Source: an uncultured Gammaproteobacteria bacterium
GTDB lineage: Bacteria > Patescibacteriota > Patescibacteriia > UBA11705 > JABHMO01
Assembly (NCBI GenBank): GCA_964590105.1
Contig: CAZPYM010000002.1
Coordinates: 218,697-282,696, forward strand
Reading direction: 5' to 3'
DNA: 64,000 nt
In this document: positions 1 to 64,000 of the stretch, in pieces
How the letters are laid out: each line of letters starts with the position of its first letter
Position numbering within the stretch: position 1 is the first letter of the stretch
Translations under genes and position numbers: made by a program
Notes under the pieces: model-generated
The model's input: only the letters and a program-made list of their open reading frames with translations
Told to the model about the DNA's origin: nothing
The model's database searches: none

Positions 1-1712
1 TCAATTTGCCAGTAAATTTGGTTATTACTCAGCTTATGAAAAGCGGAATCATGGCCTCGTTAAATCAGCGGATTGATTTTGACACGGCGGCGATCATTGC
101 GGGCGACCTTGGCTATGAGGCGACGCAGATTGACCTCAATGAAAAATTTGATGTTGATAAATCTAAATTAATTTCTGATACAATTGCCGCTGAAAAAAAA
201 GAAACATTGGTAAATAGAGCTCCGATTGTAGTGGTCATGGGACATGTGGATCATGGCAAAACCAAACTCCTCGATGCTATCAGAAAAACTGACGTGGTCG
301 GGGGCGAGGCAGGCGGAATTACCCAGCACATTGGCGCTTATCAGGTGACGCGGCAAAATAGATTAATAACTTTCATTGATACTCCGGGTCATGAAGCTTT
401 TACGGCAATGCGTTCGAGGGGAGCCAAAGTGGCGGACGTGGCAATTTTAGTTGTCGCCGCGAACGAAGGTGTTAAGCCGCAAACGATTGAAGCGTTGAAA
501 ATTGCGCAAGAAGCCGATATCCCGATTTTAGTGGCGGTAAATAAAATAGATTTGCCGGATGCCAATCCTGAAAAAGTAAAACAAGAGTTAGCAAAATATA
601 ATTTAATGACAGAGGAATGGGGCGGCAAGACAATTTTCGTGGAAATTTCCGCCAAGTTTAATAAAAACATTGAAGCTGTTTTGGAAAATGTTTTATTGCT
701 CGCGGACATGAACCAGGACAGATTGAAAGCAAATCCGGCAGGAGAATTTGTGGGTAGTGTTATTGAGTCTCACGTAGATTCTGGCGCTGGACCGGTCGCG
801 ACTGTGCTGGTTCGCAATGGAACATTGCGCGTTGGCGATTATTTGGTGATTAGCGGCGTACTATATGGAAAAATTAGAGGCATGAAAAATTATCGCGGCA
901 GAGAATTGCAAGTAGCGGGGCCCGCGGTACCGGCCAGAATTTTGGGTCTGAAAGTGGCTCCCAAAGTCGGCGATGTGTTGGAGGCAGTAGATGATCCCAA
1001 AAAAGCGAAAAAATCAAAGACCTACCGAATGCAACAGGAAGAAACATTTATTAAACAAAAATTAGTTGAAGAAAATGGCGATCAGGATAGTGCAGACATA
1101 ACAAAATTGAATATAATTTTGCGTACGGATGTCCTTGGGTCGCAAGAAGCGATTATTGAATCATTAAAAAAATTTGAAACAGCGGATATTAAAATTGATA
1201 TAGTTTCAAAAGGACTGGGTAGAATTACTGAGAATGACGTGCTAAGTGCAGAATCAACCGGCGCCATGTTATTGGGATTTAATGTTTTGCCAAGTCAGCA
1301 GGCCGAAAGATTGGCTCAAGATAAAAAAGTAGCAATTCAAACATACAAAATTATTTATGAATTGATTGATGCGGTGAAAAAGGGTTTGCGTCAATTAATT
1401 AAACCAAAAGTCATCAGACGCGACTTGGGTAAGGTCACGGTACTTGCGATATTTAAAAAAACCAATGACTTACAAGTGGTCGGCGGCAAGGTTAAAGATG
1501 GCAGAATAGAACCGGGCGCAAAAGTCGCGGTATTGCGCCAAGAAGCTTTCATTACATCAGGCAAGATTACTGGACTCCAAGTCGGCAAGCAGGAAGTAAA
1601 AGATTGTGTAAAGGGGCAAGAGTGCGGGATAAAGTTTGTCGGGCAGCCTCTGATTGAAGTCGGCGATGTTTTGGATGTTTATCAGGAGGAGGAGAAATAT
1701 AAGAAAATATAA
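1..1712 (+). CDS. infB: translation initiation factor IF-2. The ORF is open to the window edge, so the 5' end is probably truncated.
   Basis: G-domain motifs VMGHVDHGKTKLLD, DTPGHEAF and NKID are present, preceded by an IF2_N-like segment. Confidence 0.9.
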   Translation, partial: NLPVNLVITQLMKSGIMASLNQRIDFDTAAIIAGDLGYEATQIDLNEKFDVDKSKLISDTIAAEKKETLVNRAPIVVVMGHVDHGKTKLLDAIRKTDVVGGEAGGITQHIGAYQVTRQNRLITFIDTPGHEAFTAMRSRGAKVADVAILVVAANEGVKPQTIEALKIAQEADIPILVAVNKIDLPDANPEKVKQELAKYNLMTEEWGGKTIFVEISAKFNKNIEAVLENVLLLADMNQDRLKANPAGEFVGSVIESHVDSGAGPVATVLVRNGTLRVGDYLVISGVLYGKIRGMKNYRGRELQVAGPAVPARILGLKVAPKVGDVLEAVDDPKKAKKSKTYRMQQEETFIKQKLVEENGDQDSADITKLNIILRTDVLGSQEAIIESLKKFETADIKIDIVSKGLGRITENDVLSAESTGAMLLGFNVLPSQQAERLAQDKKVAIQTYKIIYELIDAVKKGLRQLIKPKVIRRDLGKVTVLAIFKKTNDLQVVGGKVKDGRIEPGAKVAVLRQEAFITSGKITGLQVGKQEVKDCVKGQECGIKFVGQPLIEVGDVLDVYQEEEKYKKI

Positions 1713-1738
1713 AATTTGATGTTGGTACGCAGTATAGA

Positions 1739-1830
1739 GATGCCGGATTAGAACAGGGAAGTTTGAAGTCGGCGTTAGAGCATAGATAAGAAATCCGGGT
1801 TCTGGTCCCGGCATCAGACATCCCATTTTT
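1739..1830 (+). terminator. Long imperfect hairpin plus T-run downstream of infB; candidate terminator.
   Basis: gatgccggattagaac...gttctggtcccggcatc inverted repeat followed by ccatttttt. Confidence 0.3.
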
Positions 1831-1940
1831 TAACCCGTATCCTGGTGCCGCGTACTTACATGTTTTTTCAACAGGCAGACTTGACAAAAGTTTGTTTTTT
1901 TGTTTAATTTAATTTGGAGAGTCCTTGTGGAAAAGTAGAT

Positions 1941-1968
1941 TTGACAGGCAATATGGATATGCTAAAAT
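1941..1968 (+). promoter_or_regulatory. sigma70-like promoter: TTGACA, 16-nt spacer, TAAAAT.
   Basis: ttgacaggcaatatggatatgctaaaat lies upstream of the RHH/trxA genes. Confidence 0.4.
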
Positions 1969-2010
1969 GTGTAATACATTGTAATACAATAATAATTGAC
2001 AAATATTTGT

Positions 2011-2151
2011 ATGCGTTGCATAGTTACCCTTTCTTTGCCAGAAGACCTTTGTCGGGAAGTGGAAAAACAAATGAAAAAACATAAGTTCTCTTCAAAGAGC
2101 GAGTTTATGCGGCATATTTTGCGCTATTGGCTCGAGAAAAATAAAAAATAA
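2011..2151 (+). CDS. small ribbon-helix-helix (CopG/Arc-like) DNA-binding protein, 46 aa. It is below the ORF-track size cutoff.
   Basis: Translation MRCIVTLSLPEDLCREVEKQMKKHKFSSKSEFMRHILRYWLEK. This reads as an RHH beta-strand (VTLSLPEDL) followed by helices (SEFMRHILRYWLE). Confidence 0.5.
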   Translation: MRCIVTLSLPEDLCREVEKQMKKHKFSSKSEFMRHILRYWLEKNKK

Positions 2152-2219
2152 CAAGAACGCGGTCGGAGATGTGCGCAAATTTTTTTTTGCGGATAATCAG
2201 CCGAGCGTTGTATGTTTTT

Positions 2220-2537
2220 ATGGAGTTGAATGATCAAAACTTTGAAAGTGAAGTATTAAGCTACAAAGACGGACCAGTCTTGGTGGATTTTTTTGCGACT
2301 TGGTGTGGGCCATGCCAAATGCTGGCGCCGATTATTGAAGAATTGTCAAAAGAAATGGCGGGGACCGCGGCGAAAATTTTTAAATTAAATGTTGATGGAA
2401 GCAATAATACCGCCGGCAAATACGGCGTGATGAGCATTCCTACATTGATTTTTTTCAAAAACGGCGAACCGGTGGAAACCTTGAACGGCTTGCAGAATAA
2501 GGAAGTGCTAAAGGGAAAACTCAAAGCGTTGCTGTAG
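2220..2537 (+). CDS. trxA: thioredoxin
   Basis: WCGPC active site and thioredoxin fold. Start is at the internal Met MELNDQ; the ORF-track start at 2169 is probably too early. Confidence 0.9.
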   Translation: MELNDQNFESEVLSYKDGPVLVDFFATWCGPCQMLAPIIEELSKEMAGTAAKIFKLNVDGSNNTAGKYGVMSIPTLIFFKNGEPVETLNGLQNKEVLKGKLKALL

Positions 2538-2543
2538 AAAGTG

Positions 2544-2649
2544 GCGAATTAGCGAATTGGCGAATTAGGTGCCTGTGGCGGGAATTAACGGATTGAAGAT
2601 AGCGAATTAAGTTAACTAAGCGAATTTCAAATCGCTCAATCGCTCAATC
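2544..2649. repeat. Intergenic array of GCGAATT-like heptamers (3 tandem copies plus about 3 dispersed) ending in inverted aatcgctcaatcgctcaatc.
   Basis: ggcgaattagcgaattggcgaattagg ... agcgaattaag ... agcgaatttcaaatcgctcaatcgctcaatc lies between trxA and trxB. Confidence 0.6.
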
Positions 2650-2685
2650 TCTTAATTCGGTTGATTAATTTAATTAACTTTTTTT

Positions 2686-3654
2686 ATGAATAAATACGAT
2701 GTCATAATAATCGGCGGCGCTTGCGCCGGACTATCTGCGGCAATATATACGGCGCGACGCGAATTAAAAACAGTTGTTTTGACAAAAGATGTTGGAGGGC
2801 AGCTCGCAATTACAGCGGATGTGGAAAATTACCCGGGGTTTGTCAGTATCAAGGGACCTGAATTGGCTTTGAAATTCAAAGAGCAGGCTGAAAAATCAGG
2901 CGCGGAAATTAAATACGCCGAAGTCGCTGAAATTCAAAAAAAAGATTCCGGCTACATTGTAAAAACCAAAGATGAGGAATTCGAAACAGTGGCGATTATT
3001 TTGGCTTTTGGCTTGAAACAGCGGCAACTCGGCGTTCCGGGTGAAAAAGAATTAATTGGCAAAGGCGTGGCTTATTGCGCGACTTGCGACGGGCCGTTAT
3101 TCCGAGGAAAAAACGTGGCTGTGGTTGGCGGCGGCAACAGCGCTTTTGACGCGGCGGAATATTTATCAACGTTGGCAAAAAAAGTATATCTGTTTGCGAG
3201 GCGCGATGTTTATCGGGCGGAAGATGTGGTTGTCGATGCGGTCAAAGCCAGGTCAAACATTGAAATAATGAACTTCACGGAAGTTGGAGCGTTTATCGGC
3301 CAACAAAAGCTTGAAAAAGTTCAGCTTATCAATAATCAGACCAAAGGGAAAAGTGAATTGGAATTAGACGGCGTGTTTATTGAGATCGGTTGGGAAAGTC
3401 AATTGAAAAAAATCGCCGGACTTGAGAATTTAGTCGAGGCAAATGAACGAGGCTTTGTTATTGTTGACAATGATGCGAAAACTTCAGCGCCCGGAATTTT
3501 TGCGGCGGGCGATGTGACTAATACGCCATTCAAACAAGCTGTGATTTCCGCCGGCGATGGAGCGAGAGCGGCCATGAGCGCGGCTGTTTATATTCAGCGG
3601 GCGAGAGGCAAGGAAATTGGCGACGCTTTTGTTGATAGGGCGAAGAGGCGATAA
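2686..3654 (+). CDS. trxB: thioredoxin reductase (NADPH)
   Basis: FAD motif IIGGACAG, redox CATC (AYCATCDG) and NAD motif VVGGGNSA. Confidence 0.9.
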   Translation: MNKYDVIIIGGACAGLSAAIYTARRELKTVVLTKDVGGQLAITADVENYPGFVSIKGPELALKFKEQAEKSGAEIKYAEVAEIQKKDSGYIVKTKDEEFETVAIILAFGLKQRQLGVPGEKELIGKGVAYCATCDGPLFRGKNVAVVGGGNSAFDAAEYLSTLAKKVYLFARRDVYRAEDVVVDAVKARSNIEIMNFTEVGAFIGQQKLEKVQLINNQTKGKSELELDGVFIEIGWESQLKKIAGLENLVEANERGFVIVDNDAKTSAPGIFAAGDVTNTPFKQAVISAGDGARAAMSAAVYIQRARGKEIGDAFVDRAKRR

Positions 3655-3716
3655 ATAATGAATAATGAATAATCCATTTGAAAATGCAATTAAATAATTG
3701 AAATATTTAATGTTTT

Positions 3717-5006
3717 ATGGAAGAAAAAAAACAACAAATTTTGGATTACCATTCACAGCCAAAGCCAGGAAAGGTTTCGGTTATTCCGACTAAGCCTTGC
3801 ACAACAGCAAGGGAATTATCTTTAGCTTATACTCCGGGAGTGGCATTGCCATGTTTGGAAATTAAAAAAAATCCTGATGACGCATATCAATATACGGCTA
3901 AGGGAAATTTAGTAGCCGTGATTAGTAACGGCACCGCCGTTTTGGGATTGGGAAATATTGGCGCTTTAGCTTCAAAGCCGGTGATGGAAGGGAAAGGCGT
4001 TTTGTTTAAGCGCTTTGCCGGTGTGGACGTGTTTGATCTTGAGATTGATCAGACGGATCCTGACAAATTCATTGAAACAGTGCTCTCCCTGGCGCCAACC
4101 TTTGGCGGAATCAATCTCGAAGACATCAAGGCGCCGGAATGTTTTTATATAGAAGAGCGGTTAATTGAAAAAATGAATATTCCGATATTTCATGATGATC
4201 AGCATGGGACAGCAGTAATTATTGCGGCCAGCTTAATGAATGCGCTGGAAATAACCGGGAAAAAAATTGACCAGATTAAAATAATTTTTTCTGGAGCCGG
4301 AGCGGCGGCAATTGCCTGCGCGAATTTTTTGCTTGACATTGGCGCCTTAAAAGAAAATATTTTTATGTTTGACAGCAAGGGATTGTTGTTTGAAGGGAGG
4401 CTGTTTGAATTAAATAAATACAAAGCGAAGTTTATTCAAAAAAATGAGCAGTCCTTGACTGAGGCTATGAAAGCGGCCGATGTTTTTATCGGAGTTTCCA
4501 AAGGTAATTTAATTTCTCCTGAAATGCTGAAAGGAATGGCGGCTCAACCGATTGTTTTTGCCATGGCTAATCCAACGCCGGAAATCTCCTATGATTTGGC
4601 AAAGCAAACAGTCCCCGACATTATCATGGCTACCGGCGGAAGCGATTTTCCAAATCAGGTAAATAATGTGTTGGGGTTCCCGTTTATTTTTCGCGGCGCG
4701 CTGGATGTTCGGGCCAGGACAATAAACAAGCAGATGAAATTAGCGGCGGCAAAAGCTTTGGCTAGATTGGCGCATGAACCGGTTGTTGAAGAAGTTACAA
4801 AGGCTTATGGTAAAAGCTTTTCTTTCGGTCCTGACTATATTATTCCCAAACCGTTTGATCCGCGAGCATTATCTCGTGTTGCCACGGCTGTTGCCAAGGC
4901 GGCAATAGAAAGCGGCGTTGCCCGAAAACAAATTAATGATTTTCCTCAATATACGCGAGACTTAGAAGCTTTAGCAATCAAATTGGCGCAGGGAGTATTT
5001 ATTTAA
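3717..5006 (+). CDS. NAD(P)-dependent malic enzyme (short prokaryotic form)
   Basis: [43 protein letters not shown] and the rest of the malic-enzyme NAD-binding region match from memory. Confidence 0.8.
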
Positions 5007-5015
5007 TGATTTTTT

Positions 5016-6302
5016 ATGAATAATCCATTTGAAAACGCAATTAAACAATTAGAAAAAGCGGCGCAGGTTATTAATTTAGATGCGCAAGTTTTAGAATTAT
5101 TAAAAATCCCGGATCGAATTTTGCAAGTTAAATTGCCCGTTAAAATGGACGATGGTAGTTTGAAAATATTTGAAGGCTACCGCGTCCAGCACAATAATTG
5201 GGCCGGCCCATACAAAGGCGGACTTCGATATTACCCAACAGTTGATCTGGACGAAGTAAAAGCTTTAGCTTTATGGATGACGATTAAATGCGCTGTTGCC
5301 GGTATTCCAATGGGGGGCGGCAAGGGCGGCGTTACAGTTAACCCAAAAGAATTGAGTGAAGGTGAATTAGAAAGACTTAGTCGTGAGTTTGGCAAAGCCT
5401 TGGCTCCGAATATTGGGCCAAAAGTCGATGTTCCGGCTCCGGATGTTTATACCAATTCGCAAATTATGAATTGGGTTAAAGAATCATATCGGGAAAATAA
5501 AATTAAGGAAAATGGTTTTGAAGAAACGGAAAAACAAAAAAAAGAGTTTGAAGCAGTTATTACCGGAAAAGCACTTGGCCAGGGTGGCAGTTTGGGTCGT
5601 GATCGAGCCACGGCGATGGGTGGGTTTTATGTTTTGCAAGCCATGATGGAGACGCGATTAATCGCGTCTTTACAGCCCACGGTCGCGATTCAGGGATTTG
5701 GCAATGCCGGTTCGGTGATGGCCGAGCTTTGTTATGCCGCCGGGTACAAGGTGGTGGCTGTTTCTGATTCGCAAGGCGGGATTTATGATTCTGAAGGATT
5801 GGATATAAAAAGGGTCATTGAACAAAAGAAATCCACAGGACAAATCAAGGGGCTAGAGGGGATAACGGAGATAACAAATGAACAGTTGCTTGAACTAGAA
5901 GTAGACGTTTTGGTGCCGGCAGCCTTAGAGAATGTTATTACCAAAGATAATGCAGAAAATGTTAAAGCCAAGTTTATTGTTGAATTAGCCAATGGACCAA
6001 TAACGCCGGAAGCGGATGAGATATTGGCTAAAAATGGGATAAAATCAGTACCTGATGTGCTGGCTAATTCGGGTGGAGTGACAGTAAGTTATTTCGAATG
6101 GCAGCAAAATATGGAAGATGCGTATTGGACAGAAGAACAGGTTTTTGACAAGCTGAAACAAATCATTGTGCCGGCATTTCACGAGATTTGGCAGATTCAC
6201 AAAGACCGGGGAATTGACCTGCGCACGGCGGCTTTTGTCAGGGCACTGGAAAGATTGAAAGGACTATGGTATAATAAAGATGTTAGTAAGACTAATAATT
6301 AA
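5016..6302 (+). CDS. gdhA: glutamate dehydrogenase
   Basis: GPYKGGLRYYP and GIPMGGGKGG motifs of the Glu/Leu/Phe/Val dehydrogenase family. Confidence 0.85.
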   Translation: MNNPFENAIKQLEKAAQVINLDAQVLELLKIPDRILQVKLPVKMDDGSLKIFEGYRVQHNNWAGPYKGGLRYYPTVDLDEVKALALWMTIKCAVAGIPMGGGKGGVTVNPKELSEGELERLSREFGKALAPNIGPKVDVPAPDVYTNSQIMNWVKESYRENKIKENGFEETEKQKKEFEAVITGKALGQGGSLGRDRATAMGGFYVLQAMMETRLIASLQPTVAIQGFGNAGSVMAELCYAAGYKVVAVSDSQGGIYDSEGLDIKRVIEQKKSTGQIKGLEGITEITNEQLLELEVDVLVPAALENVITKDNAENVKAKFIVELANGPITPEADEILAKNGIKSVPDVLANSGGVTVSYFEWQQNMEDAYWTEEQVFDKLKQIIVPAFHEIWQIHKDRGIDLRTAAFVRALERLKGLWYNKDVSKTNN

Positions 6303-6309
6303 TAAAACT

Positions 6310-6567
6310 ATGGTCAGGAAATTGAACCCGGCTTTGAAAAAGCCATTAAAGTTAACAGCAGAATTGGAAGCAGTCGTTGGAAAAGGTCCGTTACCTAGAT
6401 TTGAAGTAGTGAAAAAGCTTTGGGCTTACATCAAGAAGCATGATCTTCAGAACCCAAAGAACAAAAGGAACATTATTGCCGACGCCGCACTGTTAAAAGT
6501 TTTTGGCGGCAAAAAAGAAGTCAACATGTTTGAAATGACAAAGATCGTTTCAAAGCACATGAGCTAA
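6310..6567 (+). CDS. SWIB/MDM2-domain protein
   Basis: AVVGKGPLPRFEVVKKLWAYIKKHDLQNPKNKRNIIADAALLKVFGGKKEVNMFEMTKIVSKH is the canonical SWIB domain pattern. Start is taken at the internal Met. Confidence 0.7.
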   Translation: MVRKLNPALKKPLKLTAELEAVVGKGPLPRFEVVKKLWAYIKKHDLQNPKNKRNIIADAALLKVFGGKKEVNMFEMTKIVSKHMS

Positions 6568-6588
6568 AATTTTTTCTGAAATACGAAC

Positions 6589-6651
6589 AAGGGCTCCCGC
6601 GAGGGGGCTTTTGTGATAAGAAAAAACCTGGGGTTTGACCTCAGGTTTTTT
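6589..6651. terminator. Two adjacent hairpins, one with A-run/T-run flanks; bidirectional terminator between convergent genes.
   Basis: gggctcccgcgagggggctttt and aaaaaacctggggtttgacctcaggtttttt. Confidence 0.6.
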
Positions 6652-6669
6652 GAATTAATCATTTCGTGT

Positions 6670-6891
6670 TTAGTTATTTTCTTGTGCTTCTTCTTGGGTA
6701 ATTGTCATCTCAACATCAAACCATAGTCTATGCCATCCATGGCTAAATAACCCATCATTTAAAGATCTTTCAAATAATTCAGCCAAGCTTATCTTTTCTC
6801 TTTCGGCTGTATAATTTAAGCAATCAAATATTCCAGCTTCATCTTCCGGTTCCTTAATTTTTATAGTTATAATTCGTTTTGGTTGTGTCAT
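6670..6891 (-). CDS. hypothetical protein (73 aa)
   Basis: ORF with a terminator downstream; first of five small minus-strand genes. Confidence 0.4.
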   Translation of the reverse strand: MTQPKRIITIKIKEPEDEAGIFDCLNYTAEREKISLAELFERSLNDGLFSHGWHRLWFDVEMTITQEEAQENN

Positions 6892-6997
6892 TTTTTTCTC
6901 CTTTTTTTTTCGCTTATATTCTTTGTTGTCTTTTTACCGGCGAAAGTTTATGCCGGGCAGAATAATGATTAATTCATTTTCTGTTACCGCCTTGATT

Positions 6998-7315
6998 TCA
7001 ATTGATTTCCTCGGCTGAATGGATATGTAGCGTTATTCGATATTCACCGAAACACCAGATAGCGTGGCGATATATAGTTGCCCATATGTCTTTTTCGGGA
7101 GATGCATCCATTACGATTTGAAAGTCACATATGCATTTGGGTTCATAAGTTTTTAGGTCTTGTGAGTTAGCAGAGTCGGAGTACCACAACGTATAATTTT
7201 CGGGACCACTCGCCACAATGCGTTTCACATGCAATAGTTCGATCGTACTTTCACTGCAAGAGGTGAGGCAAAGAATTGCGAAAACTAACCAGGTCAATCT
7301 TTTTATTTTATTCAT
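6998..7315 (-). CDS. putative lipoprotein (105 aa)
   Basis: N-terminal MNKIKRLTWLVFAILCLTSCSE contains a lipobox (LTSC). Confidence 0.45.
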   Translation of the reverse strand: MNKIKRLTWLVFAILCLTSCSESTIELLHVKRIVASGPENYTLWYSDSANSQDLKTYEPKCICDFQIVMDASPEKDIWATIYRHAIWCFGEYRITLHIHSAEEIN

Positions 7316-7638
7316 TGTGCCTCCCTCGCTGGTTTCTTTTGTAGTATCAGTTCAATCAGTGCACTTATCAATATAGCTGCAATTATTGTAACTATGATAG
7401 CGATTATCGGTATGAGTTTTGATTCCAATCCCCAAAGTTCCATGCCGAATTGAATACCGCAAAGGCACATTCCAATAGAGCTGAGGTCAAAAGCTTTTCC
7501 CCATTTAATATCGTTTCCGTTTATCGGTTTTCCTTTTTCCCTTCTTCCGCTCGCCAAAATGTTGACAATGGCAATGGGAAGAGCCAGTATTAGCCAGAAA
7601 TAAAACCAGAACATAAATACCTCCTTGTTGTTTGTCAA
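7312..7638 (-). CDS. small membrane protein (2-3 TM)
   Basis: Hydrophobic helices; overlaps the downstream gene by 4 nt, suggesting translational coupling. Confidence 0.4.
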   Translation of the reverse strand: MTNNKEVFMFWFYFWLILALPIAIVNILASGRREKGKPINGNDIKWGKAFDLSSIGMCLCGIQFGMELWGLESKLIPIIAIIVTIIAAILISALIELILQKKPAREAQ

Positions 7639-7655
7639 TCAGAGAATAAATTGTT

Positions 7656-8120
7656 TTATTTAGTGGGGACATATAGTTTTATCCCTCGCCAGTCGATTTG
7701 AATAGGTAATCCTTTTAGCGCAGGATCAATTCCAAGTTCGTCAATTTCGTCTTCTGAAATTATTCCATTGCATTCTATCCATTGCCATGTGCGAGCCTTT
7801 AGATATTCTTTCCTTGGCGCATCAAGAAGTTCTTCTAGAAAATTATTATCGTTCATAATTCGTTCAATGTCATTGCTACTCAGCGGTTTTAAATGAATCC
7901 AGTTTGGGCCATTTTGAGCCATGCCGAAACCTGGACAGACAAGGTAGCTGCCGATGTCAATTATTTCACCTTCAAGAGTTTGGATCGGAGTTGTAACCTC
8001 GATCAGCGCGCCACACGGCGGAGCGGTATTTGGGCAATCACTGCTAAATAGTTTTCGTAAATGCGCGGCAATTGGGTCAAAGTAAGCAGGAATCGCTTGG
8101 GGGGTGCTGATGTCTGTCAT
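7656..8120 (-). CDS. hypothetical cytoplasmic protein (154 aa)
   Basis: Intact ORF in an operon-like array; no motif recognised. Confidence 0.4.
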   Translation of the reverse strand: MTDISTPQAIPAYFDPIAAHLRKLFSSDCPNTAPPCGALIEVTTPIQTLEGEIIDIGSYLVCPGFGMAQNGPNWIHLKPLSSNDIERIMNDNNFLEELLDAPRKEYLKARTWQWIECNGIISEDEIDELGIDPALKGLPIQIDWRGIKLYVPTK

Positions 8121-8162
8121 CTTTGTTTCCTCCTGTTGTTTGTTGTCGTTTATGGCTATAAT

Positions 8163-8429
8163 TTATAGCCTGTCCCAAAATGCTTTTAATGGATTATATA
8201 ATTTTGTAATCGGTTGAGGCGGTTTTATACTCATCAATGTTATCCCGAAAATTATTATGCCTAGGAGGCACCATGCAGATAAAAGATACATTATGAGTAC
8301 GGGGACAAAAATTAGGAAAGCGTAGGTCTTGTCTGTTAAGTAGCCGATACAAAAAAAGAATGTCCCGATTGCGCTGAAAAGAAAGATCAGTTTACTGAGT
8401 TTTCTAATGTAAGATTTGCATTCTTCCAT
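8163..8429 (-). CDS. small membrane protein (88 aa, 2 TM)
   Basis: Two hydrophobic helices; heads the small-gene array. Confidence 0.4.
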   Translation of the reverse strand: MEECKSYIRKLSKLIFLFSAIGTFFFCIGYLTDKTYAFLIFVPVLIMYLLSAWCLLGIIIFGITLMSIKPPQPITKLYNPLKAFWDRL

Positions 8430-8565
8430 GGCGGATCTCCTCGGTTGTCAATGAGCAAGTTATTGTAAAGTATCAATTGTAGAAGATTTCGTAAAGGGAG
8501 TGTTACAAGTGTTTATCTTAAAATTAAACAAAACATTACGATTATTTATACTTTGTAAAATCGTA

Positions 8566-8594
8566 TTGACACAAAACAATAAGGTTGTTATCAT
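8566..8594 (+). promoter_or_regulatory. sigma70-like promoter: TTGACA, 17-nt spacer, TATCAT.
   Basis: ttgacacaaaacaataaggttgttatcat lies upstream of the TrmB-like gene. Confidence 0.4.
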
Positions 8595-8712
8595 TAAATT
8601 AACGCATCCCTTTCCTAGCCGCCGTTGGCGGTAGGGTGCGATGTGGGTGAGCAACAAACAGCTTAACTCTCAAGCTAAAGCGGTGAGGTAATTCACAATT
8701 AAATATTGTATT

Positions 8713-9486
8713 ATGAATAATGAACAACTTCTAAATAAGGCAGGTCTTGATGAAACCGAGTCCAAAGTTTATTTGGCTCTTTTGCAATTAGGACCGGCAA
8801 CAGTTAGCGAAATTACCCAGAAGGCCGAAGTTACCAGAACACTGGGTTATCATGTTTTAAATAAATTGGGGATATACGGCTTGGTTGATCAAACTTCGGG
8901 GCATGGACAAAAAGTGGTTTACAGCGCCGAGCATCCTCAGCGGTTAGTTCAATTTGTAAAAAATAAAAAAAATAAGTGGGAACGTAATCTAAAAGAAATT
9001 GAACAGAATTTGCCTGATTTAGTTTTATTGTTTAAGATAGCAGAAAAGCCGACTATTCGTTATCAGCAAGGCGTTGAAGGTTTAAAAAATATTTATGAAG
9101 AAACGTTAGCTTCAACTACGGAAATTTTATCCATTCTTGACGTGGAAGGTTGGGCTAAGCCGGAATTTAAAAATTGGGGAGAGAATTATAATTTTGAACG
9201 GAGTAAACGCAAAATTCATGAGAAAGTTTTACTCTTGGCCACCGAGGTGGCGCGTGATTGGATGAAGAATTTTAAGGGTTCATTTAAATACACTGAATAT
9301 CGTTGGATAAATAAAGAAGAATTGCCGGGGATTGAAGATTTTGGCGGTGAAATAAATATTTACGAAAATAAAGTTGTTATGGCGTTATTAAAACCCGTGC
9401 CAATGGGCGTGATAATAGAAAGTAGGGCATTGGCCAATTTGTTGCGCGGACTGCACAGCCTTGCATGGAACGCTAAAAAAAGTTAG
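8713..9486 (+). CDS. TrmB-family HTH transcriptional regulator (paralog 1 of 4)
   Basis: N-terminal LDETESKVYLALLQLGPATVSEITQKAEVTRTLGYHVLNKLGIYGLV is a TrmB-type winged HTH. Confidence 0.65.
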   Translation: MNNEQLLNKAGLDETESKVYLALLQLGPATVSEITQKAEVTRTLGYHVLNKLGIYGLVDQTSGHGQKVVYSAEHPQRLVQFVKNKKNKWERNLKEIEQNLPDLVLLFKIAEKPTIRYQQGVEGLKNIYEETLASTTEILSILDVEGWAKPEFKNWGENYNFERSKRKIHEKVLLLATEVARDWMKNFKGSFKYTEYRWINKEELPGIEDFGGEINIYENKVVMALLKPVPMGVIIESRALANLLRGLHSLAWNAKKS

Positions 9487-9518
9487 ATTTAACGTACTAA
9501 AATTGAACTTGGATTAGT

Positions 9519-10127
9519 ATGGATTATTCTCACGAACAAAATTTAATCGACCGCGGTTATGAGTTCATTTGTGGAATCGACGAAGCCGGCCGCGGACCCT
9601 TGGCCGGACCGTTAGTTTCCGCGGCGGTAATTTTGGATTCTGATAATTCAGATTTTTTTGATTTGATTAAAGATTCAAAAATGTTGAGCGCCAAAAAGCG
9701 AGATGAAGCGTTTGAACTCATAATTGCCAAGTCAAAATGCTGGGCGATCGGAGTGGTTACAAATTTTGAGCTTGATAAACATGGCTTAGCCTTTGCCAAT
9801 AAAATTGCCATGAAGCGTGCCTGGAAATATCTAAAAATAAAACCAAATTATATTTTGTCAGATTACATGGCAAAAGTATATTTTGAAACGCCATTTGAAC
9901 TGATTGTTGACGGAGACAAAAAAATCTTGTCAGTCGCCGCCGCGTCAATCATTGCCAAGGTTTTCCGTGATCGCATGATGGATGCTTTTGCCCGCAAATA
10001 TCCGGCGTACGGCTTTGAACTGCATCGCGGCTATGGCACGAAATTGCATTTGGAAAAAATTGCCGAGCTTGGGCCTTGCGAGATTCACAGGAAAACATTC
10101 AAACCCATAAAAGCCAAGTTATTTTGA
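9519..10127 (+). CDS. rnhB: ribonuclease HII
   Basis: GIDEAGRGPLAGPLV active-site motif. Confidence 0.9.
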   Translation: MDYSHEQNLIDRGYEFICGIDEAGRGPLAGPLVSAAVILDSDNSDFFDLIKDSKMLSAKKRDEAFELIIAKSKCWAIGVVTNFELDKHGLAFANKIAMKRAWKYLKIKPNYILSDYMAKVYFETPFELIVDGDKKILSVAAASIIAKVFRDRMMDAFARKYPAYGFELHRGYGTKLHLEKIAELGPCEIHRKTFKPIKAKLF

Positions 10128-10214
10128 TTCTTGACAAATCAATCGCAAAAACATAGAATATAAAAACTAGTTCATTTCAGTGTCTTCAGGAAAATAAACC
10201 AAAAGGGGGGCCCA

Positions 10215-10556
10215 ATGTACAGACCGGCGCATGACGTTCTATTTGATCGGATTGACCAGCTTGCCGAGCAAATGATCCAGCTCGCAGAATCCGGAGACGC
10301 TATCGGCGTCAAGGGAGAATTGAAAATCTTTGATCAGTTGTGTTTGGTGATTGAAGAAATGATTGTGCCGGAGCCTGAGCTGTCACGGCTTGTTGGCCGG
10401 TTGAATAGCATTGTCCTCAATCCAAGAGCATCTGATTGCCCGTCTCTGGTAGCCAGAATCAGAACTCTGGCAGCGAATTTGGAAAAGCGTTTCGGCAAGA
10501 AGATCCTCCTGCCATATGTACTAAGAGTTTTTGGAAAAAATGATCATCCTTCATAA
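10215..10556 (+). CDS. hypothetical protein (113 aa) in a GC-rich islet
   Basis: Canonical SD aaggggggcccaATG; own terminator downstream. Confidence 0.5.
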   Translation: MYRPAHDVLFDRIDQLAEQMIQLAESGDAIGVKGELKIFDQLCLVIEEMIVPEPELSRLVGRLNSIVLNPRASDCPSLVARIRTLAANLEKRFGKKILLPYVLRVFGKNDHPS

Positions 10557-10715
10557 TGAACTGGCTTCAGTCTGGGCAAGATTGCGTGATTGTGGTCAAG
10601 CATTATGTCAGGAAAAATTGCTCGTGTGGATTATTTTCTAGAGAGATTTAAAGAATTGAGACGTAATATCAACGAATATTGCAAGGAAAAACAATAAGGA
10701 CAAGCAATCAAATCA

Positions 10716-10740
10716 AACCCAATCAGATTGGGTTTTTTTG
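10716..10740 (+). terminator. rho-independent terminator
   Basis: aacccaatcagattgggttttttt. Confidence 0.6.
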
Positions 10741-10758
10741 TTTAATTTTAGTTAATGA

Positions 10759-10787
10759 TTGACAATAAATAATATTCGTGCTATTAT
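10759..10787 (+). promoter_or_regulatory. sigma70-like promoter: TTGACA, 17-nt spacer, TATTAT.
   Basis: ttgacaataaataatattcgtgctattat. Confidence 0.45.
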
Positions 10788-10825
10788 TAACAGTTATTTG
10801 TAAATTGACAACCAGGAGGGAAGAA

Positions 10826-12217
10826 ATGAAAAAGGTGGCTGTTTGGCTACTTGCTTGTGCGTTTATCGTCGCAGTCGCGGCGGTCATTGGATTCATAGTT
10901 TTATTTTTTCTTGGTCGCAGGGCAACCGAGCAGGAGTGGTCGGACAAGACGGCGCGTGAACGCACGCCCGCTGAAATTCGCGGTCTGATGCAGTCTATGG
11001 TGGAGACGCCGCAAAGTGTGCCGAATTTTGTCCCACAGTCGATGTTGGACGATGATGTTTGTTCGGCGGCTGTTTGCAATGCCGTGAACTTTACCGTCGG
11101 CCGAGAACTGCTGAAGTGCGGCGCGGCTTGGCGGTTTCCGAAAACGAATGAGCAGGCGATCTCCCGCACGGTTTTTGATCGGTCAAAAGATTTTTCAATC
11201 GTAACAAATTCCGACGGCAAGCGCCGGATTGTGGAGGATTACGATCGGAATTTTTGGCTGACCAGTCTCTTGGATCCGAACAAGCTGTACGTTGCCGGAT
11301 ACCATTACCACGATACTCTTCATGACGAAGAAATTGTGGCGGATGGAACCGGCCTCAACAGCCATCTGGCTTGGCTCTTGCCGTTGAAAGACGGACGGCG
11401 GTGGTGCTATCATCTGGTTCACCGGCCGAACCGGTGGGATGAAAATCCATACCGGGTTGAACCCGTTGACGAACTTCCGGATGAGTTCGATCTGATCTAC
11501 ATCTGGGAGCTGAAAGGCATTGTTCTGCCGGAAGCCGGTGACAAGATGGTGCTTGTAAACAGAAGCCTGCCGTTTTCCGAACTGCGGTTCTGGTTGAACA
11601 AAGGGCCGGCGTTTGCCGAGTACTACCTGGACACCGGACTGGTGTGGTTGCGCAATCAGTTTGGGAAATACGAACAGTTCCCGGTTGTGCAGAAGCTGGA
11701 CAACGGATTCATTGACTTTGGCGTAACCGGCAGGTTATACCACGGCACAGTGCTCGGAGCGTATGAGGGCGAGTATTTGCATGCTCATCTTGAATCGACT
11801 CGCGGGAAGTACGGCCTCGAGTATCAGTGCGTGGAATTTGTTAACCGATTTTATTCGCGTGTGCTCGGCCACCGCAATCTGACACAAACTGGACATGCTG
11901 ATTCGTATTTGTGGGAAGCGAACGAAAAGGGTTTGGTTGCCTACATGAATGGCTCAAAAACCAAACCTCAGGTGCACGACCTGCTGATTTTTGACGGAGG
12001 CGACGGCGACGGCGATCCCGGGCACCTGGCAGTTGTGATTTCGGTCAGTGATTCTGAAATCTGTTTTGTGCAGCAGAATTTCTACCGGAATAACGTGCCC
12101 GTGATCCGCGATTGCCTGCCCCTTGCCAAAATCAAAGGCAATTGGTTTGTTGATGCGGCTGATACGGATTACTTGCCGGTGGCGGGTTGGTCCAGAATCA
12201 AGGAATCGAAGAATTAG
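10826..12217 (+). CDS. membrane-anchored protein with a C-terminal CHAP-like amidase/peptidase domain
   Basis: SD accaggagggaagaaATG and an N-terminal TM. The C-terminal region has CHAP-like Cys...His blocks: EYQCVEFVNRFY ... GHLAVVISVSD. Confidence 0.5.
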   Translation: MKKVAVWLLACAFIVAVAAVIGFIVLFFLGRRATEQEWSDKTARERTPAEIRGLMQSMVETPQSVPNFVPQSMLDDDVCSAAVCNAVNFTVGRELLKCGAAWRFPKTNEQAISRTVFDRSKDFSIVTNSDGKRRIVEDYDRNFWLTSLLDPNKLYVAGYHYHDTLHDEEIVADGTGLNSHLAWLLPLKDGRRWCYHLVHRPNRWDENPYRVEPVDELPDEFDLIYIWELKGIVLPEAGDKMVLVNRSLPFSELRFWLNKGPAFAEYYLDTGLVWLRNQFGKYEQFPVVQKLDNGFIDFGVTGRLYHGTVLGAYEGEYLHAHLESTRGKYGLEYQCVEFVNRFYSRVLGHRNLTQTGHADSYLWEANEKGLVAYMNGSKTKPQVHDLLIFDGGDGDGDPGHLAVVISVSDSEICFVQQNFYRNNVPVIRDCLPLAKIKGNWFVDAADTDYLPVAGWSRIKESKN

Positions 12218-12247
12218 TAAAGCGGCTAAAAACAAGGAGGGAGAGAG

Positions 12248-12385
12248 ATGAAGAAGCGTCATGTGTTGTTCTTGGCAGTGATGGTAGCGGTCCTGTTCGC
12301 AGTCAGCGTGGCCAGCGCCGGCGGTGGCGGGGGGTATGATCGCGGTGACGGCGGCTGTGGCTGCAACATTGCGGCCGGTGAGTGA
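12248..12385 (+). CDS. small secreted Gly/Cys-rich peptide (45 aa)
   Basis: SD aaggagggagagagATG, signal-like MKKRHVLFLAVMVAVLFAVSVASA, then GGGGGYDRGDGGCGCNIAAGE. A strong terminator follows immediately. Confidence 0.45.
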   Translation: MKKRHVLFLAVMVAVLFAVSVASAGGGGGYDRGDGGCGCNIAAGE

Positions 12386-12399
12386 AGATAGTTTCAAGG

Positions 12400-12436
12400 C
12401 AGACCCCATGCCTCGCATGGGGTCTGTTTTTTTTTG
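12400..12436 (+). terminator. rho-independent terminator
   Basis: cagaccccatgcctcgcatggggtctg followed by tttttttttg. Confidence 0.75.
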
Positions 12437-12620
12437 CACGGATTACAGATTTGCAGATTTGATGGCGGCAGGACAAGAAGTCACTTGAGGATTTCGTTAA
12501 ATTAGGGTAGAATGTAGATACAAGACGAATTTACGAGTTTTTACAAATATAACAAATAAACGGAGACAAGATTAATTTGTGATATTTGTTATTATTTGTA
12601 AATTTGTTTTACTTGTTAAT

Positions 12621-15449
12621 ATGAAAAAATACGATCACAAAAAAATTGAACGCAAGTGGCAGAAGTTTTGGGAAGATAACAAGTTTTATCGGGCTGAAGA
12701 CGGTTCACCAAAAGAAAAATATTACTGCCTGATTGAATTTCCTTATCCGTCCGGCGACGGACTGCACGTCGGCCATGTGCGCAGTTATACAGCGCTCGAT
12801 ATTATTGCCCGCAAAAAAAGAATGCAGGGATTTAATGTTTTGTACCCGATTGGCTGGGACGCCTTTGGATTGCCCGCAGAAAATTACGCCATCAAAACAG
12901 GTAAACACCCGACTATTATTACCAAGGAAAATGTAAAAGTTTTCACCAAGCAGATCAAAAGCTTGGGGATCAGCTTTGATTGGTCGCGCGAGATTAATAC
13001 TACTGATTCTGTCTATTACAAATGGACGCAGTGGATATTTCTTCAATTATATAAACATGGTTTGGCTTACAAAAAGAAAATGCCGATCAATTGGTGCCCG
13101 AGCTGCAAAATTGGTTTGGCCAATGAAGAAGTTATTGACGGTAAGTGCGAGCGTTGCGGCGCGGAAACGGAGAAAAGAGAATTGGAACAGTGGATGTTAA
13201 AAATTACCGCTTATGCCGATCGCCTGATTGAGGACTTGGAAACAGTTGAATATCTGGAAAAAATAAAAACTCAGCAGATCAATTGGATAGGACGAAGCGA
13301 GGGCGCGGAGGTGGATTTTCAAGTGAAAAATTTCAAAGATAATATTCGCGTTTTTACCACTAGGCCGGATACTTTGTTTGGCGCCACTTTTATAGTTTTG
13401 TCGCCCGAACATGAGTTGGTCAATGAAATTACAACCAAGGAGCAAGAGGCTGCAGTATTAAAGTATCAGGAAGAAGCGCGAAAAAAATCTGACTTGGAAA
13501 GGACTGAACTTCAAAAAGAAAAAACAGGTGTATTTACCGGCGCTTATGCTATTAACCCGGTTAATAAAAAGGAAATTCCGATTTGGATTGCCGATTATGT
13601 AATGATGAGTTATGGCACCGGCGCTATCATGGCCGTCCCCGCGCATGATGAAAGAGATTGGGCTTTTGCAAAAAAATATAAACTGGCAATTACCCTGGTT
13701 TTAATGCCTTTTATCCGGGCGCAAGAAAAAGACTTGCCGCGAGTAGACAAGAAAACAGTAAAACGAAATAATGTAATCGTTGTTTTAAAGCATTGGGCAG
13801 AAGAAAAATATTATTGTTTGGATTGGAAAAAATTCGGCTGGACTTCTTTTGTGGTCGGAGGAGTGGAAGATGGCGAAGACTTTGAAACAGCAGCCATTCG
13901 AGAAATGAAAGAAGAATCTGGCTATCAAAATATTAGATCAATAAAACGTTTGGGCGGGCAGATCGCCACAGAATTTTTTGCCCGGCATAAAGATGTTAAT
14001 CGCGAGACGATTATCGAGGGTTATTATATTGAACTTCAGGATGGTGAACGTATTTTGCCGGCGGAAGAAGATGTTCAGTATCACGATGGTCTATGGGTGG
14101 ACAAAGACAAAGTAAACACTTTTATTAATTTGGAAAATCATGCTTGGTATTTCGATATATTAATGAAAGGGGAACAGGTTTATTCCGGCGACGGCATCAA
14201 TATTAATTCTGATTTTTTGGATGGCCTAAAAACTGCTGACGCAAAGAAAAAGATTTCAGCTTGGCTAGAAAAAGAAGGGCTTGGCAAAAAATCGACTAAT
14301 TATCATCTCCGCGACTGGGTTTTTTCGCGCCAGCATTACTGGGGCGAGCCGATTCCAATGGTTTATTGCGTTGAGTGCGGCTGGCAGCCGATTGATGAAA
14401 AAGAACTGCCATTAAAATTGCCAATGGTAAAAAAATATGAGCCGACCGACACGGGCGAGTCGCCATTAGCTTCGATCGAAAAATGGGTAAATACAATTTG
14501 TCCAAAATGCAAAGGTAGAGCAAGACGAGAAACTGACACTATGCCAAATTGGGCTGGGTCGAGCTGGTATTTTCTGCGTTATGTTGATCCGGAAAACAAT
14601 GAAAAACTGGCTGACTTGGAAAAATTAAAATATTGGACACCTGTTGATTTGTATAATGGCGGCATGGAACACACAACTCTGCATTTGTTGTATTCCAGGT
14701 TTTGGCACAAATTCTTGTATGACATTGCGGCTGTGCCGACGCCGGAGCCGTATCAAAAGCGCGTTTCGCACGGCATGATTCTGGCGTCTGACAATCAAAA
14801 AATGTCAAAGTCCCGTGGCAATGTGCTGAATCCGGACCAAATTGTCGAAGAATATGGCGCCGATGCTCTGCGTCTTTATGAAATGTTCATGGGGCCGTAT
14901 GATCAGGCGGTGGCCTGGGACACAAATGGTCTGCGCGGTATAAAAAAGTTTTTGGATCGGGTTTGGGCGGCTGAAAACAGAGAAGATGACAAGGGGGTGA
15001 CTGCGCTACTTCACAAAACAATTAAAAAAGTTACTGAAGACATTGATAAAATGCATTTTAACACGGCAGTCGCGGCCATGATGATTCTCCTTAATAAAAT
15101 TCAGGAAGCCGGTTGTTCTAAACAAACATTTGAAAAGTTTTTGATTATGCTCAGTCCTTTTGCCCCGCATCTTGCCGAAGAAAAATGGAGCGCGCTGGGG
15201 AATGAGGCGGGTATTTCTTTGCAAAAATGGCCGCAGTTTGACGAAGCGCTGGTTATTGATGAGCAAATTCAAATTCCGGTGCAAATCAATGGCAAAGTGC
15301 GTGACAAACTTTTGGTCAGCGCAGATATTGTCGAGGAAGAGCTTAAAAAGTTGGCTCTGGCTAGCGACAAAGTGCAGAAACATTTGGCTGAACGGCAAGT
15401 GAAAAAAATTATTTATGTGACAGGCAGGTTGATCAGCATAGTTGTATAA
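12621..15449 (+). CDS. leuS: leucyl-tRNA synthetase carrying an internal Nudix-box-containing insertion
   Basis: HIGH-like HVGHVRSY, KMSKS, and the conserved blocks AVPAHDERDWAFA and LRDWVFSRQHYWGEPIP. The insert at about nt 13685-14290 contains GGVEDGEDFETAAIREMKEESGY. Confidence 0.9.
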   Translation: MKKYDHKKIERKWQKFWEDNKFYRAEDGSPKEKYYCLIEFPYPSGDGLHVGHVRSYTALDIIARKKRMQGFNVLYPIGWDAFGLPAENYAIKTGKHPTIITKENVKVFTKQIKSLGISFDWSREINTTDSVYYKWTQWIFLQLYKHGLAYKKKMPINWCPSCKIGLANEEVIDGKCERCGAETEKRELEQWMLKITAYADRLIEDLETVEYLEKIKTQQINWIGRSEGAEVDFQVKNFKDNIRVFTTRPDTLFGATFIVLSPEHELVNEITTKEQEAAVLKYQEEARKKSDLERTELQKEKTGVFTGAYAINPVNKKEIPIWIADYVMMSYGTGAIMAVPAHDERDWAFAKKYKLAITLVLMPFIRAQEKDLPRVDKKTVKRNNVIVVLKHWAEEKYYCLDWKKFGWTSFVVGGVEDGEDFETAAIREMKEESGYQNIRSIKRLGGQIATEFFARHKDVNRETIIEGYYIELQDGERILPAEEDVQYHDGLWVDKDKVNTFINLENHAWYFDILMKGEQVYSGDGININSDFLDGLKTADAKKKISAWLEKEGLGKKSTNYHLRDWVFSRQHYWGEPIPMVYCVECGWQPIDEKELPLKLPMVKKYEPTDTGESPLASIEKWVNTICPKCKGRARRETDTMPNWAGSSWYFLRYVDPENNEKLADLEKLKYWTPVDLYNGGMEHTTLHLLYSRFWHKFLYDIAAVPTPEPYQKRVSHGMILASDNQKMSKSRGNVLNPDQIVEEYGADALRLYEMFMGPYDQAVAWDTNGLRGIKKFLDRVWAAENREDDKGVTALLHKTIKKVTEDIDKMHFNTAVAAMMILLNKIQEAGCSKQTFEKFLIMLSPFAPHLAEEKWSALGNEAGISLQKWPQFDEALVIDEQIQIPVQINGKVRDKLLVSADIVEEELKKLALASDKVQKHLAERQVKKIIYVTGRLISIVV

Positions 15450-15468
15450 AACATTGAAGATAAAAAGA

Positions 15469-15499
15469 GGCCCGGTCGCGTGCGCGCGACCGGGCTTTT
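15469..15499. terminator. GC-rich hairpin terminator shared by leuS and the convergent repeat-protein gene.
   Basis: ggcccggtcgcgtgcgcgcgaccgggctttt. Confidence 0.6.
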
Positions 15500-15543
15500 G
15501 GCTGTCTGCCATGGCATCACCTCTTGAGGTGTTTGAAATGGCG

Positions 15544-16182
15544 TCAGCTGACAGAAGTAGCGGGTCTGACCCGGATGACAATATCCACAAGTTCAGCCAG
15601 CTTGACGCTCATTTCGTATTCTTCGACCGTTTTCACGGCCTGTTTTTGAAGTTCGTCAGCTTCCGGCGGCTGGCCGCCAGAAGATTCGGACTGAAACGTG
15701 CTATCCGGCTGGCCAAAGACGGCCGCTTCTTTGACCTCGCGAGTTTCGCGATGCTCTGAAGCTTGAGCGCTCTTGTCAGTGAGGCCGGCCGGTCCGCAAA
15801 TAATCTGCGAATTCCTGTCGGCCAAACCGGCCGGTCCACACACGGTCTTCTGTTTGCCGCCGGCAAGGCCGGCGGGACCGCACATGATCTTCTGTTCGCC
15901 ACCGGCAAGGCCGGCAGGTCCGCAAATGATCTTTTGTTCGCCGCCGACAAGCCCGGCCGGTCCGCAAACGATCTGCGAATTTCTGTCGGCCAATCCGGCG
16001 GGACCGCACATGATCTTCTGTTCGCCGCCGACAAGACCGGCGGGACCGCACATGATCCCGTCATGTGCGCGGCTTTCGAGCGCCGCGAGCAATTCGCTGA
16101 TTTTTTCGTAGGATCGTGACATCATGAGGGCAATAAGCGCGAAACGCGCATCTTCTTTTGAAATGTGGGACTCTGCATTCAT
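15544..16182 (-). CDS. Cys/Gly/Pro tandem-repeat protein with seven 13-aa CGPAGL(V/A)GGEQKI-type repeats.
   Basis: SD ggaggag precedes the second ATG (16182). Seven in-frame 39-bp repeats follow. No signal peptide. Confidence 0.55.
   Translation of the reverse strand: MNAESHISKEDARFALIALMMSRSYEKISELLAALESRAHDGIMCGPAGLVGGEQKIMCGPAGLADRNSQIVCGPAGLVGGEQKIICGPAGLAGGEQKIMCGPAGLAGGKQKTVCGPAGLADRNSQIICGPAGLTDKSAQASEHRETREVKEAAVFGQPDSTFQSESSGGQPPEADELQKQAVKTVEEYEMSVKLAELVDIVIRVRPATSVS
15773..16060. repeat. 39-bp tandem repeat, about 7 copies, inside the coding sequence.
   Basis: ccggccggtccgca(a/c)a(t/c)ga tc... units; contiguous, with no spacers. Confidence 0.8.
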
Positions 16183-16555
16183 CTTTTTCTCCTCCATTCG
16201 GAGATGAATGATTTTGGGGGCTCATCATTTGAGCCGCTACCAATAAATTTGTTTTCAAGTAACAGTTTTCCTAATTAAATTATATAGTATATTAAGGCAA
16301 AGAAAAGATGTTTTGGGGAAAACTTTTCCTTTGTTTTGTCAAATTGAACAAAATAAACCAAAGGAATTTTATCTAATTGTTATTTGAAAAGTGTTAGTGA
16401 ATTTTGACAGTTAAAAACAAAAATTAGATTTATATTAGAAAAAGATGTCAGCCTTTGCCAACAGAATTGGTGGATAAAAAACAGGATTTGTTGTTAATAA
16501 CTGTTAACACATTTTCTTGTTGTTATGCTACAATAAAGTGGTAATTAGTACAAAT

Positions 16556-17305
16556 ATGTTAACACAGGAACTTCTAAGCATTGGTTTGTCAAATAAAGAA
16601 GCGGAAGTGTATTTGTCAGCGCTGCAGCTCGGATATTCATCAGTTCAGGAAATTGCCGCCAAATCAAGCATTAATCGAACAACGGCCTATACTCATATTA
16701 AAAATTTAATTGGCCGAGGTCTTTTGAGCGCAGTTGAAAAAAATGGCAAAGTTTATTACGTGGCGGAAAGACCGGACAAGCTTCAATATATTTACGAACA
16801 GCAGGAAAAGGAAGTCAAGCGCCGGCGGGAGATGCTCCAAAAAATAATGCCGCAGCTGGAATCAATTTACAACTTGGCCCAAGACAGACCCTCGGTGCGC
16901 TATTATAATTATACTGACAAAAACGATTTGGAATTAATCAGGCGGGAAATTGAGGAATTGCGCGCTGATGAAATATACAATATTTTTAATCAGGATCTTT
17001 TTGCCGATTATATAAACCGCCTGCACGTTCAAAATATTTTGGATTCAGTAAAGAAATTCAAAGTCCTGTACATTTCAAAAAATAAAATCATTGACCGTCG
17101 CGTTCAGCCGCTCGTGCAAGACGAAAAATTTCGTTTGAAATTTTTACCGGAAGCTAAGTTTAATTTTTTGTCTGAAGTGCTGATTGCCAATCAAAATGTT
17201 TACATTGCCGGTAACGGCGCCTGGATGATTATTTCCGATAAATTATTTTCACAAACTTTAACTTTACTGTTCCACGCATTGTGGGGAATAGCGGAAGACA
17301 TATAA
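16556..17305 (+). CDS. TrmB-family HTH transcriptional regulator (paralog 2)
   Basis: LSNKEAEVYLSALQLGYSSVQEIAAKSSINRTTAYTHIKNLIGRGLL. Confidence 0.65.
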   Translation: MLTQELLSIGLSNKEAEVYLSALQLGYSSVQEIAAKSSINRTTAYTHIKNLIGRGLLSAVEKNGKVYYVAERPDKLQYIYEQQEKEVKRRREMLQKIMPQLESIYNLAQDRPSVRYYNYTDKNDLELIRREIEELRADEIYNIFNQDLFADYINRLHVQNILDSVKKFKVLYISKNKIIDRRVQPLVQDEKFRLKFLPEAKFNFLSEVLIANQNVYIAGNGAWMIISDKLFSQTLTLLFHALWGIAEDI

Positions 17306-17310
17306 ATTAT

Positions 17311-18054
17311 ATGCTGGAAAAATCTCTGCGCGATTTTGGCCTCACAGACAAAGAAACAAAAGTTTATCTAGCTGCCCTGGAAATGGGAATATCTTCGATC
17401 CAGGAATTGTCCAGAAAGTCAGAAGTTAATCGCGCGACTACCTATATTCAAGTTGAATCCCTAAAAAACAAAGGGTTAGTTAGTGTAATCGAAAAAGATA
17501 AAAAAACTTTGATCATGGCCGAAAAGCCGCAAAGGATTTTGGAGATTTTGGATAAAAGAAAAAATGAAATTGAGTTAATTGAAAAAGGAATTAGCAAGCT
17601 AATGCCGGATTTGGAAGCGATTTACAATGTCAAAGCCGACCGTCCGCGCGTGCGCTTTATGGACACGCAGGCTGGATTTAATTTTTTTCTTGAAGAGATT
17701 ATGAAGCGCCGGCCGGAGGTTATTTTTAATTTATTGCCACAGGCGCATCAGCCGGTGTCGGATATTTTTTGCCGGCTGGTCAAGAAGGTCGGCCAGATAA
17801 AAATCGTCTATATGCTGCCGGAAAATGCAAATGACACCTTCAAAAGATTTTCTAATGTGCATTCCCGCTTTTATAAAATTGACAATTACATGCTGGAAAT
17901 ATTGATGTTCGAAAATCTTGTTGTGATGAACAAGCCTATTTTGCAAGAGAAAAAAAGTACAGCAATCATTATTGAGGACAAAATTTTTTTCCAAAGCTTT
18001 CATACTTTGTTCAATATATTCTGGGACGCCAGTGTGCCAGTTCTAAATGCGTGA
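17311..18054 (+). CDS. TrmB-family HTH transcriptional regulator (paralog 3), tandem to paralog 2.
   Basis: LTDKETKVYLAALEMGISSIQELSRKSEVNRATTYIQVESLKNKGLV. Confidence 0.65.
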   Translation: MLEKSLRDFGLTDKETKVYLAALEMGISSIQELSRKSEVNRATTYIQVESLKNKGLVSVIEKDKKTLIMAEKPQRILEILDKRKNEIELIEKGISKLMPDLEAIYNVKADRPRVRFMDTQAGFNFFLEEIMKRRPEVIFNLLPQAHQPVSDIFCRLVKKVGQIKIVYMLPENANDTFKRFSNVHSRFYKIDNYMLEILMFENLVVMNKPILQEKKSTAIIIEDKIFFQSFHTLFNIFWDASVPVLNA

Positions 18055-18114
18055 AAATATAAAACCGGGTTGTTGAAACCCGGCCATTGAGCGGCTTATT
18101 TCGCCCGCATATTG

Positions 18115-18483
18115 TTATCTGCCCAGCTGCGGCAGAAGGATTTTTCTGGTTCCATCGGAAATGGACTTGCACCCAGGGCCGCCGCCAAAGCAGCCAAGTT
18201 TAATGCTCGGTTCGTGTTTTCCCCGCTGGCTGTAGAGGATGTTACCATCCGAGAGATGGACTACTTTTCTTGCGCTGCGTTGACTTAAAATGATTGGTCT
18301 GGCTCCGTCAGTGATTGGTCTGCACCCGGGGCCGCCACCAAAGCAGCCCAGGCTCATGTGAGGGTAGTCACTCAGTCCGTGATTCGTTGCATAGAGAATT
18401 CGTGAATCTTTTTGTGTTTCCGTAAACCTCCAATTCTGATTCATGTTCATAGCACCTCCGCAACTGTTAATTCTCCCCAGCAT
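18115..18483 (-). CDS. repeat protein with two roughly 46-aa units, each containing LGCFGGGPGC(R/K)xI(T/S)DG.
   Basis: Two GC-rich DNA repeats. An internal ggaggtg SD-like motif precedes Met12 and Met14, so the true start may be 18450 or 18444. Confidence 0.5.
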   Translation of the reverse strand: MLGRINSCGGAMNMNQNWRFTETQKDSRILYATNHGLSDYPHMSLGCFGGGPGCRPITDGARPIILSQRSARKVVHLSDGNILYSQRGKHEPSIKLGCFGGGPGCKSISDGTRKILLPQLGR

Positions 18484-18639
18484 AGGGGAAGCAAATTAAC
18501 CTAAAAGTATAGCAAGCAATGAAACTTTTGTCAAGCCTTGGAGTATAATAAGTTAATAGCAACCTGCTTAAATCAGCAGTTTTTTTTTGCTAAATTTGGT
18601 GTGAAGTGTCTTATTTTAGGCAAAGTTTGTCAGCAGGTC

Positions 18640-18668
18640 TTGACAAATTTTATTATCCTTGATACAAT
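18640..18668 (+). promoter_or_regulatory. consensus sigma70 promoter: TTGACA, 17-nt spacer, TACAAT.
   Basis: ttgacaaattttattatccttgatacaat; followed by a 5'-UTR hairpin gggtcttctgacc/ggtcagaaggc. Confidence 0.55.
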
Positions 18669-18786
18669 GTTTGGTATTTTGTTTAGCGGCAATGCTTGTC
18701 TTGCTAAACCTGATAATTGTTTTTCAGTCGGGTCTTCTGACCAATAAGGTCAGAAGGCTACTCGGATGAATAATTAGAAGGGAAAA

Positions 18787-19050
18787 ATGTCTAGAATGGA
18801 TAGCCGTCGCAAGCGCCGGTTGGCGAAAAGGCGAAGAGAGTACGGTCCGTTATGGGTAATGAGGAAAATTGTCCGCGAATTGATCGGATCGCGGTCCGGC
18901 AAAGCTCATTCAATCAAGAAGGGTAAAAAGGGCTACAACCGCAAACGCAACCGAGAGGGCGACAACCAGGAGGCGGCTATGAAGCGCAATCTAAAACCGA
19001 GGATCTTCAGACCCCTATCAACTTTAGTAAATAATGGAATTGTTTGTTAA
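18787..19050 (+). CDS. highly basic small protein (87 aa, Arg/Lys-rich)
   Basis: MSRMDSRRKRRLAKRRREYG...; in a GC-rich segment; purine-rich RBS agaagggaaaaATG. Confidence 0.45.
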   Translation: MSRMDSRRKRRLAKRRREYGPLWVMRKIVRELIGSRSGKAHSIKKGKKGYNRKRNREGDNQEAAMKRNLKPRIFRPLSTLVNNGIVC

Positions 19051-19089
19051 AGTTGGTTACTACGTATAACTTTTTTAGGGAGGACGAAG

Positions 19090-19224
19090 ATGGGCAAGAA
19101 CAAGGGGAGCGTGGTTCTGGGTTCGTTCAAGTGCATGCACTGCGGGCAGTCGCACTCCAGCCAGAAGGCAGTCAAGGAGTGCAAGAAGCGGCAGTGCCGC
19201 AACGGCCGGAAGAAGGGACGCTAG
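19090..19224 (+). CDS. zinc-ribbon-like peptide (44 aa, CxxC...CxxxxC)
   Basis: SD agggaggacgaagATG; translation MGKNKGSVVLGSFKCMHCGQSHSSQKAVKECKKRQCRNGRKKGR. Confidence 0.4.
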   Translation: MGKNKGSVVLGSFKCMHCGQSHSSQKAVKECKKRQCRNGRKKGR

Positions 19225-19304
19225 ACCTCCCTCCATAATTGAAACGGCCAGCGATTGGCGCCGACGCGCCAATCGCTGGCCACAGCCGTACTAAGGAGGT
19301 GACT

Positions 19305-19700
19305 ATGGCTGACTCATTGCAGGAGCAGTTGTTTCGTAAAGGTCTCGTGTCTGAGAGAAAATTCAAAGAGCATGAGGCCAGGACTACGCTTGCTACGGGA
19401 GAGCCAGGAGGCGTCTTGGTCGCGGATTTGAGTGAGCTTGATCGTTGTCAAACGGTCGGCGAGTTCAAAGAAGCGGCGCGGAAAGTTCTTGGTGTCAATT
19501 CTGGATTAGCGCAAGCTGTCCTTGATCGGGCAAACCATAAGTTTGCTGGTAGGGGGCAGGACAAGCGTAAGGCGCGCTGGTTTTTCTACGCCGTCCGTGA
19601 CGGACTTCGGGGGAAGTCGGCGGGCGAGCAACAGCGATTTCTGAAGCGAGCGTTTCGTCGATCCGGCGCGACGTTCGAGCCGCCAAAGGACTTTGCCTAG
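19305..19700 (+). CDS. hypothetical basic protein (131 aa)
   Basis: Strong SD ctaaggaggtgactATG; a terminator follows. Confidence 0.5.
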   Translation: MADSLQEQLFRKGLVSERKFKEHEARTTLATGEPGGVLVADLSELDRCQTVGEFKEAARKVLGVNSGLAQAVLDRANHKFAGRGQDKRKARWFFYAVRDGLRGKSAGEQQRFLKRAFRRSGATFEPPKDFA

Positions 19701-19769
19701 GCGGCGGATGTTCAATTCTAACGGATAGGAGGTGAAAGATGACCGAGCGAAATGGGCTTGGCAGGTGAA

Positions 19770-19798
19770 CTCCGGCGTAACGCGTCGGAGTTTTTTTT
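19770..19798 (+). terminator. rho-independent terminator
   Basis: ctccggcgtaacgcgtcggag followed by tttttttt. Confidence 0.65.
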
Positions 19799-19849
19799 GT
19801 GAAAATAAAAAAACAAGCAATCTATTTCAGATTATGCTTGATTTTGTTT

Positions 19850-21814
19850 TTATTGGATTAGACCGTCAGTTTCAGCGTTTTGATCCTGTTCAAGTGCAGA
19901 AGTTAAAATATTTTTAGTTTTGATTATCAGGTCGCCGGTAGAAACGTCTTTTGCTGATAGCGTGGTGTTGCCCAGAAGCTTGATTATTTTACCTTTGTCT
20001 GCGGAGAGTGGCGTGACAACAATAGTGAAACTGGCATGGGCTTCCTTGATTGACTCCGGCAGGCGATTGATTTCCCAGCTGACTTTGCGGGTGCTCGGAT
20101 CAAATCTTAGTTCGCCGGCAGTGGTGTTTGTTTCATTCGGCCAGCTGACATATTCAGGTAATTCTGCGCTTATTAATAGATTTTCCACTTCATGCAAGTC
20201 GTTGGAAACATCCCAAAATATTTTTAAGCCGGTTGTCTCTCCTGATTTTAAGGGCAGGGGGCCAGAGCCAATCGGTGTGCCGTCATCAAAATAATAGAGC
20301 GCCTTGGCGCCGACATTGATATCGGTATTTAATATTAATGCTACTTGGCTGCTAACTACCGCTGCGGTCAGGGCGTCGGGTTCAGTGTTCAGTGCTATTT
20401 CAGAATGAGCTTCAATTTTTGTCTGTCCGAGACTTGCCAGATTAACTGTTTCAAATTCTGTCAGCTGTTTGACCGGCAGAGAAAAATTCACAGTTATTTC
20501 TTCACCGGCCTTGAGATTGGCAAGCTTTGGAATTTGCGTTTTGTCCCAGATGATTTGTTTGCCATTGTCGATTTTTTCGATCTTGCCGAAAAAGTCGTCC
20601 TGCAGTTTATTCCAGTCCAGAATATCCATGGGTTGGCTGTTTATTATTGATTTCAGCTGAACATTTTCAAAATCCTGCTGGCCGTTATTTTTCGCGATGA
20701 TGGAAAAAGCCAGATTGTCGCCGAGCACAATATGTTTATTTTCCGTTGTTCCATTAACAATGAGGTAAGTATTGATTGCCTGATCAATAACTTTGACTGT
20801 AAATTTAAATTCCTTGACTACGGAGTATAATTCATCATTGCCGGGCAAAAGGATTTGAGCAGTGAAAATTCGTTCTCTTTCGCTTTCATTGCCAAAGGTT
20901 AAGGATTTTGGAAAAGAGCCTTCAATAGTTATTTCTTTGCTTTCGGAAAGGCCGGGGATGTCGGTTAACAACCAGAGATTGCTGTCTTCGCTTGGTTCTG
21001 GCTGGGCCGATTGAAAAGTAAAAGATTCTGGATATAAAAAGTTTAATTTTATATTTTCAAAGGAAGCCGTCCCTTTGTTTTTTATTTTTGTTTTGAGGTT
21101 CATTTTTTGCCCCAGCGTGATATTTGAAGGAAAGGAATTCACAATTTCAAATTCCGGTTCTTCGAGCAGAATACTGAAGCTGGTTTCTTTAGAAAACTCG
21201 GAATGAAAATTACTTGGCTCAAAAGTCAGGGTAGCTGTTAGTTTTTGTTCTTCGTTAATTGCGTCAATTATTTTGCCGGTTATTATTATTTCGCCTTTGT
21301 CTCCGGCCCCCAGATCGCCCAGTAGCCATTTGTGATTAGAGAGTTCTGGCTCAGCTTTTTCCAAAATAAATCCGTGCGGCTGTTGCACTAGCAAGCGGCT
21401 ATTTAAAAGATCCACAAGCCCTAGATTTTGGTAGGTGATTTTGTAGTCAAAGGTCTGCCCGATCTGAATTTTTTCCGGGGCGACGATTTCCATGGCCAGG
21501 CTTTGATTTTCAAAAGTTTTATTGCCGCCGAAATACAAAAAGCCGCCAAGCGCGGCCAATGAAAAAATAAAAAGCAGGATTATGGAAACAATGAAAAATT
21601 TTTTTCTGCGCTTGCGGCGGTTGATTTCAATCAGATCTTTTAGCGAGTCGTCAGGCGCTTTCGGAGAGTCTGTTGTTTCCAAGACGGCATCTCCCATTTC
21701 TTTGGCTAAATCATCTTCTTCGTATAATTCAAATAAATCCTTAATCGGATCTTCTTTTGGATATTTAATTTTTCGTCTTATGAATTTAGGACTTGAGTTT
21801 TTGGTGTGAGCCAT
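19850..21814 (-). CDS. membrane-anchored large surface protein with repeated beta-rich domains (hypothetical)
   Basis: N-terminal cytoplasmic tail, single TM (FFIVSIILLFIFSLAALGGFLYF), about 560-aa ectodomain. Confidence 0.5.
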   Translation of the reverse strand: MAHTKNSSPKFIRRKIKYPKEDPIKDLFELYEEDDLAKEMGDAVLETTDSPKAPDDSLKDLIEINRRKRRKKFFIVSIILLFIFSLAALGGFLYFGGNKTFENQSLAMEIVAPEKIQIGQTFDYKITYQNLGLVDLLNSRLLVQQPHGFILEKAEPELSNHKWLLGDLGAGDKGEIIITGKIIDAINEEQKLTATLTFEPSNFHSEFSKETSFSILLEEPEFEIVNSFPSNITLGQKMNLKTKIKNKGTASFENIKLNFLYPESFTFQSAQPEPSEDSNLWLLTDIPGLSESKEITIEGSFPKSLTFGNESERERIFTAQILLPGNDELYSVVKEFKFTVKVIDQAINTYLIVNGTTENKHIVLGDNLAFSIIAKNNGQQDFENVQLKSIINSQPMDILDWNKLQDDFFGKIEKIDNGKQIIWDKTQIPKLANLKAGEEITVNFSLPVKQLTEFETVNLASLGQTKIEAHSEIALNTEPDALTAAVVSSQVALILNTDINVGAKALYYFDDGTPIGSGPLPLKSGETTGLKIFWDVSNDLHEVENLLISAELPEYVSWPNETNTTAGELRFDPSTRKVSWEINRLPESIKEAHASFTIVVTPLSADKGKIIKLLGNTTLSAKDVSTGDLIIKTKNILTSALEQDQNAETDGLIQ

Positions 21815-21834
21815 AGTATGTCACGGCAGAGTTA

Positions 21835-24426
21835 TTATTCGTAAACAAAGGCAATAAGTTGGTCTTCAGGCGAGCTGGATTCAAATAATATTTGCCTGTT
21901 GTTGGATATTGCTATGTCGCCAAAAGCCCAGGTTGGCTTTAGGTGTTCAGGAAGATTGATAGTAAGGGAATATTTTGTGTTTTTTTGCCCAGACTGTTTT
22001 TGCAAAAGAAGCGAGTGAAAGCCGCCTTGTTTGTCAGCTGAGAAAAATTTAAATCCGCTGCCGTCATTTGTATTAATTTTAAATGGCAATCTGTATTTCA
22101 GAACTACAGTTGTTTCTTCGCCCGGATCGACCTGGATCCAGTTGCCGAAAACAGTTTTATTAAATTCATTGTTTATATAAGTGCCGGTATCGGGTTCCAC
22201 CCAGACTTCGCCCTGAACCTGATTCAGCATTTCGTCTTCCTGCCAAAAGTCTTCCGGTTTTTCAAATGATTCCGGCAAAATTTCATCGGTAAAGCCTTGC
22301 GCTGATAAAATCTGACTGCCGAGTGGAGTATAAAATCTGGCAAAAGATAAGTTGGATACTTTGCCAAAAGGGTCTGAGAGTTTGCCGGTATGTTTTCTGG
22401 TTAGTGTAACCGTATTTATTATTTCTCCATTATCGTAAATGTCGGAAACAATATCAATCTTTTGTTCAATCAAGCCGTCTGTTTTTCCTCCGCCGATATT
22501 GGTATTGATCACGTCCAAATAATCCTTGGAAGTGTCGAGCAGTTGCCCGGTCCAGCCGTAGGAAGCTATTTTTTCCTGCGCCGCTTCATTGGTAAAGTAG
22601 AGCTGAATGTCGTTTTGAGCAAGGCCAAGTTTTAGCGTTTTGGCGATATTTAACAGCTGTTCTCCGTCAGCGCTGAAAATTTTGTCCAATAATTTTGGCG
22701 CCAGGTCGGAAAGAATTATTTTAGGCTTGTTTTCTGCCGGATTGTTGTATTCAATGCCAATTGACCTTTGCAATTCTTCAATAAAATTATCAGAAGTAAA
22801 TGTTTTATCATAGCCAGGCAAGTCGATCGGGCCGATTATTTGCATGAGCGACGGGATGAGGCTGGCATTGACCGCTATGACGCCGTCAACGGTTGGCCCG
22901 CCGGAATTTTCATAAAACCAAATTGTTTTGGCGGCTGAAGTCGGGAAGTCCGGGAACCAATTGGCGTCCTGCATTTCCCAAAGCGGATTGATCAAGTGCA
23001 GAGGGAACGGTGAAATCCTTTTTTCTAATAATGAGCCTTGCAAGTCATAGGTGCCACCGCCCGGAATTTCAATATTTTTAATTTGTCCGCGGTCGATGTC
23101 TACTAAGGCAAAACTGCCCATAAAGCCGCCGGTCGGACGAGCCTCATTATTATTTTGAAAAACAAATAAATAACGCCGTTTGTAATCAGAGCCCAGAAGC
23201 TGGTTTAATATTTTTGAAAAACTGTTGAATTCTTTGACGTCATTATTTAGCAAAGTAATAATTTCTTTGCCTTTTTCAAATTGTTCTTGTTTTTCCTTGG
23301 GAATGGCTTTGATCCTGACTTTTGCCAGGTCGTCTTCCAGCTGATTAAGCTTCGGAATAATTTCTTCGAGCTTTTCCTGCAAAGAAAATATTTTGTCAGT
23401 CAGCCTAGCCTGGCTGCCATTGGTAAAAATATCAAATAATTGAGCTAGGGTTTGGCCAATGGCCGAGATTTGCTGGCCGGCCTCCAAGAGATACTCGGCG
23501 TCAGCCAAATTAGCCTGATCGGTCGGTAAAATTTTTAGAATCGATTTAATTGAAAGGTCAATTTCAGCAATTTGTTGGCTGGCTTGGGTGAAATTATGAT
23601 TTGCCTGGCTGAAATTCTGCGCGGCGCCGGCAGTATTATTGGCGGCTAATTCCTGGCTGGCGATTTTTAGATCTTCATAAGCAGTTGTTGCATAGCTGAC
23701 TATTTGATCCTGAGATTGTTTTATTTCCTGATAATGGCCGAATACTTTGATCGGCGTAACGATCAAAAGACAAATGGCAGCGTAGGCGATAATTGTCCGA
23801 TGCCAGCGCAAAGGAAGATTTAAATGATAGAAAAATGGAGTTTTGGTAAATTGTTCGTAAAAATCAGTGTCTTTCGGCGCGCCGCTTTTAAATTCAATCT
23901 GATTTTCATATTCAGCTACAATGGTCGGCTCGGCAAAGTGAGTTGTTTCCGGAATTGCAATGGCGGCTGGCGATTCTTCCCGAATCTGAACCGTCGCCTC
24001 CGGTTGGTGTTCGTGTAAATGATGAAAAAACGACAAAACCCGGTGCTTTTCTTGCTTAGCTTTTTTCTTTTTTTCAATGAGAGCGCTCAAATCCAAAACA
24101 TACGGTGAGTGCTCCGCCCTCCTGGCAATACTCTGCACAATAATGCTGGTGTGCTTGGCGGCAGTTTCTTTGGTAATGGCTTCTTTTTCAGGCAGTAGCT
24201 TGGCCAGTTCTTTCATTACAGCTTGTTCCAGTTCTTTATTGGTTTCATTTTTACTTTGGCTACCAAGAATCTGATCAATTTCATGCTGAAGCAGGCCGAT
24301 GGTGAGGTCGTCCTTGGTCGAAGTTTGGATTGGTTTCTTTTTGCTGGTTGGCTTTTTTGTTTTTTTTCGGTCTGAACCAGCTGAAGTTTTTCTTTTTGAT
24401 TTTGTTTTGCTCTTCATATATTGCAT
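21835..24426 (-). CDS. DUF4012-like membrane protein (863 aa)
   Basis: Lys-rich N-terminal tail, TM, and conserved block FVFQNNNEARPTGGFMGSFALVD recalled from the DUF4012 family. Operon partner of 19850-21814. Confidence 0.5.
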   Translation of the reverse strand: MQYMKSKTKSKRKTSAGSDRKKTKKPTSKKKPIQTSTKDDLTIGLLQHEIDQILGSQSKNETNKELEQAVMKELAKLLPEKEAITKETAAKHTSIIVQSIARRAEHSPYVLDLSALIEKKKKAKQEKHRVLSFFHHLHEHQPEATVQIREESPAAIAIPETTHFAEPTIVAEYENQIEFKSGAPKDTDFYEQFTKTPFFYHLNLPLRWHRTIIAYAAICLLIVTPIKVFGHYQEIKQSQDQIVSYATTAYEDLKIASQELAANNTAGAAQNFSQANHNFTQASQQIAEIDLSIKSILKILPTDQANLADAEYLLEAGQQISAIGQTLAQLFDIFTNGSQARLTDKIFSLQEKLEEIIPKLNQLEDDLAKVRIKAIPKEKQEQFEKGKEIITLLNNDVKEFNSFSKILNQLLGSDYKRRYLFVFQNNNEARPTGGFMGSFALVDIDRGQIKNIEIPGGGTYDLQGSLLEKRISPFPLHLINPLWEMQDANWFPDFPTSAAKTIWFYENSGGPTVDGVIAVNASLIPSLMQIIGPIDLPGYDKTFTSDNFIEELQRSIGIEYNNPAENKPKIILSDLAPKLLDKIFSADGEQLLNIAKTLKLGLAQNDIQLYFTNEAAQEKIASYGWTGQLLDTSKDYLDVINTNIGGGKTDGLIEQKIDIVSDIYDNGEIINTVTLTRKHTGKLSDPFGKVSNLSFARFYTPLGSQILSAQGFTDEILPESFEKPEDFWQEDEMLNQVQGEVWVEPDTGTYINNEFNKTVFGNWIQVDPGEETTVVLKYRLPFKINTNDGSGFKFFSADKQGGFHSLLLQKQSGQKNTKYSLTINLPEHLKPTWAFGDIAISNNRQILFESSSPEDQLIAFVYE

Positions 24427-24551
24427 GATATAACGTTTGCGTATAGCTGATGTTTTTCGGAGCGTAATGGAGCACGCTGGGTTAGGTGAGGCGGCGGTAC
24501 GACGACGAACGGAACCAGATACGCGCCGTTATATGATGTTCTTTTGCTACT

Positions 24552-25886
24552 TTATGGCTGTGATTTCTGGATATTTTTAAATGGAATTAAGAATACTATA
24601 ATTGCAAATAATACTGCAGGAACAAATGCTATTTTATAGGCAAAAAATGAAAAAATGATTAGTATTATTGGCGCTCCTATCATTGAAATTAAGACCTGTT
24701 TTATATTAACTTTTTTTGAATATAAACTGAATAAAAGACATGGTGTTAAGGCGAGCATTAAGAATGAGGCAAAAAGAGCAAGATTAATTATGTCAGGAAA
24801 TATATAAGCAGTGAAAGCGGCAATGATTCCCAAGCCCAGTGTTGTAAGCCGAGCATTTCTCAAGGAAGAGAAAATTTTAAACTCTCTTGATATAATAGTT
24901 GAACCTCCTATTAATAAACTATCAATCGACGACAAAATAATTGATAGAATGCCCGCATAACCTAATCCAACTAAACCCACAGGAAGTAATTTGGGAATTA
25001 ATAAATACATTGCTTGATCTCTGTTTACATCACCAAGCATCGTTGCTGCGAATAGTCCTATAAACATCGTTAGTAAGCTAATCAGAAGCATAAAGGGAAT
25101 ACTATAATAAAGTGATTTTATTCCAATTTTTTCATTTTTTGCTGAAAATATTCTTTGCCATGTAGCCGAGTTCATTAAATAAACAAATCCTCCGATCAGT
25201 ATTGTACCTATAAAAAATCCGATGCCACCAAAAGCAAAAGGGTCAAAGTGTCCTTTTGGGAGATTTGCGATCAGGTCAAAGCCGTTGTTAAACACGCCAG
25301 AAACAAATAGCATAATTAGTAGGCCACCCATAAACCAAAATTGCACAAAGTCTGTTAAAAGGTCGGTTTTTAAACCACCAATAGCTGTGTATAGGATTAC
25401 AATTGCAATACTAATTATTAAAACAAGATTGTAATTAAGGCCGGTTAAAATACTGCCAAGTTGACTTATGGCAACTAAATTTATGGCTGTAAGCAGAAAT
25501 AAAATTGTGATTAGTAAAAATAAGATTGGATATTTGATTTTATTTCCAAATCTCCATTTGAAAATATCTACCAAAGTAAATCTATGTTCTTCGGGGATTG
25601 TGAATATTTTTTTAGCTACTAAAGCGAGTATTATCATGCCTATTACAGAAGCTACTATTGAAGAGATAGCAAACGAAATGCCAGTATCATATACGGCGGC
25701 AACAACACCTATCACGGATGCGGCGATGGTAATACTCGCTACATGTGAAAAAGTTAATAGCCACAAGCCCGAGGAACGTTTGTTTAACCAATAGCTTAAT
25801 ACTGATTTTTCCTTGATTGATTTGATAGCAATAAATACAAGGATCAGGAAGAATATTGATATTGCTACATAATCTAATAAGTGCAT
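24552..25886 (-). CDS. polytopic membrane transporter (about 12 TM; sodium:solute symporter-like)
   Basis: 444 aa, almost entirely hydrophobic helices; family assignment is tentative. Confidence 0.4.
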   Translation of the reverse strand: MHLLDYVAISIFFLILVFIAIKSIKEKSVLSYWLNKRSSGLWLLTFSHVASITIAASVIGVVAAVYDTGISFAISSIVASVIGMIILALVAKKIFTIPEEHRFTLVDIFKWRFGNKIKYPILFLLITILFLLTAINLVAISQLGSILTGLNYNLVLIISIAIVILYTAIGGLKTDLLTDFVQFWFMGGLLIMLFVSGVFNNGFDLIANLPKGHFDPFAFGGIGFFIGTILIGGFVYLMNSATWQRIFSAKNEKIGIKSLYYSIPFMLLISLLTMFIGLFAATMLGDVNRDQAMYLLIPKLLPVGLVGLGYAGILSIILSSIDSLLIGGSTIISREFKIFSSLRNARLTTLGLGIIAAFTAYIFPDIINLALFASFLMLALTPCLLFSLYSKKVNIKQVLISMIGAPIILIIFSFFAYKIAFVPAVLFAIIVFLIPFKNIQKSQP

Positions 25887-25943
25887 ATTATCTCAATTGT
25901 TTATAAATAAAGTAGCGAAAGAATTTCATGTAACTGGTTGCTG

Positions 25944-27059
25944 TCATGTGCTTTTATAAATTTCCAATGTTTGTTTGGCGCAATTTTCCCAGTTGAAACG
26001 CTTGGCGTTTTCTAGTCCTTTACTAATAATCTGGCTCTTCAAATTTTGGTCAAAAATAATTTTGTGTATTTGCTCGGCCATTTGTTCAGTGTCTTCCGGA
26101 TCAAAGAATAGGGCAGAGTCCCCGAGCACTTCCGGCATGGAGCTGGTATTGGTTGAGATAACCGGTGTTCCGCAAGCTTGCGCTTCAATGGCAATCAGGC
26201 CAAAACCTTCGATAAAAGAAGGAAGTACAAATAGGTCGCTATCATTGTATAATATTGGAAGCTCAGATTCTTGAACATATCCTGTTGCGATTATGTCATT
26301 TTTATATGGCGAATTGTTGATCTCGCGTCGCACATTTGTGTAATGCAGATCTTCGCGTCCGCCGAGCACCAGTTGATGCTCTATTTTATACTTTTTTTTA
26401 AGCAAATTAAACGCTCTGACCAGCCCCTCGATGTTTTTGTGGCTGCGCCAGACGCCTACATTAAATATATACGGTTTGGTAATGCCAAACTGGTTTTTTG
26501 TCTTATTAATTATACCACCATTTTCTATTATTTTAAAACGTTCGTCCACACCCTCGTATGTAACGCTGATTTTTGACGGGTCAACCTGAAAATGCTTGAT
26601 AATGCCGGACTTTGTACTCTCGGAAACAGCAATAATTTGGCTGGCTTTGCCCACAGTTGAACGAAATACGGCGCGGTATGCCCATTGACGCCAGCCGGAC
26701 GCGGCTTTGTGGCCCGGATAGAAAAAGGGCGTTAGGTCATGGATGGTGCAGACTGATTTTTTGCGGAATAAAACCGGAGAATTAAAGTGCGGATAATGAA
26801 TTAGGTCAAATTTGTGCTTTATTAGCTCAAAAACAAACCTGGTTTGCTCGGCGTAAGAATAATGAGCGCAATTGGTCAGAATTTTTTTAATGCGCTTGTT
26901 CGGCGGATTAAATTTGGAAAACTCCGGCTCGCGTAAAAACAAGATATATTCATTCTCCTGATCCAACTTGAAAAGTTCGTCAGTCAAGCGCTGAATATAT
27001 GTGCCGATTCCGCTGAATTGTGATGACCCGTACATTCGGCAATCAATTGCAATTATCAT
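25944..27059 (-). CDS. glycosyltransferase family 4
   Basis: GT4 C-terminal EGFGLIAIEAQACGTPVIST motif. Confidence 0.75.
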   Translation of the reverse strand: MIIAIDCRMYGSSQFSGIGTYIQRLTDELFKLDQENEYILFLREPEFSKFNPPNKRIKKILTNCAHYSYAEQTRFVFELIKHKFDLIHYPHFNSPVLFRKKSVCTIHDLTPFFYPGHKAASGWRQWAYRAVFRSTVGKASQIIAVSESTKSGIIKHFQVDPSKISVTYEGVDERFKIIENGGIINKTKNQFGITKPYIFNVGVWRSHKNIEGLVRAFNLLKKKYKIEHQLVLGGREDLHYTNVRREINNSPYKNDIIATGYVQESELPILYNDSDLFVLPSFIEGFGLIAIEAQACGTPVISTNTSSMPEVLGDSALFFDPEDTEQMAEQIHKIIFDQNLKSQIISKGLENAKRFNWENCAKQTLEIYKST

Positions 27060-27158
27060 ATTTTTATAAAGTTAGTGTCGTCTTGAGTCCTGAGCTTAGC
27101 CGAATGATTGAAAGGCGGGCATCAATGGCGATTTTCATATAAAGACGAATTTGTCTTT

Positions 27159-27899
27159 TTATCTTATACTATTCCAAACCAAATTCCAAATTGATTTCAT
27201 GGTTTGCGCGATGGCCTTGTCTTCAATAATCACTGCGGCATATGGTTTGCGGAAAGAGATTAAGGAAACTTTATTTTCGTAAATGTTTATTTCCGTTTCA
27301 AAATCAATGTCCGGCACCAGCCGTGTTTTGCGGAGCTGTTGTTGGTCCTTGTCTTTGATCAGCCGTCCCTTTGGCCCGTCTTTGGCTATGCAATAAAAAA
27401 AGCATTTGTTTTTCACGCGCGCCTCCGGCCCGGCCTGCCATAAAAAATCCTCGGGCAAAGTTTCAAACATTTTTTCATAATCTGTAAATCCGTATATTTT
27501 TCCGTCCGGAACAGAATAGTCGGCGTAAGCCGCGCGCAGGCCCTCGAGCCCTTGATAAAAGCGAACCTTGGGTTTTTTTGTTGGGCGATTGAAAATGCTT
27601 AAAATTTCTGGCAGGGCTTTTTGTACTTCATTTAGCCGTTCTTGCGCGCGCTTTAGCACAGTTTCCGGATTTTCCGGTGCCAGCAAAAGTTTTTTATTTT
27701 TTTTTATTTCGGTCAGCAGTCCGAGATTTTTCATTTCTTCCAAAAAATTATAAATACTGGTGCGTTTTACTTTTGATTTTTGCGCCAGTTCCTGAATCGT
27801 GGCAGAGCCCAACTCCAAGCAGGCTAAATACACTTCAGCTTGTCTTGGCTGAATGCCAAGTTTTGTTAGGGAATCGAGTAGGTATTTCATGTTTGTCAA
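27159..27899 (-). CDS. TrmB-family HTH transcriptional regulator (paralog 4), divergent from the radical-SAM operon.
   Basis: QPRQAEVYLACLELGSATIQELAQKSKVKRTSIYNFLEEMKNLGLL. Confidence 0.65.
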   Translation of the reverse strand: MTNMKYLLDSLTKLGIQPRQAEVYLACLELGSATIQELAQKSKVKRTSIYNFLEEMKNLGLLTEIKKNKKLLLAPENPETVLKRAQERLNEVQKALPEILSIFNRPTKKPKVRFYQGLEGLRAAYADYSVPDGKIYGFTDYEKMFETLPEDFLWQAGPEARVKNKCFFYCIAKDGPKGRLIKDKDQQQLRKTRLVPDIDFETEINIYENKVSLISFRKPYAAVIIEDKAIAQTMKSIWNLVWNSIR

Positions 27900-27920
27900 T
27901 TTTTGCTAAATATATTTCGC

Positions 27921-28018
27921 CCCACTTTAGTGGGATATGCAGGACCGCGTGCGTTTTAATTTACCCGAACATTTTGTTTCCACGTCCGTGTAGTCGTATT
28001 CGACTAAAGTCGGGTAAA
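27921..28018. promoter_or_regulatory. nested inverted repeats in the divergent TrmB/radical-SAM intergenic region (candidate operator)
   Basis: cccactttagtggg hairpin; tttacccgaac pairs with gtcgggtaaa about 40 nt away; cgactaaagtcg hairpin. Confidence 0.35.
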
Positions 28019-28147
28019 ATGATTTTAGTTAATTTTGTCTATGTTTTAGACACTATATCATGCAAAAAATAATCTGTCAAATTCTTGTAATTTTATTAAG
28101 CATTCGTCTATTGCTACTCTTCGTATAGTTTTTTTTAGTCCTTATTG

Positions 28148-28176
28148 TTGACAAGATATTTTTAACTTAATACAAT
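28148..28176 (+). promoter_or_regulatory. consensus sigma70 promoter: TTGACA, 17-nt spacer, TACAAT.
   Basis: ttgacaagatatttttaacttaatacaat; downstream SD aaggagggggcATG. Confidence 0.55.
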
Positions 28177-28226
28177 AAGATGTTTATGGAAAGTTCTTTG
28201 ACAGTTGCCTTTAATAAGGAGGGGGC

Positions 28227-29786
28227 ATGAACTATCTGCACGTGGAATTACCGAGTTTGCATTTGGTTTGGAAACGGGATGGGCAAACGGATGTTGTGTG
28301 TTCTGTGATTCGCACCAATTATCCGAAGCCGAGCCTGCTATTGGTGCCGGCAATTATGCGGACATCTGGCGTGGCGGAAGTTAGAGTAATTGATATGAAG
28401 ATTCGCGATCAAGACGTCATTGTTCCTTACTGTGAATTTAATTACGGTGAAGGAAAAATGGTGGCGTCCAGAATGGGAATGCCGTTTGACTCGATCCGGA
28501 GCCAGCTGGAATGGGCTGATATTCTTGGGCTGACCATCAATCCAAGTTCGTGGGCCAATCTCGCGGTTGATTTTGCCGGTTATGCCAAGTGCGTGAATCC
28601 GCAAATTAAGATAATTATTGGCGGTACGGATGCGACATTCAGGCCGGAATTTTATCTGCGCCACGAGCATTTTGAAAAGCGCAGACTGTTTGATTTCGTT
28701 GTAGTGGGAGAAGGAGAAGTCGCCGGGCCGGAACTTTTGCGGCGGCTGGAGTTCGGCCAGCAGGTGGATGAAATTTTTGGTGTAGCTTATTATTCCGACG
28801 GTAAAGTAATTATGAACGGAATAAATCGCAATGTTTGCCTTGACGATGAACCGCTACCGGCGATGGACTTGTTTGTTGATGACATGTCGCTCTGGACAAC
28901 ACCGATTGAGGGTTACGTCGGAATGGAAGTGCGGCCGCCGATCGCGCCGCTCTACATTACCCGCGGGTGTAATAATGCTTGCGAGTATTGTACGACGCCA
29001 CAGAAATACGGTCGGCTTCGGTTCAAGTCGTTGTCTCGGGTGGAAGAAGAGCTTAAGCATTTTAAAACGTTCGGCATTGGCACGATCAATATCTGGGATG
29101 ATTCTTTGAGCTCATTGGTCGGCCGTGGCGAACGGGATTTGTTGATTGGATACATCAGGTTGATCCGGCAATATGGATTTTCGTTTGAATACGCGCAGGG
29201 AATGGTGATCCGTGATTTATGGAATAAGGAGAAGAACGAGCCAGACTTTGCGTTGATCAAAGAGCTGTACGGACACGCAATTGTTGACGGCCAGTTTGTC
29301 GGCTGTTACGGACAATATACGCCGTTTGAATTTTTGCAGACGGAAAATCCTCATGATTTGAACAGCAAACTGATTCCCTTTGATAAAGAATTGCGCGTCT
29401 TGCAAGCGATTCTTGACCAAGGGGTAAGATATTTGAGCTATTCTTGTATATTGGGGCGGGCCGATGACAGCGCCGAGCAATTCCGGCTGGCGGAATCGCG
29501 CATGAAGCAAATTCAGGGCATTATTGAAGCGGCCGGGGCGCGAGGTCTGGCTACGCCGTACATTTATTCAATTTTTCCCGGAACTAGAATATGGTCACGG
29601 GAAATTGAACGATTGGATTATTCGATTGAAGAGTATCCGGAATTGTATCAGCTGAACGCGGCGCCGCATGGGACAACGCATTTGACGCCGGGTGAGCTGA
29701 TGCAAGCCAAGCTTGATTTGGAAAGGGAGTCCTTGGGCGAGGAAAGGTTTAAGTGTTGGATTAAAACAGGGCGATATCAATGGTAG
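28227..29786 (+). CDS. B12-binding (class B) radical SAM enzyme
   Basis: N-terminal cobalamin-binding-like domain and CxxxCxxC (RGCNNACEYC). Confidence 0.75.
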   Translation: MNYLHVELPSLHLVWKRDGQTDVVCSVIRTNYPKPSLLLVPAIMRTSGVAEVRVIDMKIRDQDVIVPYCEFNYGEGKMVASRMGMPFDSIRSQLEWADILGLTINPSSWANLAVDFAGYAKCVNPQIKIIIGGTDATFRPEFYLRHEHFEKRRLFDFVVVGEGEVAGPELLRRLEFGQQVDEIFGVAYYSDGKVIMNGINRNVCLDDEPLPAMDLFVDDMSLWTTPIEGYVGMEVRPPIAPLYITRGCNNACEYCTTPQKYGRLRFKSLSRVEEELKHFKTFGIGTINIWDDSLSSLVGRGERDLLIGYIRLIRQYGFSFEYAQGMVIRDLWNKEKNEPDFALIKELYGHAIVDGQFVGCYGQYTPFEFLQTENPHDLNSKLIPFDKELRVLQAILDQGVRYLSYSCILGRADDSAEQFRLAESRMKQIQGIIEAAGARGLATPYIYSIFPGTRIWSREIERLDYSIEEYPELYQLNAAPHGTTHLTPGELMQAKLDLERESLGEERFKCWIKTGRYQW

Positions 29787-29899
29787 TTTTTTTGTAAAAA
29801 ATCAGCCCAATTCAAGGAATTGGGCTTCTACTCGCGAAATTAAATTCTTGATTTTGCATGTGGAAGTTGTTCTTTGAAATATAAAGGAGGTGATTGACC

Positions 29900-30271
29900 A
29901 TGTGGTGGATCATTGTTTTGGTTTGTGTCTGTGCGGTGTTAATTACAACTGTAAGTTTGGTTGTGCATCATTATCGGTATTGTAAATTGTATGAAGTTGA
30001 TGCTGTTATTAAGCAATCCGGGGTAACTGGTGTTCCATGGCAGTTTGCTGATATTGACTATGAACGTCACACTGGGACTAAAGTTTTGGGACGCCGAGTA
30101 TTTACAATTATTGTTGAAACAGAATTTGGTGAGCGAGACTGGAATTATGTGGAATATATAAAAGATGGCGATGCAGAGAGACGAATACATTTACCGGCTA
30201 ATCGTTCGAAAACAAAATTGTTAACCACGCGTTGTGGTAAAAGGGCTTATTCTTTGGATTGGTTTGAATAA
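29900..30271 (+). CDS. small membrane-anchored protein (123 aa)
   Basis: SD aaaggaggtgattgaccATG; N-terminal TM WWIIVLVCVCAVLITTVSLVV. Confidence 0.5.
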   Translation: MWWIIVLVCVCAVLITTVSLVVHHYRYCKLYEVDAVIKQSGVTGVPWQFADIDYERHTGTKVLGRRVFTIIVETEFGERDWNYVEYIKDGDAERRIHLPANRSKTKLLTTRCGKRAYSLDWFE

Positions 30272-30283
30272 AAGGAGGACAAC

Positions 30284-31447
30284 ATGAAAGACCAATTTTT
30301 AGAATTAAAAGATGTTTTAGTTGAACCAGAACAAGGCCTGCGTATCGTCGGCCGGCATCTGATTCCGGCTGAACCAATGCCCGAGCGGCCATTGCCGGCT
30401 CTGCGGGAAGATTATCTTTCCGCGGTCGAAGCCGAAGCGGTAAAACAACACAACTTGCGCTGGGCAAATGGTTTGGAAGAAAAGCCAAAGTTGTTGTTGG
30501 CGTGGCTCATGTTGCCGACGCGTTGCAATCAGTGGTGCCGCGGCTGTTATGCCGGCAATGATAAGAAAAAAACAAACAGTATATTGCCACAGTTTTATTC
30601 GGAGGCAAAGCTGAAAGAAATGCTTGATTCTTTGCGGCGGCATGGAGCTCGGACGATCGGCTACGCCGGTCTTGGCGAACTTTTCACAATGCGCCGGCCG
30701 CATTTAGCTATAAATGCGCGGGAATACATTGAACGCATTATCGGAGCCGGATTCAATATGTTGATTTTCACCAATGGCACGCTTTTGTCGGTTGATGATA
30801 TCGAGTGGTTGGCCAAGCGCCCGATCAGTTTGATTTTTTCTTTGCGGGACATTGTGGAAAGCGAACATAACGGCATTGTCCGTTTTAACGGCTTTCGTAA
30901 AACCTTGCGAGCTTTAGAGCTGGCTTTGCGCGCCGGTCTGCACAAGGCTAATCGGATTGGCGTGGAAATCCCTGTGATTCATGGCAATATGGAGCGAGTA
31001 CTTAATGATTTTATCCCGGCCATGCGGCACTTGGGAATTATTCCTTACGCTGAACAATACATGCAGGTTTGCACTTCGTCGGAAGAAAAGAAAATGGGCT
31101 TGAGCTTTGCCGAGGCGCGCGAATTTTTCCGACGGGCGCAGGCGATTGAAAGGCGATTCGGCTATGTTCACGCGCCGTGTTTTGCGCAAAGGATGGTGTC
31201 TCAAGACAAGTGTATTCGGCCGGTTTTTTCTGTAACGATTTATCCGAATGGCGCGGTTACGCCCTGCCCGGGAAATTCGGAAAAACTTGGTAATATTTAT
31301 GACGTGTCACTTGATGAAATTTTGAATTCAGACAAGTATAGAGAGTGGGTCAAGCGATTTGAATTGTGCGCTTGTTCAGTGTTTTACACTGAGAGCGATA
31401 AAGAAATTCCACCCAACATGCCGCAATTTCTGGAGGAGTTCAAATGA
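30284..31447 (+). CDS. radical SAM enzyme with a C-terminal SPASM/twitch-like Cys-rich domain
   Basis: CNQWCRGC (CxxxCxxC) and C-terminal CFAQ...CIRP...CPGN...CAC cysteines. SD aaaggaggacaacATG. Confidence 0.75.
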   Translation: MKDQFLELKDVLVEPEQGLRIVGRHLIPAEPMPERPLPALREDYLSAVEAEAVKQHNLRWANGLEEKPKLLLAWLMLPTRCNQWCRGCYAGNDKKKTNSILPQFYSEAKLKEMLDSLRRHGARTIGYAGLGELFTMRRPHLAINAREYIERIIGAGFNMLIFTNGTLLSVDDIEWLAKRPISLIFSLRDIVESEHNGIVRFNGFRKTLRALELALRAGLHKANRIGVEIPVIHGNMERVLNDFIPAMRHLGIIPYAEQYMQVCTSSEEKKMGLSFAEAREFFRRAQAIERRFGYVHAPCFAQRMVSQDKCIRPVFSVTIYPNGAVTPCPGNSEKLGNIYDVSLDEILNSDKYREWVKRFELCACSVFYTESDKEIPPNMPQFLEEFK

Positions 31448-32577
31448 AAACAATTCACGACGTTCCAATTGTTTTTCCGGATAAGTTTCCTGCTGATTTC
31501 GACAATCGAATTCAGCACTGGGGATTTTTCACCCGCGAAGAAGTTGAACGCGATCGCGGTCGACTTCTGATGCTGGATTTTGACTTTGGCGGCTATTGTT
31601 CACTGAACTGTCCGGATTGCTATCGTAAACACAATGTGATTGACGAAGCTTTGCCCGGAGAGTTGACTTACAAACAACAGCTGGCGGTCATTGACGAAGC
31701 AATCAAACTTGGATTGCGAAGCATAAAGATCTGCGGCAAAGGCGAGCCAACAGAAGACACGCGTTTTTTGCAGTTCGTGCGCGATTTGAGCGATCGAGGA
31801 GTCGGTGCCGCAGTTTTCACTGCCGGGCAAGTACTCGGCCATGATGAGAAAGCGCGACAGGTTAATCGCAAATATGGCGTTAAGAATGCAAAGCACCTTT
31901 GCTCTGAACTGGCCAAACTGAAAGTCAGTTTTATGCTGAAGTTTCAGTCATTTTATTCGGAGATTCAGGATCGGCGAGTTGGGAAAAATGGGCATACTGA
32001 AATCCGTGACCGGGCGTTGTTGAATTTGGTCGGCGCTGGTTTTGCCGATAGTTTTCCCACGCGCCTCGCCACTTGTTCCAATCCCATAGTTCAGTCAACG
32101 GCGCAGGAAGTTTTTGACATCTATGCTTGGTCAAGGCGGCGTAATATCTATCCGATCACCGCCGCCCTGATGGTCAGCGGCAAGCAGATTGATCAGCGAT
32201 TTTTGCTGGAGCATGATATTTCCGATGAGGAAAAGATCGCGCTCTGGACTCGGATTTATCGTTGGAATATTCGGCATGGTTTGCAAACGCTGGAACAGAT
32301 TGAAGCTGGAGGAGTTTCAGTCTTGCCCGGCATGCATCCGTGCAATCAGATCGCTGCTGGGCTTTATGTTTCTTTGACCGGCAATGTGATCATGTGTCCA
32401 GGCGCGACCGAATCGCTAGGCAATGTCAAAGATGAATCCCTGTCCGTTATTTGGTGGCGGTATATTGAAGCGAGTCGTAACGTCGGTTGTTTCAACTGCT
32501 GGTGTCCGCCGAAAGATGGAGTTACAATACCTGCGAATTTGTACAGACGAGTTTTGAAAAATTTGCAAAGCATATAA
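31444..32577 (+). CDS. radical SAM/SPASM enzyme, paralog of the upstream gene (ATGA overlap)
   Basis: CSLNCPDC motif; C-terminal CNQ...CPG...CFNCWC cysteines. Confidence 0.75.
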   Translation: MKTIHDVPIVFPDKFPADFDNRIQHWGFFTREEVERDRGRLLMLDFDFGGYCSLNCPDCYRKHNVIDEALPGELTYKQQLAVIDEAIKLGLRSIKICGKGEPTEDTRFLQFVRDLSDRGVGAAVFTAGQVLGHDEKARQVNRKYGVKNAKHLCSELAKLKVSFMLKFQSFYSEIQDRRVGKNGHTEIRDRALLNLVGAGFADSFPTRLATCSNPIVQSTAQEVFDIYAWSRRRNIYPITAALMVSGKQIDQRFLLEHDISDEEKIALWTRIYRWNIRHGLQTLEQIEAGGVSVLPGMHPCNQIAAGLYVSLTGNVIMCPGATESLGNVKDESLSVIWWRYIEASRNVGCFNCWCPPKDGVTIPANLYRRVLKNLQSI

Positions 32578-32629
32578 CAAAAATCCCCGTCTCGATAATA
32601 TTCGAGCGGGGTTTTTTTTATGTTTTTTA

Positions 32630-32893
32630 TTACCCTGTCGCGCTTTTCAGTTGCTCTCGCGAGTTGTCTTGATCTCCGTTCGGAAGCGCATTCAAAAAGA
32701 ACATTTCAACTCGACCGTGGAACAATTTCTCAAGCATGGGGATGAGATTGTCCGTGCTGTTTCGTTCGTCGTAAAGTATACAGCAATCATTTTCGTCCGC
32801 TACTAAGTACCAGCCATCGATCCAGTGGTCCAGCCATTTGTTGGTCGGAACATGCAAGAGTCTGTGTGATCTAGATTCTCCCTGATTAGTCAT
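32630..32893 (-). CDS. small hypothetical protein (87 aa)
   Basis: SD aagggggaaaaaaATG; start taken at the internal Met. Confidence 0.4.
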   Translation of the reverse strand: MTNQGESRSHRLLHVPTNKWLDHWIDGWYLVADENDCCILYDERNSTDNLIPMLEKLFHGRVEMFFLNALPNGDQDNSREQLKSATG

Positions 32894-32992
32894 TTTTTTC
32901 CCCCTTGGAAAGACAAACATGTCAAGGCGGTATATTAGCAATATTATAAAGATGTGTCAAGGCATGAAAAAAGCAAGCAGTGATTGCTTGCT

Positions 32993-33724
32993 TTAGATGT
33001 TTTTTCTTTTTATGTCTGCCGGACAATTTTGATGCCCCAAAACTCTTTTTTTAAACTCCGGATGATTCCAGACAAAGATTGATTTGGTCATTCCCCGCAA
33101 GACTTCCGGCGGCAGGCCGGGAAAAACAAGCAGGTTTCGAACAAGCAGAAGAGATGTGAATGTGTGCCTGGACAGAATTTTCGCGGTCTCGTGTTTTATT
33201 CTTAGCCCGATTAAATACTTGAGACAACGGCCTTCGGTTCTGATAATAAAATCCGCGCATTGTTCTGCAGAGCTGTTGTCGAATTTTTCTCGTAGAAATA
33301 ATCTGGCGAGCTTAGTCGTTTTTTCAGTTGATTCGCGTCCTTCTGAAAGATTATTCAGCAGGAAGAGTGACAGCGTGCTGAAACATCTCCGCAGAGCAAC
33401 TTCAGTGCTGAAGCTATTTTTGAAAAGCCCGCTTTTTACGGCGGTATCGCTGACAAAAGCAGGAAAACCGGTTAGATATTCCAGACCTGCTCCGGAATGA
33501 TGATATTTTGCAACCAATTGAGCGTGCCGCGGGCCAAAAGAGGAATTCTGAATTGCGGCTCTGATTACTTCAGGATTGGGATCCAGGCAGATGGCGCACA
33601 GTTCATCGCCGCCTGATGTCTGCGCCAGATGAATTTTTACGCTGAGCGACAAACCGCGAATGGTCTCCTCATAGACCCTTCGGTGTTCAGCCCCTCTTAT
33701 TAAATGTTTTTCGTTTTCGGCCAT
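32993..33724 (-). CDS. hypothetical protein (243 aa)
   Basis: SD aaggagggagcATG; no family recognised. Confidence 0.45.
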   Translation of the reverse strand: MAENEKHLIRGAEHRRVYEETIRGLSLSVKIHLAQTSGGDELCAICLDPNPEVIRAAIQNSSFGPRHAQLVAKYHHSGAGLEYLTGFPAFVSDTAVKSGLFKNSFSTEVALRRCFSTLSLFLLNNLSEGRESTEKTTKLARLFLREKFDNSSAEQCADFIIRTEGRCLKYLIGLRIKHETAKILSRHTFTSLLLVRNLLVFPGLPPEVLRGMTKSIFVWNHPEFKKRVLGHQNCPADIKRKNI

Positions 33725-33852
33725 GCTCCCTCCTTGCAATGACAAAGCTTTCAGTTCAAAACATTATCAATATAATGCACTTGTGTCAAGGTAGTGTTTT
33801 AATTTATAAGAAAAAAAACTGTCCTTCGGTGTGAGGAAAGACAGATTTGGCG

Positions 33853-34419
33853 CTATACAATTCGCTGTGCTAAGAAAAGATCGAGCTGGGCAAAGGAGGC
33901 TACGTAGCCTTTTTTCTGATAAATTCCTATGCGATCGATTTCCGCTTGAACTTGATCATCGGTAAATGACTGGCCGGTCGGATTAAGCAATGAAACCAGC
34001 GAGATTTCCCGATGACAGTTGGCCTTTTGCAGGGTTTGCAAAAAGGTCAGAAAGCAACGCGGTAGGTGATACGCGGCGGTTGTCAGAATGACGTGTCCGA
34101 CCTGCTGATGCTTGAGCAACAAATCACGCGCCCATTCCCTTTGCCATAAAGTATGTTTTGCCCAGCCGCCGCAGAGAATGTCAGGAGAATCAGTTCGAAC
34201 ATATTGGACAACATCTTCCCGCGAATATAGCGGGTCATCCCTTGTCCCGGCAACCCAGAGATGCTTTGCCTTCCGCGGCCACAATTTTGTTCCTTGTTCA
34301 ATTCGCCAATTCTGATATTGGCCGGGCATGATTAGTATGGCGCTTTGTTCAGGCGAAAATTTTTCCGCAAAGGGAATGCTGAGAATTTCAATCATTCGGC
34401 GACAGATTTCAAGGGACAT
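33853..34419 (-). CDS. DUF218 (YdcF/ElyC/SanA-like) family protein
   Basis: ILIMPGQ, HLWVAGT and VILTTAAYHLPR blocks. Confidence 0.55.
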   Translation of the reverse strand: MSLEICRRMIEILSIPFAEKFSPEQSAILIMPGQYQNWRIEQGTKLWPRKAKHLWVAGTRDDPLYSREDVVQYVRTDSPDILCGGWAKHTLWQREWARDLLLKHQQVGHVILTTAAYHLPRCFLTFLQTLQKANCHREISLVSLLNPTGQSFTDDQVQAEIDRIGIYQKKGYVASFAQLDLFLAQRIV

Positions 34420-34516
34420 TATTTCCCTCCAACCTATGATTTACTGCAATTACGGCGATTGGTTATTATAATGAATAAAAATTAAAATGTCAAGTGTGTG
34501 TTTTTGAAAAATTTTG

Positions 34517-34552
34517 AAACAAAAAACTGCAACTCGTGTAAGTTGCAGTAGG
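34517..34552 (-). terminator. hairpin terminator; copy 1 of a duplicated 36-nt element
   Basis: aaacaaaaaactgcaactcgtgtaagttgcagtagg. On the minus strand this is a hairpin followed by a T-run. Confidence 0.6.
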
Positions 34553-34581
34553 ATTGTTGTCTGTTTCCTTTATTGCGTTTA

Positions 34582-36342
34582 CTACCAGGGCAACGCGTCG
34601 AGAACGGTCCTTGTAATAAACATACTATCTGGAGAGAGATAGTTCGCTATCCCCCAAACTATCCAAGGCAAGACGGCCCATTTCCATGCATTTTGCCAAC
34701 GCACTTGTACATAACCCCCCAATAGAACTAGAAGAGGGTCCCCGATTAAACGATTGGACCAATGTTCGTGCCCAACTTTCCAGGCCGACACTCCTTTTCC
34801 TAAAATTCCCAATTCAAGAAGGTATTCCATGAGCTCCCATCCGTATGCAATGGCGAGCGTGATACTGAGTAGCTTCATTACTGAAAGCTTTGGGCAGAAG
34901 CGCTTCAGGGATGCAAGTACGACTACGCCCCAGAGAAAGTGCTCAATAGACCACATGTCGAGCATCACCGCTTCTCTGTCGATGCCATACTTTTCTGGCA
35001 CAACAAGGCAGATAGCGAGTAGCCCGATCAGGGTATCATGGAGAATGATCATGGGTTTTGAGATACTTGTCGGATCCCACTTTACAAATTTGTAAACCAA
35101 GAATACCAGAAATGCCAGCAGCTCATTCGCCTTATTTGTAAGAAAGATGAAAAAGCCGGAGAGCGTGGATATGGACAAGGCGATCCACTTGGCGGGTGAA
35201 GTTCCCAGCGTGACTGGCAAAGTGTTTTTGTGTCCTGTGTCAATGGTCACATCTTCAATGTCCTTGATAATCTCTCGCCCAAGGATCAAAGTGAAGAACA
35301 CACTGTACCAAGTCCAGATATACGCATCGTTCCTCTGGAAAAATACTGAACCGCACAGGACAGGGCTTGCGCCACATCCAGCCACGATCAGATTGTTAAT
35401 AACAACCAATTTCTGGAGGTATGAGTAGGCAAGGCCAAGCACTAGAATGCCAAAGCAGAAAAGTGCCACGACAGTATTTAACGTTGCAAGTATACTGATC
35501 GTTGTCAAGGTGAGCCCTGTGAGTCTGACCCAATATGACCAGAATGCCTTAGGATGATCATACGCCAACCGTTTTCCCTTTTGCAAGTCGTGGCTTCGAT
35601 CATACCAATCATTGAAAGTCATGATGGACATGTGTAGCAGTGAGCAGGACAGCGCTGTAAACAAAGCGACCATCCAGTCTATGTGATTCTCCCCATACAT
35701 TACAAATCCGGATAAGGCGAGGAGAAATGTGAAGATAGTCCCCCGGATCCTTCCGGTTTTCACGAACTCAACGAGTGGCGGCGCCTGCGATTCGAGCGGG
35801 TTTTTATGACCGAGGATTACGTCTACCAAAACCGCGCTGAGAAACACTAGATATCCAGCCACAATCAAATAGCTCGGCGTCTTTTCAATATTTCCAGACA
35901 AAACATGCAAAAGACAGATACTTGAAACGGCCACGTTCACTCCAAAATACACAAGGTGAACTTTACCGCCAAGACTGACCTTGCCAGGCGCTGGAAAGCT
36001 CCAATTGGGTTTATACTTCTGATGTGTCCCGACTCTGTACCACGACCAGATCCCAAATATGGAAAGGAAAAGAAAGATTAACCACTCTCCAAGTTCGATC
36101 CGTCCGTACCAGGCCAGGTGTGCAAAGCCTGAGACGACCAGCCCGAGTCCAACCATGTCGCCCCAAGTTTGACAATGGGCGTCTTGCCAATGATTGAATT
36201 TTTGGTTTGTGCCGTGGATGGCACTACCGCGCGCAGGGATTTTCCCTTTTTTTAGTTCCCATTGCTGCACAAGATATTGCAATAGGCAAGCGATCCCGTT
36301 CAAGAGGAGGCTTGCCAGGACGAGAGTCCAGTTCGGTGTCAT
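34582..36342 (-). CDS. UbiA-family prenyltransferase fused to additional N- and C-terminal polytopic membrane domains (586 aa)
   Basis: NDWYDRSHD (NDxxDxxxD) and a second Asp-rich motif KDIEDVTIDTGHKNTLP. Confidence 0.65.
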   Translation of the reverse strand: MTPNWTLVLASLLLNGIACLLQYLVQQWELKKGKIPARGSAIHGTNQKFNHWQDAHCQTWGDMVGLGLVVSGFAHLAWYGRIELGEWLIFLFLSIFGIWSWYRVGTHQKYKPNWSFPAPGKVSLGGKVHLVYFGVNVAVSSICLLHVLSGNIEKTPSYLIVAGYLVFLSAVLVDVILGHKNPLESQAPPLVEFVKTGRIRGTIFTFLLALSGFVMYGENHIDWMVALFTALSCSLLHMSIMTFNDWYDRSHDLQKGKRLAYDHPKAFWSYWVRLTGLTLTTISILATLNTVVALFCFGILVLGLAYSYLQKLVVINNLIVAGCGASPVLCGSVFFQRNDAYIWTWYSVFFTLILGREIIKDIEDVTIDTGHKNTLPVTLGTSPAKWIALSISTLSGFFIFLTNKANELLAFLVFLVYKFVKWDPTSISKPMIILHDTLIGLLAICLVVPEKYGIDREAVMLDMWSIEHFLWGVVVLASLKRFCPKLSVMKLLSITLAIAYGWELMEYLLELGILGKGVSAWKVGHEHWSNRLIGDPLLVLLGGYVQVRWQNAWKWAVLPWIVWGIANYLSPDSMFITRTVLDALPW

Positions 36343-36421
36343 GTGACGCCTCCTTTTGATTGTAGTTGATTGTCGAAGTCCAAAATTATTTTATAATTTT
36401 AGAAGGACATTGTCAAAGTGC

Positions 36422-36457
36422 AAACAAAAAACTGCAACTCGTGTGAGTTGCAGTAGG
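36422..36457 (-). terminator. hairpin terminator; copy 2 of the duplicated 36-nt element (35/36 identical)
   Basis: aaacaaaaaactgcaactcgtgtgagttgcagtagg. Confidence 0.55.
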
Positions 36458-36629
36458 TGTAGGAAAGAAGGGGCGACTGACACAAGCTTGTGTCTTTTTT
36501 CTGCCTGCGGACTTTGGATACCGCGCGATACGCCGAGGCGCAAAGGGTCGTGCCGAGGGCTTTCTTAATCCCCACGGCCTCCCTATCGCTTAACAGATCT
36601 TGGACACATTGACTTGTGCCAGCCACCAG

Positions 36630-36703
36630 TGGAGCCAGAAGGAATCGAACCTTCGCCTTCCGCTACGCAAGAACGGCGCTCTGCCGGTCTGAGCTATGGC
36701 CCC
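36630..36703 (-). tRNA. tRNA-Ala (anticodon TGC)
   Basis: Cloverleaf GGGGCCATAGCTCAG...CTTGCGT...GGTTCGATTCC...TGGCTCCA with the G3:U70 identity pair; CCA is not encoded. Confidence 0.85.
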
Positions 36704-36970
36704 AGTTGAGAAAAAGAATTTTGGTAAAGCCCGCATATCTCCCGTTTAGCAGGATCAAGGAGAATATGCGGTTTTGCCGGCGAGGACTTTGCATCTGGTA
36801 ATGAACGGGTTCAACTGCCATGCGTCGGAAGTGCAGTCGGGAAGTAGTTCTTTCCGGCCCCGCGATAGCGCTTCCGTGGCACGCACAGTCACCGCCGCCA
36901 TTGCTGGTCGTATTGCCGGAGTTAGCGAAGCTCCGGTAATCAACCCTTCAGCCTCCTGCAAGGCCAATCG

Positions 36971-37043
36971 TGCGCCCAAAGGGATTCGAACCCTTGACCC
37001 TCGGATTAAAAGTCCGATGCTCTACCAACTGAGCTACGGGCGC
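36971..37043 (-). tRNA. tRNA-Lys (anticodon TTT)
   Basis: GCGCCCGTAGCTCAGTTGGTAGAGCATCGGACTTTTAATCCGAGGGTCAAGGGTTCGAATCCCTTTGGGCGCA. Confidence 0.9.
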
Positions 37044-37086
37044 GCTTGTCAACAAAGGATAAGTCTCGATGAACGAACAAGAATAC

Positions 37087-37115
37087 AATATAGCATTGCG
37101 GTAATAATTTGTCAA
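37087..37115 (-). promoter_or_regulatory. consensus promoter (TTGACA, 17-nt spacer, TATATT) driving the tRNA-Lys/tRNA-Ala transcript.
   Basis: Minus-strand ttgacaaattattaccgcaatgctatatt, about 37 nt upstream of the tRNA-Lys 5' end. Confidence 0.55.
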
Positions 37116-37122
37116 GGTAAGA

Positions 37123-38283
37123 TTATTTGGAAGCAATTGATTCCAAAACATTCAACACCTCCCGCGCAGACTGATACCAAATGAATTGTTTGGCTTTTTC
37201 CAGGCCCTTGGTTTTGTAATAGTCTGCTAATTGCGGATCAATCATCTGCTCCATGGCGCGGGCAAGATCATTCACGTTTGTCGGATCAATCAGAAGCGCG
37301 GCATCGGCGCAGATTTCTGACATGGAAGAATTATTTGAAGTGATGACCGGACAGCCGGAAGCCATAGCTTCGAGTGGCGGGAAGCCGAATCCTTCATAAT
37401 AAGAAGGGTAAACAAACATTGAAGCCAGATTGTACAAATAGCGTTTGTCGCTGTCAGGAACAAACTGCGTGCAGATTATTTCGTCTTGTTTTGAATTGTC
37501 CTGAGTTTGTTTTAGCTTTTTTTCTATGGCAGCGGTTTTCCAACCCTTTTTTCCGGCAATGACCAGCGAATATCCGGGATTATTTTTATTAAAAATGTTA
37601 AATGCCGACACGAGCGATTGAATGTTTTTTCGCGGCTCAATCGTACCGAGAAAAAGAATAAATTTGTCTGGCAGTTTGTATTTATTTTTTATTGTTTTTA
37701 ATTTAATGTCATTTTCCGTCAGTACTTTGTAGTTTGGCGAAATGCCGGGATAAACAACGCTGATCTTTGAGCCTGGGATATTATATTTGCCGATGAGGTC
37801 CTGGCTGGTATTTTTAGAAACGGTAATGATTTCTTTTGCTTCTTGAAAAAGTTTTTTCGGCCGGAGAAACCAGTGCCACAGTCGCCGCTTTAGCGAAAGA
37901 AATTCAGGAAAAAATTCAAAACTCAAATCATGCGCCGTAATTATGTATGGACATTTGGTATGTAAAAAACTTAGATTCGGGAAAAAGAACAGGTCGATCT
38001 TTGGTGTTTTATGTTTTTTTTTAATTGCTAAATCAAGGCAAGGATGCTTGGCCAGCAAAGCGAAGTTGAGCAGTTTATTGGGCATTTTAAACGGGCAGTA
38101 CTGAACATTATCTTTGGGAAATTTCGGAATATATTTAGAAACATTCTGACGGGAATTATAAAAAAGATAGTACTGGTTGGCGCTATCGATTTCAAATAAA
38201 TGTTTGAGTAAATGAAATGTGTATTCGCCGACGCCGGTCAGTTCGCGCTCCATTAGGCAGCGAATGTCGATTGCTATGTTCAT
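37123..38283 (-). CDS. glycosyltransferase family 4
   Basis: EGFGFPPLEAMASGCPVITSN motif. Confidence 0.75.
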   Translation of the reverse strand: MNIAIDIRCLMERELTGVGEYTFHLLKHLFEIDSANQYYLFYNSRQNVSKYIPKFPKDNVQYCPFKMPNKLLNFALLAKHPCLDLAIKKKHKTPKIDLFFFPNLSFLHTKCPYIITAHDLSFEFFPEFLSLKRRLWHWFLRPKKLFQEAKEIITVSKNTSQDLIGKYNIPGSKISVVYPGISPNYKVLTENDIKLKTIKNKYKLPDKFILFLGTIEPRKNIQSLVSAFNIFNKNNPGYSLVIAGKKGWKTAAIEKKLKQTQDNSKQDEIICTQFVPDSDKRYLYNLASMFVYPSYYEGFGFPPLEAMASGCPVITSNNSSMSEICADAALLIDPTNVNDLARAMEQMIDPQLADYYKTKGLEKAKQFIWYQSAREVLNVLESIASK

Positions 38284-38387
38284 AGGTTACGAATTATGAA
38301 TTGGTTACTAATCTACATATAGCTACGAATATATATTTGGCGAATGCCGGATTAGTAATAATTCATAGATTCGTAGCAGATTGGTAA

Positions 38388-39479
38388 TTAGTAACCTTGC
38401 AATTTTGTCACAATAAACTCCTTAATTTTCCGTTTGAAAATTTCCACATCAAACTGTAGAGCGTGTTCCCTGATTTCTTGGGGTTTGTAATCTTGGCACT
38501 TGAATCTTAAAACCTTGTCTGCCAGATCTTCCCATGTTTGTTCTTCAAAAAGCGTGCCGGTTTTTCCTTCAATAACAGTTTCCAGCGCGCCGCCGGCTCT
38601 GAAAGCTATGACCGGCCGTCCGCTGGCCATGGCTTCGACTGCGGTAATGCCAAAGTCTTCAAGTTGCGGATTTAAATAAGCCAAACAATGGCGATATAGT
38701 TCTGACTTTTTTTTCTCGGAAACTTTGCCGAGGAATTGAATGTTATTTTTGGCATTTTGCTGTAAATGTTTTTTTTGTGGGCCGTCCCCGAAAATAATAA
38801 GCGGCATATTCAGCCGGTTAAAAGCCGTCACCAGCAAATCAAATCTTTTGTAGCCGACCAGCCGGCCACCGGCCAGGAAATAGTTGCCGATATTATTTGA
38901 AATGCAAAACTTGGCAGTGTCAACCGGCGGATGGATTACTTCACTGTCGCGATTATAATATTTTTTTATGCGCTTTTGCACTTCTCGCGAATTGGCAATA
39001 AAATGATCAACTCGCTCAGCGGCGATTTTGTCCCATTGGCGAAGTCTAGTCAGCATTATTGGCAGCATTTTTTTAATTAAAAAATTCTGGTTCAAATCTT
39101 CCAGATAGTTGTGCGTGCTGGTCCAGAGGAATCGGGGAGGCGTGTGGCAATAGCAGATATGGGTTGAATTTTGACCGGGGATTATTCCCTTGGAAAAAAT
39201 TGAAGAGCTGGAGAGAATTAATTTAAAATCATTCAGTCGGTGATGTTCGGTTGCGGCCGGCATTAGATTCAAATACCACTGATATTTGGAAACGCCGAAG
39301 GGTAGATTTTGCAAAAAAGAAGTTTGAATGTTTTTGTCTTTCCAGTCCGGCTCCACATTACGTTCATCATAAACCAAAGTAAAAACAGGACTTCCTGGAA
39401 AAATTTCCGTGAAAGCTTTGGCAACTTTTTCCGCTCCGCCATCCTGGGCGAGGTGGTCGTGGACTAATGCTACATTCAT
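38388..39479 (-). CDS. glycosyltransferase family 4
   Basis: EDFGITAVEAMASGRPVIAF motif. Start moved to the ATG (MNVALVHDHL) rather than the ORF-track TTG. Confidence 0.75.
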   Translation of the reverse strand: MNVALVHDHLAQDGGAEKVAKAFTEIFPGSPVFTLVYDERNVEPDWKDKNIQTSFLQNLPFGVSKYQWYLNLMPAATEHHRLNDFKLILSSSSIFSKGIIPGQNSTHICYCHTPPRFLWTSTHNYLEDLNQNFLIKKMLPIMLTRLRQWDKIAAERVDHFIANSREVQKRIKKYYNRDSEVIHPPVDTAKFCISNNIGNYFLAGGRLVGYKRFDLLVTAFNRLNMPLIIFGDGPQKKHLQQNAKNNIQFLGKVSEKKKSELYRHCLAYLNPQLEDFGITAVEAMASGRPVIAFRAGGALETVIEGKTGTLFEEQTWEDLADKVLRFKCQDYKPQEIREHALQFDVEIFKRKIKEFIVTKLQGY

Positions 39480-39751
39480 AAGGTTACTAATTACCAATCC
39501 GCTACAAATCTACAAATAATTACGAATATTAGTAGATATAAGTAGATTAGTATCCAATTCGTAATTCGTAACCTACGCAATTAGTAGCCTAATAAGCTTA
39601 CCAAATATTTACAAAAAATCAAAGCGGTTGATAAAACTAAAAACTGCCCGGCGGGCGGGAGTTTCCGGTGCGGTTGTAGAGTTCAGGCGGCAGGCAGAAT
39701 TCAGCCGAATTAATTGTCGGTATGGGAGAGCCACTAAAGTGTGGAAGAAAT

Positions 39752-41185
39752 TTAGACCTTTGATTTTCTTTTTAATATCGACCAGGGTGTTTTTAGAATT
39801 ATCCAGAGATCCAGTTTTAGTGACCAGTTTTCAATATAATAAGTATCCAGCTTAACTTCTTCATCAAAATCAAGATCGCTTCGGCCGGAAATTTGCGCTA
39901 GGCCTGAAATGCCCGGTTTGATGTCCAGAACTCGTTTGTGGTGTTTCTCGTATTTTTCCACTTCGCGCGGTTGATGCGGGCGCGGACCAATTAAACTCAT
40001 GTTGCCGATCCAGACGTTGAAAAGCTGAGGCAGTTCATCAAGGGAAGTGCGTTCGATAAAGCGACCGATTATGGTGCGGCGCGGATCATTTAGAATTTTG
40101 TAAACAGGTCCGTGCCGTTCAGATTGTTTGGCGATTAAGCCTTTTTCAAATTCCATAACCGCTTTCTGGTCGGCGTATTTGGCAAATTGCTTGCCGGTGC
40201 AATATTTCGCATACATTGATCTAAATTTGTAAACATTGAAAGTGCCTTTGCTTCGTACGCGTTCATTTTTGTAAATCGCTGGACCCGGATCTTCTAGTCT
40301 GATTAAAAGTGTGATCACCAGCATGACCGGGCTGAAAAGTATTATCAAAACTGTACTGAAAATAAAATCAATAACGCGTTTTATAATTTTATCCCAACCG
40401 TCCAGCTTGGTTTTGCGGATTTCTATAAGCGGTACGCCCGCAATCATGTGCACTTCCACGTTAGTGGTGCGCGCCTCAAACTGTCCGGCCGCATATTTGA
40501 AAATGATATTGTGTTCAGCGCAAAAGTCTGCCAAATCAATGGAAACTTTTCTGGACAGGCTGGAATCAGTCTGAATAATTTCATCAATGCCTTTCCTTTT
40601 GTGAAGCGCCAGCAGATCGGCTTTGTCGCCGTCCTGCATTTCTTCAACGCGGGCAATAATTTTGTAGCCGAGTGACGGCTGATTTTTAAAAGCGCGAATG
40701 ATTTCTTCGGTGTTTTTGTCTTTGCCGATAATGACAACATTGTGCGCGCCCCAGCTTTTTTTTAGCGAAAGATTTTGAATTTTTCTGACAAGGCTTCTGA
40801 CAATTATCGCCAACACTATACTTAATCCCCAGGCAGTTAAAACAATAAAGCGTGAAGAAAAATATTCGCGCACGAAAAACATGTAGATAATTAATGCCAT
40901 CATGCCGGTAGAGCAGGCCAGGATTATTTTGGCCAGTTCGTCAGTAACTTTCCGGCGGGCGAAAGAGTATAGGCCGGCGGCGGCAAAAAAGAAAAGCCAG
41001 ATAAAGGATACGATTAAAACAAAAATAAAATATTGCTTGAATGGCAGATCAAAAATAACCGGTCTGATTTCCTGGACAGATTCTTTGTAACGAATCGCAT
41101 AAGCCAGGAGGCCAGCAGAAACAAGAGTAATAAAATCAATTGGAATTTTTAAAAAGGTAAAAAATAGTTCCGCATTTTTTTTCAT
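39752..41185 (-). CDS. polyprenyl-phosphate sugar phosphotransferase (WbaP/EpsL-like bacterial sugar transferase)
   Basis: C-terminal SLDELPQLFNV...SLIGPRP...GISGLAQ motifs; N-terminal TMs. Confidence 0.85.
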   Translation of the reverse strand: MKKNAELFFTFLKIPIDFITLVSAGLLAYAIRYKESVQEIRPVIFDLPFKQYFIFVLIVSFIWLFFFAAAGLYSFARRKVTDELAKIILACSTGMMALIIYMFFVREYFSSRFIVLTAWGLSIVLAIIVRSLVRKIQNLSLKKSWGAHNVVIIGKDKNTEEIIRAFKNQPSLGYKIIARVEEMQDGDKADLLALHKRKGIDEIIQTDSSLSRKVSIDLADFCAEHNIIFKYAAGQFEARTTNVEVHMIAGVPLIEIRKTKLDGWDKIIKRVIDFIFSTVLIILFSPVMLVITLLIRLEDPGPAIYKNERVRSKGTFNVYKFRSMYAKYCTGKQFAKYADQKAVMEFEKGLIAKQSERHGPVYKILNDPRRTIIGRFIERTSLDELPQLFNVWIGNMSLIGPRPHQPREVEKYEKHHKRVLDIKPGISGLAQISGRSDLDFDEEVKLDTYYIENWSLKLDLWIILKTPWSILKRKSKV

Positions 41186-41294
41186 ATTGCTTTTTGATTG
41201 CGAAATTCTTGTATGTTTGCTATTTGTTTAGTGCGTTCTTCATAATTATATCAGCATAATGACGGCTTGACAAGAAGCGTTTGGTTTGCTATAA

Positions 41295-41613
41295 TAAATT
41301 GGTTCTGAACAAGCAGAACCGTTGCTCTTTGCCTTTTGGCGGAGAGAGGAAAGTCCGGACTTTCAGTCATTTTTTGACGCGGGTAGCAGGTAATTCCTGT
41401 CAATCGTGAGATAGAGGTGCGAGCAGAGACGCCTGGCAAAGTAATTTGTCAGGAACCCCTCGGGGTTAGTCTTGGTGGAAACATCAAGAGTGAAACGGCT
41501 AAACCCTTGCCTGAAAGCAAACCCAAGTTTGGTAGGGTGCTTGAGTCGGAGAGTGATCTTCGGCCCAGATAGATAACGGCTAAAACAGAATCCGGCTTAC
41601 TCGCTTGTTCAGG
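41295..41613 (+). ncRNA. rnpB: RNase P RNA (bacterial type A)
   Basis: GAGGAAAGTCCGGACTT and ACAGAATCCGGCTTAC conserved blocks. The 5' ctgaacaagc pairs with the 3' gcttgttcag (P1). Confidence 0.85.
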
Positions 41614-41659
41614 ACTTTTTTATTATCACGAATTGCCCGAATTGGCGCGAAAAAATATA

Positions 41660-41692
41660 AAAAAACCTGCTTTTCAAGCAGGTTTTTTTTAT
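41660..41692. terminator. bidirectional terminator between rnpB and trpS
   Basis: aaaaacctgcttttcaagcaggtttttttt. Confidence 0.7.
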
Positions 41693-41702
41693 TCGACAAG
41701 TT

Positions 41703-42677
41703 TTATAGACCAATAACTTTGCGGACCTGCTTCATTTTCTTTTCAGCCAGGACTTTTGCGCGCTTGGCGCCGTCCTGCAACATGGAATCAATTTGCTTGT
41801 CTGAAATTGAAGCGAATTTTTTCTGAATCGGAGACAGGAATTCAACTACGCGTTCGGCCAGTTCAGATTTAAAATCGCCATAACCTTTCCCTTTGAATTT
41901 GGCTTCAATTTCCTTGGCTTCTCGGCCGGTTACCAGATGATAAATTGTCATTAAGTTTGCTAGGGCCGGCCGCTTGGGATCAAATTTAATGTCAGAACCA
42001 GAATCTGTAACCGCTTTTTTGATTTTTTTACGAATCAGATCAGGCGCGTCGGTCAGGGCAATGTAATTGTATTCTGAAGCAGCTGATTTGCTCATCTTTT
42101 TTTCCGGATTATCCAGTCCTTTGAGCCGTGCCGAAACCTTATTCACCCTGCCTTCCGGCAGAACAAACACATTGCCGTACAAATTATTAAATTTCTTGGC
42201 AATTACTCTTGCCAGTTCAACATGTTGGAGCTGATCTTCGCCAACCGGCACAACATTGGTGTCGTAAAGTAGAATATCGGCCGCCATTAAACACGGATAT
42301 GTAAAAAGGCCGGCGTTGACATTTTGTTTGTGCCGCTCTGATTTGTCTTTGTACTGCGTCATGCGTTCGAGCTCTGCCATAGGCGTCAGGCAAGTCAGAA
42401 TCCAGCCGAGTTCAGCATGCTCCGGCATATCAGACTGCCGGAAAATAATATTTTTTTTTGGATCCAGTCCGGCGGCCAGATAAATTTTCGCCAGGTCGTA
42501 AATGTTTTTGCTGAGACGCCCTGGTTCCTGATAAATGGTGAGCGCGTGCAGATCTACAATTGAAAAAACGCAATCGTATTCGGTTTGAAGCTGAACCCAA
42601 TTATAAATAGCGCCAAAATAATTGCCGAGATGAATGATGCCGGTGGGTTGAGTGCCACTGAAGATTCGTTTGGACAT
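41703..42677 (-). CDS. trpS: tryptophanyl-tRNA synthetase
   Basis: TGIIHLGNYFGA (HIGH-like) and KMSKS. Confidence 0.9.
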   Translation of the reverse strand: MSKRIFSGTQPTGIIHLGNYFGAIYNWVQLQTEYDCVFSIVDLHALTIYQEPGRLSKNIYDLAKIYLAAGLDPKKNIIFRQSDMPEHAELGWILTCLTPMAELERMTQYKDKSERHKQNVNAGLFTYPCLMAADILLYDTNVVPVGEDQLQHVELARVIAKKFNNLYGNVFVLPEGRVNKVSARLKGLDNPEKKMSKSAASEYNYIALTDAPDLIRKKIKKAVTDSGSDIKFDPKRPALANLMTIYHLVTGREAKEIEAKFKGKGYGDFKSELAERVVEFLSPIQKKFASISDKQIDSMLQDGAKRAKVLAEKKMKQVRKVIGL

Positions 42678-42919
42678 AAATGAGTACTGATTGTACTGAT
42701 ATGCTGATAAAATTTATCAGTCATATCATGTGACAGATCATGTTGATCACGTTTTTATGGTTTTATTATAGCAAAATCGAAGATTATAATCAAAAACCTC
42801 CGTTCGTGGTTAAAGTCGTGGCGGAGGTTTTTATAATTCTCAAGTATTCAATTTTCAGTTTTACAATGAATTTTCAATTTAGAAATTGACTCGTTTAAAA
42901 ATTGTAAATTTCTACAGCT

Positions 42920-44722
42920 TTAAACTTCAATAACTACCGGCATAATCATCGGCCGCCGCTTGGTTTTTTTCCAGAGCAGGTCGCCCACATGATCGCGCAA
43001 TTTGTTTTTTAGAAGCATAGGATCAAAGCCCGGTTTTACGGCTTTGCCGACAGTCTTGCGTACTAGATCGCGCGCGTCTTCAATCATTTGTTTGCTTTCT
43101 TTCATATACACAAATCCGCGCGAAATAATGTCCGGACTGCCGACCAGTTCACCGGTTTTTTTCTTGACCGTAACGATCACCACGAACATGCCGTCCTCGG
43201 CCATCATGCGGCGGTCGCGCAAAACAATTGACGAAACATCGCCGACGCCGAGCCCGTCTACCATCACGTATTCAGTCGGAACTTTTTCCGTGGTCAGCCG
43301 GCCGCTGGCTTCGTGTTGATTCGGGCCTTTGAAAAATTCCATAACTTGTCCATTGTCAGCAATGAAAACATTTTCGTGGGGAATACCGACGCTTTCCGCT
43401 AGCTGGCCATGAAGGCGGAGCATATAGTGATAAGCTTCAATCGGAATGAAATATTTTGGTTTAAATAATCGGATGATCAGTTTCAAGTCTTCTTGTTTGG
43501 CATGTCCGCCGGCGTGAATATCCATCAGTTGATAATGATAAACGCGCGCTCCCTGTCGGTAAAAAGTATCTTTGAGGTTTTGAATAGTGCGTTCATTGCC
43601 GGGAATTACAGATGACGAGAAAACAATGGAATCGCCTTTTTTTACGCTCAAAAATCGATGTTCCTTATTAGCGATTCTATTCAACACAGCGTTTTTTTCT
43701 CCCTGTGCGCCGGTGCCGAGCACAACAATTTTATTGTCAGGCAATCGCTTTAATTCAGATTCTTCAATCATTGTTTCTTTTTTGAATTTGACATAGCCGA
43801 GCTGGTGGGCAATCTCAATATTGGAATTCATGCTCCGGCCGTCCAAATATACGCGGCGGTTGAATTTTTCAGCCACGGAAATTACCTGCTGGATGCGGTT
43901 GATAAGCGAGGCAAATGTGCCGAAAATAATCCGGCCGTGAGCTTCGCGGAAGATTTGTTCGATTGAATGAGTGACTTCTCCCTCGGAAATTTGATGGCCG
44001 TGATGTTCGGCGTCAGTACTGTCGGCCAAGAGAGCTAAAACTCCGCGGCCGCCTATTTGGGCGATGCGATTTAAGTCGATCGGCTTGTCATTGATCGGGC
44101 TCAAATCCACTTTAAAGTCTCCAGTGTGAACAATCGTTCCGACGGGCGTGTGTAGTACAACTCCCATGCTGTCTGGAATATTGTGATTGACTCGGAAAAA
44201 TTCGGCCGTGAAAACGCCAAGCCTGATTTTGTCTTTGTCCGGATCAATTATGCGTAAGTCCAGTGGCGCAGTTTTATATTCTTCGTGTCGTTTTTTGATT
44301 AGGCCGGCCGTTAGTTTCGCCGTGTAAATCGGTGGATTGCCAAGCCCGGGACATAAATGAGATATGGCGCCGATATGATCATAGTGTCCGTGAGTAATGA
44401 TAGCGCCGCGAATATTTTTGGCTCTGGTTTTTAGATAGGTAATATCGGGAATAATGTAATCGATTCCCGGCATGTCTTCTTCGGGAAATTGAAGACCCAT
44501 GTCAATAATGACAATGTCCTGGCCGTATTCCACTACGGTCATGTTTCTGCCGACTTCTTCAAGTCCGCCGAGAACCATAATTCGAAGTTTAGGCTCGCAG
44601 CTTGATTTGACTGAAGTTTGATCGGTTCGCGGGGCCGCGTTTTGCGGCACGAAGCGGGTTTTTTGATTTTGTCCCGGCCTGTGGCGCGGGAAAGATCGGT
44701 TGGTTTTTTGTTTTTGAATCAT
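42920..44722 (-). CDS. rnj: ribonuclease J (metallo-beta-lactamase/beta-CASP)
   Basis: ITHGHYDHIGA motif and a beta-CASP C-terminal region. Confidence 0.85.
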   Translation of the reverse strand: MIQKQKTNRSFPRHRPGQNQKTRFVPQNAAPRTDQTSVKSSCEPKLRIMVLGGLEEVGRNMTVVEYGQDIVIIDMGLQFPEEDMPGIDYIIPDITYLKTRAKNIRGAIITHGHYDHIGAISHLCPGLGNPPIYTAKLTAGLIKKRHEEYKTAPLDLRIIDPDKDKIRLGVFTAEFFRVNHNIPDSMGVVLHTPVGTIVHTGDFKVDLSPINDKPIDLNRIAQIGGRGVLALLADSTDAEHHGHQISEGEVTHSIEQIFREAHGRIIFGTFASLINRIQQVISVAEKFNRRVYLDGRSMNSNIEIAHQLGYVKFKKETMIEESELKRLPDNKIVVLGTGAQGEKNAVLNRIANKEHRFLSVKKGDSIVFSSSVIPGNERTIQNLKDTFYRQGARVYHYQLMDIHAGGHAKQEDLKLIIRLFKPKYFIPIEAYHYMLRLHGQLAESVGIPHENVFIADNGQVMEFFKGPNQHEASGRLTTEKVPTEYVMVDGLGVGDVSSIVLRDRRMMAEDGMFVVIVTVKKKTGELVGSPDIISRGFVYMKESKQMIEDARDLVRKTVGKAVKPGFDPMLLKNKLRDHVGDLLWKKTKRRPMIMPVVIEV

Positions 44723-44960
44723 AAGATAAGTTAAAATAAAATTGTTAGATTAGAATAAGAAGAATAAAGGGAAGAAGATAGAGAGAAAACGAGATAAACG
44801 AGATAGAGTTGATAGAAGTGACGGAAGTAAAGGCGCAAGAGGATAAGGAGAACAGAAGTAAAAGAAGAAAAATATAAAAAATTAGTTAGACAATTGAGTA
44901 ATTTGTAAAATTAAAAAAGCAAAAACAAGAGTAAAAAAAATGGAAAAGAAGAAGATTTTT
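44723..44960. repeat. About 240-nt homopurine (A/G) tract on the plus strand, i.e. a C/T-rich leader upstream of rnj.
   Basis: aagataagttaaaataaa...gagataaacgagatagag...aagaggataaggagaacagaag; almost no C or T. Confidence 0.8.
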
Positions 44961-44971
44961 ATTGAGGAAAA

Positions 44972-46921
44972 TTATTTTTTCCATTGCCTGTCAGTTTTGA
45001 TGTACCATTCGTAGACCTGGCTGAAGCGATTGGCCGGGGTGAGAATATTGGAAACATTAAAATTTTTAATTTTTTTGCTTTGCGGGTAAGTGTAGGTCGG
45101 ATTGAACAAGAAAATCGCTGGTGCGCTTTCCGCCAAAAGAGTTTGGAATTTGCTGTATTTTTCGGCGCGCTTTGCGTCATCGCTCGTATTTCTCGCGTCT
45201 TCAAGCAATTTATCAATATCAGGATTATTAAGAGAAGTTAAATTGAGACCAGGATATGTTTTCTGACTGGAATGCCAAAATGGATATGGGTCAGGATCTT
45301 GGCCCAGAATTTGTCCATACAAAAGAGCCTGGTAATCTCTTCCTCTAATAGTTGCTTGAATGTTTTCAGGATTTACAATTACCAAATTGATTTTTGCGCC
45401 GATTTGTTGCCATTCTTTTTGCAATTCTTTGACGATTTTAACATTTTCCGGTTGATTTACTGTTGTCAGATTAAATTCAAGATAGCGGTCTTTTAATTTT
45501 CTTACCGGATATGGATATTCATCAACTTGAGCTTGTTCTGTCTCGGGTGTCGCGTCAGTGCCTTCGACTTCGTCCGACTGTTCAGCGTTGTTGTCAGTAT
45601 CTTTTTCCTCTTTGTTTTCAGTCGTTATGTTTGCTGGTTTATATTCGGTTAATTTCCAGCCGGCTTTTTCCAATTCATCTTTGGCATGTTGCACATTGTA
45701 TGGGAATTTCACGATATCAGGATTGTATCCCAGTGCGCTTGGTAGCAGGCAGCTATCAATTATTTGAGCTTCAGCATTCAGAATTTCATTGACGATTTTT
45801 TCTTTATTAGTCGCGTGTGCCAAAATTTTGCGGATGGTGAGATCTTTCAAAATAGGATTGTTGTCATAATTGAAGAAAACAGCCGTATATTGAGGAAGAT
45901 TGAGTAGTCTGAAATTAATGTTTCGATTATTAATTATTCTGGCGCGGATTTCTTTTGGTAGATAGCTGATGCCGTCAATTTGTTTGTTGTTTAGCGCTTC
46001 GACCGCTTGTTCGAAGTCATCATAAAATTTTAAACCGATTTCATCAATGTACGGTTCGCCTAAATAATATTTTACATTTTTTTCCAGTTTGAAGCTTTTT
46101 ATTTCTCCATTTTTGTTCTTTGTCAAAGATTTAAATTTGTACGGGCCGCTACCGATTGGCTTCAGATTGTATTCTGCGAGCATGATGTTTTCCGGCTGAA
46201 TATTTCGCCAGATATGTTCCGGTAAAATACCAACGGTCAAGCTTTCCAGAAAGGGCGCAAACGGTTGTTTCAAAATGAATTTAACTGTGAAGTCGTCGAT
46301 TTTTTCCACTTTCATTCCTTGAAAATTATAAAAAAGCGGGGTTTTTGTTCTATTGTCATTAATGCGATTGAAAGTGAAAATCACGTCGTCCGCATCAAAT
46401 TTTTCATCATCGTGCCACAAGATGTCCTGGCGCAGATTGATAGTGTAGTTCAGCTGGTCGCTGCTGATTTGATAATCGGCGGCCAAATCTTTTTCCACGC
46501 CCGAGTTTGTGAATCGGAAAAGGCCAGAAAAAATCAAGTTGGTCATGTCGAGGTCAACATCATTTCCCTGCGAAAAAAGAGGATTGATATAGCGTGGCGT
46601 GCCTACCAGCCCTTCTGTATAGGTGCCGCCGGCTTTTGGCACTAGACTCGAGTGCGACCAGTATCCGTTGATCATTAGAGAACAAAAAGCCACGGCAATA
46701 ATGCCGCAAAGTATTCGGATAATCAGCAGTTCAGTTTTTGAGAGATATTTATAAATATATCCCAGCTGTTGAAATGTTGGAATCTTTTTGTTTGAAGCCA
46801 ACTTTTGCACTAGACGTTGATCGTGTTCATGCAAATGTTTTAGTTTTTTTTGGGTTAATTTTTCTTTCGCCTTGATTTGCAGCAGTTTAAACTTAACCCA
46901 GATATCTTTGATAATTGACAC
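44972..46921 (-). CDS. membrane-anchored family-5 (OppA/DppA-like) solute-binding protein
   Basis: GSGPYKFKSL...YYLGEP...FEQAVEALNNKQIDGI blocks; N-terminal TM. Confidence 0.6.
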   Translation of the reverse strand: MSIIKDIWVKFKLLQIKAKEKLTQKKLKHLHEHDQRLVQKLASNKKIPTFQQLGYIYKYLSKTELLIIRILCGIIAVAFCSLMINGYWSHSSLVPKAGGTYTEGLVGTPRYINPLFSQGNDVDLDMTNLIFSGLFRFTNSGVEKDLAADYQISSDQLNYTINLRQDILWHDDEKFDADDVIFTFNRINDNRTKTPLFYNFQGMKVEKIDDFTVKFILKQPFAPFLESLTVGILPEHIWRNIQPENIMLAEYNLKPIGSGPYKFKSLTKNKNGEIKSFKLEKNVKYYLGEPYIDEIGLKFYDDFEQAVEALNNKQIDGISYLPKEIRARIINNRNINFRLLNLPQYTAVFFNYDNNPILKDLTIRKILAHATNKEKIVNEILNAEAQIIDSCLLPSALGYNPDIVKFPYNVQHAKDELEKAGWKLTEYKPANITTENKEEKDTDNNAEQSDEVEGTDATPETEQAQVDEYPYPVRKLKDRYLEFNLTTVNQPENVKIVKELQKEWQQIGAKINLVIVNPENIQATIRGRDYQALLYGQILGQDPDPYPFWHSSQKTYPGLNLTSLNNPDIDKLLEDARNTSDDAKRAEKYSKFQTLLAESAPAIFLFNPTYTYPQSKKIKNFNVSNILTPANRFSQVYEWYIKTDRQWKK

Positions 46922-46973
46922 AAAAATTAAAGTGGTTGTTCAATAAAATAATTAGGCAGAGAAGATAAAAAAA

Positions 46974-47204
46974 TTAGTAAACGCTAAGCAATATGTTTGC
47001 CAGCGAAATGCCTAAAAAAAGTATGGAGAAGATAATAGTTGAAAAGAAAATTCCTTTTTCCATGCCTCGTTTGGTTCTGTAGATATTGCCGCTGTCGCCG
47101 CCGCCGAAAACGCCAGAAAGTCCGCCGCCACGATTTTGTAGCAAAATTAGCACAATTAATATGGTGCCAAAGATGAGTTGAATGATAGTCAGGACGAAAG
47201 TCAT
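46974..47204 (-). CDS. secG: preprotein translocase subunit SecG
   Basis: ILLQNRGGGLSGVFGGG glycine-rich loop between two TMs. Confidence 0.8.
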   Translation of the reverse strand: MTFVLTIIQLIFGTILIVLILLQNRGGGLSGVFGGGDSGNIYRTKRGMEKGIFFSTIIFSILFLGISLANILLSVY

Positions 47205-47418
47205 AAATTAAAGATAATGCTTAATCAGTGGGTAATATAGCAGGCAGCAGATAACTTGTCAAGTCGAAACGTGGAGCATAGCGCATAGAGCATAGAGCAA
47301 CTGAAAGGAAAAGATTTGCGCTATGTTTTATGAAGACCGTTCCATGAATTACCTAATTATCTAATTTACCGATTTTCTTGTTTTCTAAATTTATGGTACA
47401 ATAAAATTAATAATTTTT

Positions 47419-48153
47419 ATGGAAGAAAAAGAGCGCGGCTCGATTTTGATTTCAAAGAAGTGGTACAAGCGCTGGTGGGCGATAGTTGGGTTTTGTTTTG
47501 TCGGAATTATAATTTTATTTTCTCCTCTCTATATATATCAGGTTTACAAAGTCTATCATCAGATGAAAGCCGGCGGTTATTTGACAGTTGAAGATTTAAG
47601 CAGGGAAGCGCCGTACAGCATGGATTATATTGTCAATTCAATGTCTCCATGGAAAGGAAATGAAGCGGCTGAAATTCAAATAGTTGAGTTTGGTGATTTT
47701 AATTGCTCTCGTTGCCTGCAAGCTTTTAACATTATGCGAGAACTTGAAGGCAAGTATCATGACAAAATAAAATTTTATTGGCGCAATTATCCTGTGGTTA
47801 GCGGTAGCTCAATCGAGATGGCCAAAGGCGGAGTTTGCGCGCATCAGCAGGGCAAATTTTGGCTGTATCATGATCGCATGTTCCAGCTTCAGGGTCAGAT
47901 AAACGAAGAAAATTTGGCGGAAACTGTTCAAACTTTCGGATTGGACAAAAAAAAGTTTGAAGATTGTTTGGTCAATGATTTAACGTTGGCTCAAATAAAA
48001 AAAGATTATTTCGCCGCTAAAGAAGGCGAAGTCAGCGGCACGCCCACATTTTTTATCAATGGTTATAAATTGCAAGGCGTGGTGCCGTTAACTAATTGGA
48101 TAGACGTAGTGGAAAAATTTTTAGCGATTTATGAAAACAATGCTGGAAATTAG
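47419..48153 (+). CDS. membrane-anchored DsbA-like thiol:disulfide oxidoreductase
   Basis: CSRC (CxxC) within a thioredoxin fold; the 3' end overlaps the porG start. Confidence 0.6.
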   Translation: MEEKERGSILISKKWYKRWWAIVGFCFVGIIILFSPLYIYQVYKVYHQMKAGGYLTVEDLSREAPYSMDYIVNSMSPWKGNEAAEIQIVEFGDFNCSRCLQAFNIMRELEGKYHDKIKFYWRNYPVVSGSSIEMAKGGVCAHQQGKFWLYHDRMFQLQGQINEENLAETVQTFGLDKKKFEDCLVNDLTLAQIKKDYFAAKEGEVSGTPTFFINGYKLQGVVPLTNWIDVVEKFLAIYENNAGN

Positions 48154-48682
48154 AATTCATGGCCGCGGCGGGCAGGGCTCGGTCACGGCGGCAGAATTGA
48201 TCGCGGTCGCCGCTTTTTACGATGGGAAGTATTCGCAGGCTTTTCCTAATTTCGGCGTGGAAAGGCGAGGTGCGCCGGTCATGGCTTACTGCCGTATTTC
48301 TTTGCAGCCGATTCATTTGCGCGAGCAGATTTATTTCCCTGATTATGTGATTGTTCAGGATCCGAGTTTGATTAATGATGACCGCCAAGTCCTTCTGGGG
48401 CTGGAAAAACAAGCATCAATTTTAATTAATACGGAAAAAACAAGTTGGCCGCAGATTAAAAATAAAAATATTGTTATAGTGCCGGCTACGAAAATTGCGC
48501 TGGAAAAGATTGGCAAACCTTTTATTAATACTGCCATTGTCGGCGCCTTTGCCGCCATGAGCGGAGCTGTCAGCCTGGAATCATTGAAAAAAGCCGTTGC
48601 GGAAAGATTCAGTGGACCGCTTGGTGAAACCAATATCGCGGCCTTGGAAGCGGCTTTTGAATTTATCAAAAAGGGCAGATGA
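48131..48682 (+). CDS. porG: 2-oxoacid:ferredoxin oxidoreductase gamma subunit
   Basis: IRIHGRGGQG motif. Confidence 0.85.
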   Translation: MKTMLEIRIHGRGGQGSVTAAELIAVAAFYDGKYSQAFPNFGVERRGAPVMAYCRISLQPIHLREQIYFPDYVIVQDPSLINDDRQVLLGLEKQASILINTEKTSWPQIKNKNIVIVPATKIALEKIGKPFINTAIVGAFAAMSGAVSLESLKKAVAERFSGPLGETNIAALEAAFEFIKKGR

Positions 48683-48689
48683 TCGAGAG

Positions 48690-48760
48690 GAGGTAAAAGT
48701 TAAAAGGGAAAAGTTAAAAGTTAAAAGTTAAAAGTTGAAAGGTGAAATGTGAAATTTCAA
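48690..48760. repeat. tandem (A)AAGTTAAAAG heptamer-like repeats (about 5 copies) followed by gtgaaat/atttcac-like dyads
   Basis: aggtaaaagttaaaagggaaaagttaaaagttaaaagttaaaagttgaaaggtgaaatgtgaaatttcaatgtcac. Confidence 0.7.
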
Positions 48761-48806
48761 TGTCACTTCTCACTTCTCCCGCACTAATCACTAGTTATTT
48801 TATATT

Positions 48807-49079
48807 ATGAAGATAAACATCGCCGTTCAACCCGGTACATCAAAGAAAAATAAAACAGGCAACTGGCGCACATTTGTCCCAATAGTTGATCATGACAGAT
48901 GTATCGCCTGTGGCGCTTGCGCGCGCGTTTGTCCAGAGGGTTGTATTTTTCCGGTTGGCGACAAGGCTCTGCAGGGCAAGGTTTTTTATGAAAAAGATTT
49001 GGATTATTGCAAGGGTTGTGGTATTTGCGCGGAGGAATGTCCTGTTAAGTGTATTAAAATGGAACTTGAAGAAAAATAA
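48807..49079 (+). CDS. porD: PFOR delta subunit (2x[4Fe-4S] ferredoxin)
   Basis: CIACGACARVCP and CKGCGICAEECP. Confidence 0.85.
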   Translation: MKINIAVQPGTSKKNKTGNWRTFVPIVDHDRCIACGACARVCPEGCIFPVGDKALQGKVFYEKDLDYCKGCGICAEECPVKCIKMELEEK

Positions 49080-49726
49080 TAACACGAATAAAACACGAAT
49101 AGCTCGGGAACACGCGAATGACACGAATTAGATGGATGAAATTTAAGGCAAAGGCTCCTTGAGAAAATGCGAATGAATAAATCATGGTGGAAATAATATA
49201 TAAAGAATTATCATATTAAGTAAACGGTATTTTATTTGACGTTCAAAATGAATTGGGGCGATATAGAAGTCGTCGGCAATATGTGGATAAACTGGAACAA
49301 AAAATAATTGCTTTTGGATTAAAATGCGCCAGGGAAATGCCATTGCCGCCGTCGTTCGAAGGTGAAAAAGAAAAAAGAAATATACCTGATTTGGTTGTGG
49401 CGGAAGAAGAAAAAAAGATGGTTATCGAAGTTAAAGTAAAAAGACTTTTAACAAAGGGGGATTATTATCAACTGCAACGCTATTTAGCGAGTGGAAATTT
49501 TCGTCTTGGTATATTGGTCAATTTTCGCCAGCACTATTTGAAACCAAAACGCATTATAAATGCCGAATATAAATCTTGGAAATCCAGTTCAATGTAGTCT
49601 AATCTTTAATTGAATTCGTGTCATTTGCGTGGTAGCCCATTCGTGTTATAGCCCATTCGCTTTTCATATTATATCGGCCATTTAATTCGTGTCCTTCGCG
49701 TGGTGGCCCATTCGTGTTAATTCTAT
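49080..49726. mobile_element. miniature selfish-element-like unit: terminal inverted repeats (AATGACACGAATT / ACACGAAT family) flanking a small PD-(D/E)xK gene, filling the porD-porA gap.
   Basis: Left: taacacgaataaaacacgaat...cgcgaatgacacgaatt. Right: gaattcgtgtcatttgcg...gcccattcgtgtta (x2)...aattcgtgtcc...cccattcgtgttaa. Confidence 0.45.
49253..49597 (+). CDS. GxxExxY-like / PDDEXK_3-family PD-(D/E)xK nuclease-fold protein (114 aa); N-terminal half appears shortened.
   Basis: IPDLVVAEEEKKMVIEVKVKRLLTKGDYYQLQRYLASGNFRLGILVNF resembles the D...E-x-K core and C-terminal LGLLINF block of GxxExxY proteins. Confidence 0.5.
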   Translation: MGRYRSRRQYVDKLEQKIIAFGLKCAREMPLPPSFEGEKEKRNIPDLVVAEEEKKMVIEVKVKRLLTKGDYYQLQRYLASGNFRLGILVNFRQHYLKPKRIINAEYKSWKSSSM

Positions 49727-50872
49727 ATGAAGTATTGTATTGAAGGCTCAAACGCCGTAGCCCGAACAGTAAATCTATGCCGGCCCGGAGTAGTCAGTGC
49801 TTATCCGATTACTCCGCAAACGCATATAGTCGAAGACTTGTCCAAACTCAGATCTGACGGACAAGCTGATTTTGAATATGTGCGCGCGGAAAGCGAATTC
49901 AGCGCGGCCTCGATCGTGCTCGGCGCCAGCGCCGCCGGCGCGCGTACTTATACCGCGACTTGTTCGCAGGGTTTGCTTTTGATGTCCGAAGTAATATTTA
50001 CAATTGCCGGCATGCGCCTGCCCGTTGTTTTGACCTGCGCCAATCGAGCGGTTTCGGCGCCGATCAATATTTGGAATGATCAGCAGGACGCGATGACTGT
50101 GCGCGACAGCGGCTGGATAATGTTTTTTGCGGAAAATAATCAGGAAGTTGTTGATTTTCATATCTTGGCATTCAAAATCGCCGAACAAACCAAAATACCG
50201 GTCATGGTCAATATGGATGGTTTTGTTTTGACGCACACTTTTGAGCCGGTGGAAATTCCGGAGCAGGCAATGGTGGATTCTTATTTGCCGGCCTATTGTC
50301 CTGAACCGGGCCAGTTTCTGGATCCTGAAAACCCGGTCAGTCTCGGCTGTTTTGCCACGCCGGCTGATTACATGGAAATTCGTCAGGATTTGGCCAGTGA
50401 TTTGGAGGTTTCAAAAAAAATTATAAAAAAAGAATTTGATAGTTATAGAAAAATATTCAAGCGCGGCGATGACGGACTGGTGGAATATTACGGCAGCAAA
50501 AACGCGGCAGTAGTTTTCATGGCCATGGGTTCGGTTGTCGGCACGATTCGCGCGTCAGTTGACGAAATAAACAACGCTGGCGGCAGCGCTGCAGTTCTAA
50601 AAATTAAATGTTTTCGGCCGTTTCCAACCTTGGAAATTATCAAGGCCTTGTCGGGCGCGAAGAATGTCGCGGTCATTGACAAGAGCATCTCGCTCGGCAA
50701 TGAAGGAATTCTGGCCAGTGAGGTCAAGGCGGCAATGCGGGATCCAAAAATAAAAATCCAATCTTTTGTTGCCGGTCTCGGTGGGCGTGATATTACCAGG
50801 AAGATGATTGCCGCTATTTATAAACAAGCGCAAAAGGGGAACAGTGGACTGGTGTTTGTGGGGAAATGCTGA
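49727..50872 (+). CDS. porA: PFOR alpha subunit
   Basis: 381-aa POR domain I/VI pattern; directly follows the inserted element. Confidence 0.85.
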   Translation: MKYCIEGSNAVARTVNLCRPGVVSAYPITPQTHIVEDLSKLRSDGQADFEYVRAESEFSAASIVLGASAAGARTYTATCSQGLLLMSEVIFTIAGMRLPVVLTCANRAVSAPINIWNDQQDAMTVRDSGWIMFFAENNQEVVDFHILAFKIAEQTKIPVMVNMDGFVLTHTFEPVEIPEQAMVDSYLPAYCPEPGQFLDPENPVSLGCFATPADYMEIRQDLASDLEVSKKIIKKEFDSYRKIFKRGDDGLVEYYGSKNAAVVFMAMGSVVGTIRASVDEINNAGGSAAVLKIKCFRPFPTLEIIKALSGAKNVAVIDKSISLGNEGILASEVKAAMRDPKIKIQSFVAGLGGRDITRKMIAAIYKQAQKGNSGLVFVGKC

Positions 50873-51147
50873 TTTCCTTTGGCAGGAATGGATTCCTCGA
50901 CTTCGCTCCGCTCCGCTCGGAATGACACGGCAGGGGGGGGCAGCATTATTCGAAATGACAAAGAGAGAAGGCAGAGCATTTTCCTTCTTGTCATTTCGAC
51001 TGGAGTGAGCCGAACTCGTCGCGAGAATAAATATCAAATCTGGGCGAACGGAATGGAGAAATCTAGAAACTATTTACGGTTTGAATAATACAGCGTGATT
51101 CTTGCTATATTTAAAGTATATTTCCATCATACATATTTCAAAATTTT

Positions 51148-54027
51148 ATGACTAAATTCACCAAACTATTTATTTTATCAACAGTGGTTTTAATATTACT
51201 GCAATCTTTTAATTTAATATATTTTGTTTCAGTTCCGACTGCTCTGGCCTCTGCGAAACAGTGCGACTGTGCAGGAACTTCATATCCGCCGGCTGATCCG
51301 TGCACTGCCGCATGCGTAGGTAAGCTTCCTTTGGTTACGGACGTGTGCGTTTGCGATGACGGAACAGTAGAAGATATAAAATTGCCGACTGATACTTGTG
51401 CTGTCTTGTGCCCGGTGGCGCCCCCGCCTACGCCTAAGCCTACGTCCCCTGCTCCTTCAGGAACACCAAAATCCACTCCGTCGGCGGTTCCAAAGGCTGG
51501 CTTTAATTTGGAAGAAGCGAAGATCAATATTCAGTTCGGCGATCTGCCTACGAGTTTTACGGCCGTGGATGAGGCGCCGTGCAAATGCACCCCCGCGGAA
51601 AAAGCAAAAGATGCAAAATATTGCGAGGATTATGAAAAGAAAATGTGCATCCGTATTCCCTGGGTTGCTCAATATCTGAATGCGGTTTATCGCTATGGCG
51701 TGACGCTCGGATCATTGCTTGCTGTATTAATGTTGATGATCGGCGGGGTGATGTACATGATGGGCGGACTGAATCAGACCATGATTTCCAAAGCCAAGAG
51801 CATGATGTCCGGCGCGGTTTTAGGTTTAATCTTATTGCTCGGCACTTATGTTTTGTTGAATACTATTAACCCGAATTTAATAAAATTGGAACCGATAAAG
51901 ATTGAGGTAGTCAGAGAGAAGGGGATTTCTTCCTTTACTTTTTGTAATGAGGTGCCAGCAGCTAAGTACAAGGTGACTGATAATACGTGTGGCCAGGAAG
52001 GTTCGTATGAAATAAAAGATAAAAGTATTGACGAAGAACCTGGCAAGTGTATTGGCTCTATATGTAAGCCATCGGCAGATGGGCACAAACAATGGTGTTT
52101 GCCGTCACCAGAAGACAAAGCGATGAAAGAAAATAAAGTTACTTGTATTGACGCCGCGGTTTGGGGATATCTGAAGTATGATGATGGCAGGTTTTTGGAT
52201 TCGATAGGTTTATATGCTTTGGGAGGATATAGTGATGCGGATTGTGTAGCATTAGATAGTGACGCTACTTCCACCTGCGCCGACCCGATTAAAGATAACC
52301 CAGGAGACGGCGATAAAGTATATTATATTAGATGGAGTGATATAAAGGCCGCTGTGGCGAGTAAAAAATCGAGTGCAAAAGATTCATATATGCTGATGAT
52401 TGAACTTAATGATACCGGGGCGTCCAACGCCGCTGTCACCAATTCCAAAATTGTTGTTGCTACCCAGGCGGGCATGAGTTGGATTGGCTTTGACGGAACA
52501 ATTGACGATGAGTATTATGTCGCTCTAAATCCGGAAAATCCTATTAGCACAGAAAAAGATAATGAGGCTTATAATGGTATATGGATAGAGCCTTGCGACA
52601 CTACTGTTGTTTGGATGAGTCCCAAGGGGGAGGGCTGGATGTCCGGCGGACTCCCAGCGGAAAAAGGGAAAAAGTGGAAAACAATGAGGGCTTATGATGT
52701 TGAAACTAGTGGTATTAGATTAGATATTGATTCAAAAGATTTTCAAGAGGACGCGGATATTGATTGTTCTTTAGCTGATAAAATGTTCGGTGCTTCATTG
52801 AAGGTTGGAGCAATATGTGGAAGTAATAAGGAGTGTCTTAGCGATGATTGTGAACTGGAGCAGGGATCAAAGAGATGTGAATGTAATGAAGATGAAGATT
52901 GCAAAAATGAAGTTGCTCCGGGAGATCCGCAAAAAGACAAGTTAGTTTGCGCCACCTCTTGGAATATTTGGAATAGTTGTATTGTGGGTAAGGCAATTGG
53001 CGCATCTTGTTCGGACAATAGCCAGTGCAACAGCGGTAGTTGTTCCGGCGGAAAGTGCGAATGTTCAAAAAAAGAGGATTGTGCATATCAGCCTTATAGT
53101 ACAGCACCGGATTTTTTCAAGAAGAAAAAGATAGACGGAGTTTTGTATGGTTATGCCTGCATTAAAAATATATTTTCGGCAAATGAGTGTAAGTATAAGA
53201 GAGAGCAAGGTGAAGCCTGTGATAAGGCTGAGCAATGTATCAGCAATAATTGTGTGGGTGGATCTTGTATGTGCGATGACGATGCTGACTGTCCAGAAGG
53301 ATCATATTGCGAAACCGTGACCGGTGCTTGTATGTTGCAGCATCTTAATTTGGAAATATGTGACGAGGGAAATAACAAATCTTGTTATAAGGGCATGGAT
53401 TGCGAGGAAGACCACTGGTATGGTGAGGGAACTACAGAAACGCGATGCGAATGTAACAATAATGAAGATTGTGGGCCGGATGCCGTTTGTATTGACATTG
53501 AGGATGGTTGCGGTTGGAATTATTGTCTTGCGAACGACGTGGGTGCGCCTGGTGTGCCATATGGCTATAGCTCTGTTGGTGATTCAACTGTAGTTGCGTC
53601 GCAAAAATATTGGGGACTTTGTGATGCTGATTCCGATTGCGCCGGTACAGCTTTGTCGCCGGGTGATTGTATAACAGATTGGGGAAAGAATAATTGTAAT
53701 GCTTGCAAGAGCACTGATGGAACAGCTTTGATAGGGGGAAAATGTCCTAGTTCTGATAAAGATGCTTGTGGCTATAAGCTTTTTTGTACAGATGAGTGGA
53801 GCACAAATATTTGTGCTCCCGCGTCAGCTATCGCCTGCGGCATCAACGATAGTTTGTGCGTTGGTGGTGGATGGAAAAAGGGAACTTGCGAGGGAACCCT
53901 TTGCGATTGTGGTGGCGATGATGACTGTTCGGCTGGTTATCTGTGTGCAAATAATACGTCCGGTGAGTATAACGGCAACGATATGTGCATCCCTGATTCA
54001 TACAAAGATATTGCTGATAACCTTTAA
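51148..54027 (+). CDS. secreted 959-aa cysteine-rich protein with an embedded T4SS-pilin-like (PF18895-type) transmembrane hairpin
   Basis: Signal peptide. IGGVMYMMGGLNQTMISKAKSMMSGAVLGLILLLGTYVLLNTINPNLI matches the GG..YM.GGN...AK...IGL...IVNxI pilin pattern. About 720 aa of CxxxxC/CxSxxC modules follow. Confidence 0.6.
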   Translation: MTKFTKLFILSTVVLILLQSFNLIYFVSVPTALASAKQCDCAGTSYPPADPCTAACVGKLPLVTDVCVCDDGTVEDIKLPTDTCAVLCPVAPPPTPKPTSPAPSGTPKSTPSAVPKAGFNLEEAKINIQFGDLPTSFTAVDEAPCKCTPAEKAKDAKYCEDYEKKMCIRIPWVAQYLNAVYRYGVTLGSLLAVLMLMIGGVMYMMGGLNQTMISKAKSMMSGAVLGLILLLGTYVLLNTINPNLIKLEPIKIEVVREKGISSFTFCNEVPAAKYKVTDNTCGQEGSYEIKDKSIDEEPGKCIGSICKPSADGHKQWCLPSPEDKAMKENKVTCIDAAVWGYLKYDDGRFLDSIGLYALGGYSDADCVALDSDATSTCADPIKDNPGDGDKVYYIRWSDIKAAVASKKSSAKDSYMLMIELNDTGASNAAVTNSKIVVATQAGMSWIGFDGTIDDEYYVALNPENPISTEKDNEAYNGIWIEPCDTTVVWMSPKGEGWMSGGLPAEKGKKWKTMRAYDVETSGIRLDIDSKDFQEDADIDCSLADKMFGASLKVGAICGSNKECLSDDCELEQGSKRCECNEDEDCKNEVAPGDPQKDKLVCATSWNIWNSCIVGKAIGASCSDNSQCNSGSCSGGKCECSKKEDCAYQPYSTAPDFFKKKKIDGVLYGYACIKNIFSANECKYKREQGEACDKAEQCISNNCVGGSCMCDDDADCPEGSYCETVTGACMLQHLNLEICDEGNNKSCYKGMDCEEDHWYGEGTTETRCECNNNEDCGPDAVCIDIEDGCGWNYCLANDVGAPGVPYGYSSVGDSTVVASQKYWGLCDADSDCAGTALSPGDCITDWGKNNCNACKSTDGTALIGGKCPSSDKDACGYKLFCTDEWSTNICAPASAIACGINDSLCVGGGWKKGTCEGTLCDCGGDDDCSAGYLCANNTSGEYNGNDMCIPDSYKDIADNL

Positions 54028-54028
54028 G

Positions 54029-54949
54029 ATGTTTATGCCATACCAAATGCCATTTAATCATTTACTAAATCCCGGACACTCGGCCTGCGCAGGTTGTGGT
54101 GAGATTTTGGCTATGCGGCATGTGCTCGCGGCGGCGGGGGGAAATACGATTATTGCCAATGCCACCGGTTGCAGTGAAGTGACAACTACTCGCTACCCGA
54201 TGAGCGCATTCAAAGTTCCATGGATTCACGCCAACTTTGAAAACGCCGCGGCAGTCGCGTCCGGTGTTTTAGCGGCTTTAAACTTTAAGCGTCAATTAAC
54301 CAATCAACCAATTAACCAATCAACCAATATCCTTGCCTGGGGAGGCGATGGCGCTACTTTTGACATTGGATTTGGTTTAATCTCTGGGTCTTGGTACCGG
54401 CGGGAAAATATTTTATATGTTTGTTTTGACAATGAAGCTTATGAAAACACGGGGATTCAAGCCAGCGGAGCCACTCCGCTTGGCGCCAATACCACGACTA
54501 CTCCGTCGGGCAAAGTTTCATTTGGCAATCAGCTGAAAAAAAAGGACATGGTGAAAATCGCGCTGGCGCATGAATGCGTTTATGTTGCCACGGCCACAGT
54601 CGGCAATGTGATTGACATCGGGAACAAAGTAAAAAAAGCTTTGCAAATTCCCGGTCCCAAATATTTGCAAATACTCTGCACCTGCGTGCCGGGCTGGCAT
54701 ACTGATTCAAAGGATACTATTACTATAGCCAAACTCGCTCAACAAACCGGGATTTATCCGATTGTTGAATATGAGAACGGCAAACTAACGAACGCAGTTA
54801 AATGTCCGAAACCGCGACCAAAAGTTGAAGAATATTTCAAATTGCAAGGACGCTATAAACATTTATTCAAGTCGGATGAAGGCAAAGCGGAGATAGAATT
54901 AATTCAAAAAATCGCGGATGAGAATGTGGAGAAATACGATTTGCAATAA
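54029..54949 (+). CDS. porB: PFOR beta subunit (TPP-binding)
   Basis: GHSACAGCGE and GGDGATFDIG TPP motifs. ATG lies 2 nt after the upstream stop. Confidence 0.85.
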   Translation: MFMPYQMPFNHLLNPGHSACAGCGEILAMRHVLAAAGGNTIIANATGCSEVTTTRYPMSAFKVPWIHANFENAAAVASGVLAALNFKRQLTNQPINQSTNILAWGGDGATFDIGFGLISGSWYRRENILYVCFDNEAYENTGIQASGATPLGANTTTTPSGKVSFGNQLKKKDMVKIALAHECVYVATATVGNVIDIGNKVKKALQIPGPKYLQILCTCVPGWHTDSKDTITIAKLAQQTGIYPIVEYENGKLTNAVKCPKPRPKVEEYFKLQGRYKHLFKSDEGKAEIELIQKIADENVEKYDLQ

Positions 54950-55013
54950 TTTATTTTAATGAGTATAATAGTAAAAATATTAAACTGTTAAATCGTGAAA
55001 CCGTTCAATTTAT

Positions 55014-55325
55014 ATGGCCGAAGCAACGACCGATGAAATTTTGTCCGCAGTTAATAACTTCGCTAATAAAGTTGATAAGCGTTTTGATAAAGTTGAAGCG
55101 AGGTTAGATTCTCTTGACAAACGAACCGGTCATCTTGAAAATCAAATGGTTACAAAGGATTATCTTGACAACAAACTTGCGGATTTGCGAGGCGATTTAG
55201 TGGTGGCTGTTCGTAGGGAGGATGAAAAGGTTGATACTTTGGTCGGCAAATTACAGGAGGAAGATTCGCTGTCCGAGTTGTCAGCGCAGGAAGTTTTGAA
55301 AATTAAGCCATTAGCCAGGACGTAA
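55014..55325 (+). CDS. hypothetical coiled-coil protein (103 aa)
   Basis: Heptad-rich charged sequence; own terminator downstream. Confidence 0.45.
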   Translation: MAEATTDEILSAVNNFANKVDKRFDKVEARLDSLDKRTGHLENQMVTKDYLDNKLADLRGDLVVAVRREDEKVDTLVGKLQEEDSLSELSAQEVLKIKPLART

Positions 55326-55344
55326 TAGGAATAGGATGAATATA

Positions 55345-55369
55345 AATAGGTATTTTGCCTATTTTTTTA
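55345..55369 (+). terminator. rho-independent terminator
   Basis: aataggtattttgcctattttttt. Confidence 0.6.
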
Positions 55370-55510
55370 TTTAATTTTAGCCACACTTGACAATACGTAG
55401 TTTTGTGTTAAGATATAATGTTCGTAATAATATATGGATGCGAACGTCTTATATTGTGAATAACACAAAAAAGATTAAATTGTAAGAAGCAAGTTTTATT
55501 AATTGATTTT

Positions 55511-55687
55511 ATGAATAGTTATCAAACAATTCAAAAAATGAATGCAGGCATGACTAGATGGAATACATCTGGTGCTGTTTTCGGTGCCGGATTGCGCGCG
55601 CGTGCATATGCACCCGCCCAATCGAGGACAGGAAATCTTGGCAGTTTTTTGATTGAAGGCAAATTGTTTGATAATATGAAAACCTAA
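55511..55687 (+). CDS. candidate small protein (58 aa) with a dedicated terminator
   Basis: MNSYQTIQKMNAGMTRWNTSGAVFGAGLRARAYAPAQSRTGNLGSFLIEGKLFDNMKT. It competes with antisense ORFs, but only this frame is followed by a terminator. Confidence 0.3.
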   Translation: MNSYQTIQKMNAGMTRWNTSGAVFGAGLRARAYAPAQSRTGNLGSFLIEGKLFDNMKT

Positions 55688-55715
55688 AACAAATTTCTTC
55701 ATTATAAAAATGCAA

Positions 55716-55745
55716 AGACGTCCTGTTCTCTGGACGTTTTTTTGA
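55716..55745 (+). terminator. rho-independent terminator
   Basis: agacgtcctgttctctggacgtttttttt. Confidence 0.65.
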
Positions 55746-55803
55746 TCTTTTACAATTTTCGAAACAAAACATTAGTCTAGCGGCTAATACAAGGGAGGCG
55801 AAC

Positions 55804-57633
55804 ATGAGCGACTGGGACGGAGCGGTAAAAGCGGAAGACCGGAATATCAGTTCATTTCTGCGTAGCTTGTCAAACCTGTGGAGTTTGCTTGGCGAGGCCA
55901 AGAGACTGATCATAATTGCGACAATAATGATATTTGTGATTGAGATTCTGAATATTGGCTTTCCTTACCTGTTGAAATTGATTTTCGATGAGCTGCCGGA
56001 AGTGATCGGCGGCAAGACAATCAGTAGCGGCCTGATCGCGCTCACCGGCGCGCTCTTGGTTGTCAAAGTGGCGGCGCTGACACTAAAACATTTTGTGGCG
56101 GAAAAGTATTTTCTGCTCGGAGTAATTAAATTGGAAAATCGCTGTCCTGTCCTGGCGCAGGAAAAGCTGTTGTCATTGTCGCTCAATTATCATGAACAGG
56201 AAAATACCGGCAAGAAAATTTCCAAAATCGAAAAGGGCTGTGAAAAGCTGGTTATGATTGTCATGGAACTTTACTGGGGCATCGTGCCCGCGCTTTTTTA
56301 TCTGATCATCAATGTTACAGTAGCCTTGGTAATTGATTGGAAGCTCGGACTGCTTTTCGTGGCGCCATTTTTTCCGGCCATGTACATCCACTACCACATG
56401 CACAATAAATTTGAAAGCGCCTGGGAGATTTGGGAAAAGAAAAAAGAGCAGGCGGTTGGTTATTTCTGCCAGTCGATTATCAACGTCAAAACAGTACAGA
56501 ACTTTGTCCAGGAAAACAAAGAAATTGAAAAATTCGCTGATCTGCGCGGGCAGATGTATGATCTGGATACGGAAGCTTCAATAAAAATGCAAAGGTATTT
56601 TTATGTTTCCGGACTAATGTTGCATTTGTTTTATTTTGCGACCATTGCCCTTGGTTTTGTTTTCGTGGCAATGGGCAGGAGCTCAATCGGCACGGTGGTT
56701 TATATGATTGCCACCGGCAACGTGACGATTTTTAGTATCGGCGACATTATGGCCAATTACGCCAGGATTATGAGAAAAACTGTAGCGGTAAATAGAATGA
56801 AGGAGCTGATGGAGCAGAAGTCTGATATTGCCAATGTGGAGGGCGCGATTGTTCCCTTGAAATATGAGGGAAGATTTGAATTCCGGCGCGTAGTTTTCGC
56901 TTATCCTGGCAAGGATTCGCCGGTATTGATTGATTATTCGTCGTGTCTGGAGCCAAATCAAATGGTTGCTTTGGTTGGCAAAAGCGGAGAAGGCAAAACC
57001 ACGGTCGCGAGACTGCTGTGCCGCATGTACGATGCCAGTGGCGGCGAAATTTTGCTGGACGGCAAAAACGTCAAAGACCTGGAACTTTCCTGGTATAGAC
57101 GGCTGTTTGCCATTGTCCAGCAGGACGTGGATATTTTTGACGCCACCTTGCTTGAAAATATTCGTTATCCGCATCCTGATGTTTCCGAGGCGCAAGTCCT
57201 GGAAGCATTGCGGGCGGCTCATTTGGATGACGTTATTAACAGTCGGGAACGATTTCCCGACGGAATTAATACGCAGGTCGGCGAGCGAGGTATTCGCTTG
57301 TCCGGCGGCGAGAGACAGCGAGTGGGAATAGCTCGCGCCTACATCGCTCTTTTGAACGGCGCCCGCGTGCTGATTTTGGACGAGGCAACTTCCAGTTTGG
57401 ATTCGGAAGCGGAAAAAGCGATCCAGCTCATGCTGGATAAAATTCGCGGTCAGCTGAATATTTCGGTTGTGGCGATTGCGCATCGCCTCAGCACCATTCA
57501 GCGGGCTGATATGATTTACGTGATTGACAATGGCCAAGTCGCTGAATCCGGCGACCATGCTCGTCTGGTTCAAAAGAATGGCCTGTACGCCCACCTGGTT
57601 GAATTGCAAAAACTGGGTAATTTGCGCGAGTGA
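55804..57633 (+). CDS. ABC transporter, fused permease/ATPase (exporter type)
   Basis: Six TM N-terminal half; Walker A GKSGEGKT, signature LSGGERQRVGIARA, Walker B LILDEATSSLD. Confidence 0.85.
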   Translation: MSDWDGAVKAEDRNISSFLRSLSNLWSLLGEAKRLIIIATIMIFVIEILNIGFPYLLKLIFDELPEVIGGKTISSGLIALTGALLVVKVAALTLKHFVAEKYFLLGVIKLENRCPVLAQEKLLSLSLNYHEQENTGKKISKIEKGCEKLVMIVMELYWGIVPALFYLIINVTVALVIDWKLGLLFVAPFFPAMYIHYHMHNKFESAWEIWEKKKEQAVGYFCQSIINVKTVQNFVQENKEIEKFADLRGQMYDLDTEASIKMQRYFYVSGLMLHLFYFATIALGFVFVAMGRSSIGTVVYMIATGNVTIFSIGDIMANYARIMRKTVAVNRMKELMEQKSDIANVEGAIVPLKYEGRFEFRRVVFAYPGKDSPVLIDYSSCLEPNQMVALVGKSGEGKTTVARLLCRMYDASGGEILLDGKNVKDLELSWYRRLFAIVQQDVDIFDATLLENIRYPHPDVSEAQVLEALRAAHLDDVINSRERFPDGINTQVGERGIRLSGGERQRVGIARAYIALLNGARVLILDEATSSLDSEAEKAIQLMLDKIRGQLNISVVAIAHRLSTIQRADMIYVIDNGQVAESGDHARLVQKNGLYAHLVELQKLGNLRE

Positions 57634-57866
57634 AATTATTAGAGCTGAACAAAATCAAGAACGCTGACTAAATGAGTTGGCGTCCTTTTTTTTGGGGGTA
57701 CAGAGATACAGATTTGAAGTACAGATAGTACAGATCAGTAATGAGATTGTTTTAGTCTGTATATTTGTAACTACCTCTTTACAAAACCATTTTATGTTGC
57801 TATAATTTACGGCAGCATGTTTGGATAGTAATTAATTTTCATTCTAACTAACCAACAGTCCTTCCT

Positions 57867-60740
57867 ATGAGTAATCAAATTTCCATCAGAGGCGCCAGAG
57901 TCAATAATTTGAAAAACATTGACATTGACATTCCTCGCAATAAATTGGTGGTTGTCACGGGGCTCTCCGGTTCAGGAAAATCTTCATTAGCCTTTGACAC
58001 AGTTTATGCTGAGGGCCAGCGTCGCTATGTTGAAAGCTTGTCTTCTTACGCCCGTCAATTTCTTGAAGTAAAGGAAAAGCCGGATGTTGATCAGATTACC
58101 GGCCTTTCGCCGGCGATTGCCATTGACCAGCGTTACAGCGCGCAAAATCCTCGGTCAACTGTCGGCACAATTACGGAAATTTATGACATGCTTCGCCTGA
58201 TGTTCAGCCGTATCGGCCATCCTCATTGTCCCAGCTGTGGGCATGAAGTGTCCCGCCAGACAGTGGAAGAAATCGTAGAAAAAATATGGAGCATCAATCA
58301 CAAAGTCAATGTTTCCATTTTGGCGCCGATTATTCGCGAACAAAAGGGCTCGCATCGGAAAATTTTTGACGAAATTCGCAAGGCTAATTATTACCAGGTT
58401 CGGTTGGACGGAATATTATATAGCATTGAAGAAGTTGAACAGATTGAAATTGATAAACAGAAAAAACATACAGTGGAAGTGGTGGTTGACCGCATCCTGC
58501 TTGACGGCGACAAGGAAACAAAGGATCAACTTTTCGAATCAACAAAAGTAGCGGCTGACCTGGGAAACGGCTTGGTGGTTGTGTTGCGTTCGGACAAAGC
58601 CGGAGATACATTATTCAGTCAATATTATACTTGTCCAAAGTGTGACATAGATTTGCCGGAAATTGAACTGCGCAGTTTTTCTTTTAATTCGCCGTTTGGT
58701 GCCTGTCCTGTTTGTTCTGGCCTCGGCACGAAAATGGAAGTTGACCCGGAACTTGTAATCAGTAATCCTCGATTAACTCTGGCGCAGGGAGCCATCAAAC
58801 CGTGGACAAAAATATTTTCCAATCAAACTTCGATTTGGCAACTTCTGGCCGCCGTAGCCAAGCGCCACAGATTTTCCATTGACGTGCCAGTAGAAAAATT
58901 ATCCAAAAAAGCTTTGGACATTGTGCTTTGCGGCACCGGGGATGAAGAATATGAAGTCGGAACAAAAAGCTTGGTTTTTGAAGGAGTGCTGCCCGGTCTG
59001 GAAAATAAACACAAAGAAACAGATTCTGATTACATTCGTCGAGAAATCGAAAAATATATGCGCCAGCATGTTTGTCCTGAGTGCTCGGGCAAACGATTGA
59101 AAAAAGAAAGTTTGGCTGTGACTGTCGGTGGCCGGACAATAATTGATTATACTGACGTGGCGATTGCTGATTTGAAAAGCATGATCAGTGAGTTGCTCAA
59201 AAGCGCAAAATACAAAGGTAAAAAATTACCCAAAAAAGAATTTGAATATATTACGGAAGCAATTAATAATACTGAATTCAAAGTGGCGGGCGCAGTGATC
59301 AAGGAAATTGACCGCCGAGTCGGTTTTATGGAAAATGTTGGGCTTGATTATCTGACCCTTGGCCGTAGCGCCACCTCGCTGTCAGGCGGAGAAGCGCAGA
59401 GAATCCGTCTGGCCACACAATTGGGTTCATCTTTGTCTGAAGTCATTTATGTTTTGGATGAGCCGTCAATTGGCTTGCATCCGGCTGACAATAATAAACT
59501 GATCAAAACACTGAAAGAATTAAGAGACAAGGGAAATTCAGTCATTGTTGTTGAACACGACGAAGATATGATGCGGGCGGCTGATTATATTATTGATGTT
59601 GGGCCAGGCGCGGGAATTTACGGCGGAGAAGTGGTGGCGCAGGGGACAATTGACGTTATTAAAAAAAACCCAAAGTCATTGACCGGAAAATATTTATCCG
59701 GCAAAGAAAAAATTGAAATAATAAAAAAACAAAAAAGATCAATTTCAAAGGTAATTGAGATCAGGGGAGCCAAAGCGTTTAATCTGAAAAATCTTGACAT
59801 AAAAATTCCGCTTGGCAATCTGGTGGCCATCACCGGCGTGTCCGGCTCTGGCAAGTCAACTCTGATGACCGAGATTTTGTCAAAAGCGCTGGCCCGTTAT
59901 TTTTACCGATCCAAAGATTTGCCGGCTGAACATAAAGAAATAAGAGGTTTGGAAAATGTTGATAAAGTGATTACCATTGACCAGTCGCCAATCGGCCGCA
60001 CGCCGCGTTCAAATCCCGCGACTTATACCGGCGTTTTTACTTATATCCGCGACCTATTTACTTTGGTTCCCGAGGCAAAGATAAAAGGTTATGATGCCGG
60101 CCGCTTTAGTTTCAATGTCAAAGGCGGACGCTGTGAAGCTTGTGGTGGCGACGGATTGATAAAAATTGAAATGCAGTTTTTGCCGGATGTTTATGTGGAA
60201 TGCGCCGAATGCAAAGGTCGGCGCTACAATAAAAAAACTTTGGAAATTCATTACCGCGGGAAAAATATTGCCGACGTGCTGGACATGACTGTGGCGGAAG
60301 CTAAAATATTTTTTGGCGATACGCCGATTTTGAATGAAAAATTGAGCGTGCTGGAAGAAGTGGGTCTCGGCTATTTAACGCTTGGCCAGCCGGCGACAAC
60401 TCTCTCGGGTGGCGAGGCGCAAAGGATCAAGCTGGCAACTGAATTATCTCGTTATGCCACGGGCAAGACTTTGTACATTCTAGACGAGCCGACGACTGGA
60501 CTGCATTTTGACGATATTAAAAGGTTGCTATATATTTTGGATCGTCTGGTTGAAAAAGGAAATTCTGTTTTGATTATTGAGCACAATTTGGAAGTAATAA
60601 AAAATTGCGATTGGATTATTGACCTCGGGCCGGAGGGTGGCGACCGCGGCGGTTATTTGATTGCCGAGGGAACGCCGGCGCAAGTGGCCAGAGTGGCCGG
60701 GTCGGCAACGGGGCAGTATTTGAAAAGAGTTTTGAAATAA
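57867..60740 (+). CDS. uvrA: excinuclease ABC subunit A
   Basis: Two ABC modules ([20 protein letters not shown]) and zinc-finger cysteines. Confidence 0.95.
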
Positions 60741-60837
60741 ATTGAATTGTATAAAAAAATATCGGACAGTACTTTGGCCGGTATTTTTTCATTTTTAAAA
60801 TTTTATATATTCTTTCCTGATTCTCTTTCCTGTTCTC

Positions 60838-61212
60838 TTATTTAATTTCCTTCATCCGTTTATGTTTGCTTTTCAAGAAGCCGAGTTTTGACTGGCGCAC
60901 TTTTTGTGTTTTTATTACGTTGATTTTTTTGACAGTTGGCGAATGAAGAGGGAAAATTTTTTCCACGCCCACGCCGCCTGAAACTTTATAAACAGTGATT
61001 GTGGCATTAATCCCTTTGCCATGCTTGCGACCGAGGACTGTGCCTTCGAAAATCTGAATCCTTTTTTTTTCCTCGCCCTTTGGGTTTAATTCTGTGATTT
61101 CCTGGTGAACGCGAACAACAGTTCCGGGCTGAACTTTTGGAAATGTTCGGTCAATTTTTACTTCTTTTTCCGGAGCTGTTTTTTTTTCATCTACTGCTTT
61201 ATCTTCTGGCAT
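60838..61212 (-). CDS. rplS: 50S ribosomal protein L19
   Basis: PGTVVRVH...GVGVEKIFPLHSP blocks. Confidence 0.85.
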   Translation of the reverse strand: MPEDKAVDEKKTAPEKEVKIDRTFPKVQPGTVVRVHQEITELNPKGEEKKRIQIFEGTVLGRKHGKGINATITVYKVSGGVGVEKIFPLHSPTVKKINVIKTQKVRQSKLGFLKSKHKRMKEIK

Positions 61213-61330
61213 ATTGTAACGGGGGTAACAGGTGTAACAGGTGTAACGGGTGTAACAGGTGTTTAATCACTTGTTACGCTTCTAACACTTGTTCCACTTC
61301 TATCACCTGTTTCACTTATTGTCGTTATTT
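61213..61330. repeat. five tandem GGTGTAACA(G) 9-mers followed by inverted copies (cacttgttac, cacctgtttcac), immediately upstream of rplS
   Basis: gggggtaacaggtgtaacaggtgtaacgggtgtaacaggtgttta...cacttgttacgc...acacttgttcc...tcacctgtttcac. Confidence 0.8.
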
Positions 61331-61375
61331 TTAACTGAGTTTTAGTATAGATTAATTTGTAATATAAGTCAAGAG

Positions 61376-61927
61376 TTAATTATTTTCAATTAATGCCCGC
61401 GTTTTGGCGACTGCCTGGTCGATTTTGTTTTGTTCATTGATAACACGAAAATCATATTCATCGGCTTGTTTTAATTCTCTTTCTATTTGTTCCCAGCGTT
61501 TGGCGAACGCTTCATCGGTCATTGGTCTCTGGCGGATACGGGTTTTTAGATTTTCCAAATTGTCCGGCAGAATAAATATTGATTTAGCTTCGGGAAAAAC
61601 CTTTTTTACGGTGCGTACGCCATTGACGTCGAGCAGGATTATGGCGATTTTTTCTTGCTCCCAGATTTTTTCCAGGTCGCGTCGGCTGTTGCCGTAATAA
61701 TTGCCATAGTGCTCATCGTATTCAAACATTTCATTGCTCTGTATTTTTTTTTCAAATTCCTCGCGGCTGATAAAATGATAATCTTGGCCATTGATTTCAC
61801 CTGGCCTGGGTTCGCGAGTAACACAAGTAACTAGCCGTTCTAGCTTGGGCATTTGTTTTAATAATTCGTAAGCAATGGTGGTTTTTCCGACGCCGGAAGT
61901 GCCGGATATTAGAAAGAGTTTATTCAT
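61376..61927 (-). CDS. gmk: guanylate kinase
   Basis: P-loop ISGTSGVGKTT and GMP-binding region. Confidence 0.85.
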   Translation of the reverse strand: MNKLFLISGTSGVGKTTIAYELLKQMPKLERLVTCVTREPRPGEINGQDYHFISREEFEKKIQSNEMFEYDEHYGNYYGNSRRDLEKIWEQEKIAIILLDVNGVRTVKKVFPEAKSIFILPDNLENLKTRIRQRPMTDEAFAKRWEQIERELKQADEYDFRVINEQNKIDQAVAKTRALIENN

Positions 61928-62012
61928 AAGAACGTTTAAAATTTTAAATTTAGGAATTGATTCGTTTGGAAATTTGAAATTGGTAATTTAATAAAAATTG
62001 CAAGATTGTAAA

Positions 62013-63734
62013 TCAAAGTCGTTTCAAGATCTCGTCCGCCACCTCCTCCCGATTATTTCCCCGAACTTTATCTTTATATTCTAAAATCAAGGCTTTGTTT
62101 TTTTGTAAAAATTTAACAGCTTCTTCTTTGCCACTAATTTTTCCGGAATCAATCAAATCAGACATAACATAAGTTAAGGCTCCGATAAGCGGTCCACCCT
62201 TAATTTCCAGTGTTTGCATCATTATTTGGCCGTCGGCAAATTTTTCTTCAGGCAATTCGGTCCGGATTTGTTTAATCTGATTGATTCTTTTCAAAGTGTC
62301 CAAAAAATTATTCATTGGCGAAGAACCGTCCGGTCGAATGCTTGAGTTTGCGTCAAGGTAGAACAGCATTAACAAGTCTTGAGAATGCGGACTGTCAATA
62401 AATCGTCTGGCGAATTTATATGTACTGACGTTAAAAATATTTGTTATAGTCATGGCAAACATATGGTTTTCAACCATGAATTTTAGTTTCGCAGTTTGAA
62501 AATCAGACAAGTTAAATCTGGTGGCGATTTTTCCGACTATTTTTGCTCCACCAGTGTCGTGGCTGTTGAATCTGACTCTATCAACGCCGTGATCTTCCGG
62601 CGTTTGCTTTGTTTCCGGCTTGCCAATGTCGTGCAAAATCACGCCGAGCGCAAATTCGCCGGTAATATGTGAGCCTTTAAAATATTTTCTGAATTCTTCA
62701 GAGCGAATCTTTTCCAGCATCATTTTTGTGTGCTGCCACACGTCTCCTTCGGCGTGAAATTCCGCCGGTTGTTCGCAGCCTTTCAGTTTTAGAACTTCCG
62801 GCAAAAGTTTTTCCAAAGCGCCGAACTCATCGAGCAGTTCGAGCGCCCGAGCCGGATTTTCTTTCAGCGACTTCAAAAGCTCCACCGCAATTGTTTCGCG
62901 CGGCACTACGAATTCTTGTTTTTCCGCGTTTGGATTTGCTTGTTTTTGTTTTTCAATTTTGCTTTGCAGTTTTTTCTGGTCTAAATCATTAGTGGCGAGC
63001 GTCATTTGTCTTTCTAGTGATTCGACAATAGGAATTTCGCGCTGGTCATTGATATGCGGCATTAAATTCATTATGGCTAGTTTTGTTTGCGGCTCAATTT
63101 CAAAATCAAAGCGGCAGGCAAAGCGGATGGCGCGTAGCATTCTGGAATAATCTTCCTGAAAGCGGTCTTCCGGCCGGCCGACACAGCGAATTTTTTTATT
63201 ACGTAAATCTTCCTGGCCGTTAAACGGATCAACAAGCTGATTTGCGCCCATATTCCAGGCAATCGCATTGATAGTCAGATCGCGTCTGGATAAATCTTCT
63301 TCAATCGGCAAAGTGTGATCGGATTTTGCTTCCACGTCGCGGTAGCCGCCTGTGCCCACTGGAAGCTCTGTTCTAGGTAGAGCAATGTCAATCGGTTCGC
63401 GCAAGGTTGAGCCGGTGGGGGTAAATTTAATCACGCCAAAATTGCGGCCGACAAAATCAACCCGCCCCATTTTTTGCAAAACAGCAACAAGTTTTTTCAT
63501 TTCAACACCGCGGGCGATAAAGTCATAATCTTTTGAAGTCGGATGTTTTAAAATAGTGTCCCTGACCATGCCACCAACCAAATAAAATTCCAGTTCCGGC
63601 AATTCTTGAAAAAGCCGGCTGGTAAATTCTAAATTGGATTCGTTTTTTAGTTTTGTTTCGAACCTTTTGATTAATTCCGGATCGGTTTTTTTTTCTTCCG
63701 GCGGATCTGTTTGTGGTTTATGCGGATTAAACAT
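62013..63734 (-). CDS. cca: CCA-adding tRNA nucleotidyltransferase / poly(A) polymerase-family protein with an HD domain
   Basis: LVGGMVRD...DYD nucleotidyltransferase head and HDIGKP HD motif. Confidence 0.75.
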   Translation of the reverse strand: MFNPHKPQTDPPEEKKTDPELIKRFETKLKNESNLEFTSRLFQELPELEFYLVGGMVRDTILKHPTSKDYDFIARGVEMKKLVAVLQKMGRVDFVGRNFGVIKFTPTGSTLREPIDIALPRTELPVGTGGYRDVEAKSDHTLPIEEDLSRRDLTINAIAWNMGANQLVDPFNGQEDLRNKKIRCVGRPEDRFQEDYSRMLRAIRFACRFDFEIEPQTKLAIMNLMPHINDQREIPIVESLERQMTLATNDLDQKKLQSKIEKQKQANPNAEKQEFVVPRETIAVELLKSLKENPARALELLDEFGALEKLLPEVLKLKGCEQPAEFHAEGDVWQHTKMMLEKIRSEEFRKYFKGSHITGEFALGVILHDIGKPETKQTPEDHGVDRVRFNSHDTGGAKIVGKIATRFNLSDFQTAKLKFMVENHMFAMTITNIFNVSTYKFARRFIDSPHSQDLLMLFYLDANSSIRPDGSSPMNNFLDTLKRINQIKQIRTELPEEKFADGQIMMQTLEIKGGPLIGALTYVMSDLIDSGKISGKEEAVKFLQKNKALILEYKDKVRGNNREEVADEILKRL

Positions 63735-63825
63735 AAGTTAATAAGAAGATTTAGCGGGGCAAGAGGAGGGAGAGGGGAAAGAAGGGGAGAAAATTGAAGT
63801 AATAAGTTGAATGATTACATTAGAA
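63735..63825. repeat. homopurine tract (plus strand), i.e. a C/T-rich leader upstream of cca
   Basis: agttaataagaagatttagcggggcaagaggagggagaggggaaagaaggggagaaaattgaagtaataag. Confidence 0.7.
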
Positions 63826-64000
63826 ACCTGAAAATTCAGCCGGCAACTTGGACTCAAAATTTTGTTCATGGTTTTCCTGATCAACAAAACTTAATTTAGC
63901 TGCGTGCAAAAGCAGTTGTTTGGTTTTTAATTTTAATTTCAGGGCCGCGCCCATACTTTTGGCTTTTAATTTTGAATTTTGAACTCTATAAACTTGATCA

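Follow-up and report, generated by a model that had tools for sequence, protein, structure and literature searches.

A single gene in a Kuenenbacteria (Patescibacteria/CPR) chromosome, contained in a 64-kb stretch of DNA that is referred to here as the window, is predicted from its sequence to encode a rare polytopic enzyme of three modules, in which a UbiA-type prenyltransferase core is set between two further membrane domains. The gene is bracketed by two near-identical 36-nt hairpin repeats, and the block that runs from hairpin to hairpin stands alone in the locus in having diverged little at synonymous sites from the nearest species, Kuenenbacteria bin.190 (L001; GenBank contig JABMRF010000053.1). 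The explanation that we favour, and hold with moderate confidence, is that this block is at once a transcription unit and a recombination unit carrying a three-module lipid enzyme. As a transcription unit it would be insulated and complete, comprising the terminator of a preceding tRNA operon, a sigma-70-type promoter, a ribosome binding site, the 586-aa open reading frame (ORF) and a terminator of its own; the two 36-nt repeats would be the tRNA-operon terminator and the terminator of the UbiA-fusion gene.

Upstream of the unit lies a tRNA operon in which tRNA-Lys (36970-37043) precedes the final gene, tRNA-Ala(UGC) (36629..36703, minus strand). Both were detected by ARAGORN, and tRNA-Ala also matches the Rfam tRNA model at 61.2 bits. 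A GC-rich, structured spacer of 171 nt (36458..36628, minus strand; predicted fold −74.3 kcal/mol, z −4.7) separates tRNA-Ala from the upstream repeat copy (36422..36457, minus strand; stem 36454-36431), a predicted intrinsic terminator of the operon. The spacer is outside the conserved block, BLAST found no homologue of it in L001, and the tRNA spacers matched no family in Rfam. Within the unit, a sigma-70-like promoter for the UbiA-fusion gene (TTGACA-17-TAAAAT, 11/12 consensus positions; 36388..36416, minus strand), which is kept in L001, is followed by a GGAGG Shine-Dalgarno sequence, read from the sequence 6 nt before the ATG start (36349..36353, minus strand), and by the 586-aa ORF itself (34582..36342, minus strand). 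The downstream repeat copy (34517..34552, minus strand; stem 34549-34526), predicted to be the gene's own intrinsic terminator, lies 29 nt past the stop codon. The next, unrelated unit has a sequence matching a perfect sigma-70-like promoter (TTGACA-17-TATAAT; 34465..34493, minus strand) and a DUF218-like gene (33853-34419) that is absent at that position in L001. A TTGACA-N17 promoter thus stands directly downstream of each hairpin.

The preliminary description of this DNA had reported two 36-nt copies, identical at 35 of 36 positions, that bracket the gene as terminator-like hairpins on the minus strand, and these observations hold. On that strand each copy forms a 10-bp stem closed by a 4-nt loop, and the run U6GUUU comes after it; the stems contain 4-5 G-C pairs, and the predicted folding energies are −16.2 and −15.0 kcal/mol (z-scores −5.3 and −5.6). 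Both sequences conform to the pattern of an intrinsic terminator; of the 21 terminator-like sites that the minus strand has between 30 and 43 kb they rank first and fourth, and one follows a coding gene, the other a tRNA operon. Both hairpins are accordingly annotated as predicted intrinsic (Rho-independent) terminators.

They are unlike a repeat scattered through the genome, which the preliminary description had raised as an objection to its own cassette idea. The 36-mer has two matches in the window even at three mismatches and none in 100 shuffles, so that chance would account for neither copy; the other terminators in the window are unrelated to it in sequence; the nearest relative's whole assembly holds one match, which lies at the orthologous site; and the exact hairpin core has no match in JGI metagenome contigs or in viral contigs. 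When the pattern was relaxed to a stem plus T-run and searched in 185,579 species genomes, it returned, besides the ortholog, 22 singletons in unrelated taxa, which points to a common terminator shape and is the one observation in favour of a generic element. We regard it as very improbable that a dispersed REP/MITE-like element or generic terminator of this genome brackets the gene by coincidence, and the dispersed repeat was rejected as a candidate. Nor were bracketing repeats found around the gene in distant family loci, where other terminators are used (the one downstream of the P0002 gene is a different hairpin); the hairpin association is confined to this lineage and does not characterise the gene family.

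The evidence for recombination comes from a divergence comparison with one other species, L001. From hairpin to hairpin, window positions 36459-34519 align with L001 9880-11824 at 88.9% identity over 1945 bp (blastn), and homology ends about 2 nt or less from the outer edge of each hairpin, with unrelated DNA on both sides. The synonymous divergence (dS) of the UbiA-fusion gene from its L001 counterpart is 0.43 (bootstrap interval 0.35-0.52; Nei-Gojobori, NG86), the three domains taken singly giving 0.35-0.54, as against 1.77 for TrpRS, 1.81 for the sugar phosphotransferase, 1.70 for GT4a, 2.81 for GT4b and 2.15 for the radical SAM gene. These syntenic neighbours are all 64-77% identical, with dS at least 1.7, and third-position identity is 78% in the UbiA-fusion gene versus 40-54% in the neighbours. 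The 79-nt non-coding leader of the gene is identical to that of L001 at 70 of 79 positions and aligns without gaps, whereas other intergenic regions do not align. Because low dS within the block coincides with homology that ends at the hairpins, the block behaves as a recombination unit that was exchanged after the species split.

The block occupies the same general locus in both species, between flanks that differ. In the window it has tRNA-Lys, tRNA-Ala and the 171-nt spacer upstream, and the DUF218-like gene and a 250-aa gene downstream; in L001, three ORFs and tRNA-Lys/Glu/Thr/Arg lie upstream, and ORF86 and ORF170 downstream. The upstream hairpin of the window matches the downstream hairpin of L001 (32/35) better than it matches the upstream one, and consists of a downstream-type stem-loop joined to an upstream-type tail and promoter. 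We infer that recombination carried the block across lineages after the split, that the short hairpin sequences mark, and perhaps supplied, the crossover points, and that one of the two hairpins was overwritten by its partner in the window lineage. With a single species to compare against, the inference does not reach to the donor, direction or date of the exchange. Breakpoints that coincide with hairpins could also be partly fortuitous, since rearrangements must fall between genes anyway.

This last consideration also enters an unlikely, though not negligible, alternative, in which the gene is an ordinary, vertically inherited one with two ordinary terminators, the hairpins resemble each other through local gene conversion or convergence, the low divergence reflects an unusually strong constraint on this gene, and the breakpoints fall at hairpins because rearrangements must fall between transcription units. 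The two hairpins do sit where terminators are expected, the gene keeps its general locus in both species, distant homologues have different terminators, and the window has no detected mobility gene. Protein constraint, however, does not cut synonymous divergence fourfold, nor does it hold a 79-nt non-coding leader at 89% identity while other intergenic regions have become unalignable, and the upstream hairpin of the window is closer to the relative's downstream hairpin than to its positional counterpart. If the block did move, a site-specific mobile cassette might be considered, with the hairpin as an attC- or att-like site and a recombinase encoded elsewhere, making integron-like moves into terminator hairpins downstream of tRNA operons. 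Direct hairpin repeats bracketing a single gene, flanks that differ on both sides between the two species, a site that adjoins a tRNA operon in both, and a chimeric upstream hairpin, which is the expected product of a recombination junction between two hairpins, are all in keeping with such a cassette. Nevertheless we regard it as improbable. No recombinase, integrase or transposase was found in window ORFs of 110 aa or more or among the called genes of L001, and neither an empty site nor a circular form was seen; the hairpin, a perfect 10-bp stem with a T-run, shows neither the imperfect R/L boxes nor the extrahelical bases of attC sites, and its CTGCAAC/GTTGCAG does not fit the attC pattern RYYYAAC/GTTRRRY; the supposed cassette brings a promoter of its own, and the repeat lies outside the tRNA; and the copies number two in the window, with one match in the relative and no match in JGI metagenome or viral contigs.

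The likeness to integron cassettes and tRNA-adjacent genomic islets is one of layout, in that hairpin-forming direct repeats delimit one gene beside tRNAs and the flanks vary between relatives. The difference lies in the plain intrinsic terminator, the gene's own promoter, the position of the repeat outside the tRNA gene, the restriction to two copies and the lack of a detected integrase; an integron or genomic-island reading was rejected on the absence of an integrase from the scanned ORFs, the poor fit to attC and the repeat's position outside the tRNA. The cassette-like recombination that had been proposed for this locus at the outset gains support from the dS contrast and from homology ending at the hairpins.

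The UbiA-superfamily prenyltransferase core (aa 196-411; 35110..35757, minus strand) was recognised by Pfam, invariant residues, Foldseek and profile searches of the PDB. The Pfam UbiA model PF01040 matches aa 207-414 with 78.3 bits against a cut-off of 34.2 (E 7.5e-22). Asp-rich motif 1, NDWYDRSHD (aa 244-252; 35587-35613, minus strand), and motif 2, DIEDVTID (aa 361-368; 35239-35262, minus strand), follow the patterns NDxxDxxxD and DxxDxxxD, and residues N244, D245, D248, D252, D361, D364 and D368 are invariant in an eight-sequence family alignment. Both predicted Mg2+/diphosphate-binding motifs of UbiA enzymes are therefore intact. The core model (pLDDT 70-89) has a helical-bundle fold, and its top Foldseek matches are AfUbiA, DGGGPS and ApUbiA (4tq3, 6m31, 7bpu and 4od4; target-normalised TM 0.58-0.68). 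The assignment to a UbiA-type enzyme with both Asp-rich motifs and extra polytopic ends (about 195 aa N-terminal and about 175 aa C-terminal, both helical membrane domains) was borne out.

Among UbiA enzymes the core appears closest to archaeal DGGGP synthase, and not to MenA or heme O synthase. A core profile searched against the PDB found MjDGGGPS (6m31, E 5.1e-14), ApUbiA (5.9e-5), AfUbiA (6.9e-3) and nothing else; the MenA, UBIAD1 and COX10 chains in the PDB were not matched. In NCBIfam the best models for the core are likewise archaeal DGGGPS-type families, at 40-56 bits against equivalog cut-offs of 269-353, and the DGGGPS equivalogs NF009521, NF009522 and NF009512 score 40.3, 29.8 and 24.8 bits against cut-offs of 296, 353 and 278. 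Identity with heme O synthase was rejected (TIGR01473, 25.5 bits against a cut-off of 210.3), as was identity with MenA, for which no NCBIfam model matches the protein; the ordinary menaquinone or heme O enzyme that the preliminary description had allowed for thus found no support. With the archaeal DGGGP synthase of M. jannaschii (PDB 6M31/7BPU), its best solved-structure relative, the core shares the fold class and both Asp-rich motifs. It differs in scoring far below the equivalog cut-offs, in being set between two extra membrane domains and in its CPR bacterial host. A GGGP synthase or other isoprenoid-lipid gene was not detected among the scanned window ORFs.

The N-domain (aa 1-195; 35758..36342, minus strand) has five predicted helices and belongs to a family without a curated model, which also occurs in Patescibacteria as stand-alone proteins of about 185-200 aa. 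It has no match in Pfam, NCBIfam or the PDB, and hhalign linked it neither to the C-domain nor to the UbiA core; a weak MenA match of one family member (P0042, E 4.6e-4) did not recur among the remaining N-domain members. A profile of the full-length protein found nothing in the PDB. In a library of 1.84 billion representatives all three modules also occur as separate proteins, and two-module versions exist in which UbiA is joined to the C-module without the N-module. No UbiA or partner module lies within 8-10 kb of the stand-alone C-domain genes at three loci (L033, L034 and L037) or of a stand-alone N-domain gene at another (L039). The occurrence of the modules as stand-alone proteins, and the Lipocone/cpCone signatures of the C-domain, are observations that go beyond a reading of the sequence alone.

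The C-domain (aa 412-586; 34585..35109, minus strand) is, by its residue signature, a probable Lipocone domain of the cpCone (PTDSS-like) clade, an assignment drawn from alignments, an AlphaFold2 model and weak Pfam matches. In Lipocone domains of this clade, as described by Burroughs, Nicastro & Aravind (bioRxiv 10.1101/2025.01.14.632903), three consecutive core helices carry a His (H2), a Glu (H3) and an Asp (H4); H3 ends with an acidic residue, H4 has a Gly close to its end, a polar residue that is usually Asp precedes the His of H2 by six positions, and another Glu follows that of H3 three positions on. The same survey describes cpCone as a circular permutation that places the H1-equivalent helix after H4, and includes in the clade PTDSS1/2 (phosphatidylserine synthases), prokaryotic PTDSS, cpCone-1, which is listed as a Patescibacteria family, and cpCONE-DUF2585 (bioRxiv 10.1101/2025.01.14.632903). 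In the C-domain, D462, H468, E503, E506, E510, D535 and G542 are invariant; in C-domain numbering these are D51-x5-H57, E92-x2-E95, E99, D124 and G131, conserved throughout 58 sequences. The spacings D462-x5-H468 and E503-x2-E506 are those of cpCone. In the AlphaFold2 model (pLDDT 86) the invariant residues lie on consecutive helices, with H468, E503, D535, E510 and G542 on helices 463-482, 488-511 and 528-548, and a further helix, 552-569, follows the H4 equivalent. The C-domain therefore resembles the clade in having a His with an Asp six upstream, a Glu pair, a further acidic residue at a helix end, an Asp with a capping Gly, and one more helix (bioRxiv 10.1101/2025.01.14.632903). It differs in that it gave no significant profile or structure match to the clade, and in that a direct cpCone-UbiA fusion does not seem to be listed in the text or in Table S1 of the survey (bioRxiv 10.1101/2025.01.14.632903). 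By sequence it has no matches in the PDB, and Foldseek returned nothing below E 3 for its model. hhalign with E. coli YjdF gave E 0.16, with the motifs lined up. Among the 58 sequences the recurrent Pfam matches, all weak, are DUF2585 (4/58, best E 7.6e-4), DUF2238 (4/58) and Pyr4-TMTC (3/58); DUF2585 and DUF2238 are both Lipocone families (bioRxiv 10.1101/2025.01.14.632903).

The Pyr4-TMTC matches raise a further, distinctly improbable reading of the C-domain as a Pyr4-like transmembrane terpene cyclase, which would make the protein a prenyltransferase-cyclase whose product is a cyclised terpenoid or meroterpenoid. In fungal meroterpenoid pathways UbiA-type prenyltransferases do cooperate with Pyr4-type cyclases, and relatives of the UbiA core of about 485 aa carry DDxxD-like motifs in their N-terminal domain. 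The PF25129 Pyr4-TMTC match is best in P0023 (E 0.013), but reaches 15.6 bits at most against a gathering threshold of 27 and covers model positions 167-218 of 227, and all the matches span the last 50-80 positions of the model only. At about 125 aa, the conserved core that extends from D462 as far as the C-terminus is too small for the seven-helix Pyr4 fold, and its D-x5-H / E-x2-E / D / G pattern fits the cpCone description point by point.

For the cpCone assignment, a precedent is the operonic coupling of UbiA with the Lipocone family YfiM-1, where a UbiA-family enzyme is likewise paired with a Lipocone and the pair is read as making a modified polyisoprenoid lipid (bioRxiv 10.1101/2025.01.14.632903). 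There, unlike here, the two are separate genes; they are described from Calditrichota, the FCB group and Gemmatimonadetes, are accompanied by amidophosphoribosyltransferase, RidA, HD and PHP genes, and involve a Lipocone of another clade that is said to be without domain fusions (bioRxiv 10.1101/2025.01.14.632903).

The radical SAM genes of the window had been described as upstream of the UbiA-fusion gene and possibly joined with it in one pathway; the position needs correction, and the pathway is not supported. The genes are on the opposite strand and lie downstream of it, where coordinates are lower. Synteny of the radical SAM/SPASM pair is restricted to the closest species, and the pair is not linked at the family loci L002, L003, L029 and L030. 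A shared pathway was rejected on these grounds: the genes are on the other strand, the intervening genes differ between the window and L001, and the pair is absent from distant loci.

The proposed reaction sequence begins with the UbiA core which, together with conserved cytoplasmic loops of the N-module, would transfer a polyprenyl group from polyprenyl diphosphate to a phosphate-bearing lipid acceptor at the cytoplasmic face of the membrane. The Lipocone module may then exchange or cleave the head group that is joined to this isoprenoid lipid through phosphate, and the product would be an envelope lipid or lipid carrier in modified form. If helices are counted from the canonical UbiA topology, the conserved D/H/E/D cluster would fall at the outer face, a topology argument that is soft given the mediocre full-length model (pLDDT 63). 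A specific ether-lipid role for the fusion is put forward as a hypothesis. Most CPR/Patescibacteria are without recognisable lipid synthesis, which makes the source and the tailoring of their membrane and envelope lipids a standing question. In a speculative and rather improbable extension, the block might be a portable, self-expressed, single-gene lipid module, whose DGGGPS-like part makes an isoprenoid archaeal-type phospholipid precursor at the inner membrane face and whose fused PTDSS-like Lipocone swaps the head group at the outer one, so that CPR lipid auxotrophs could build or remodel isoprenoid membrane lipids, and which would spread among CPR lineages by hairpin-anchored recombination without a dedicated recombinase.

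As a Rosetta stone, the fusion links a DGGGPS-like UbiA enzyme, a predicted lipid head-group transferase and a widespread five-helix family without a curated model. It thereby offers testable functional leads for two uncharacterised families of Patescibacteria membrane proteins, and one also for the Lipocone prediction, namely that such domains act on isoprenoid lipids. The locus would be a clean natural example of one terminator-to-terminator transcription unit that species exchanged as the chromosome around it diverged, and as such bears on gene flux in tiny genomes that are poor in mobile elements.

The preliminary description of a UbiA-type fusion gene between two near-identical hairpins is borne out by the open reading frame, the Pfam UbiA match, the Asp-rich motifs and the two repeat copies, and the finding is more structured than was visible at that stage. 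The UbiA-fusion gene (34582-36342, minus strand) encodes 586 amino acids from an ATG preceded by GGAGG. The 36-mer AAACAAAAAACTGCAACTCGTGT[A/G]AGTTGCAGTAGG is present at 34517-34552 and 36422-36457; the 64-kb window holds no third copy even with up to three mismatches, and 100 shuffles gave 0 matches. On the minus strand each copy forms a 10-bp stem with a 4-nt loop followed by U6GUUU (-16.2 and -15.0 kcal/mol; z-scores -5.3 and -5.6), and both are within the top four terminator-like sites of 30-43 kb. In the gene's own (minus-strand) direction, tRNA-Lys(UUU) (37043-36970) and tRNA-Ala(UGC) (36703-36629) are followed by a GC-rich spacer of 171 nt (36458-36628), hairpin 1 (36454-36431) and the promoter TTGACA-17-TAAAAT (36416-36388), which precedes the ribosome-binding site and reading frame. 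Hairpin 2 (34549-34526) lies 29 nt past the stop codon; beyond it are a perfect promoter, TTGACA-17-TATAAT (34493-34465), and a DUF218-like gene (33853-34419), whose terminator at 33844-33819 is unrelated to the hairpins. Hairpin 1 is thus the predicted terminator of the tRNA operon and hairpin 2 that of the UbiA-fusion gene, with the promoter of the next unit straight after each. The remaining terminators of the region are unrelated in sequence to the 36-mer.

The closest database protein (P0001) has 91% identity and carries no annotation beyond 'UbiA family prenyltransferase [Candidatus Kuenenbacteria bacterium]'; the family annotation is already public. The identical window protein is present on six public contigs, and the three places shown (L026-L028) have both hairpins. 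Only seven homologues were found in a collection of 5.8 billion proteins, and among 1.84 billion 50%-identity representatives a profile search returned two three-module clusters and one UbiA plus C-module cluster.

On either side of the hairpin-to-hairpin block, the window shares synteny with the locus of the nearest sampled relative, Kuenenbacteria bin.190 (L001), with TrpRS, a polyprenyl-phosphate sugar phosphotransferase and two GT4 genes on one side, and two radical SAM/SPASM genes, a B12-radical SAM gene and TrmB on the other. By blastn, window 36459-34519 aligns with L001 9880-11824 at 88.9% over 1945 bp, from hairpin outer edge to hairpin outer edge (to ~2 nt), whereas identity is only 66-78% in the alignments of the syntenic neighbours, and no blastn homology is found immediately outside the hairpins. 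Upstream, the window has tRNA-Ala and the 171-nt spacer where L001 has three extra ORFs, tRNA-Glu, tRNA-Thr, a 58-aa ORF and tRNA-Arg; downstream, the DUF218-like gene and one of 250 aa stand in the window where L001 continues directly into ORF86, whose window homologue lies 1.6 kb further on. Between the two genomes, dS of the UbiA-fusion gene (Nei-Gojobori) is 0.43 (bootstrap interval 0.35-0.52) and uniform over its three domains (0.44, 0.35 and 0.54), as against 1.70-2.81 for five syntenic neighbours. Third-position identity is 78%, compared with 40-54% for neighbours, and the 79-nt non-coding leader is identical at 70 of its 79 positions, gap-free. Since protein-level constraint cannot explain low divergence at synonymous and non-coding positions, the two copies of the block have a more recent common ancestor than the chromosomes around them do, and we infer that it was swapped by recombination after the lineages split.

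An ordinary, vertically inherited gene with convergent terminators is an unlikely alternative, as it leaves the synonymous and non-coding conservation unexplained. A site-specific cassette is improbable: attC features and further copies are lacking, as is a recombinase, and no integrase or transposase occurs among the scanned window ORFs of at least 110 aa. That the 36-mer might be a dispersed, REP-like repeat was proposed for checking in the preliminary description, and is contradicted by every scan, so that this reading has hardly any probability left. A relaxed stem-plus-T-run pattern matched 22 loci in 185,579 species genomes; 21 are singletons in unrelated taxa, which show only that the terminator shape is common, and the other is the bin.190 site orthologous to hairpin 2. 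The exact hairpin core has 0 matches in JGI metagenome contigs and in viral contigs, and more distant family members use other terminators, with no bracketing repeat around the gene.

Recombination is also suggested by the hairpins themselves. In a four-way alignment, both window copies and the downstream copy of L001 share a single stem-loop type, the loop of the L001 upstream copy being longer and different, while the TTTTTTGTTT tail is on both window copies but in L001 on the upstream copy only. This pattern points to the window's upstream hairpin being a chimera, with a downstream-type body on an upstream-type tail and promoter; in the two genomes compared, this would be the expected product of gene conversion or of a recombination junction between two hairpins.

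At the shared tRNA locus, the window carries tRNA-Lys and tRNA-Ala (36629-37043) and L001 carries tRNA-Lys, -Glu, -Thr and -Arg (9047-9874), a difference that marks the array as a rearrangement hot spot adjoining the block. The 171-nt spacer (GC ~55% versus 42-47% nearby) has a predicted fold of -74.3 kcal/mol (z -4.7) in which its two ends pair in a long stem, and includes a plus-strand palindrome followed by T6 (36479-36500). It matches no Rfam family, L001 lacks a homologue of it, and it is possibly a structured RNA of the tRNA operon that has escaped annotation. Strong structure is also predicted for other spacers of the tRNA arrays, namely the 303-nt tRNA-Glu/tRNA-Thr spacer of L001 (9207-9509, plus strand; -108.7 kcal/mol, z -5.5) and the 266-nt Lys-Ala spacer of the window (36704-36969, minus strand; z -2.1), and Rfam has no family for either. 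The 58-aa ORF of L001 (9616-9792, plus strand), between tRNA-Thr and tRNA-Arg, has a ribosome-binding site and two CxxC pairs (zinc-ribbon-like), and is absent from the window.

The wider window is ordinary CPR chromosomal DNA, with IF-2, thioredoxin and its reductase, LeuRS, TrpRS, RNase J, RNase P RNA, UvrA, PFOR subunits, glycosyltransferases and TrmB regulators; four TrmB-family paralogues lie within 20 kb (8713-9486, 16517-17305, 17281-18054 and 27159-27899). The leucyl-tRNA synthetase (12579-15449, plus strand) has an unusual architecture, with a NUDIX domain inserted after the editing domain (aa 420-512, E 7.4e-11). A 217-aa ORF lacking a Pfam match (15544-16197, minus strand) includes at least seven copies of a 42-nt (14-codon) tandem repeat, 69-79% identical (15782-16075), and 14-nt AAAAGTTAAAAGGG-like tandem repeats (48691-48746) lie just past the PFOR gamma-subunit gene. 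Between PFOR subunit genes, a 959-aa ORF without a Pfam match (51148-54027, plus strand) runs into the first part of the TPP-binding subunit ORF (53762-54949), and may reflect either an ORF-calling error or an unusual insertion into the PFOR cluster.

The UbiA core (Pfam UbiA, aa 207-414; E 7.5e-22, 78.3 bits against a cut-off of 34.2) carries the motifs NDWYDRSHD (aa 244-252) and DIEDVTID (aa 361-368), in which N244, D245, D248, D252, D361, D364 and D368 are invariant in the family alignment, so the enzyme is probably active. The best NCBIfam models are archaeal DGGGPS-type, far below their cut-offs (55.6 bits versus 269, 40.3 versus 296). The possibility that the core is an ordinary menaquinone or heme-O enzyme does not hold: no MenA model of NCBIfam matches, and heme O synthase reaches 25.5 bits against 210. 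Among solved UbiA enzymes, a core profile built from 20 sequences picks out M. jannaschii DGGGP synthase (6m31, E 5.1e-14), ApUbiA (5.9e-5) and AfUbiA (6.9e-3) and no others, and Foldseek of the full model returns the same set. By these comparisons, the core is a divergent UbiA subfamily with DGGGPS nearest; it is no ordinary enzyme of quinone or heme synthesis, nor is it a demonstrated DGGGPS.

Additional helical membrane segments make up the ~195 residues before this core and the ~175 after it. Profile searches revealed stand-alone N-module (~185-200 aa) and C-module (~140-200 aa) proteins, labelled 'hypothetical protein' in Komeilibacteria, Nomurabacteria, other Patescibacteria and a Treponema, and stand-alone UbiA-core proteins (~250-320 aa); no UbiA gene lies next to a stand-alone module gene in the loci examined. 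By tblastn of all fetched loci, the database protein P0004 is a three-module protein with a mis-called start, and four loci (L029, L030, L043 and L044) encode two-module UbiA plus C-module proteins with no N-module gene nearby. Therefore, the constant partnership is that of UbiA with the C-module. The N-module has five predicted helices, conserved loops (RGSxIxGTxQxFxxWQD and HKPxWxxPxxGxxSxGGxxH) and a terminal D...GH; it has no detectable relatives in Pfam, NCBIfam or PDB and no relation to the UbiA core or C-module. UbiA-core versions of ~485 aa carry a different N-terminal domain, in a common alternative architecture: in P0012 and P0015 (~485-530 aa), the same UbiA subfamily follows a domain of ~215 aa that lacks a Pfam match, has DDxxD-like motifs (e.g. 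IDDLLDFEND) and may be a terpene- or prenyl-diphosphate-synthase-like partner.

Twelve C-module residues are invariant in 58 sequences (D462, W464, H468, W502, E503, E506, E510, W521, E526, N530, D535 and G542, full-length numbering). A confident AlphaFold2 model from this alignment (pLDDT 86, pTM 0.77) places them on consecutive helices (463-482, 488-511 and 528-548), with a further helix (552-569) after. No significant match was found in Pfam, NCBIfam or PDB; the recurrent weak Pfam matches are DUF2585 (4/58, best E 7.6e-4), DUF2238 (4/58) and Pyr4-TMTC (3/58). A Pyr4-like cyclase, resting on sub-threshold, partial matches, is decidedly improbable. DUF2585 and DUF2238 are both assigned to the Lipocone superfamily by Burroughs, Nicastro and Aravind (bioRxiv 10.1101/2025.01.14.632903), whose definition is a cone of four helices in which H2 carries a His, H3 a Glu and H4 an Asp, together with an acidic residue ending H3 and a capping Gly on H4. 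Its cpCone clade (PTDSS1/2, prokaryotic PTDSS, patescibacterial cpCone-1 and DUF2585) adds an Asp six residues ahead of the His, another Glu three residues past the first, and H1 relocated behind H4 (ibid.). The C-module has each of the sequence features (D462-x5-H468, E503-x2-E506, E510, D535 and G542), a helix follows the H4-equivalent one in the model, and hhalign with E. coli YjdF (DUF2238) aligns the same motifs, although not significantly (E 0.16). We consider a cpCone-type Lipocone domain the somewhat favoured assignment. In the same text, another Lipocone family, YfiM-1, is operonically coupled with UbiA-like enzymes, no UbiA fusion being given there. The HD/PurF-type context described there for YfiM-1 and UbiA operons is echoed in the Treponema locus (L037, 7460-8447 and 13251-14699), where a 148-aa C-module homologue directly follows an HD-domain gene, 5 kb from an amidophosphoribosyltransferase gene, but which has no UbiA gene.

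The three-module architecture, the probable UbiA-Lipocone fusion, the distribution of stand-alone N- and C-modules and the terminator-to-terminator exchange signal were not found described in the literature and databases searched. The window neighbourhood carries little weight as to function because distant family members do not share it, and the suggested pathway link to the radical SAM genes found no support; the sugar phosphotransferase, GT4 glycosyltransferases and DUF218/ElyC-like neighbours are compatible with an envelope or lipid-carrier role.

In the solved UbiA enzymes ApUbiA and AfUbiA, the Asp-rich loops are cytoplasmic and the chain ends outside after TM9. Helix counting would accordingly place the conserved N-module loops in the cytoplasm, beside the UbiA active site, and the D/H/E/D cluster of the C-module at the outer face. 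The outer face is the predicted site of Lipocone action, and such domains are predicted to be phosphate-linked lipid head-group transferases or esterases (Burroughs et al., bioRxiv 10.1101/2025.01.14.632903). The fused modules with their intact catalytic residues suggest a sequence of reactions whose substrates, order and sidedness we infer as follows. At the inner face, the UbiA core would move a polyprenyl chain from polyprenyl diphosphate to a lipid acceptor that carries a phosphate, perhaps with the help of the N-module; at the outer face, the Lipocone module would then exchange or remove the phosphate-linked head group of the same isoprenoid lipid.

What the first reader, a model, noticed from the sequence alone, without database searches (positions are those of the whole stretch)
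51148..54027. 959-aa secreted Cys-rich protein with a T4SS-pilin-like TM hairpin, wedged between porA and porB
The four-subunit PFOR genes are normally contiguous (porG-porD-porA-porB). Here a huge gene sits between alpha and beta, and its stop is 2 nt before the porB ATG. The product has a signal peptide, a short Cys-rich N-domain with a Pro/Thr linker, and then a two-helix hairpin IGGVMYMMGGLNQTMISKAKSMMSGAVLGLILLLGTYVLLNTINPNLI. The hairpin closely matches the conjugative T4SS pilin (TrbC/VirB2-like, PF18895-type) pattern seen in Gram-positives and CPR. After it come about 720 aa of repeated CxxxxCxSxxC/CxC modules with about 90 cysteines. A pilin-like anchor carrying a giant disulfide-rich ectodomain, co-transcribed with a central-metabolism operon, is unusual. 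It may be a surface adhesin for episymbiotic attachment.
Basis: partly seen in the sequence, partly recalled or inferred. Interest (0 to 1): 0.7.

Follow-up and report, generated by a model that had tools for sequence, protein, structure and literature searches.

The report
Pilin-hairpin-anchored cysteine-rich surface protein in PFOR operon
A real 959-residue, cysteine-rich surface protein, held in the membrane by a two-helix hairpin related to conjugation (VirB2-type) pilins, has sat between two subunit genes of a core metabolic enzyme throughout a clade of ultra-small (CPR) bacteria; its anchor belongs to a very large family that usually carries cell-wall-cutting enzymes.

Summary
ORF 51148-54027(+) encodes 959 aa with 72 cysteines (7.5% against a 1.1% background), not about 90. 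It lies between porA and porB, 1 nt before porB's first ATG. Only the last ~414 aa are Cys modules; a ~300-aa conserved beta-rich domain comes first.

The hairpin hits Pfam PF18895 (T4SS_pilin) below threshold (17.7-21.6 bits; cutoff 26.6). Homology is nevertheless well supported through relatives: 82 of 104 hairpin-only relatives found with the family profile match PF18895, several above cutoff, and some lie next to VirB4/TrsD.

X is not a canonical pilin. It is far too large, and neither the window nor any orthologous locus holds T4SS genes. Twelve distinct relatives' loci from independent assemblies show porA-X-porB (one cut inside X) within SecG-dsbA-porG-porD-porA-X-porB...uvrA, so it is lineage-fixed and not a mis-assembly. 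X and por can each occur without the other (L028, L031).

In relatives the same hairpin anchors peptidoglycan hydrolases, so it acts as a modular anchor. X's ectodomain has no significant structural match.

Best reading: a hairpin-anchored, disulfide-rich surface protein, probably oxidised by the co-operonic DsbA, with a binding or adhesive role (inferred). New variant of a known kind; moderate interest.

The parts
47419..48153 (+). dsbA-like membrane-anchored thiol:disulfide oxidoreductase. It has an N-terminal TM segment and a CSRC active-site motif. Its last 23 nt overlap porG.
   Evidence: Pfam Thioredoxin_4 76.5 bits and DSBA 55.5 bits. Upstream of porG in every locus that reaches that far, with or without X; the start/stop overlap recurs in L005, L007, L014 and L027.
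48131..48682 (+). porG (PFOR gamma subunit)
   Evidence: Pfam POR, E=4.7e-40
48807..49079 (+). porD (PFOR delta subunit, 2x[4Fe-4S] ferredoxin)
   Evidence: Pfam Fer4 families
49253..49597 (+). GxxExxY / PD-(D/E)XK_3 small gene inserted between porD and porA. The occupant of this slot varies among relatives.
   Evidence: PF13366 E=5.6e-13; TIGR04256 46.3 bits. Relatives carry a 23S_rRNA_IVP gene, nothing, or other genes at this position.
49727..50872 (+). porA (PFOR alpha subunit)
   Evidence: POR_N E=9e-74 and PFOR_II E=1.2e-25
50873..51147 (+). porA-X spacer of 275 nt. It is much shorter in most relatives (5-16 nt in five of them, 101-173 nt in four others). It is GC-rich, holds a perfect 12-nt inverted repeat, and has no T-tract terminator.
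   Evidence: fold z=-0.96, not significant; no Rfam match
51148..51252 (+). X aa 1-35: signal peptide (MTKFTK, then a hydrophobic core, then ALA|SA)
   Evidence: Hydropathy. An AxA-type end is conserved in homologs. Cleavage is inferred; no predictor was available.
51253..51507 (+). X aa 36-120: extension found only in this protein. It holds two CxC-x10/14-C-x3-C mini-modules (8 Cys) and a Pro/Thr-rich linker.
   Evidence: absent from all homologs
51508..51693 (+). X aa 121-182: conserved pre-hairpin ecto-segment, with a conserved Cys pair and the IPW-A-Y..Y-YG motif
   Evidence: Invariant columns. The segment is also present in pilin-sized relatives.
51694..51882 (+). X aa 183-245: PF18895-type two-helix TM hairpin. 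The loop is LNQTMISKAKS and the exit motif is LLNTINPNL.
   Evidence: PF18895 17.7 bits on the whole protein and 21.6 bits on the isolated segment, against a cutoff of 26.6. Hydropathy. 82 of 104 relatives match PF18895.
51883..52782 (+). X aa 246-545: family-defining middle ectodomain. It is mostly beta, has 6 invariant Cys in its first part, and N421 and D453 are nearly invariant.
52783..54027 (+). X aa 546-959 plus stop: tail of small disulfide modules (50 Cys). The number of modules varies among orthologs.
   Evidence: motifs. AF2 pLDDT 79.7 but pTM 0.48, as for beads on a string. Foldseek gave only weak Draxin/Dickkopf/knottin-like matches, E>=0.6. Ortholog lengths run from 517 to 959 aa.
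54029..54949 (+). porB (PFOR beta subunit). The first ATG is at 54029. The ATG at 54035 matches the ortholog N-termini (MPYQMPF...).
   Evidence: TPP_enzyme_C E=8.8e-18. 71-79% identity to relatives' porB.

Best explanation
X is a membrane-anchored, extracytoplasmic, disulfide-rich surface protein. It belongs to an ortholog group confined to a Parcubacteria/Falkowbacteria clade of Patescibacteria (CPR).

Shown:
- Its anchor is a PF18895-type (VirB2-like) two-helix hairpin preceded by a signal peptide.
- With the Lys-bearing loop placed in the cytoplasm, both the N-terminal segment and the 715-aa C-terminal part face outward.
- All 72 Cys lie in these predicted outside regions. The count is even in each region (8, 4, 10, 50), which fits about 36 disulfides.
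- The same hairpin module occurs in thousands of Patescibacterial proteins, from pilin-sized ones (163-206 aa) to fusions with peptidoglycan hydrolases. Some lie beside VirB4/TrsD and some directly behind a dsbA. It is therefore a modular anchor derived from, or shared with, the T4SS pilin family.
- The gene has been fixed between porA and porB, inside a dsbA-porG-porD-porA-X-porB transcription-unit-like block, across lineages whose porB has diverged to 54-61% identity.

Inferred:
- X is exported by Sec and oxidatively folded by the co-operonic DsbA. It projects a beta-sandwich-containing domain and a variable string of cystine-knot-like modules from the cell surface.
- It acts as a binding or adhesive (host- or envelope-contact) protein. 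It evolves fast (31-46% identity among orthologs, against 53-94% for the Por subunits) and varies in module number, as surface-interaction proteins typically do.
- Its place in the por operon most likely gives constitutive co-expression. It need not imply a biochemical link to PFOR, because X and por can each be lost separately.
For: - ORF, composition and topology.
- Direct PF18895 hits, below threshold, in 4 of 5 family members.
- Exhaustive HMMER search: 15,615 cluster representatives at E<=1e-3. About 45-50 align over the full length. The rest match only the hairpin module.
- 82 of 104 hairpin-only relatives match PF18895. Their ectodomains include SLT, Amidase_2, M15_4/VanY, NlpC/P60 and C39-like.
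- Explicit scores above the cutoff, including the paralogs L023 (hairpin+NlpC/P60), L018 (hairpin+SLT) and L026.
- VirB4 and TrsD upstream of paralogs in L020, L023 and L026.
- DsbA directly upstream of paralog arrays in L017, L018, L019, L021 and L022.
- Synteny porA-X-porB in 12 distinct relatives' loci (L001/L010, L004/L011, L005, L007, L012 [cut inside X], L013, L014, L015, L027, L029, L032, and L009, which is the window's own sequence on another contig).
- Short gaps to porB (an 11-nt overlap up to 25 nt): same calls.
- No terminator between porA and porB in the window.
- Independent loss: L028 has por without X; L031 has X-X-uvrA without porB.
- Relative divergence rates.
- Structure models and fold searches.
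- Literature background on Patescibacterial VirB2-like pilins and on essential hydrolases next to virB4: PMC12102498 and PMC12857230.
Against: - X itself scores below Pfam's gathering threshold for PF18895, so direct membership is not established.
- Signal-peptide cleavage and topology come from sequence inspection and hydropathy, not from a dedicated predictor or an experiment.
- DsbA stays upstream of porG even where X is absent (L028, L030), so DsbA is not dedicated to X.
- Only 64 kb of the genome is visible, so a T4SS elsewhere in the genome cannot be excluded.
Confidence: 0.6

Rival explanations
1. X is a genuine T4SS pilus subunit. It could be a minor or tip pilin, or a polymerising pilin that displays its ectodomain on the pilus surface. 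It would then be assembled by a VirB4-type machine encoded elsewhere in the genome and would mediate host attachment.
For: - The hairpin is homologous to PF18895, and hairpin-bearing paralogs lie next to VirB4/TrsD.
- VirB2-like pilins and pilin arrays are widespread in Patescibacteria and essential in one species (PMC12102498; PMC12857230).
- No PrgB-type adhesin was found in Patescibacteria (PMC12102498), which leaves that role open.
- Pilin-sized relatives share X's pre-hairpin segment and hairpin.
Against: - X is 5-10 times the size of a VirB2 pilin. A 715-aa domain on every subunit is hard to fit into a helical pilus lattice (inference from established VirB2/TraA pilus structures).
- No T4SS gene lies in the 64-kb window or in any of the 12 orthologous loci.
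- The same hairpin anchors cell-wall hydrolases that need only be held at the membrane, so the hairpin does not in itself imply polymerisation.
- X scores below the PF18895 cutoff, and PF04956 (TrbC/VirB2) does not hit at all.
Confidence: 0.15
2. X is a cryptic envelope enzyme, for example a cell-wall or glycan hydrolase or a transferase. It would be like its hydrolase-bearing paralogs, with the middle domain as the catalytic part.
For: - Many paralogs with the same anchor carry peptidoglycan hydrolase domains.
- N421 and D453 are nearly invariant, and D422 and D454 are invariant among close orthologs.
Against: - X matches no Pfam, NCBIfam or PHROG enzyme family.
- There is no PDB sequence match.
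Confidence: 0.1
3. X works together with PFOR and DsbA in redox chemistry. For example, it could be an extracytoplasmic thiol/disulfide buffer, an oxidant shield for an oxygen-sensitive metabolism, or a metal- or sulfide-binding protein whose expression is tied to ferredoxin-linked pyruvate oxidation.
For: - The dsbA-porGDA-X-porB block is conserved, with overlapping or nearly abutting genes.
- X has 72 Cys.
- dsbA remains tied to por even without X.
Against: - X and por are lost independently (L028, L031).
- X is predicted to be outside the cell, whereas PFOR is cytoplasmic.
- The Cys spacing and the even counts fit structural disulfide knots.
- DsbA also precedes hairpin-anchored hydrolase arrays that have no por genes.
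Confidence: 0.05
4. The arrangement is an artefact: a mis-assembly, a chimeric contig, or a decaying pseudogene.
For: A 275-nt GC-rich spacer that is far longer than in most relatives precedes the gene.
Against: - The identical protein occurs on five contigs from several sources, including one of 594 kb.
- Twelve orthologous loci from independent assemblies share the slot.
- The ORF is intact, and conserved Cys and motif columns indicate purifying selection.
Confidence: 0.01

Closest known systems
Pfam PF18895 T4SS_pilin (VirB2-like pilins of Patescibacteria and monoderm conjugation systems; PMC12102498)
   Same: Both have a signal peptide followed by two hydrophobic helices joined by a short basic loop. 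X gives direct sub-threshold HMM hits. Relatives retrieved with X's profile are genuine PF18895 members, and some are encoded next to VirB4/TrsD.
   Different: X is 959 aa and carries a 715-aa ectodomain after the hairpin. It scores below the gathering threshold. It is encoded in a PFOR operon with no T4SS genes nearby. It also has a conserved Cys-pair pre-hairpin segment and an LLNTINPNL exit motif.
Membrane-anchored VirB1-type cell-wall hydrolases of Gram-positive T4SSs (PrgK, TraG of pIP501, CwlT; named from established knowledge, not tested here), and the peptidase and lysozyme genes downstream of virB4 in Ca. Southlakia epibionticum (PMC12102498)
   Same: X's paralogs are exactly this kind of protein. 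They have an N-terminal membrane anchor and an SLT, NlpC/P60, amidase or M15 domain, sometimes beside VirB4. X shares their anchor and topology.
   Different: X has no recognisable hydrolase domain. Its ectodomain is a beta-rich domain followed by cystine-knot-like modules. In X and its paralogs the anchor is a pilin-type hairpin.
Dickkopf N-terminal / colipase-fold and knottin-like cystine-rich modules (PF04706, DUF7107)
   Same: The tail modules are small and disulfide-dense, and AF2 models them with high local confidence. Ortholog P0002 gives sub-threshold Dickkopf_N (22.6 bits) and DUF7107 (20.6 bits) hits. Foldseek's weak top hits are Draxin, Dkk and knottin toxins.
   Different: X itself gives no Pfam hit, and the structural matches are not significant (E>=0.6). 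The resemblance is probably convergent and generic to small disulfide-rich folds.
Four-subunit pyruvate:ferredoxin oxidoreductase operon (porGDAB)
   Same: All four subunits are present and intact, with the expected domains and normal conservation.
   Different: In this clade the operon is preceded by an overlapping dsbA and interrupted twice. A variable small gene lies between porD and porA, and X lies between porA and porB.

Membership tests
Pfam PF18895 T4SS_pilin | HMM score at or above the curated gathering threshold (26.6 bits) | tested here: not met
   X scores 17.7 bits as a whole protein and 21.6 bits for the isolated aa 141-271. Orthologs score 23.5, 20.0 and 13.8 bits, and one has no hit. 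The L029 ortholog has a 'weak' hit on record.
Pfam PF18895 T4SS_pilin | Homology to genuine members, shown through intermediate sequences | tested here: met
   Relatives found with the X-family profile at E about 1e-26 to 1e-41 match PF18895 in 82 of 104 cases, best E 1.8e-25. Explicit scores above the cutoff are 28.5, 38.7, 56.4, 27.5, 34.6 and 28.5 bits.
VirB2/TrbC-type conjugative pilin (functional class) | Signal peptide followed by two hydrophobic helices joined by a short basic loop | tested here: met
   Hydropathy and sequence inspection show the signal peptide at aa 1-35, TM helices at 183-209 and 219-243, and a loop with K215 and K217. No dedicated signal-peptide or TM predictor was available.
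VirB2/TrbC-type conjugative pilin (functional class) | Small size (mature protein of roughly 70-130 aa) with no large extra domain | tested here: not met
   X is 959 aa, with 715 aa after the hairpin and 147 aa between the signal peptide and the hairpin.
VirB2/TrbC-type conjugative pilin (functional class) | Encoded in a T4SS locus, near virB4, virB3 or virB6 | tested here: not met
   There is no VirB4 and no further hairpin gene in the 64-kb window, and none in 12 orthologous loci. The rest of the genome is not visible.
VirB2/TrbC-type conjugative pilin (functional class) | Polymerises into an extracellular pilus | not testable with these tools
   This needs cryo-EM/ET or biochemical isolation.
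Pfam PF04956 TrbC/VirB2 | HMM match | tested here: not met
   No hit at E<=0.1 for X or at E<=1 for the orthologs.
X ortholog group (defined here) | Signal peptide, Cys-pair pre-hairpin with IPW..Y..YG, hairpin, NPNL exit, middle domain with 6 invariant Cys and near-invariant Asn/Asp, and a Cys-module tail | tested here: met
   Alignments A1, A2 and A3. About 45-50 full-length cluster representatives were found in 1.84 billion proteins.
X ortholog group (defined here) | Gene located between porA and porB in the SecG-dsbA-por...uvrA block | tested here: met
   This holds for the window and for 12 distinct relatives' loci (one cut inside X). The one exception is L031, which has X-X-uvrA without porB.
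Dickkopf_N / colipase-fold cystine modules | Pfam HMM match, or a significant structural match | tested here: not met
   X has no Pfam hit. P0002 scores 22.6 bits against a cutoff of 25. Foldseek's best E is 0.61.
DsbA-like thiol:disulfide oxidoreductase (neighbour gene 47419-48153) | Thioredoxin/DSBA fold HMM above threshold, with a CxxC motif | tested here: met
   PF13462 scores 76.5 bits and PF01323 scores 55.5 bits. The CSRC motif and the N-terminal TM segment are visible in the sequence.
Phage holin/endolysin module (considered for the hairpin-hydrolase relatives) | Match of the hairpin to a holin family | tested here: not met
   PHROGs gave no hit for X, for its hairpin or for pilin-sized relatives. 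Only the hydrolase domains of the paralogs hit phage lysins.

The most novel reading that the evidence does not exclude
Patescibacteria have turned the VirB2-type pilin hairpin into a general display module. On this reading X is a host-contact adhesin mounted on, or at the tip of, the T4SS-related surface structure, filling the adhesin role that surveys did not find in these bacteria. Its hard-wiring, together with dsbA, into the PFOR operon would couple production of the attachment apparatus to central energy metabolism.
Probability: 0.12. Interest if true: 0.75.

Novelty: new variant of a known kind. Interest (0 to 1): 0.45.

Why it matters
Patescibacteria (CPR) make up a large share of bacterial diversity and appear to live attached to host cells. 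Their T4SS and pilin arrays are essential in the one species tested, yet what they do is unknown (PMC12102498, PMC11665869, PMC12857230).

This finding shows that the 'T4SS pilin' hairpin is not only a pilin. It is a modular anchor found in thousands of proteins that carry cell-wall hydrolases or, as here, large disulfide-rich ectodomains. That changes how PF18895 hits should be read in CPR genomes: a hit does not by itself mean a pilus subunit.

It also defines a conserved, fast-evolving surface-protein family that could be tested as a candidate host-contact factor.

The conserved embedding of two exported-protein genes (dsbA and X) in a cytoplasmic PFOR operon is a clear example of operon architecture in streamlined genomes. 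It should not be read as a functional pathway without further evidence.

Tried and rejected
- **porB divergence (my error).** In one search I queried porB from 54030, which is out of frame. That gave about 35% identity and suggested an oddly divergent porB. The correct frame (54029/54035) gives 71-79%, so I retracted the idea.
- **Metagenome scan.** I used porB-probe and ortholog context look-ups instead.
- **AFDB50 fold library.** It was unavailable.
- **The spacer as an RNA element or terminator.** There was no Rfam hit, the fold was not significant at z=-0.96, there was no T-tract terminator, and the motif is not repeated in the window.
- **PDB sequence search** with the family profile found nothing.
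- **Holin/endolysin origin of the hairpin.** PHROGs gave no hit.
- **A 170-aa ORF in the porA-porB slot of L030** was tested as a possible short pilin. It has no hairpin.
- **NCBIfam** gave nothing for X. The paralog hairpins gave only weak hits (17-19 bits; cutoff 40) to the mycoplasma ICE 'pilin-like conjugal transfer protein'.


Full report
**1. The observation**

The ORF at 51148-54027 on the + strand is real: ATG to TAA, 959 codons. It lies between porA (49727-50872; POR_N E=9e-74, PFOR_II E=1e-25) and porB (TPP_enzyme_C E=9e-18). The stop codon is at 54025-54027. The first porB ATG is at 54029, a 1-nt gap. A second ATG at 54035 matches the N-termini of the orthologs (MPYQMPF...).

The protein has 72 cysteines, not about 90. 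That is 7.5%, against 1.08% in 34 other ORFs of the window (binomial P about 1e-36).

Hydropathy shows an N-terminal hydrophobic segment (aa 7-34) ending in ALA|SA, and two TM helices at about aa 183-209 and 219-243. The loop between them is LNQTMISKAKS. No cysteine lies in the signal peptide or the hairpin. The predicted outside regions hold 8, 4, 10 and 50 Cys, all even numbers.

The operon is interrupted a second time. A GxxExxY/PD-(D/E)XK_3 gene sits between porD and porA. A membrane-anchored DsbA-like gene with a CSRC motif overlaps the start of porG by 23 nt.

**2. The arrangement is lineage-fixed, not an accident**

The identical protein occurs on five contigs from several archives, one of them 594 kb long.

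Every homolog found by word search (P0002-P0005) is encoded between porA and porB. The surrounding block is the same each time: RNase J - SBP_bac_5 - SecG - dsbA - porG - porD - (variable small gene) - porA - X - porB - ... - uvrA.

A scan of one genome per GTDB species found further orthologs in the same slot. These come from Parcubacteria, Patescibacteria and Candidatus Falkowbacteria MAGs (L010-L015).

I then used porB homologs as probes. X is present where porB is 67% and 61% identical (L027, 810 aa with 54 Cys; L029, 825 aa with 39 Cys). It is absent in L028 (65%; porA and porB abut, and dsbA is still upstream). In L030 (Buchananbacteria) the slot holds an unrelated 170-aa ORF. L032 again shows porA-X-porB.

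L031 carries two tandem X-like genes followed directly by uvrA, with no porB.

Gaps between X and porB range from an 11-nt overlap to 25 nt. Gaps between porA and X are 5-16 nt in five relatives and 101-173 nt in four others. The window's 275-nt spacer is the longest seen, has no terminator-like site, and matches no Rfam family.

These results exclude mis-assembly. X is an old resident of this operon and is very probably co-transcribed with it. But X and por can each be lost without the other, which argues against an obligate biochemical link.

**3. The hairpin**

- **Direct test.** Pfam PF18895 (T4SS_pilin) hits X at aa 175-231 with 17.7 bits, or 21.6 bits on the isolated segment. The curated cutoff is 26.6. 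Three of four orthologs also hit below threshold, at 23.5, 20.0 and 13.8 bits. PF04956 (TrbC/VirB2) does not hit.
- **Family size.** An exhaustive HMMER search with the family profile against 1.84 billion cluster representatives found 15,615 proteins at E<=1e-3, 4,865 at E<=1e-10 and 75 at E<=1e-30. About 45-50 align over the full length. The rest align only over the pre-hairpin and hairpin module, and most of those are 300-600 aa long.
- **Link through relatives.** Of 104 hairpin-only relatives, 82 match PF18895 (best E 1.8e-25). Their other domains are mostly peptidoglycan hydrolases: SLT in 9, Peptidase_C39_2 in 6, Amidase_2 in 6, Peptidase_M15_4/VanY in 5, NlpC/P60 in 2, and glucosaminidase in 1. 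Individual scans gave scores above the cutoff: P0112 38.7, P0057 56.4 (four tandem hairpins plus SLT), L018 34.6 (plus SLT), L023 27.5 (plus NlpC/P60), and L026 and P0094 28.5 each.
- **Pilin-sized relatives.** Proteins of 163-206 aa have the same signal peptide, Cys-pair pre-hairpin segment, hairpin and 'TINPxLV' exit, with only a short tail.
- **Genomic context of paralogs.** In L020, L023 and L026 the hairpin genes follow a VirB4-type ATPase (P-loop_TraG E=2e-27). L023 also has a TrsD-like gene. In L017, L018, L019, L021 and L022 a dsbA homolog lies directly upstream of arrays of one to four hairpin genes.
- **Holin test.** PHROGs gave no holin match.

So the hairpin is homologous to the Patescibacterial VirB2-like pilin family described in PMC12102498. 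That family, however, acts as a modular membrane anchor for extracytoplasmic domains. The hairpin-hydrolase paralogs fit the 'peptidase and lysozyme homologues immediately downstream of virB4' reported as essential in Ca. Southlakia epibionticum (PMC12102498).

**4. X is not a canonical pilin**

X is 959 aa long. There is no VirB4 and no second hairpin gene in the 64-kb window. The window's large ORFs are housekeeping genes: IF-2, LeuRS, glycosyltransferases, UbiA, a radical-SAM enzyme, RNase J and UvrA. None of the orthologous loci holds T4SS genes either.

**5. The ectodomain**

The alignment of 41 orthologs shows a conserved middle domain (aa 246-545). It has six invariant cysteines in its first 90 residues, and N421 and D453 are nearly invariant.

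The tail (aa 546-959) holds repeated C-x5-C-x4-C-x(3-10)-C-x-C-x5-C modules. It models with high local confidence but low pTM (79.7 and 0.48), as expected for beads on a string. Its resemblance to Draxin/Dickkopf/knottin folds is weak, with E>=0.6. Ortholog P0002 has sub-threshold Dickkopf_N and DUF7107 hits.

Tail length and Cys number vary widely among orthologs, from 517 to 959 aa and from 19 to 72 Cys. X is 31-46% identical among orthologs. PorA is 53-81%, PorB 53-90% and PorD 76-94%.

The N-terminal Cys/Pro-Thr extension (aa 36-120) is unique to the window's protein.

**6. Mechanism**

Shown: the architecture, homology of the anchor, conserved operon position, association of the wider family with dsbA and with VirB4, and the lack of any enzyme signature.

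Inferred:
- X is exported by Sec and its signal peptide is cleaved.
- The hairpin inserts with its basic loop in the cytoplasm, so both flanking parts are outside the cell.
- The co-operonic DsbA oxidises about 36 disulfides.
- The result is a rigid, protease-resistant surface projection with a binding or adhesive function.
- Residence in the por operon provides constitutive co-expression.

The rivals are a true pilus subunit or tip pilin, a cryptic enzyme, a redox partner of PFOR, and an artefact. They are weighed in the structured fields.

**7. Comparison with known families, and novelty**

The closest known family is PF18895, the Patescibacterial VirB2-like pilins. X shares the hairpin but fails the score, size and context criteria.

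The papers I could search describe small pilins and pilin arrays (PMC12102498, PMC12857230, PMC11665869). They do not describe hairpin-anchored large ectodomains or the por-operon ortholog group.

I rate it a new variant of a known kind, of moderate interest. The practical lesson is that a PF18895 hit in a CPR genome does not by itself indicate a pilus subunit.

Noticed in passing
window 12579-15449 (+): The leucyl-tRNA synthetase (956 aa) carries a NUDIX domain (PF00293, E=7e-11) inserted at aa 420-512, after the editing domain. In relative L028, the LeuRS has abhydrolase / Ser_hydrolase hits on record in the same gene.
   Followed up: no
window 49253-49597 (+); L001 6217-6585; L005 6370-6729; L028 4410-4760; L030 2124-3872: The porD-porA spacer is an insertion hotspot. 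The window has a GxxExxY/PDDEXK_3 gene there. L001, L005 and L006 have a 23S_rRNA_IVP (PF05635) gene. L004 and L007 have nothing. L028 has an unknown 116-aa ORF, and L030 has a 582-aa alpha/beta-hydrolase.
   Followed up: partly
window 47419-48153 / 48131-48682; L005, L007, L014, L027: The dsbA stop overlaps the porG start by 23 nt, and the start/stop overlap recurs in several relatives. dsbA stays upstream of porG even where X is absent (L028, L030). Why an exported oxidoreductase is coupled to a cytoplasmic PFOR operon is unexplained.
   Followed up: partly
L017, L018, L019, L021, L022 (about 1-1.5 kb upstream of the match at 6001): A dsbA homolog lies directly upstream of arrays of one to four PF18895-hairpin genes, several of them fused to peptidoglycan hydrolases, in loci with no por genes. 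This is a recurrent association between dsbA and hairpin proteins.
   Followed up: partly
P0057 (618 aa): This protein has four tandem PF18895 hairpin modules (eight predicted TM helices) followed by an SLT lytic transglycosylase domain.
   Followed up: no
L031 1-2898: Two tandem X-like genes are followed directly by uvrA, with no porB. The upstream copy, cut by the contig end, ends with the same 'YNGND-C-P' terminal module as the window's X.
   Followed up: partly
window 50873-51147: The GC-rich 275-nt porA-X spacer is far longer than in most relatives. It has a perfect 12-nt inverted repeat (50950-50961 / 50988-50999) nested in a 30-nt imperfect one. It has no terminator tail and no Rfam match, and it is not repeated elsewhere in the window.
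   Followed up: yes
window 41306-41615 (+); 36629-36703 (-); 36970-37043 (-): RNase P RNA (class A, 125 bits), tRNA-Ala(TGC) and tRNA-Lys(TTT).
   Followed up: no
window 10778-12217 (+); 21835-24426 (-); 19850-21814 (-): Other envelope or surface genes in the window: a 479-aa CHAP-domain protein lying in a local high-GC stretch (52% GC at 11-12 kb), an 863-aa DUF4012 protein, and a 654-aa DUF11/CARDB protein.
   Followed up: no
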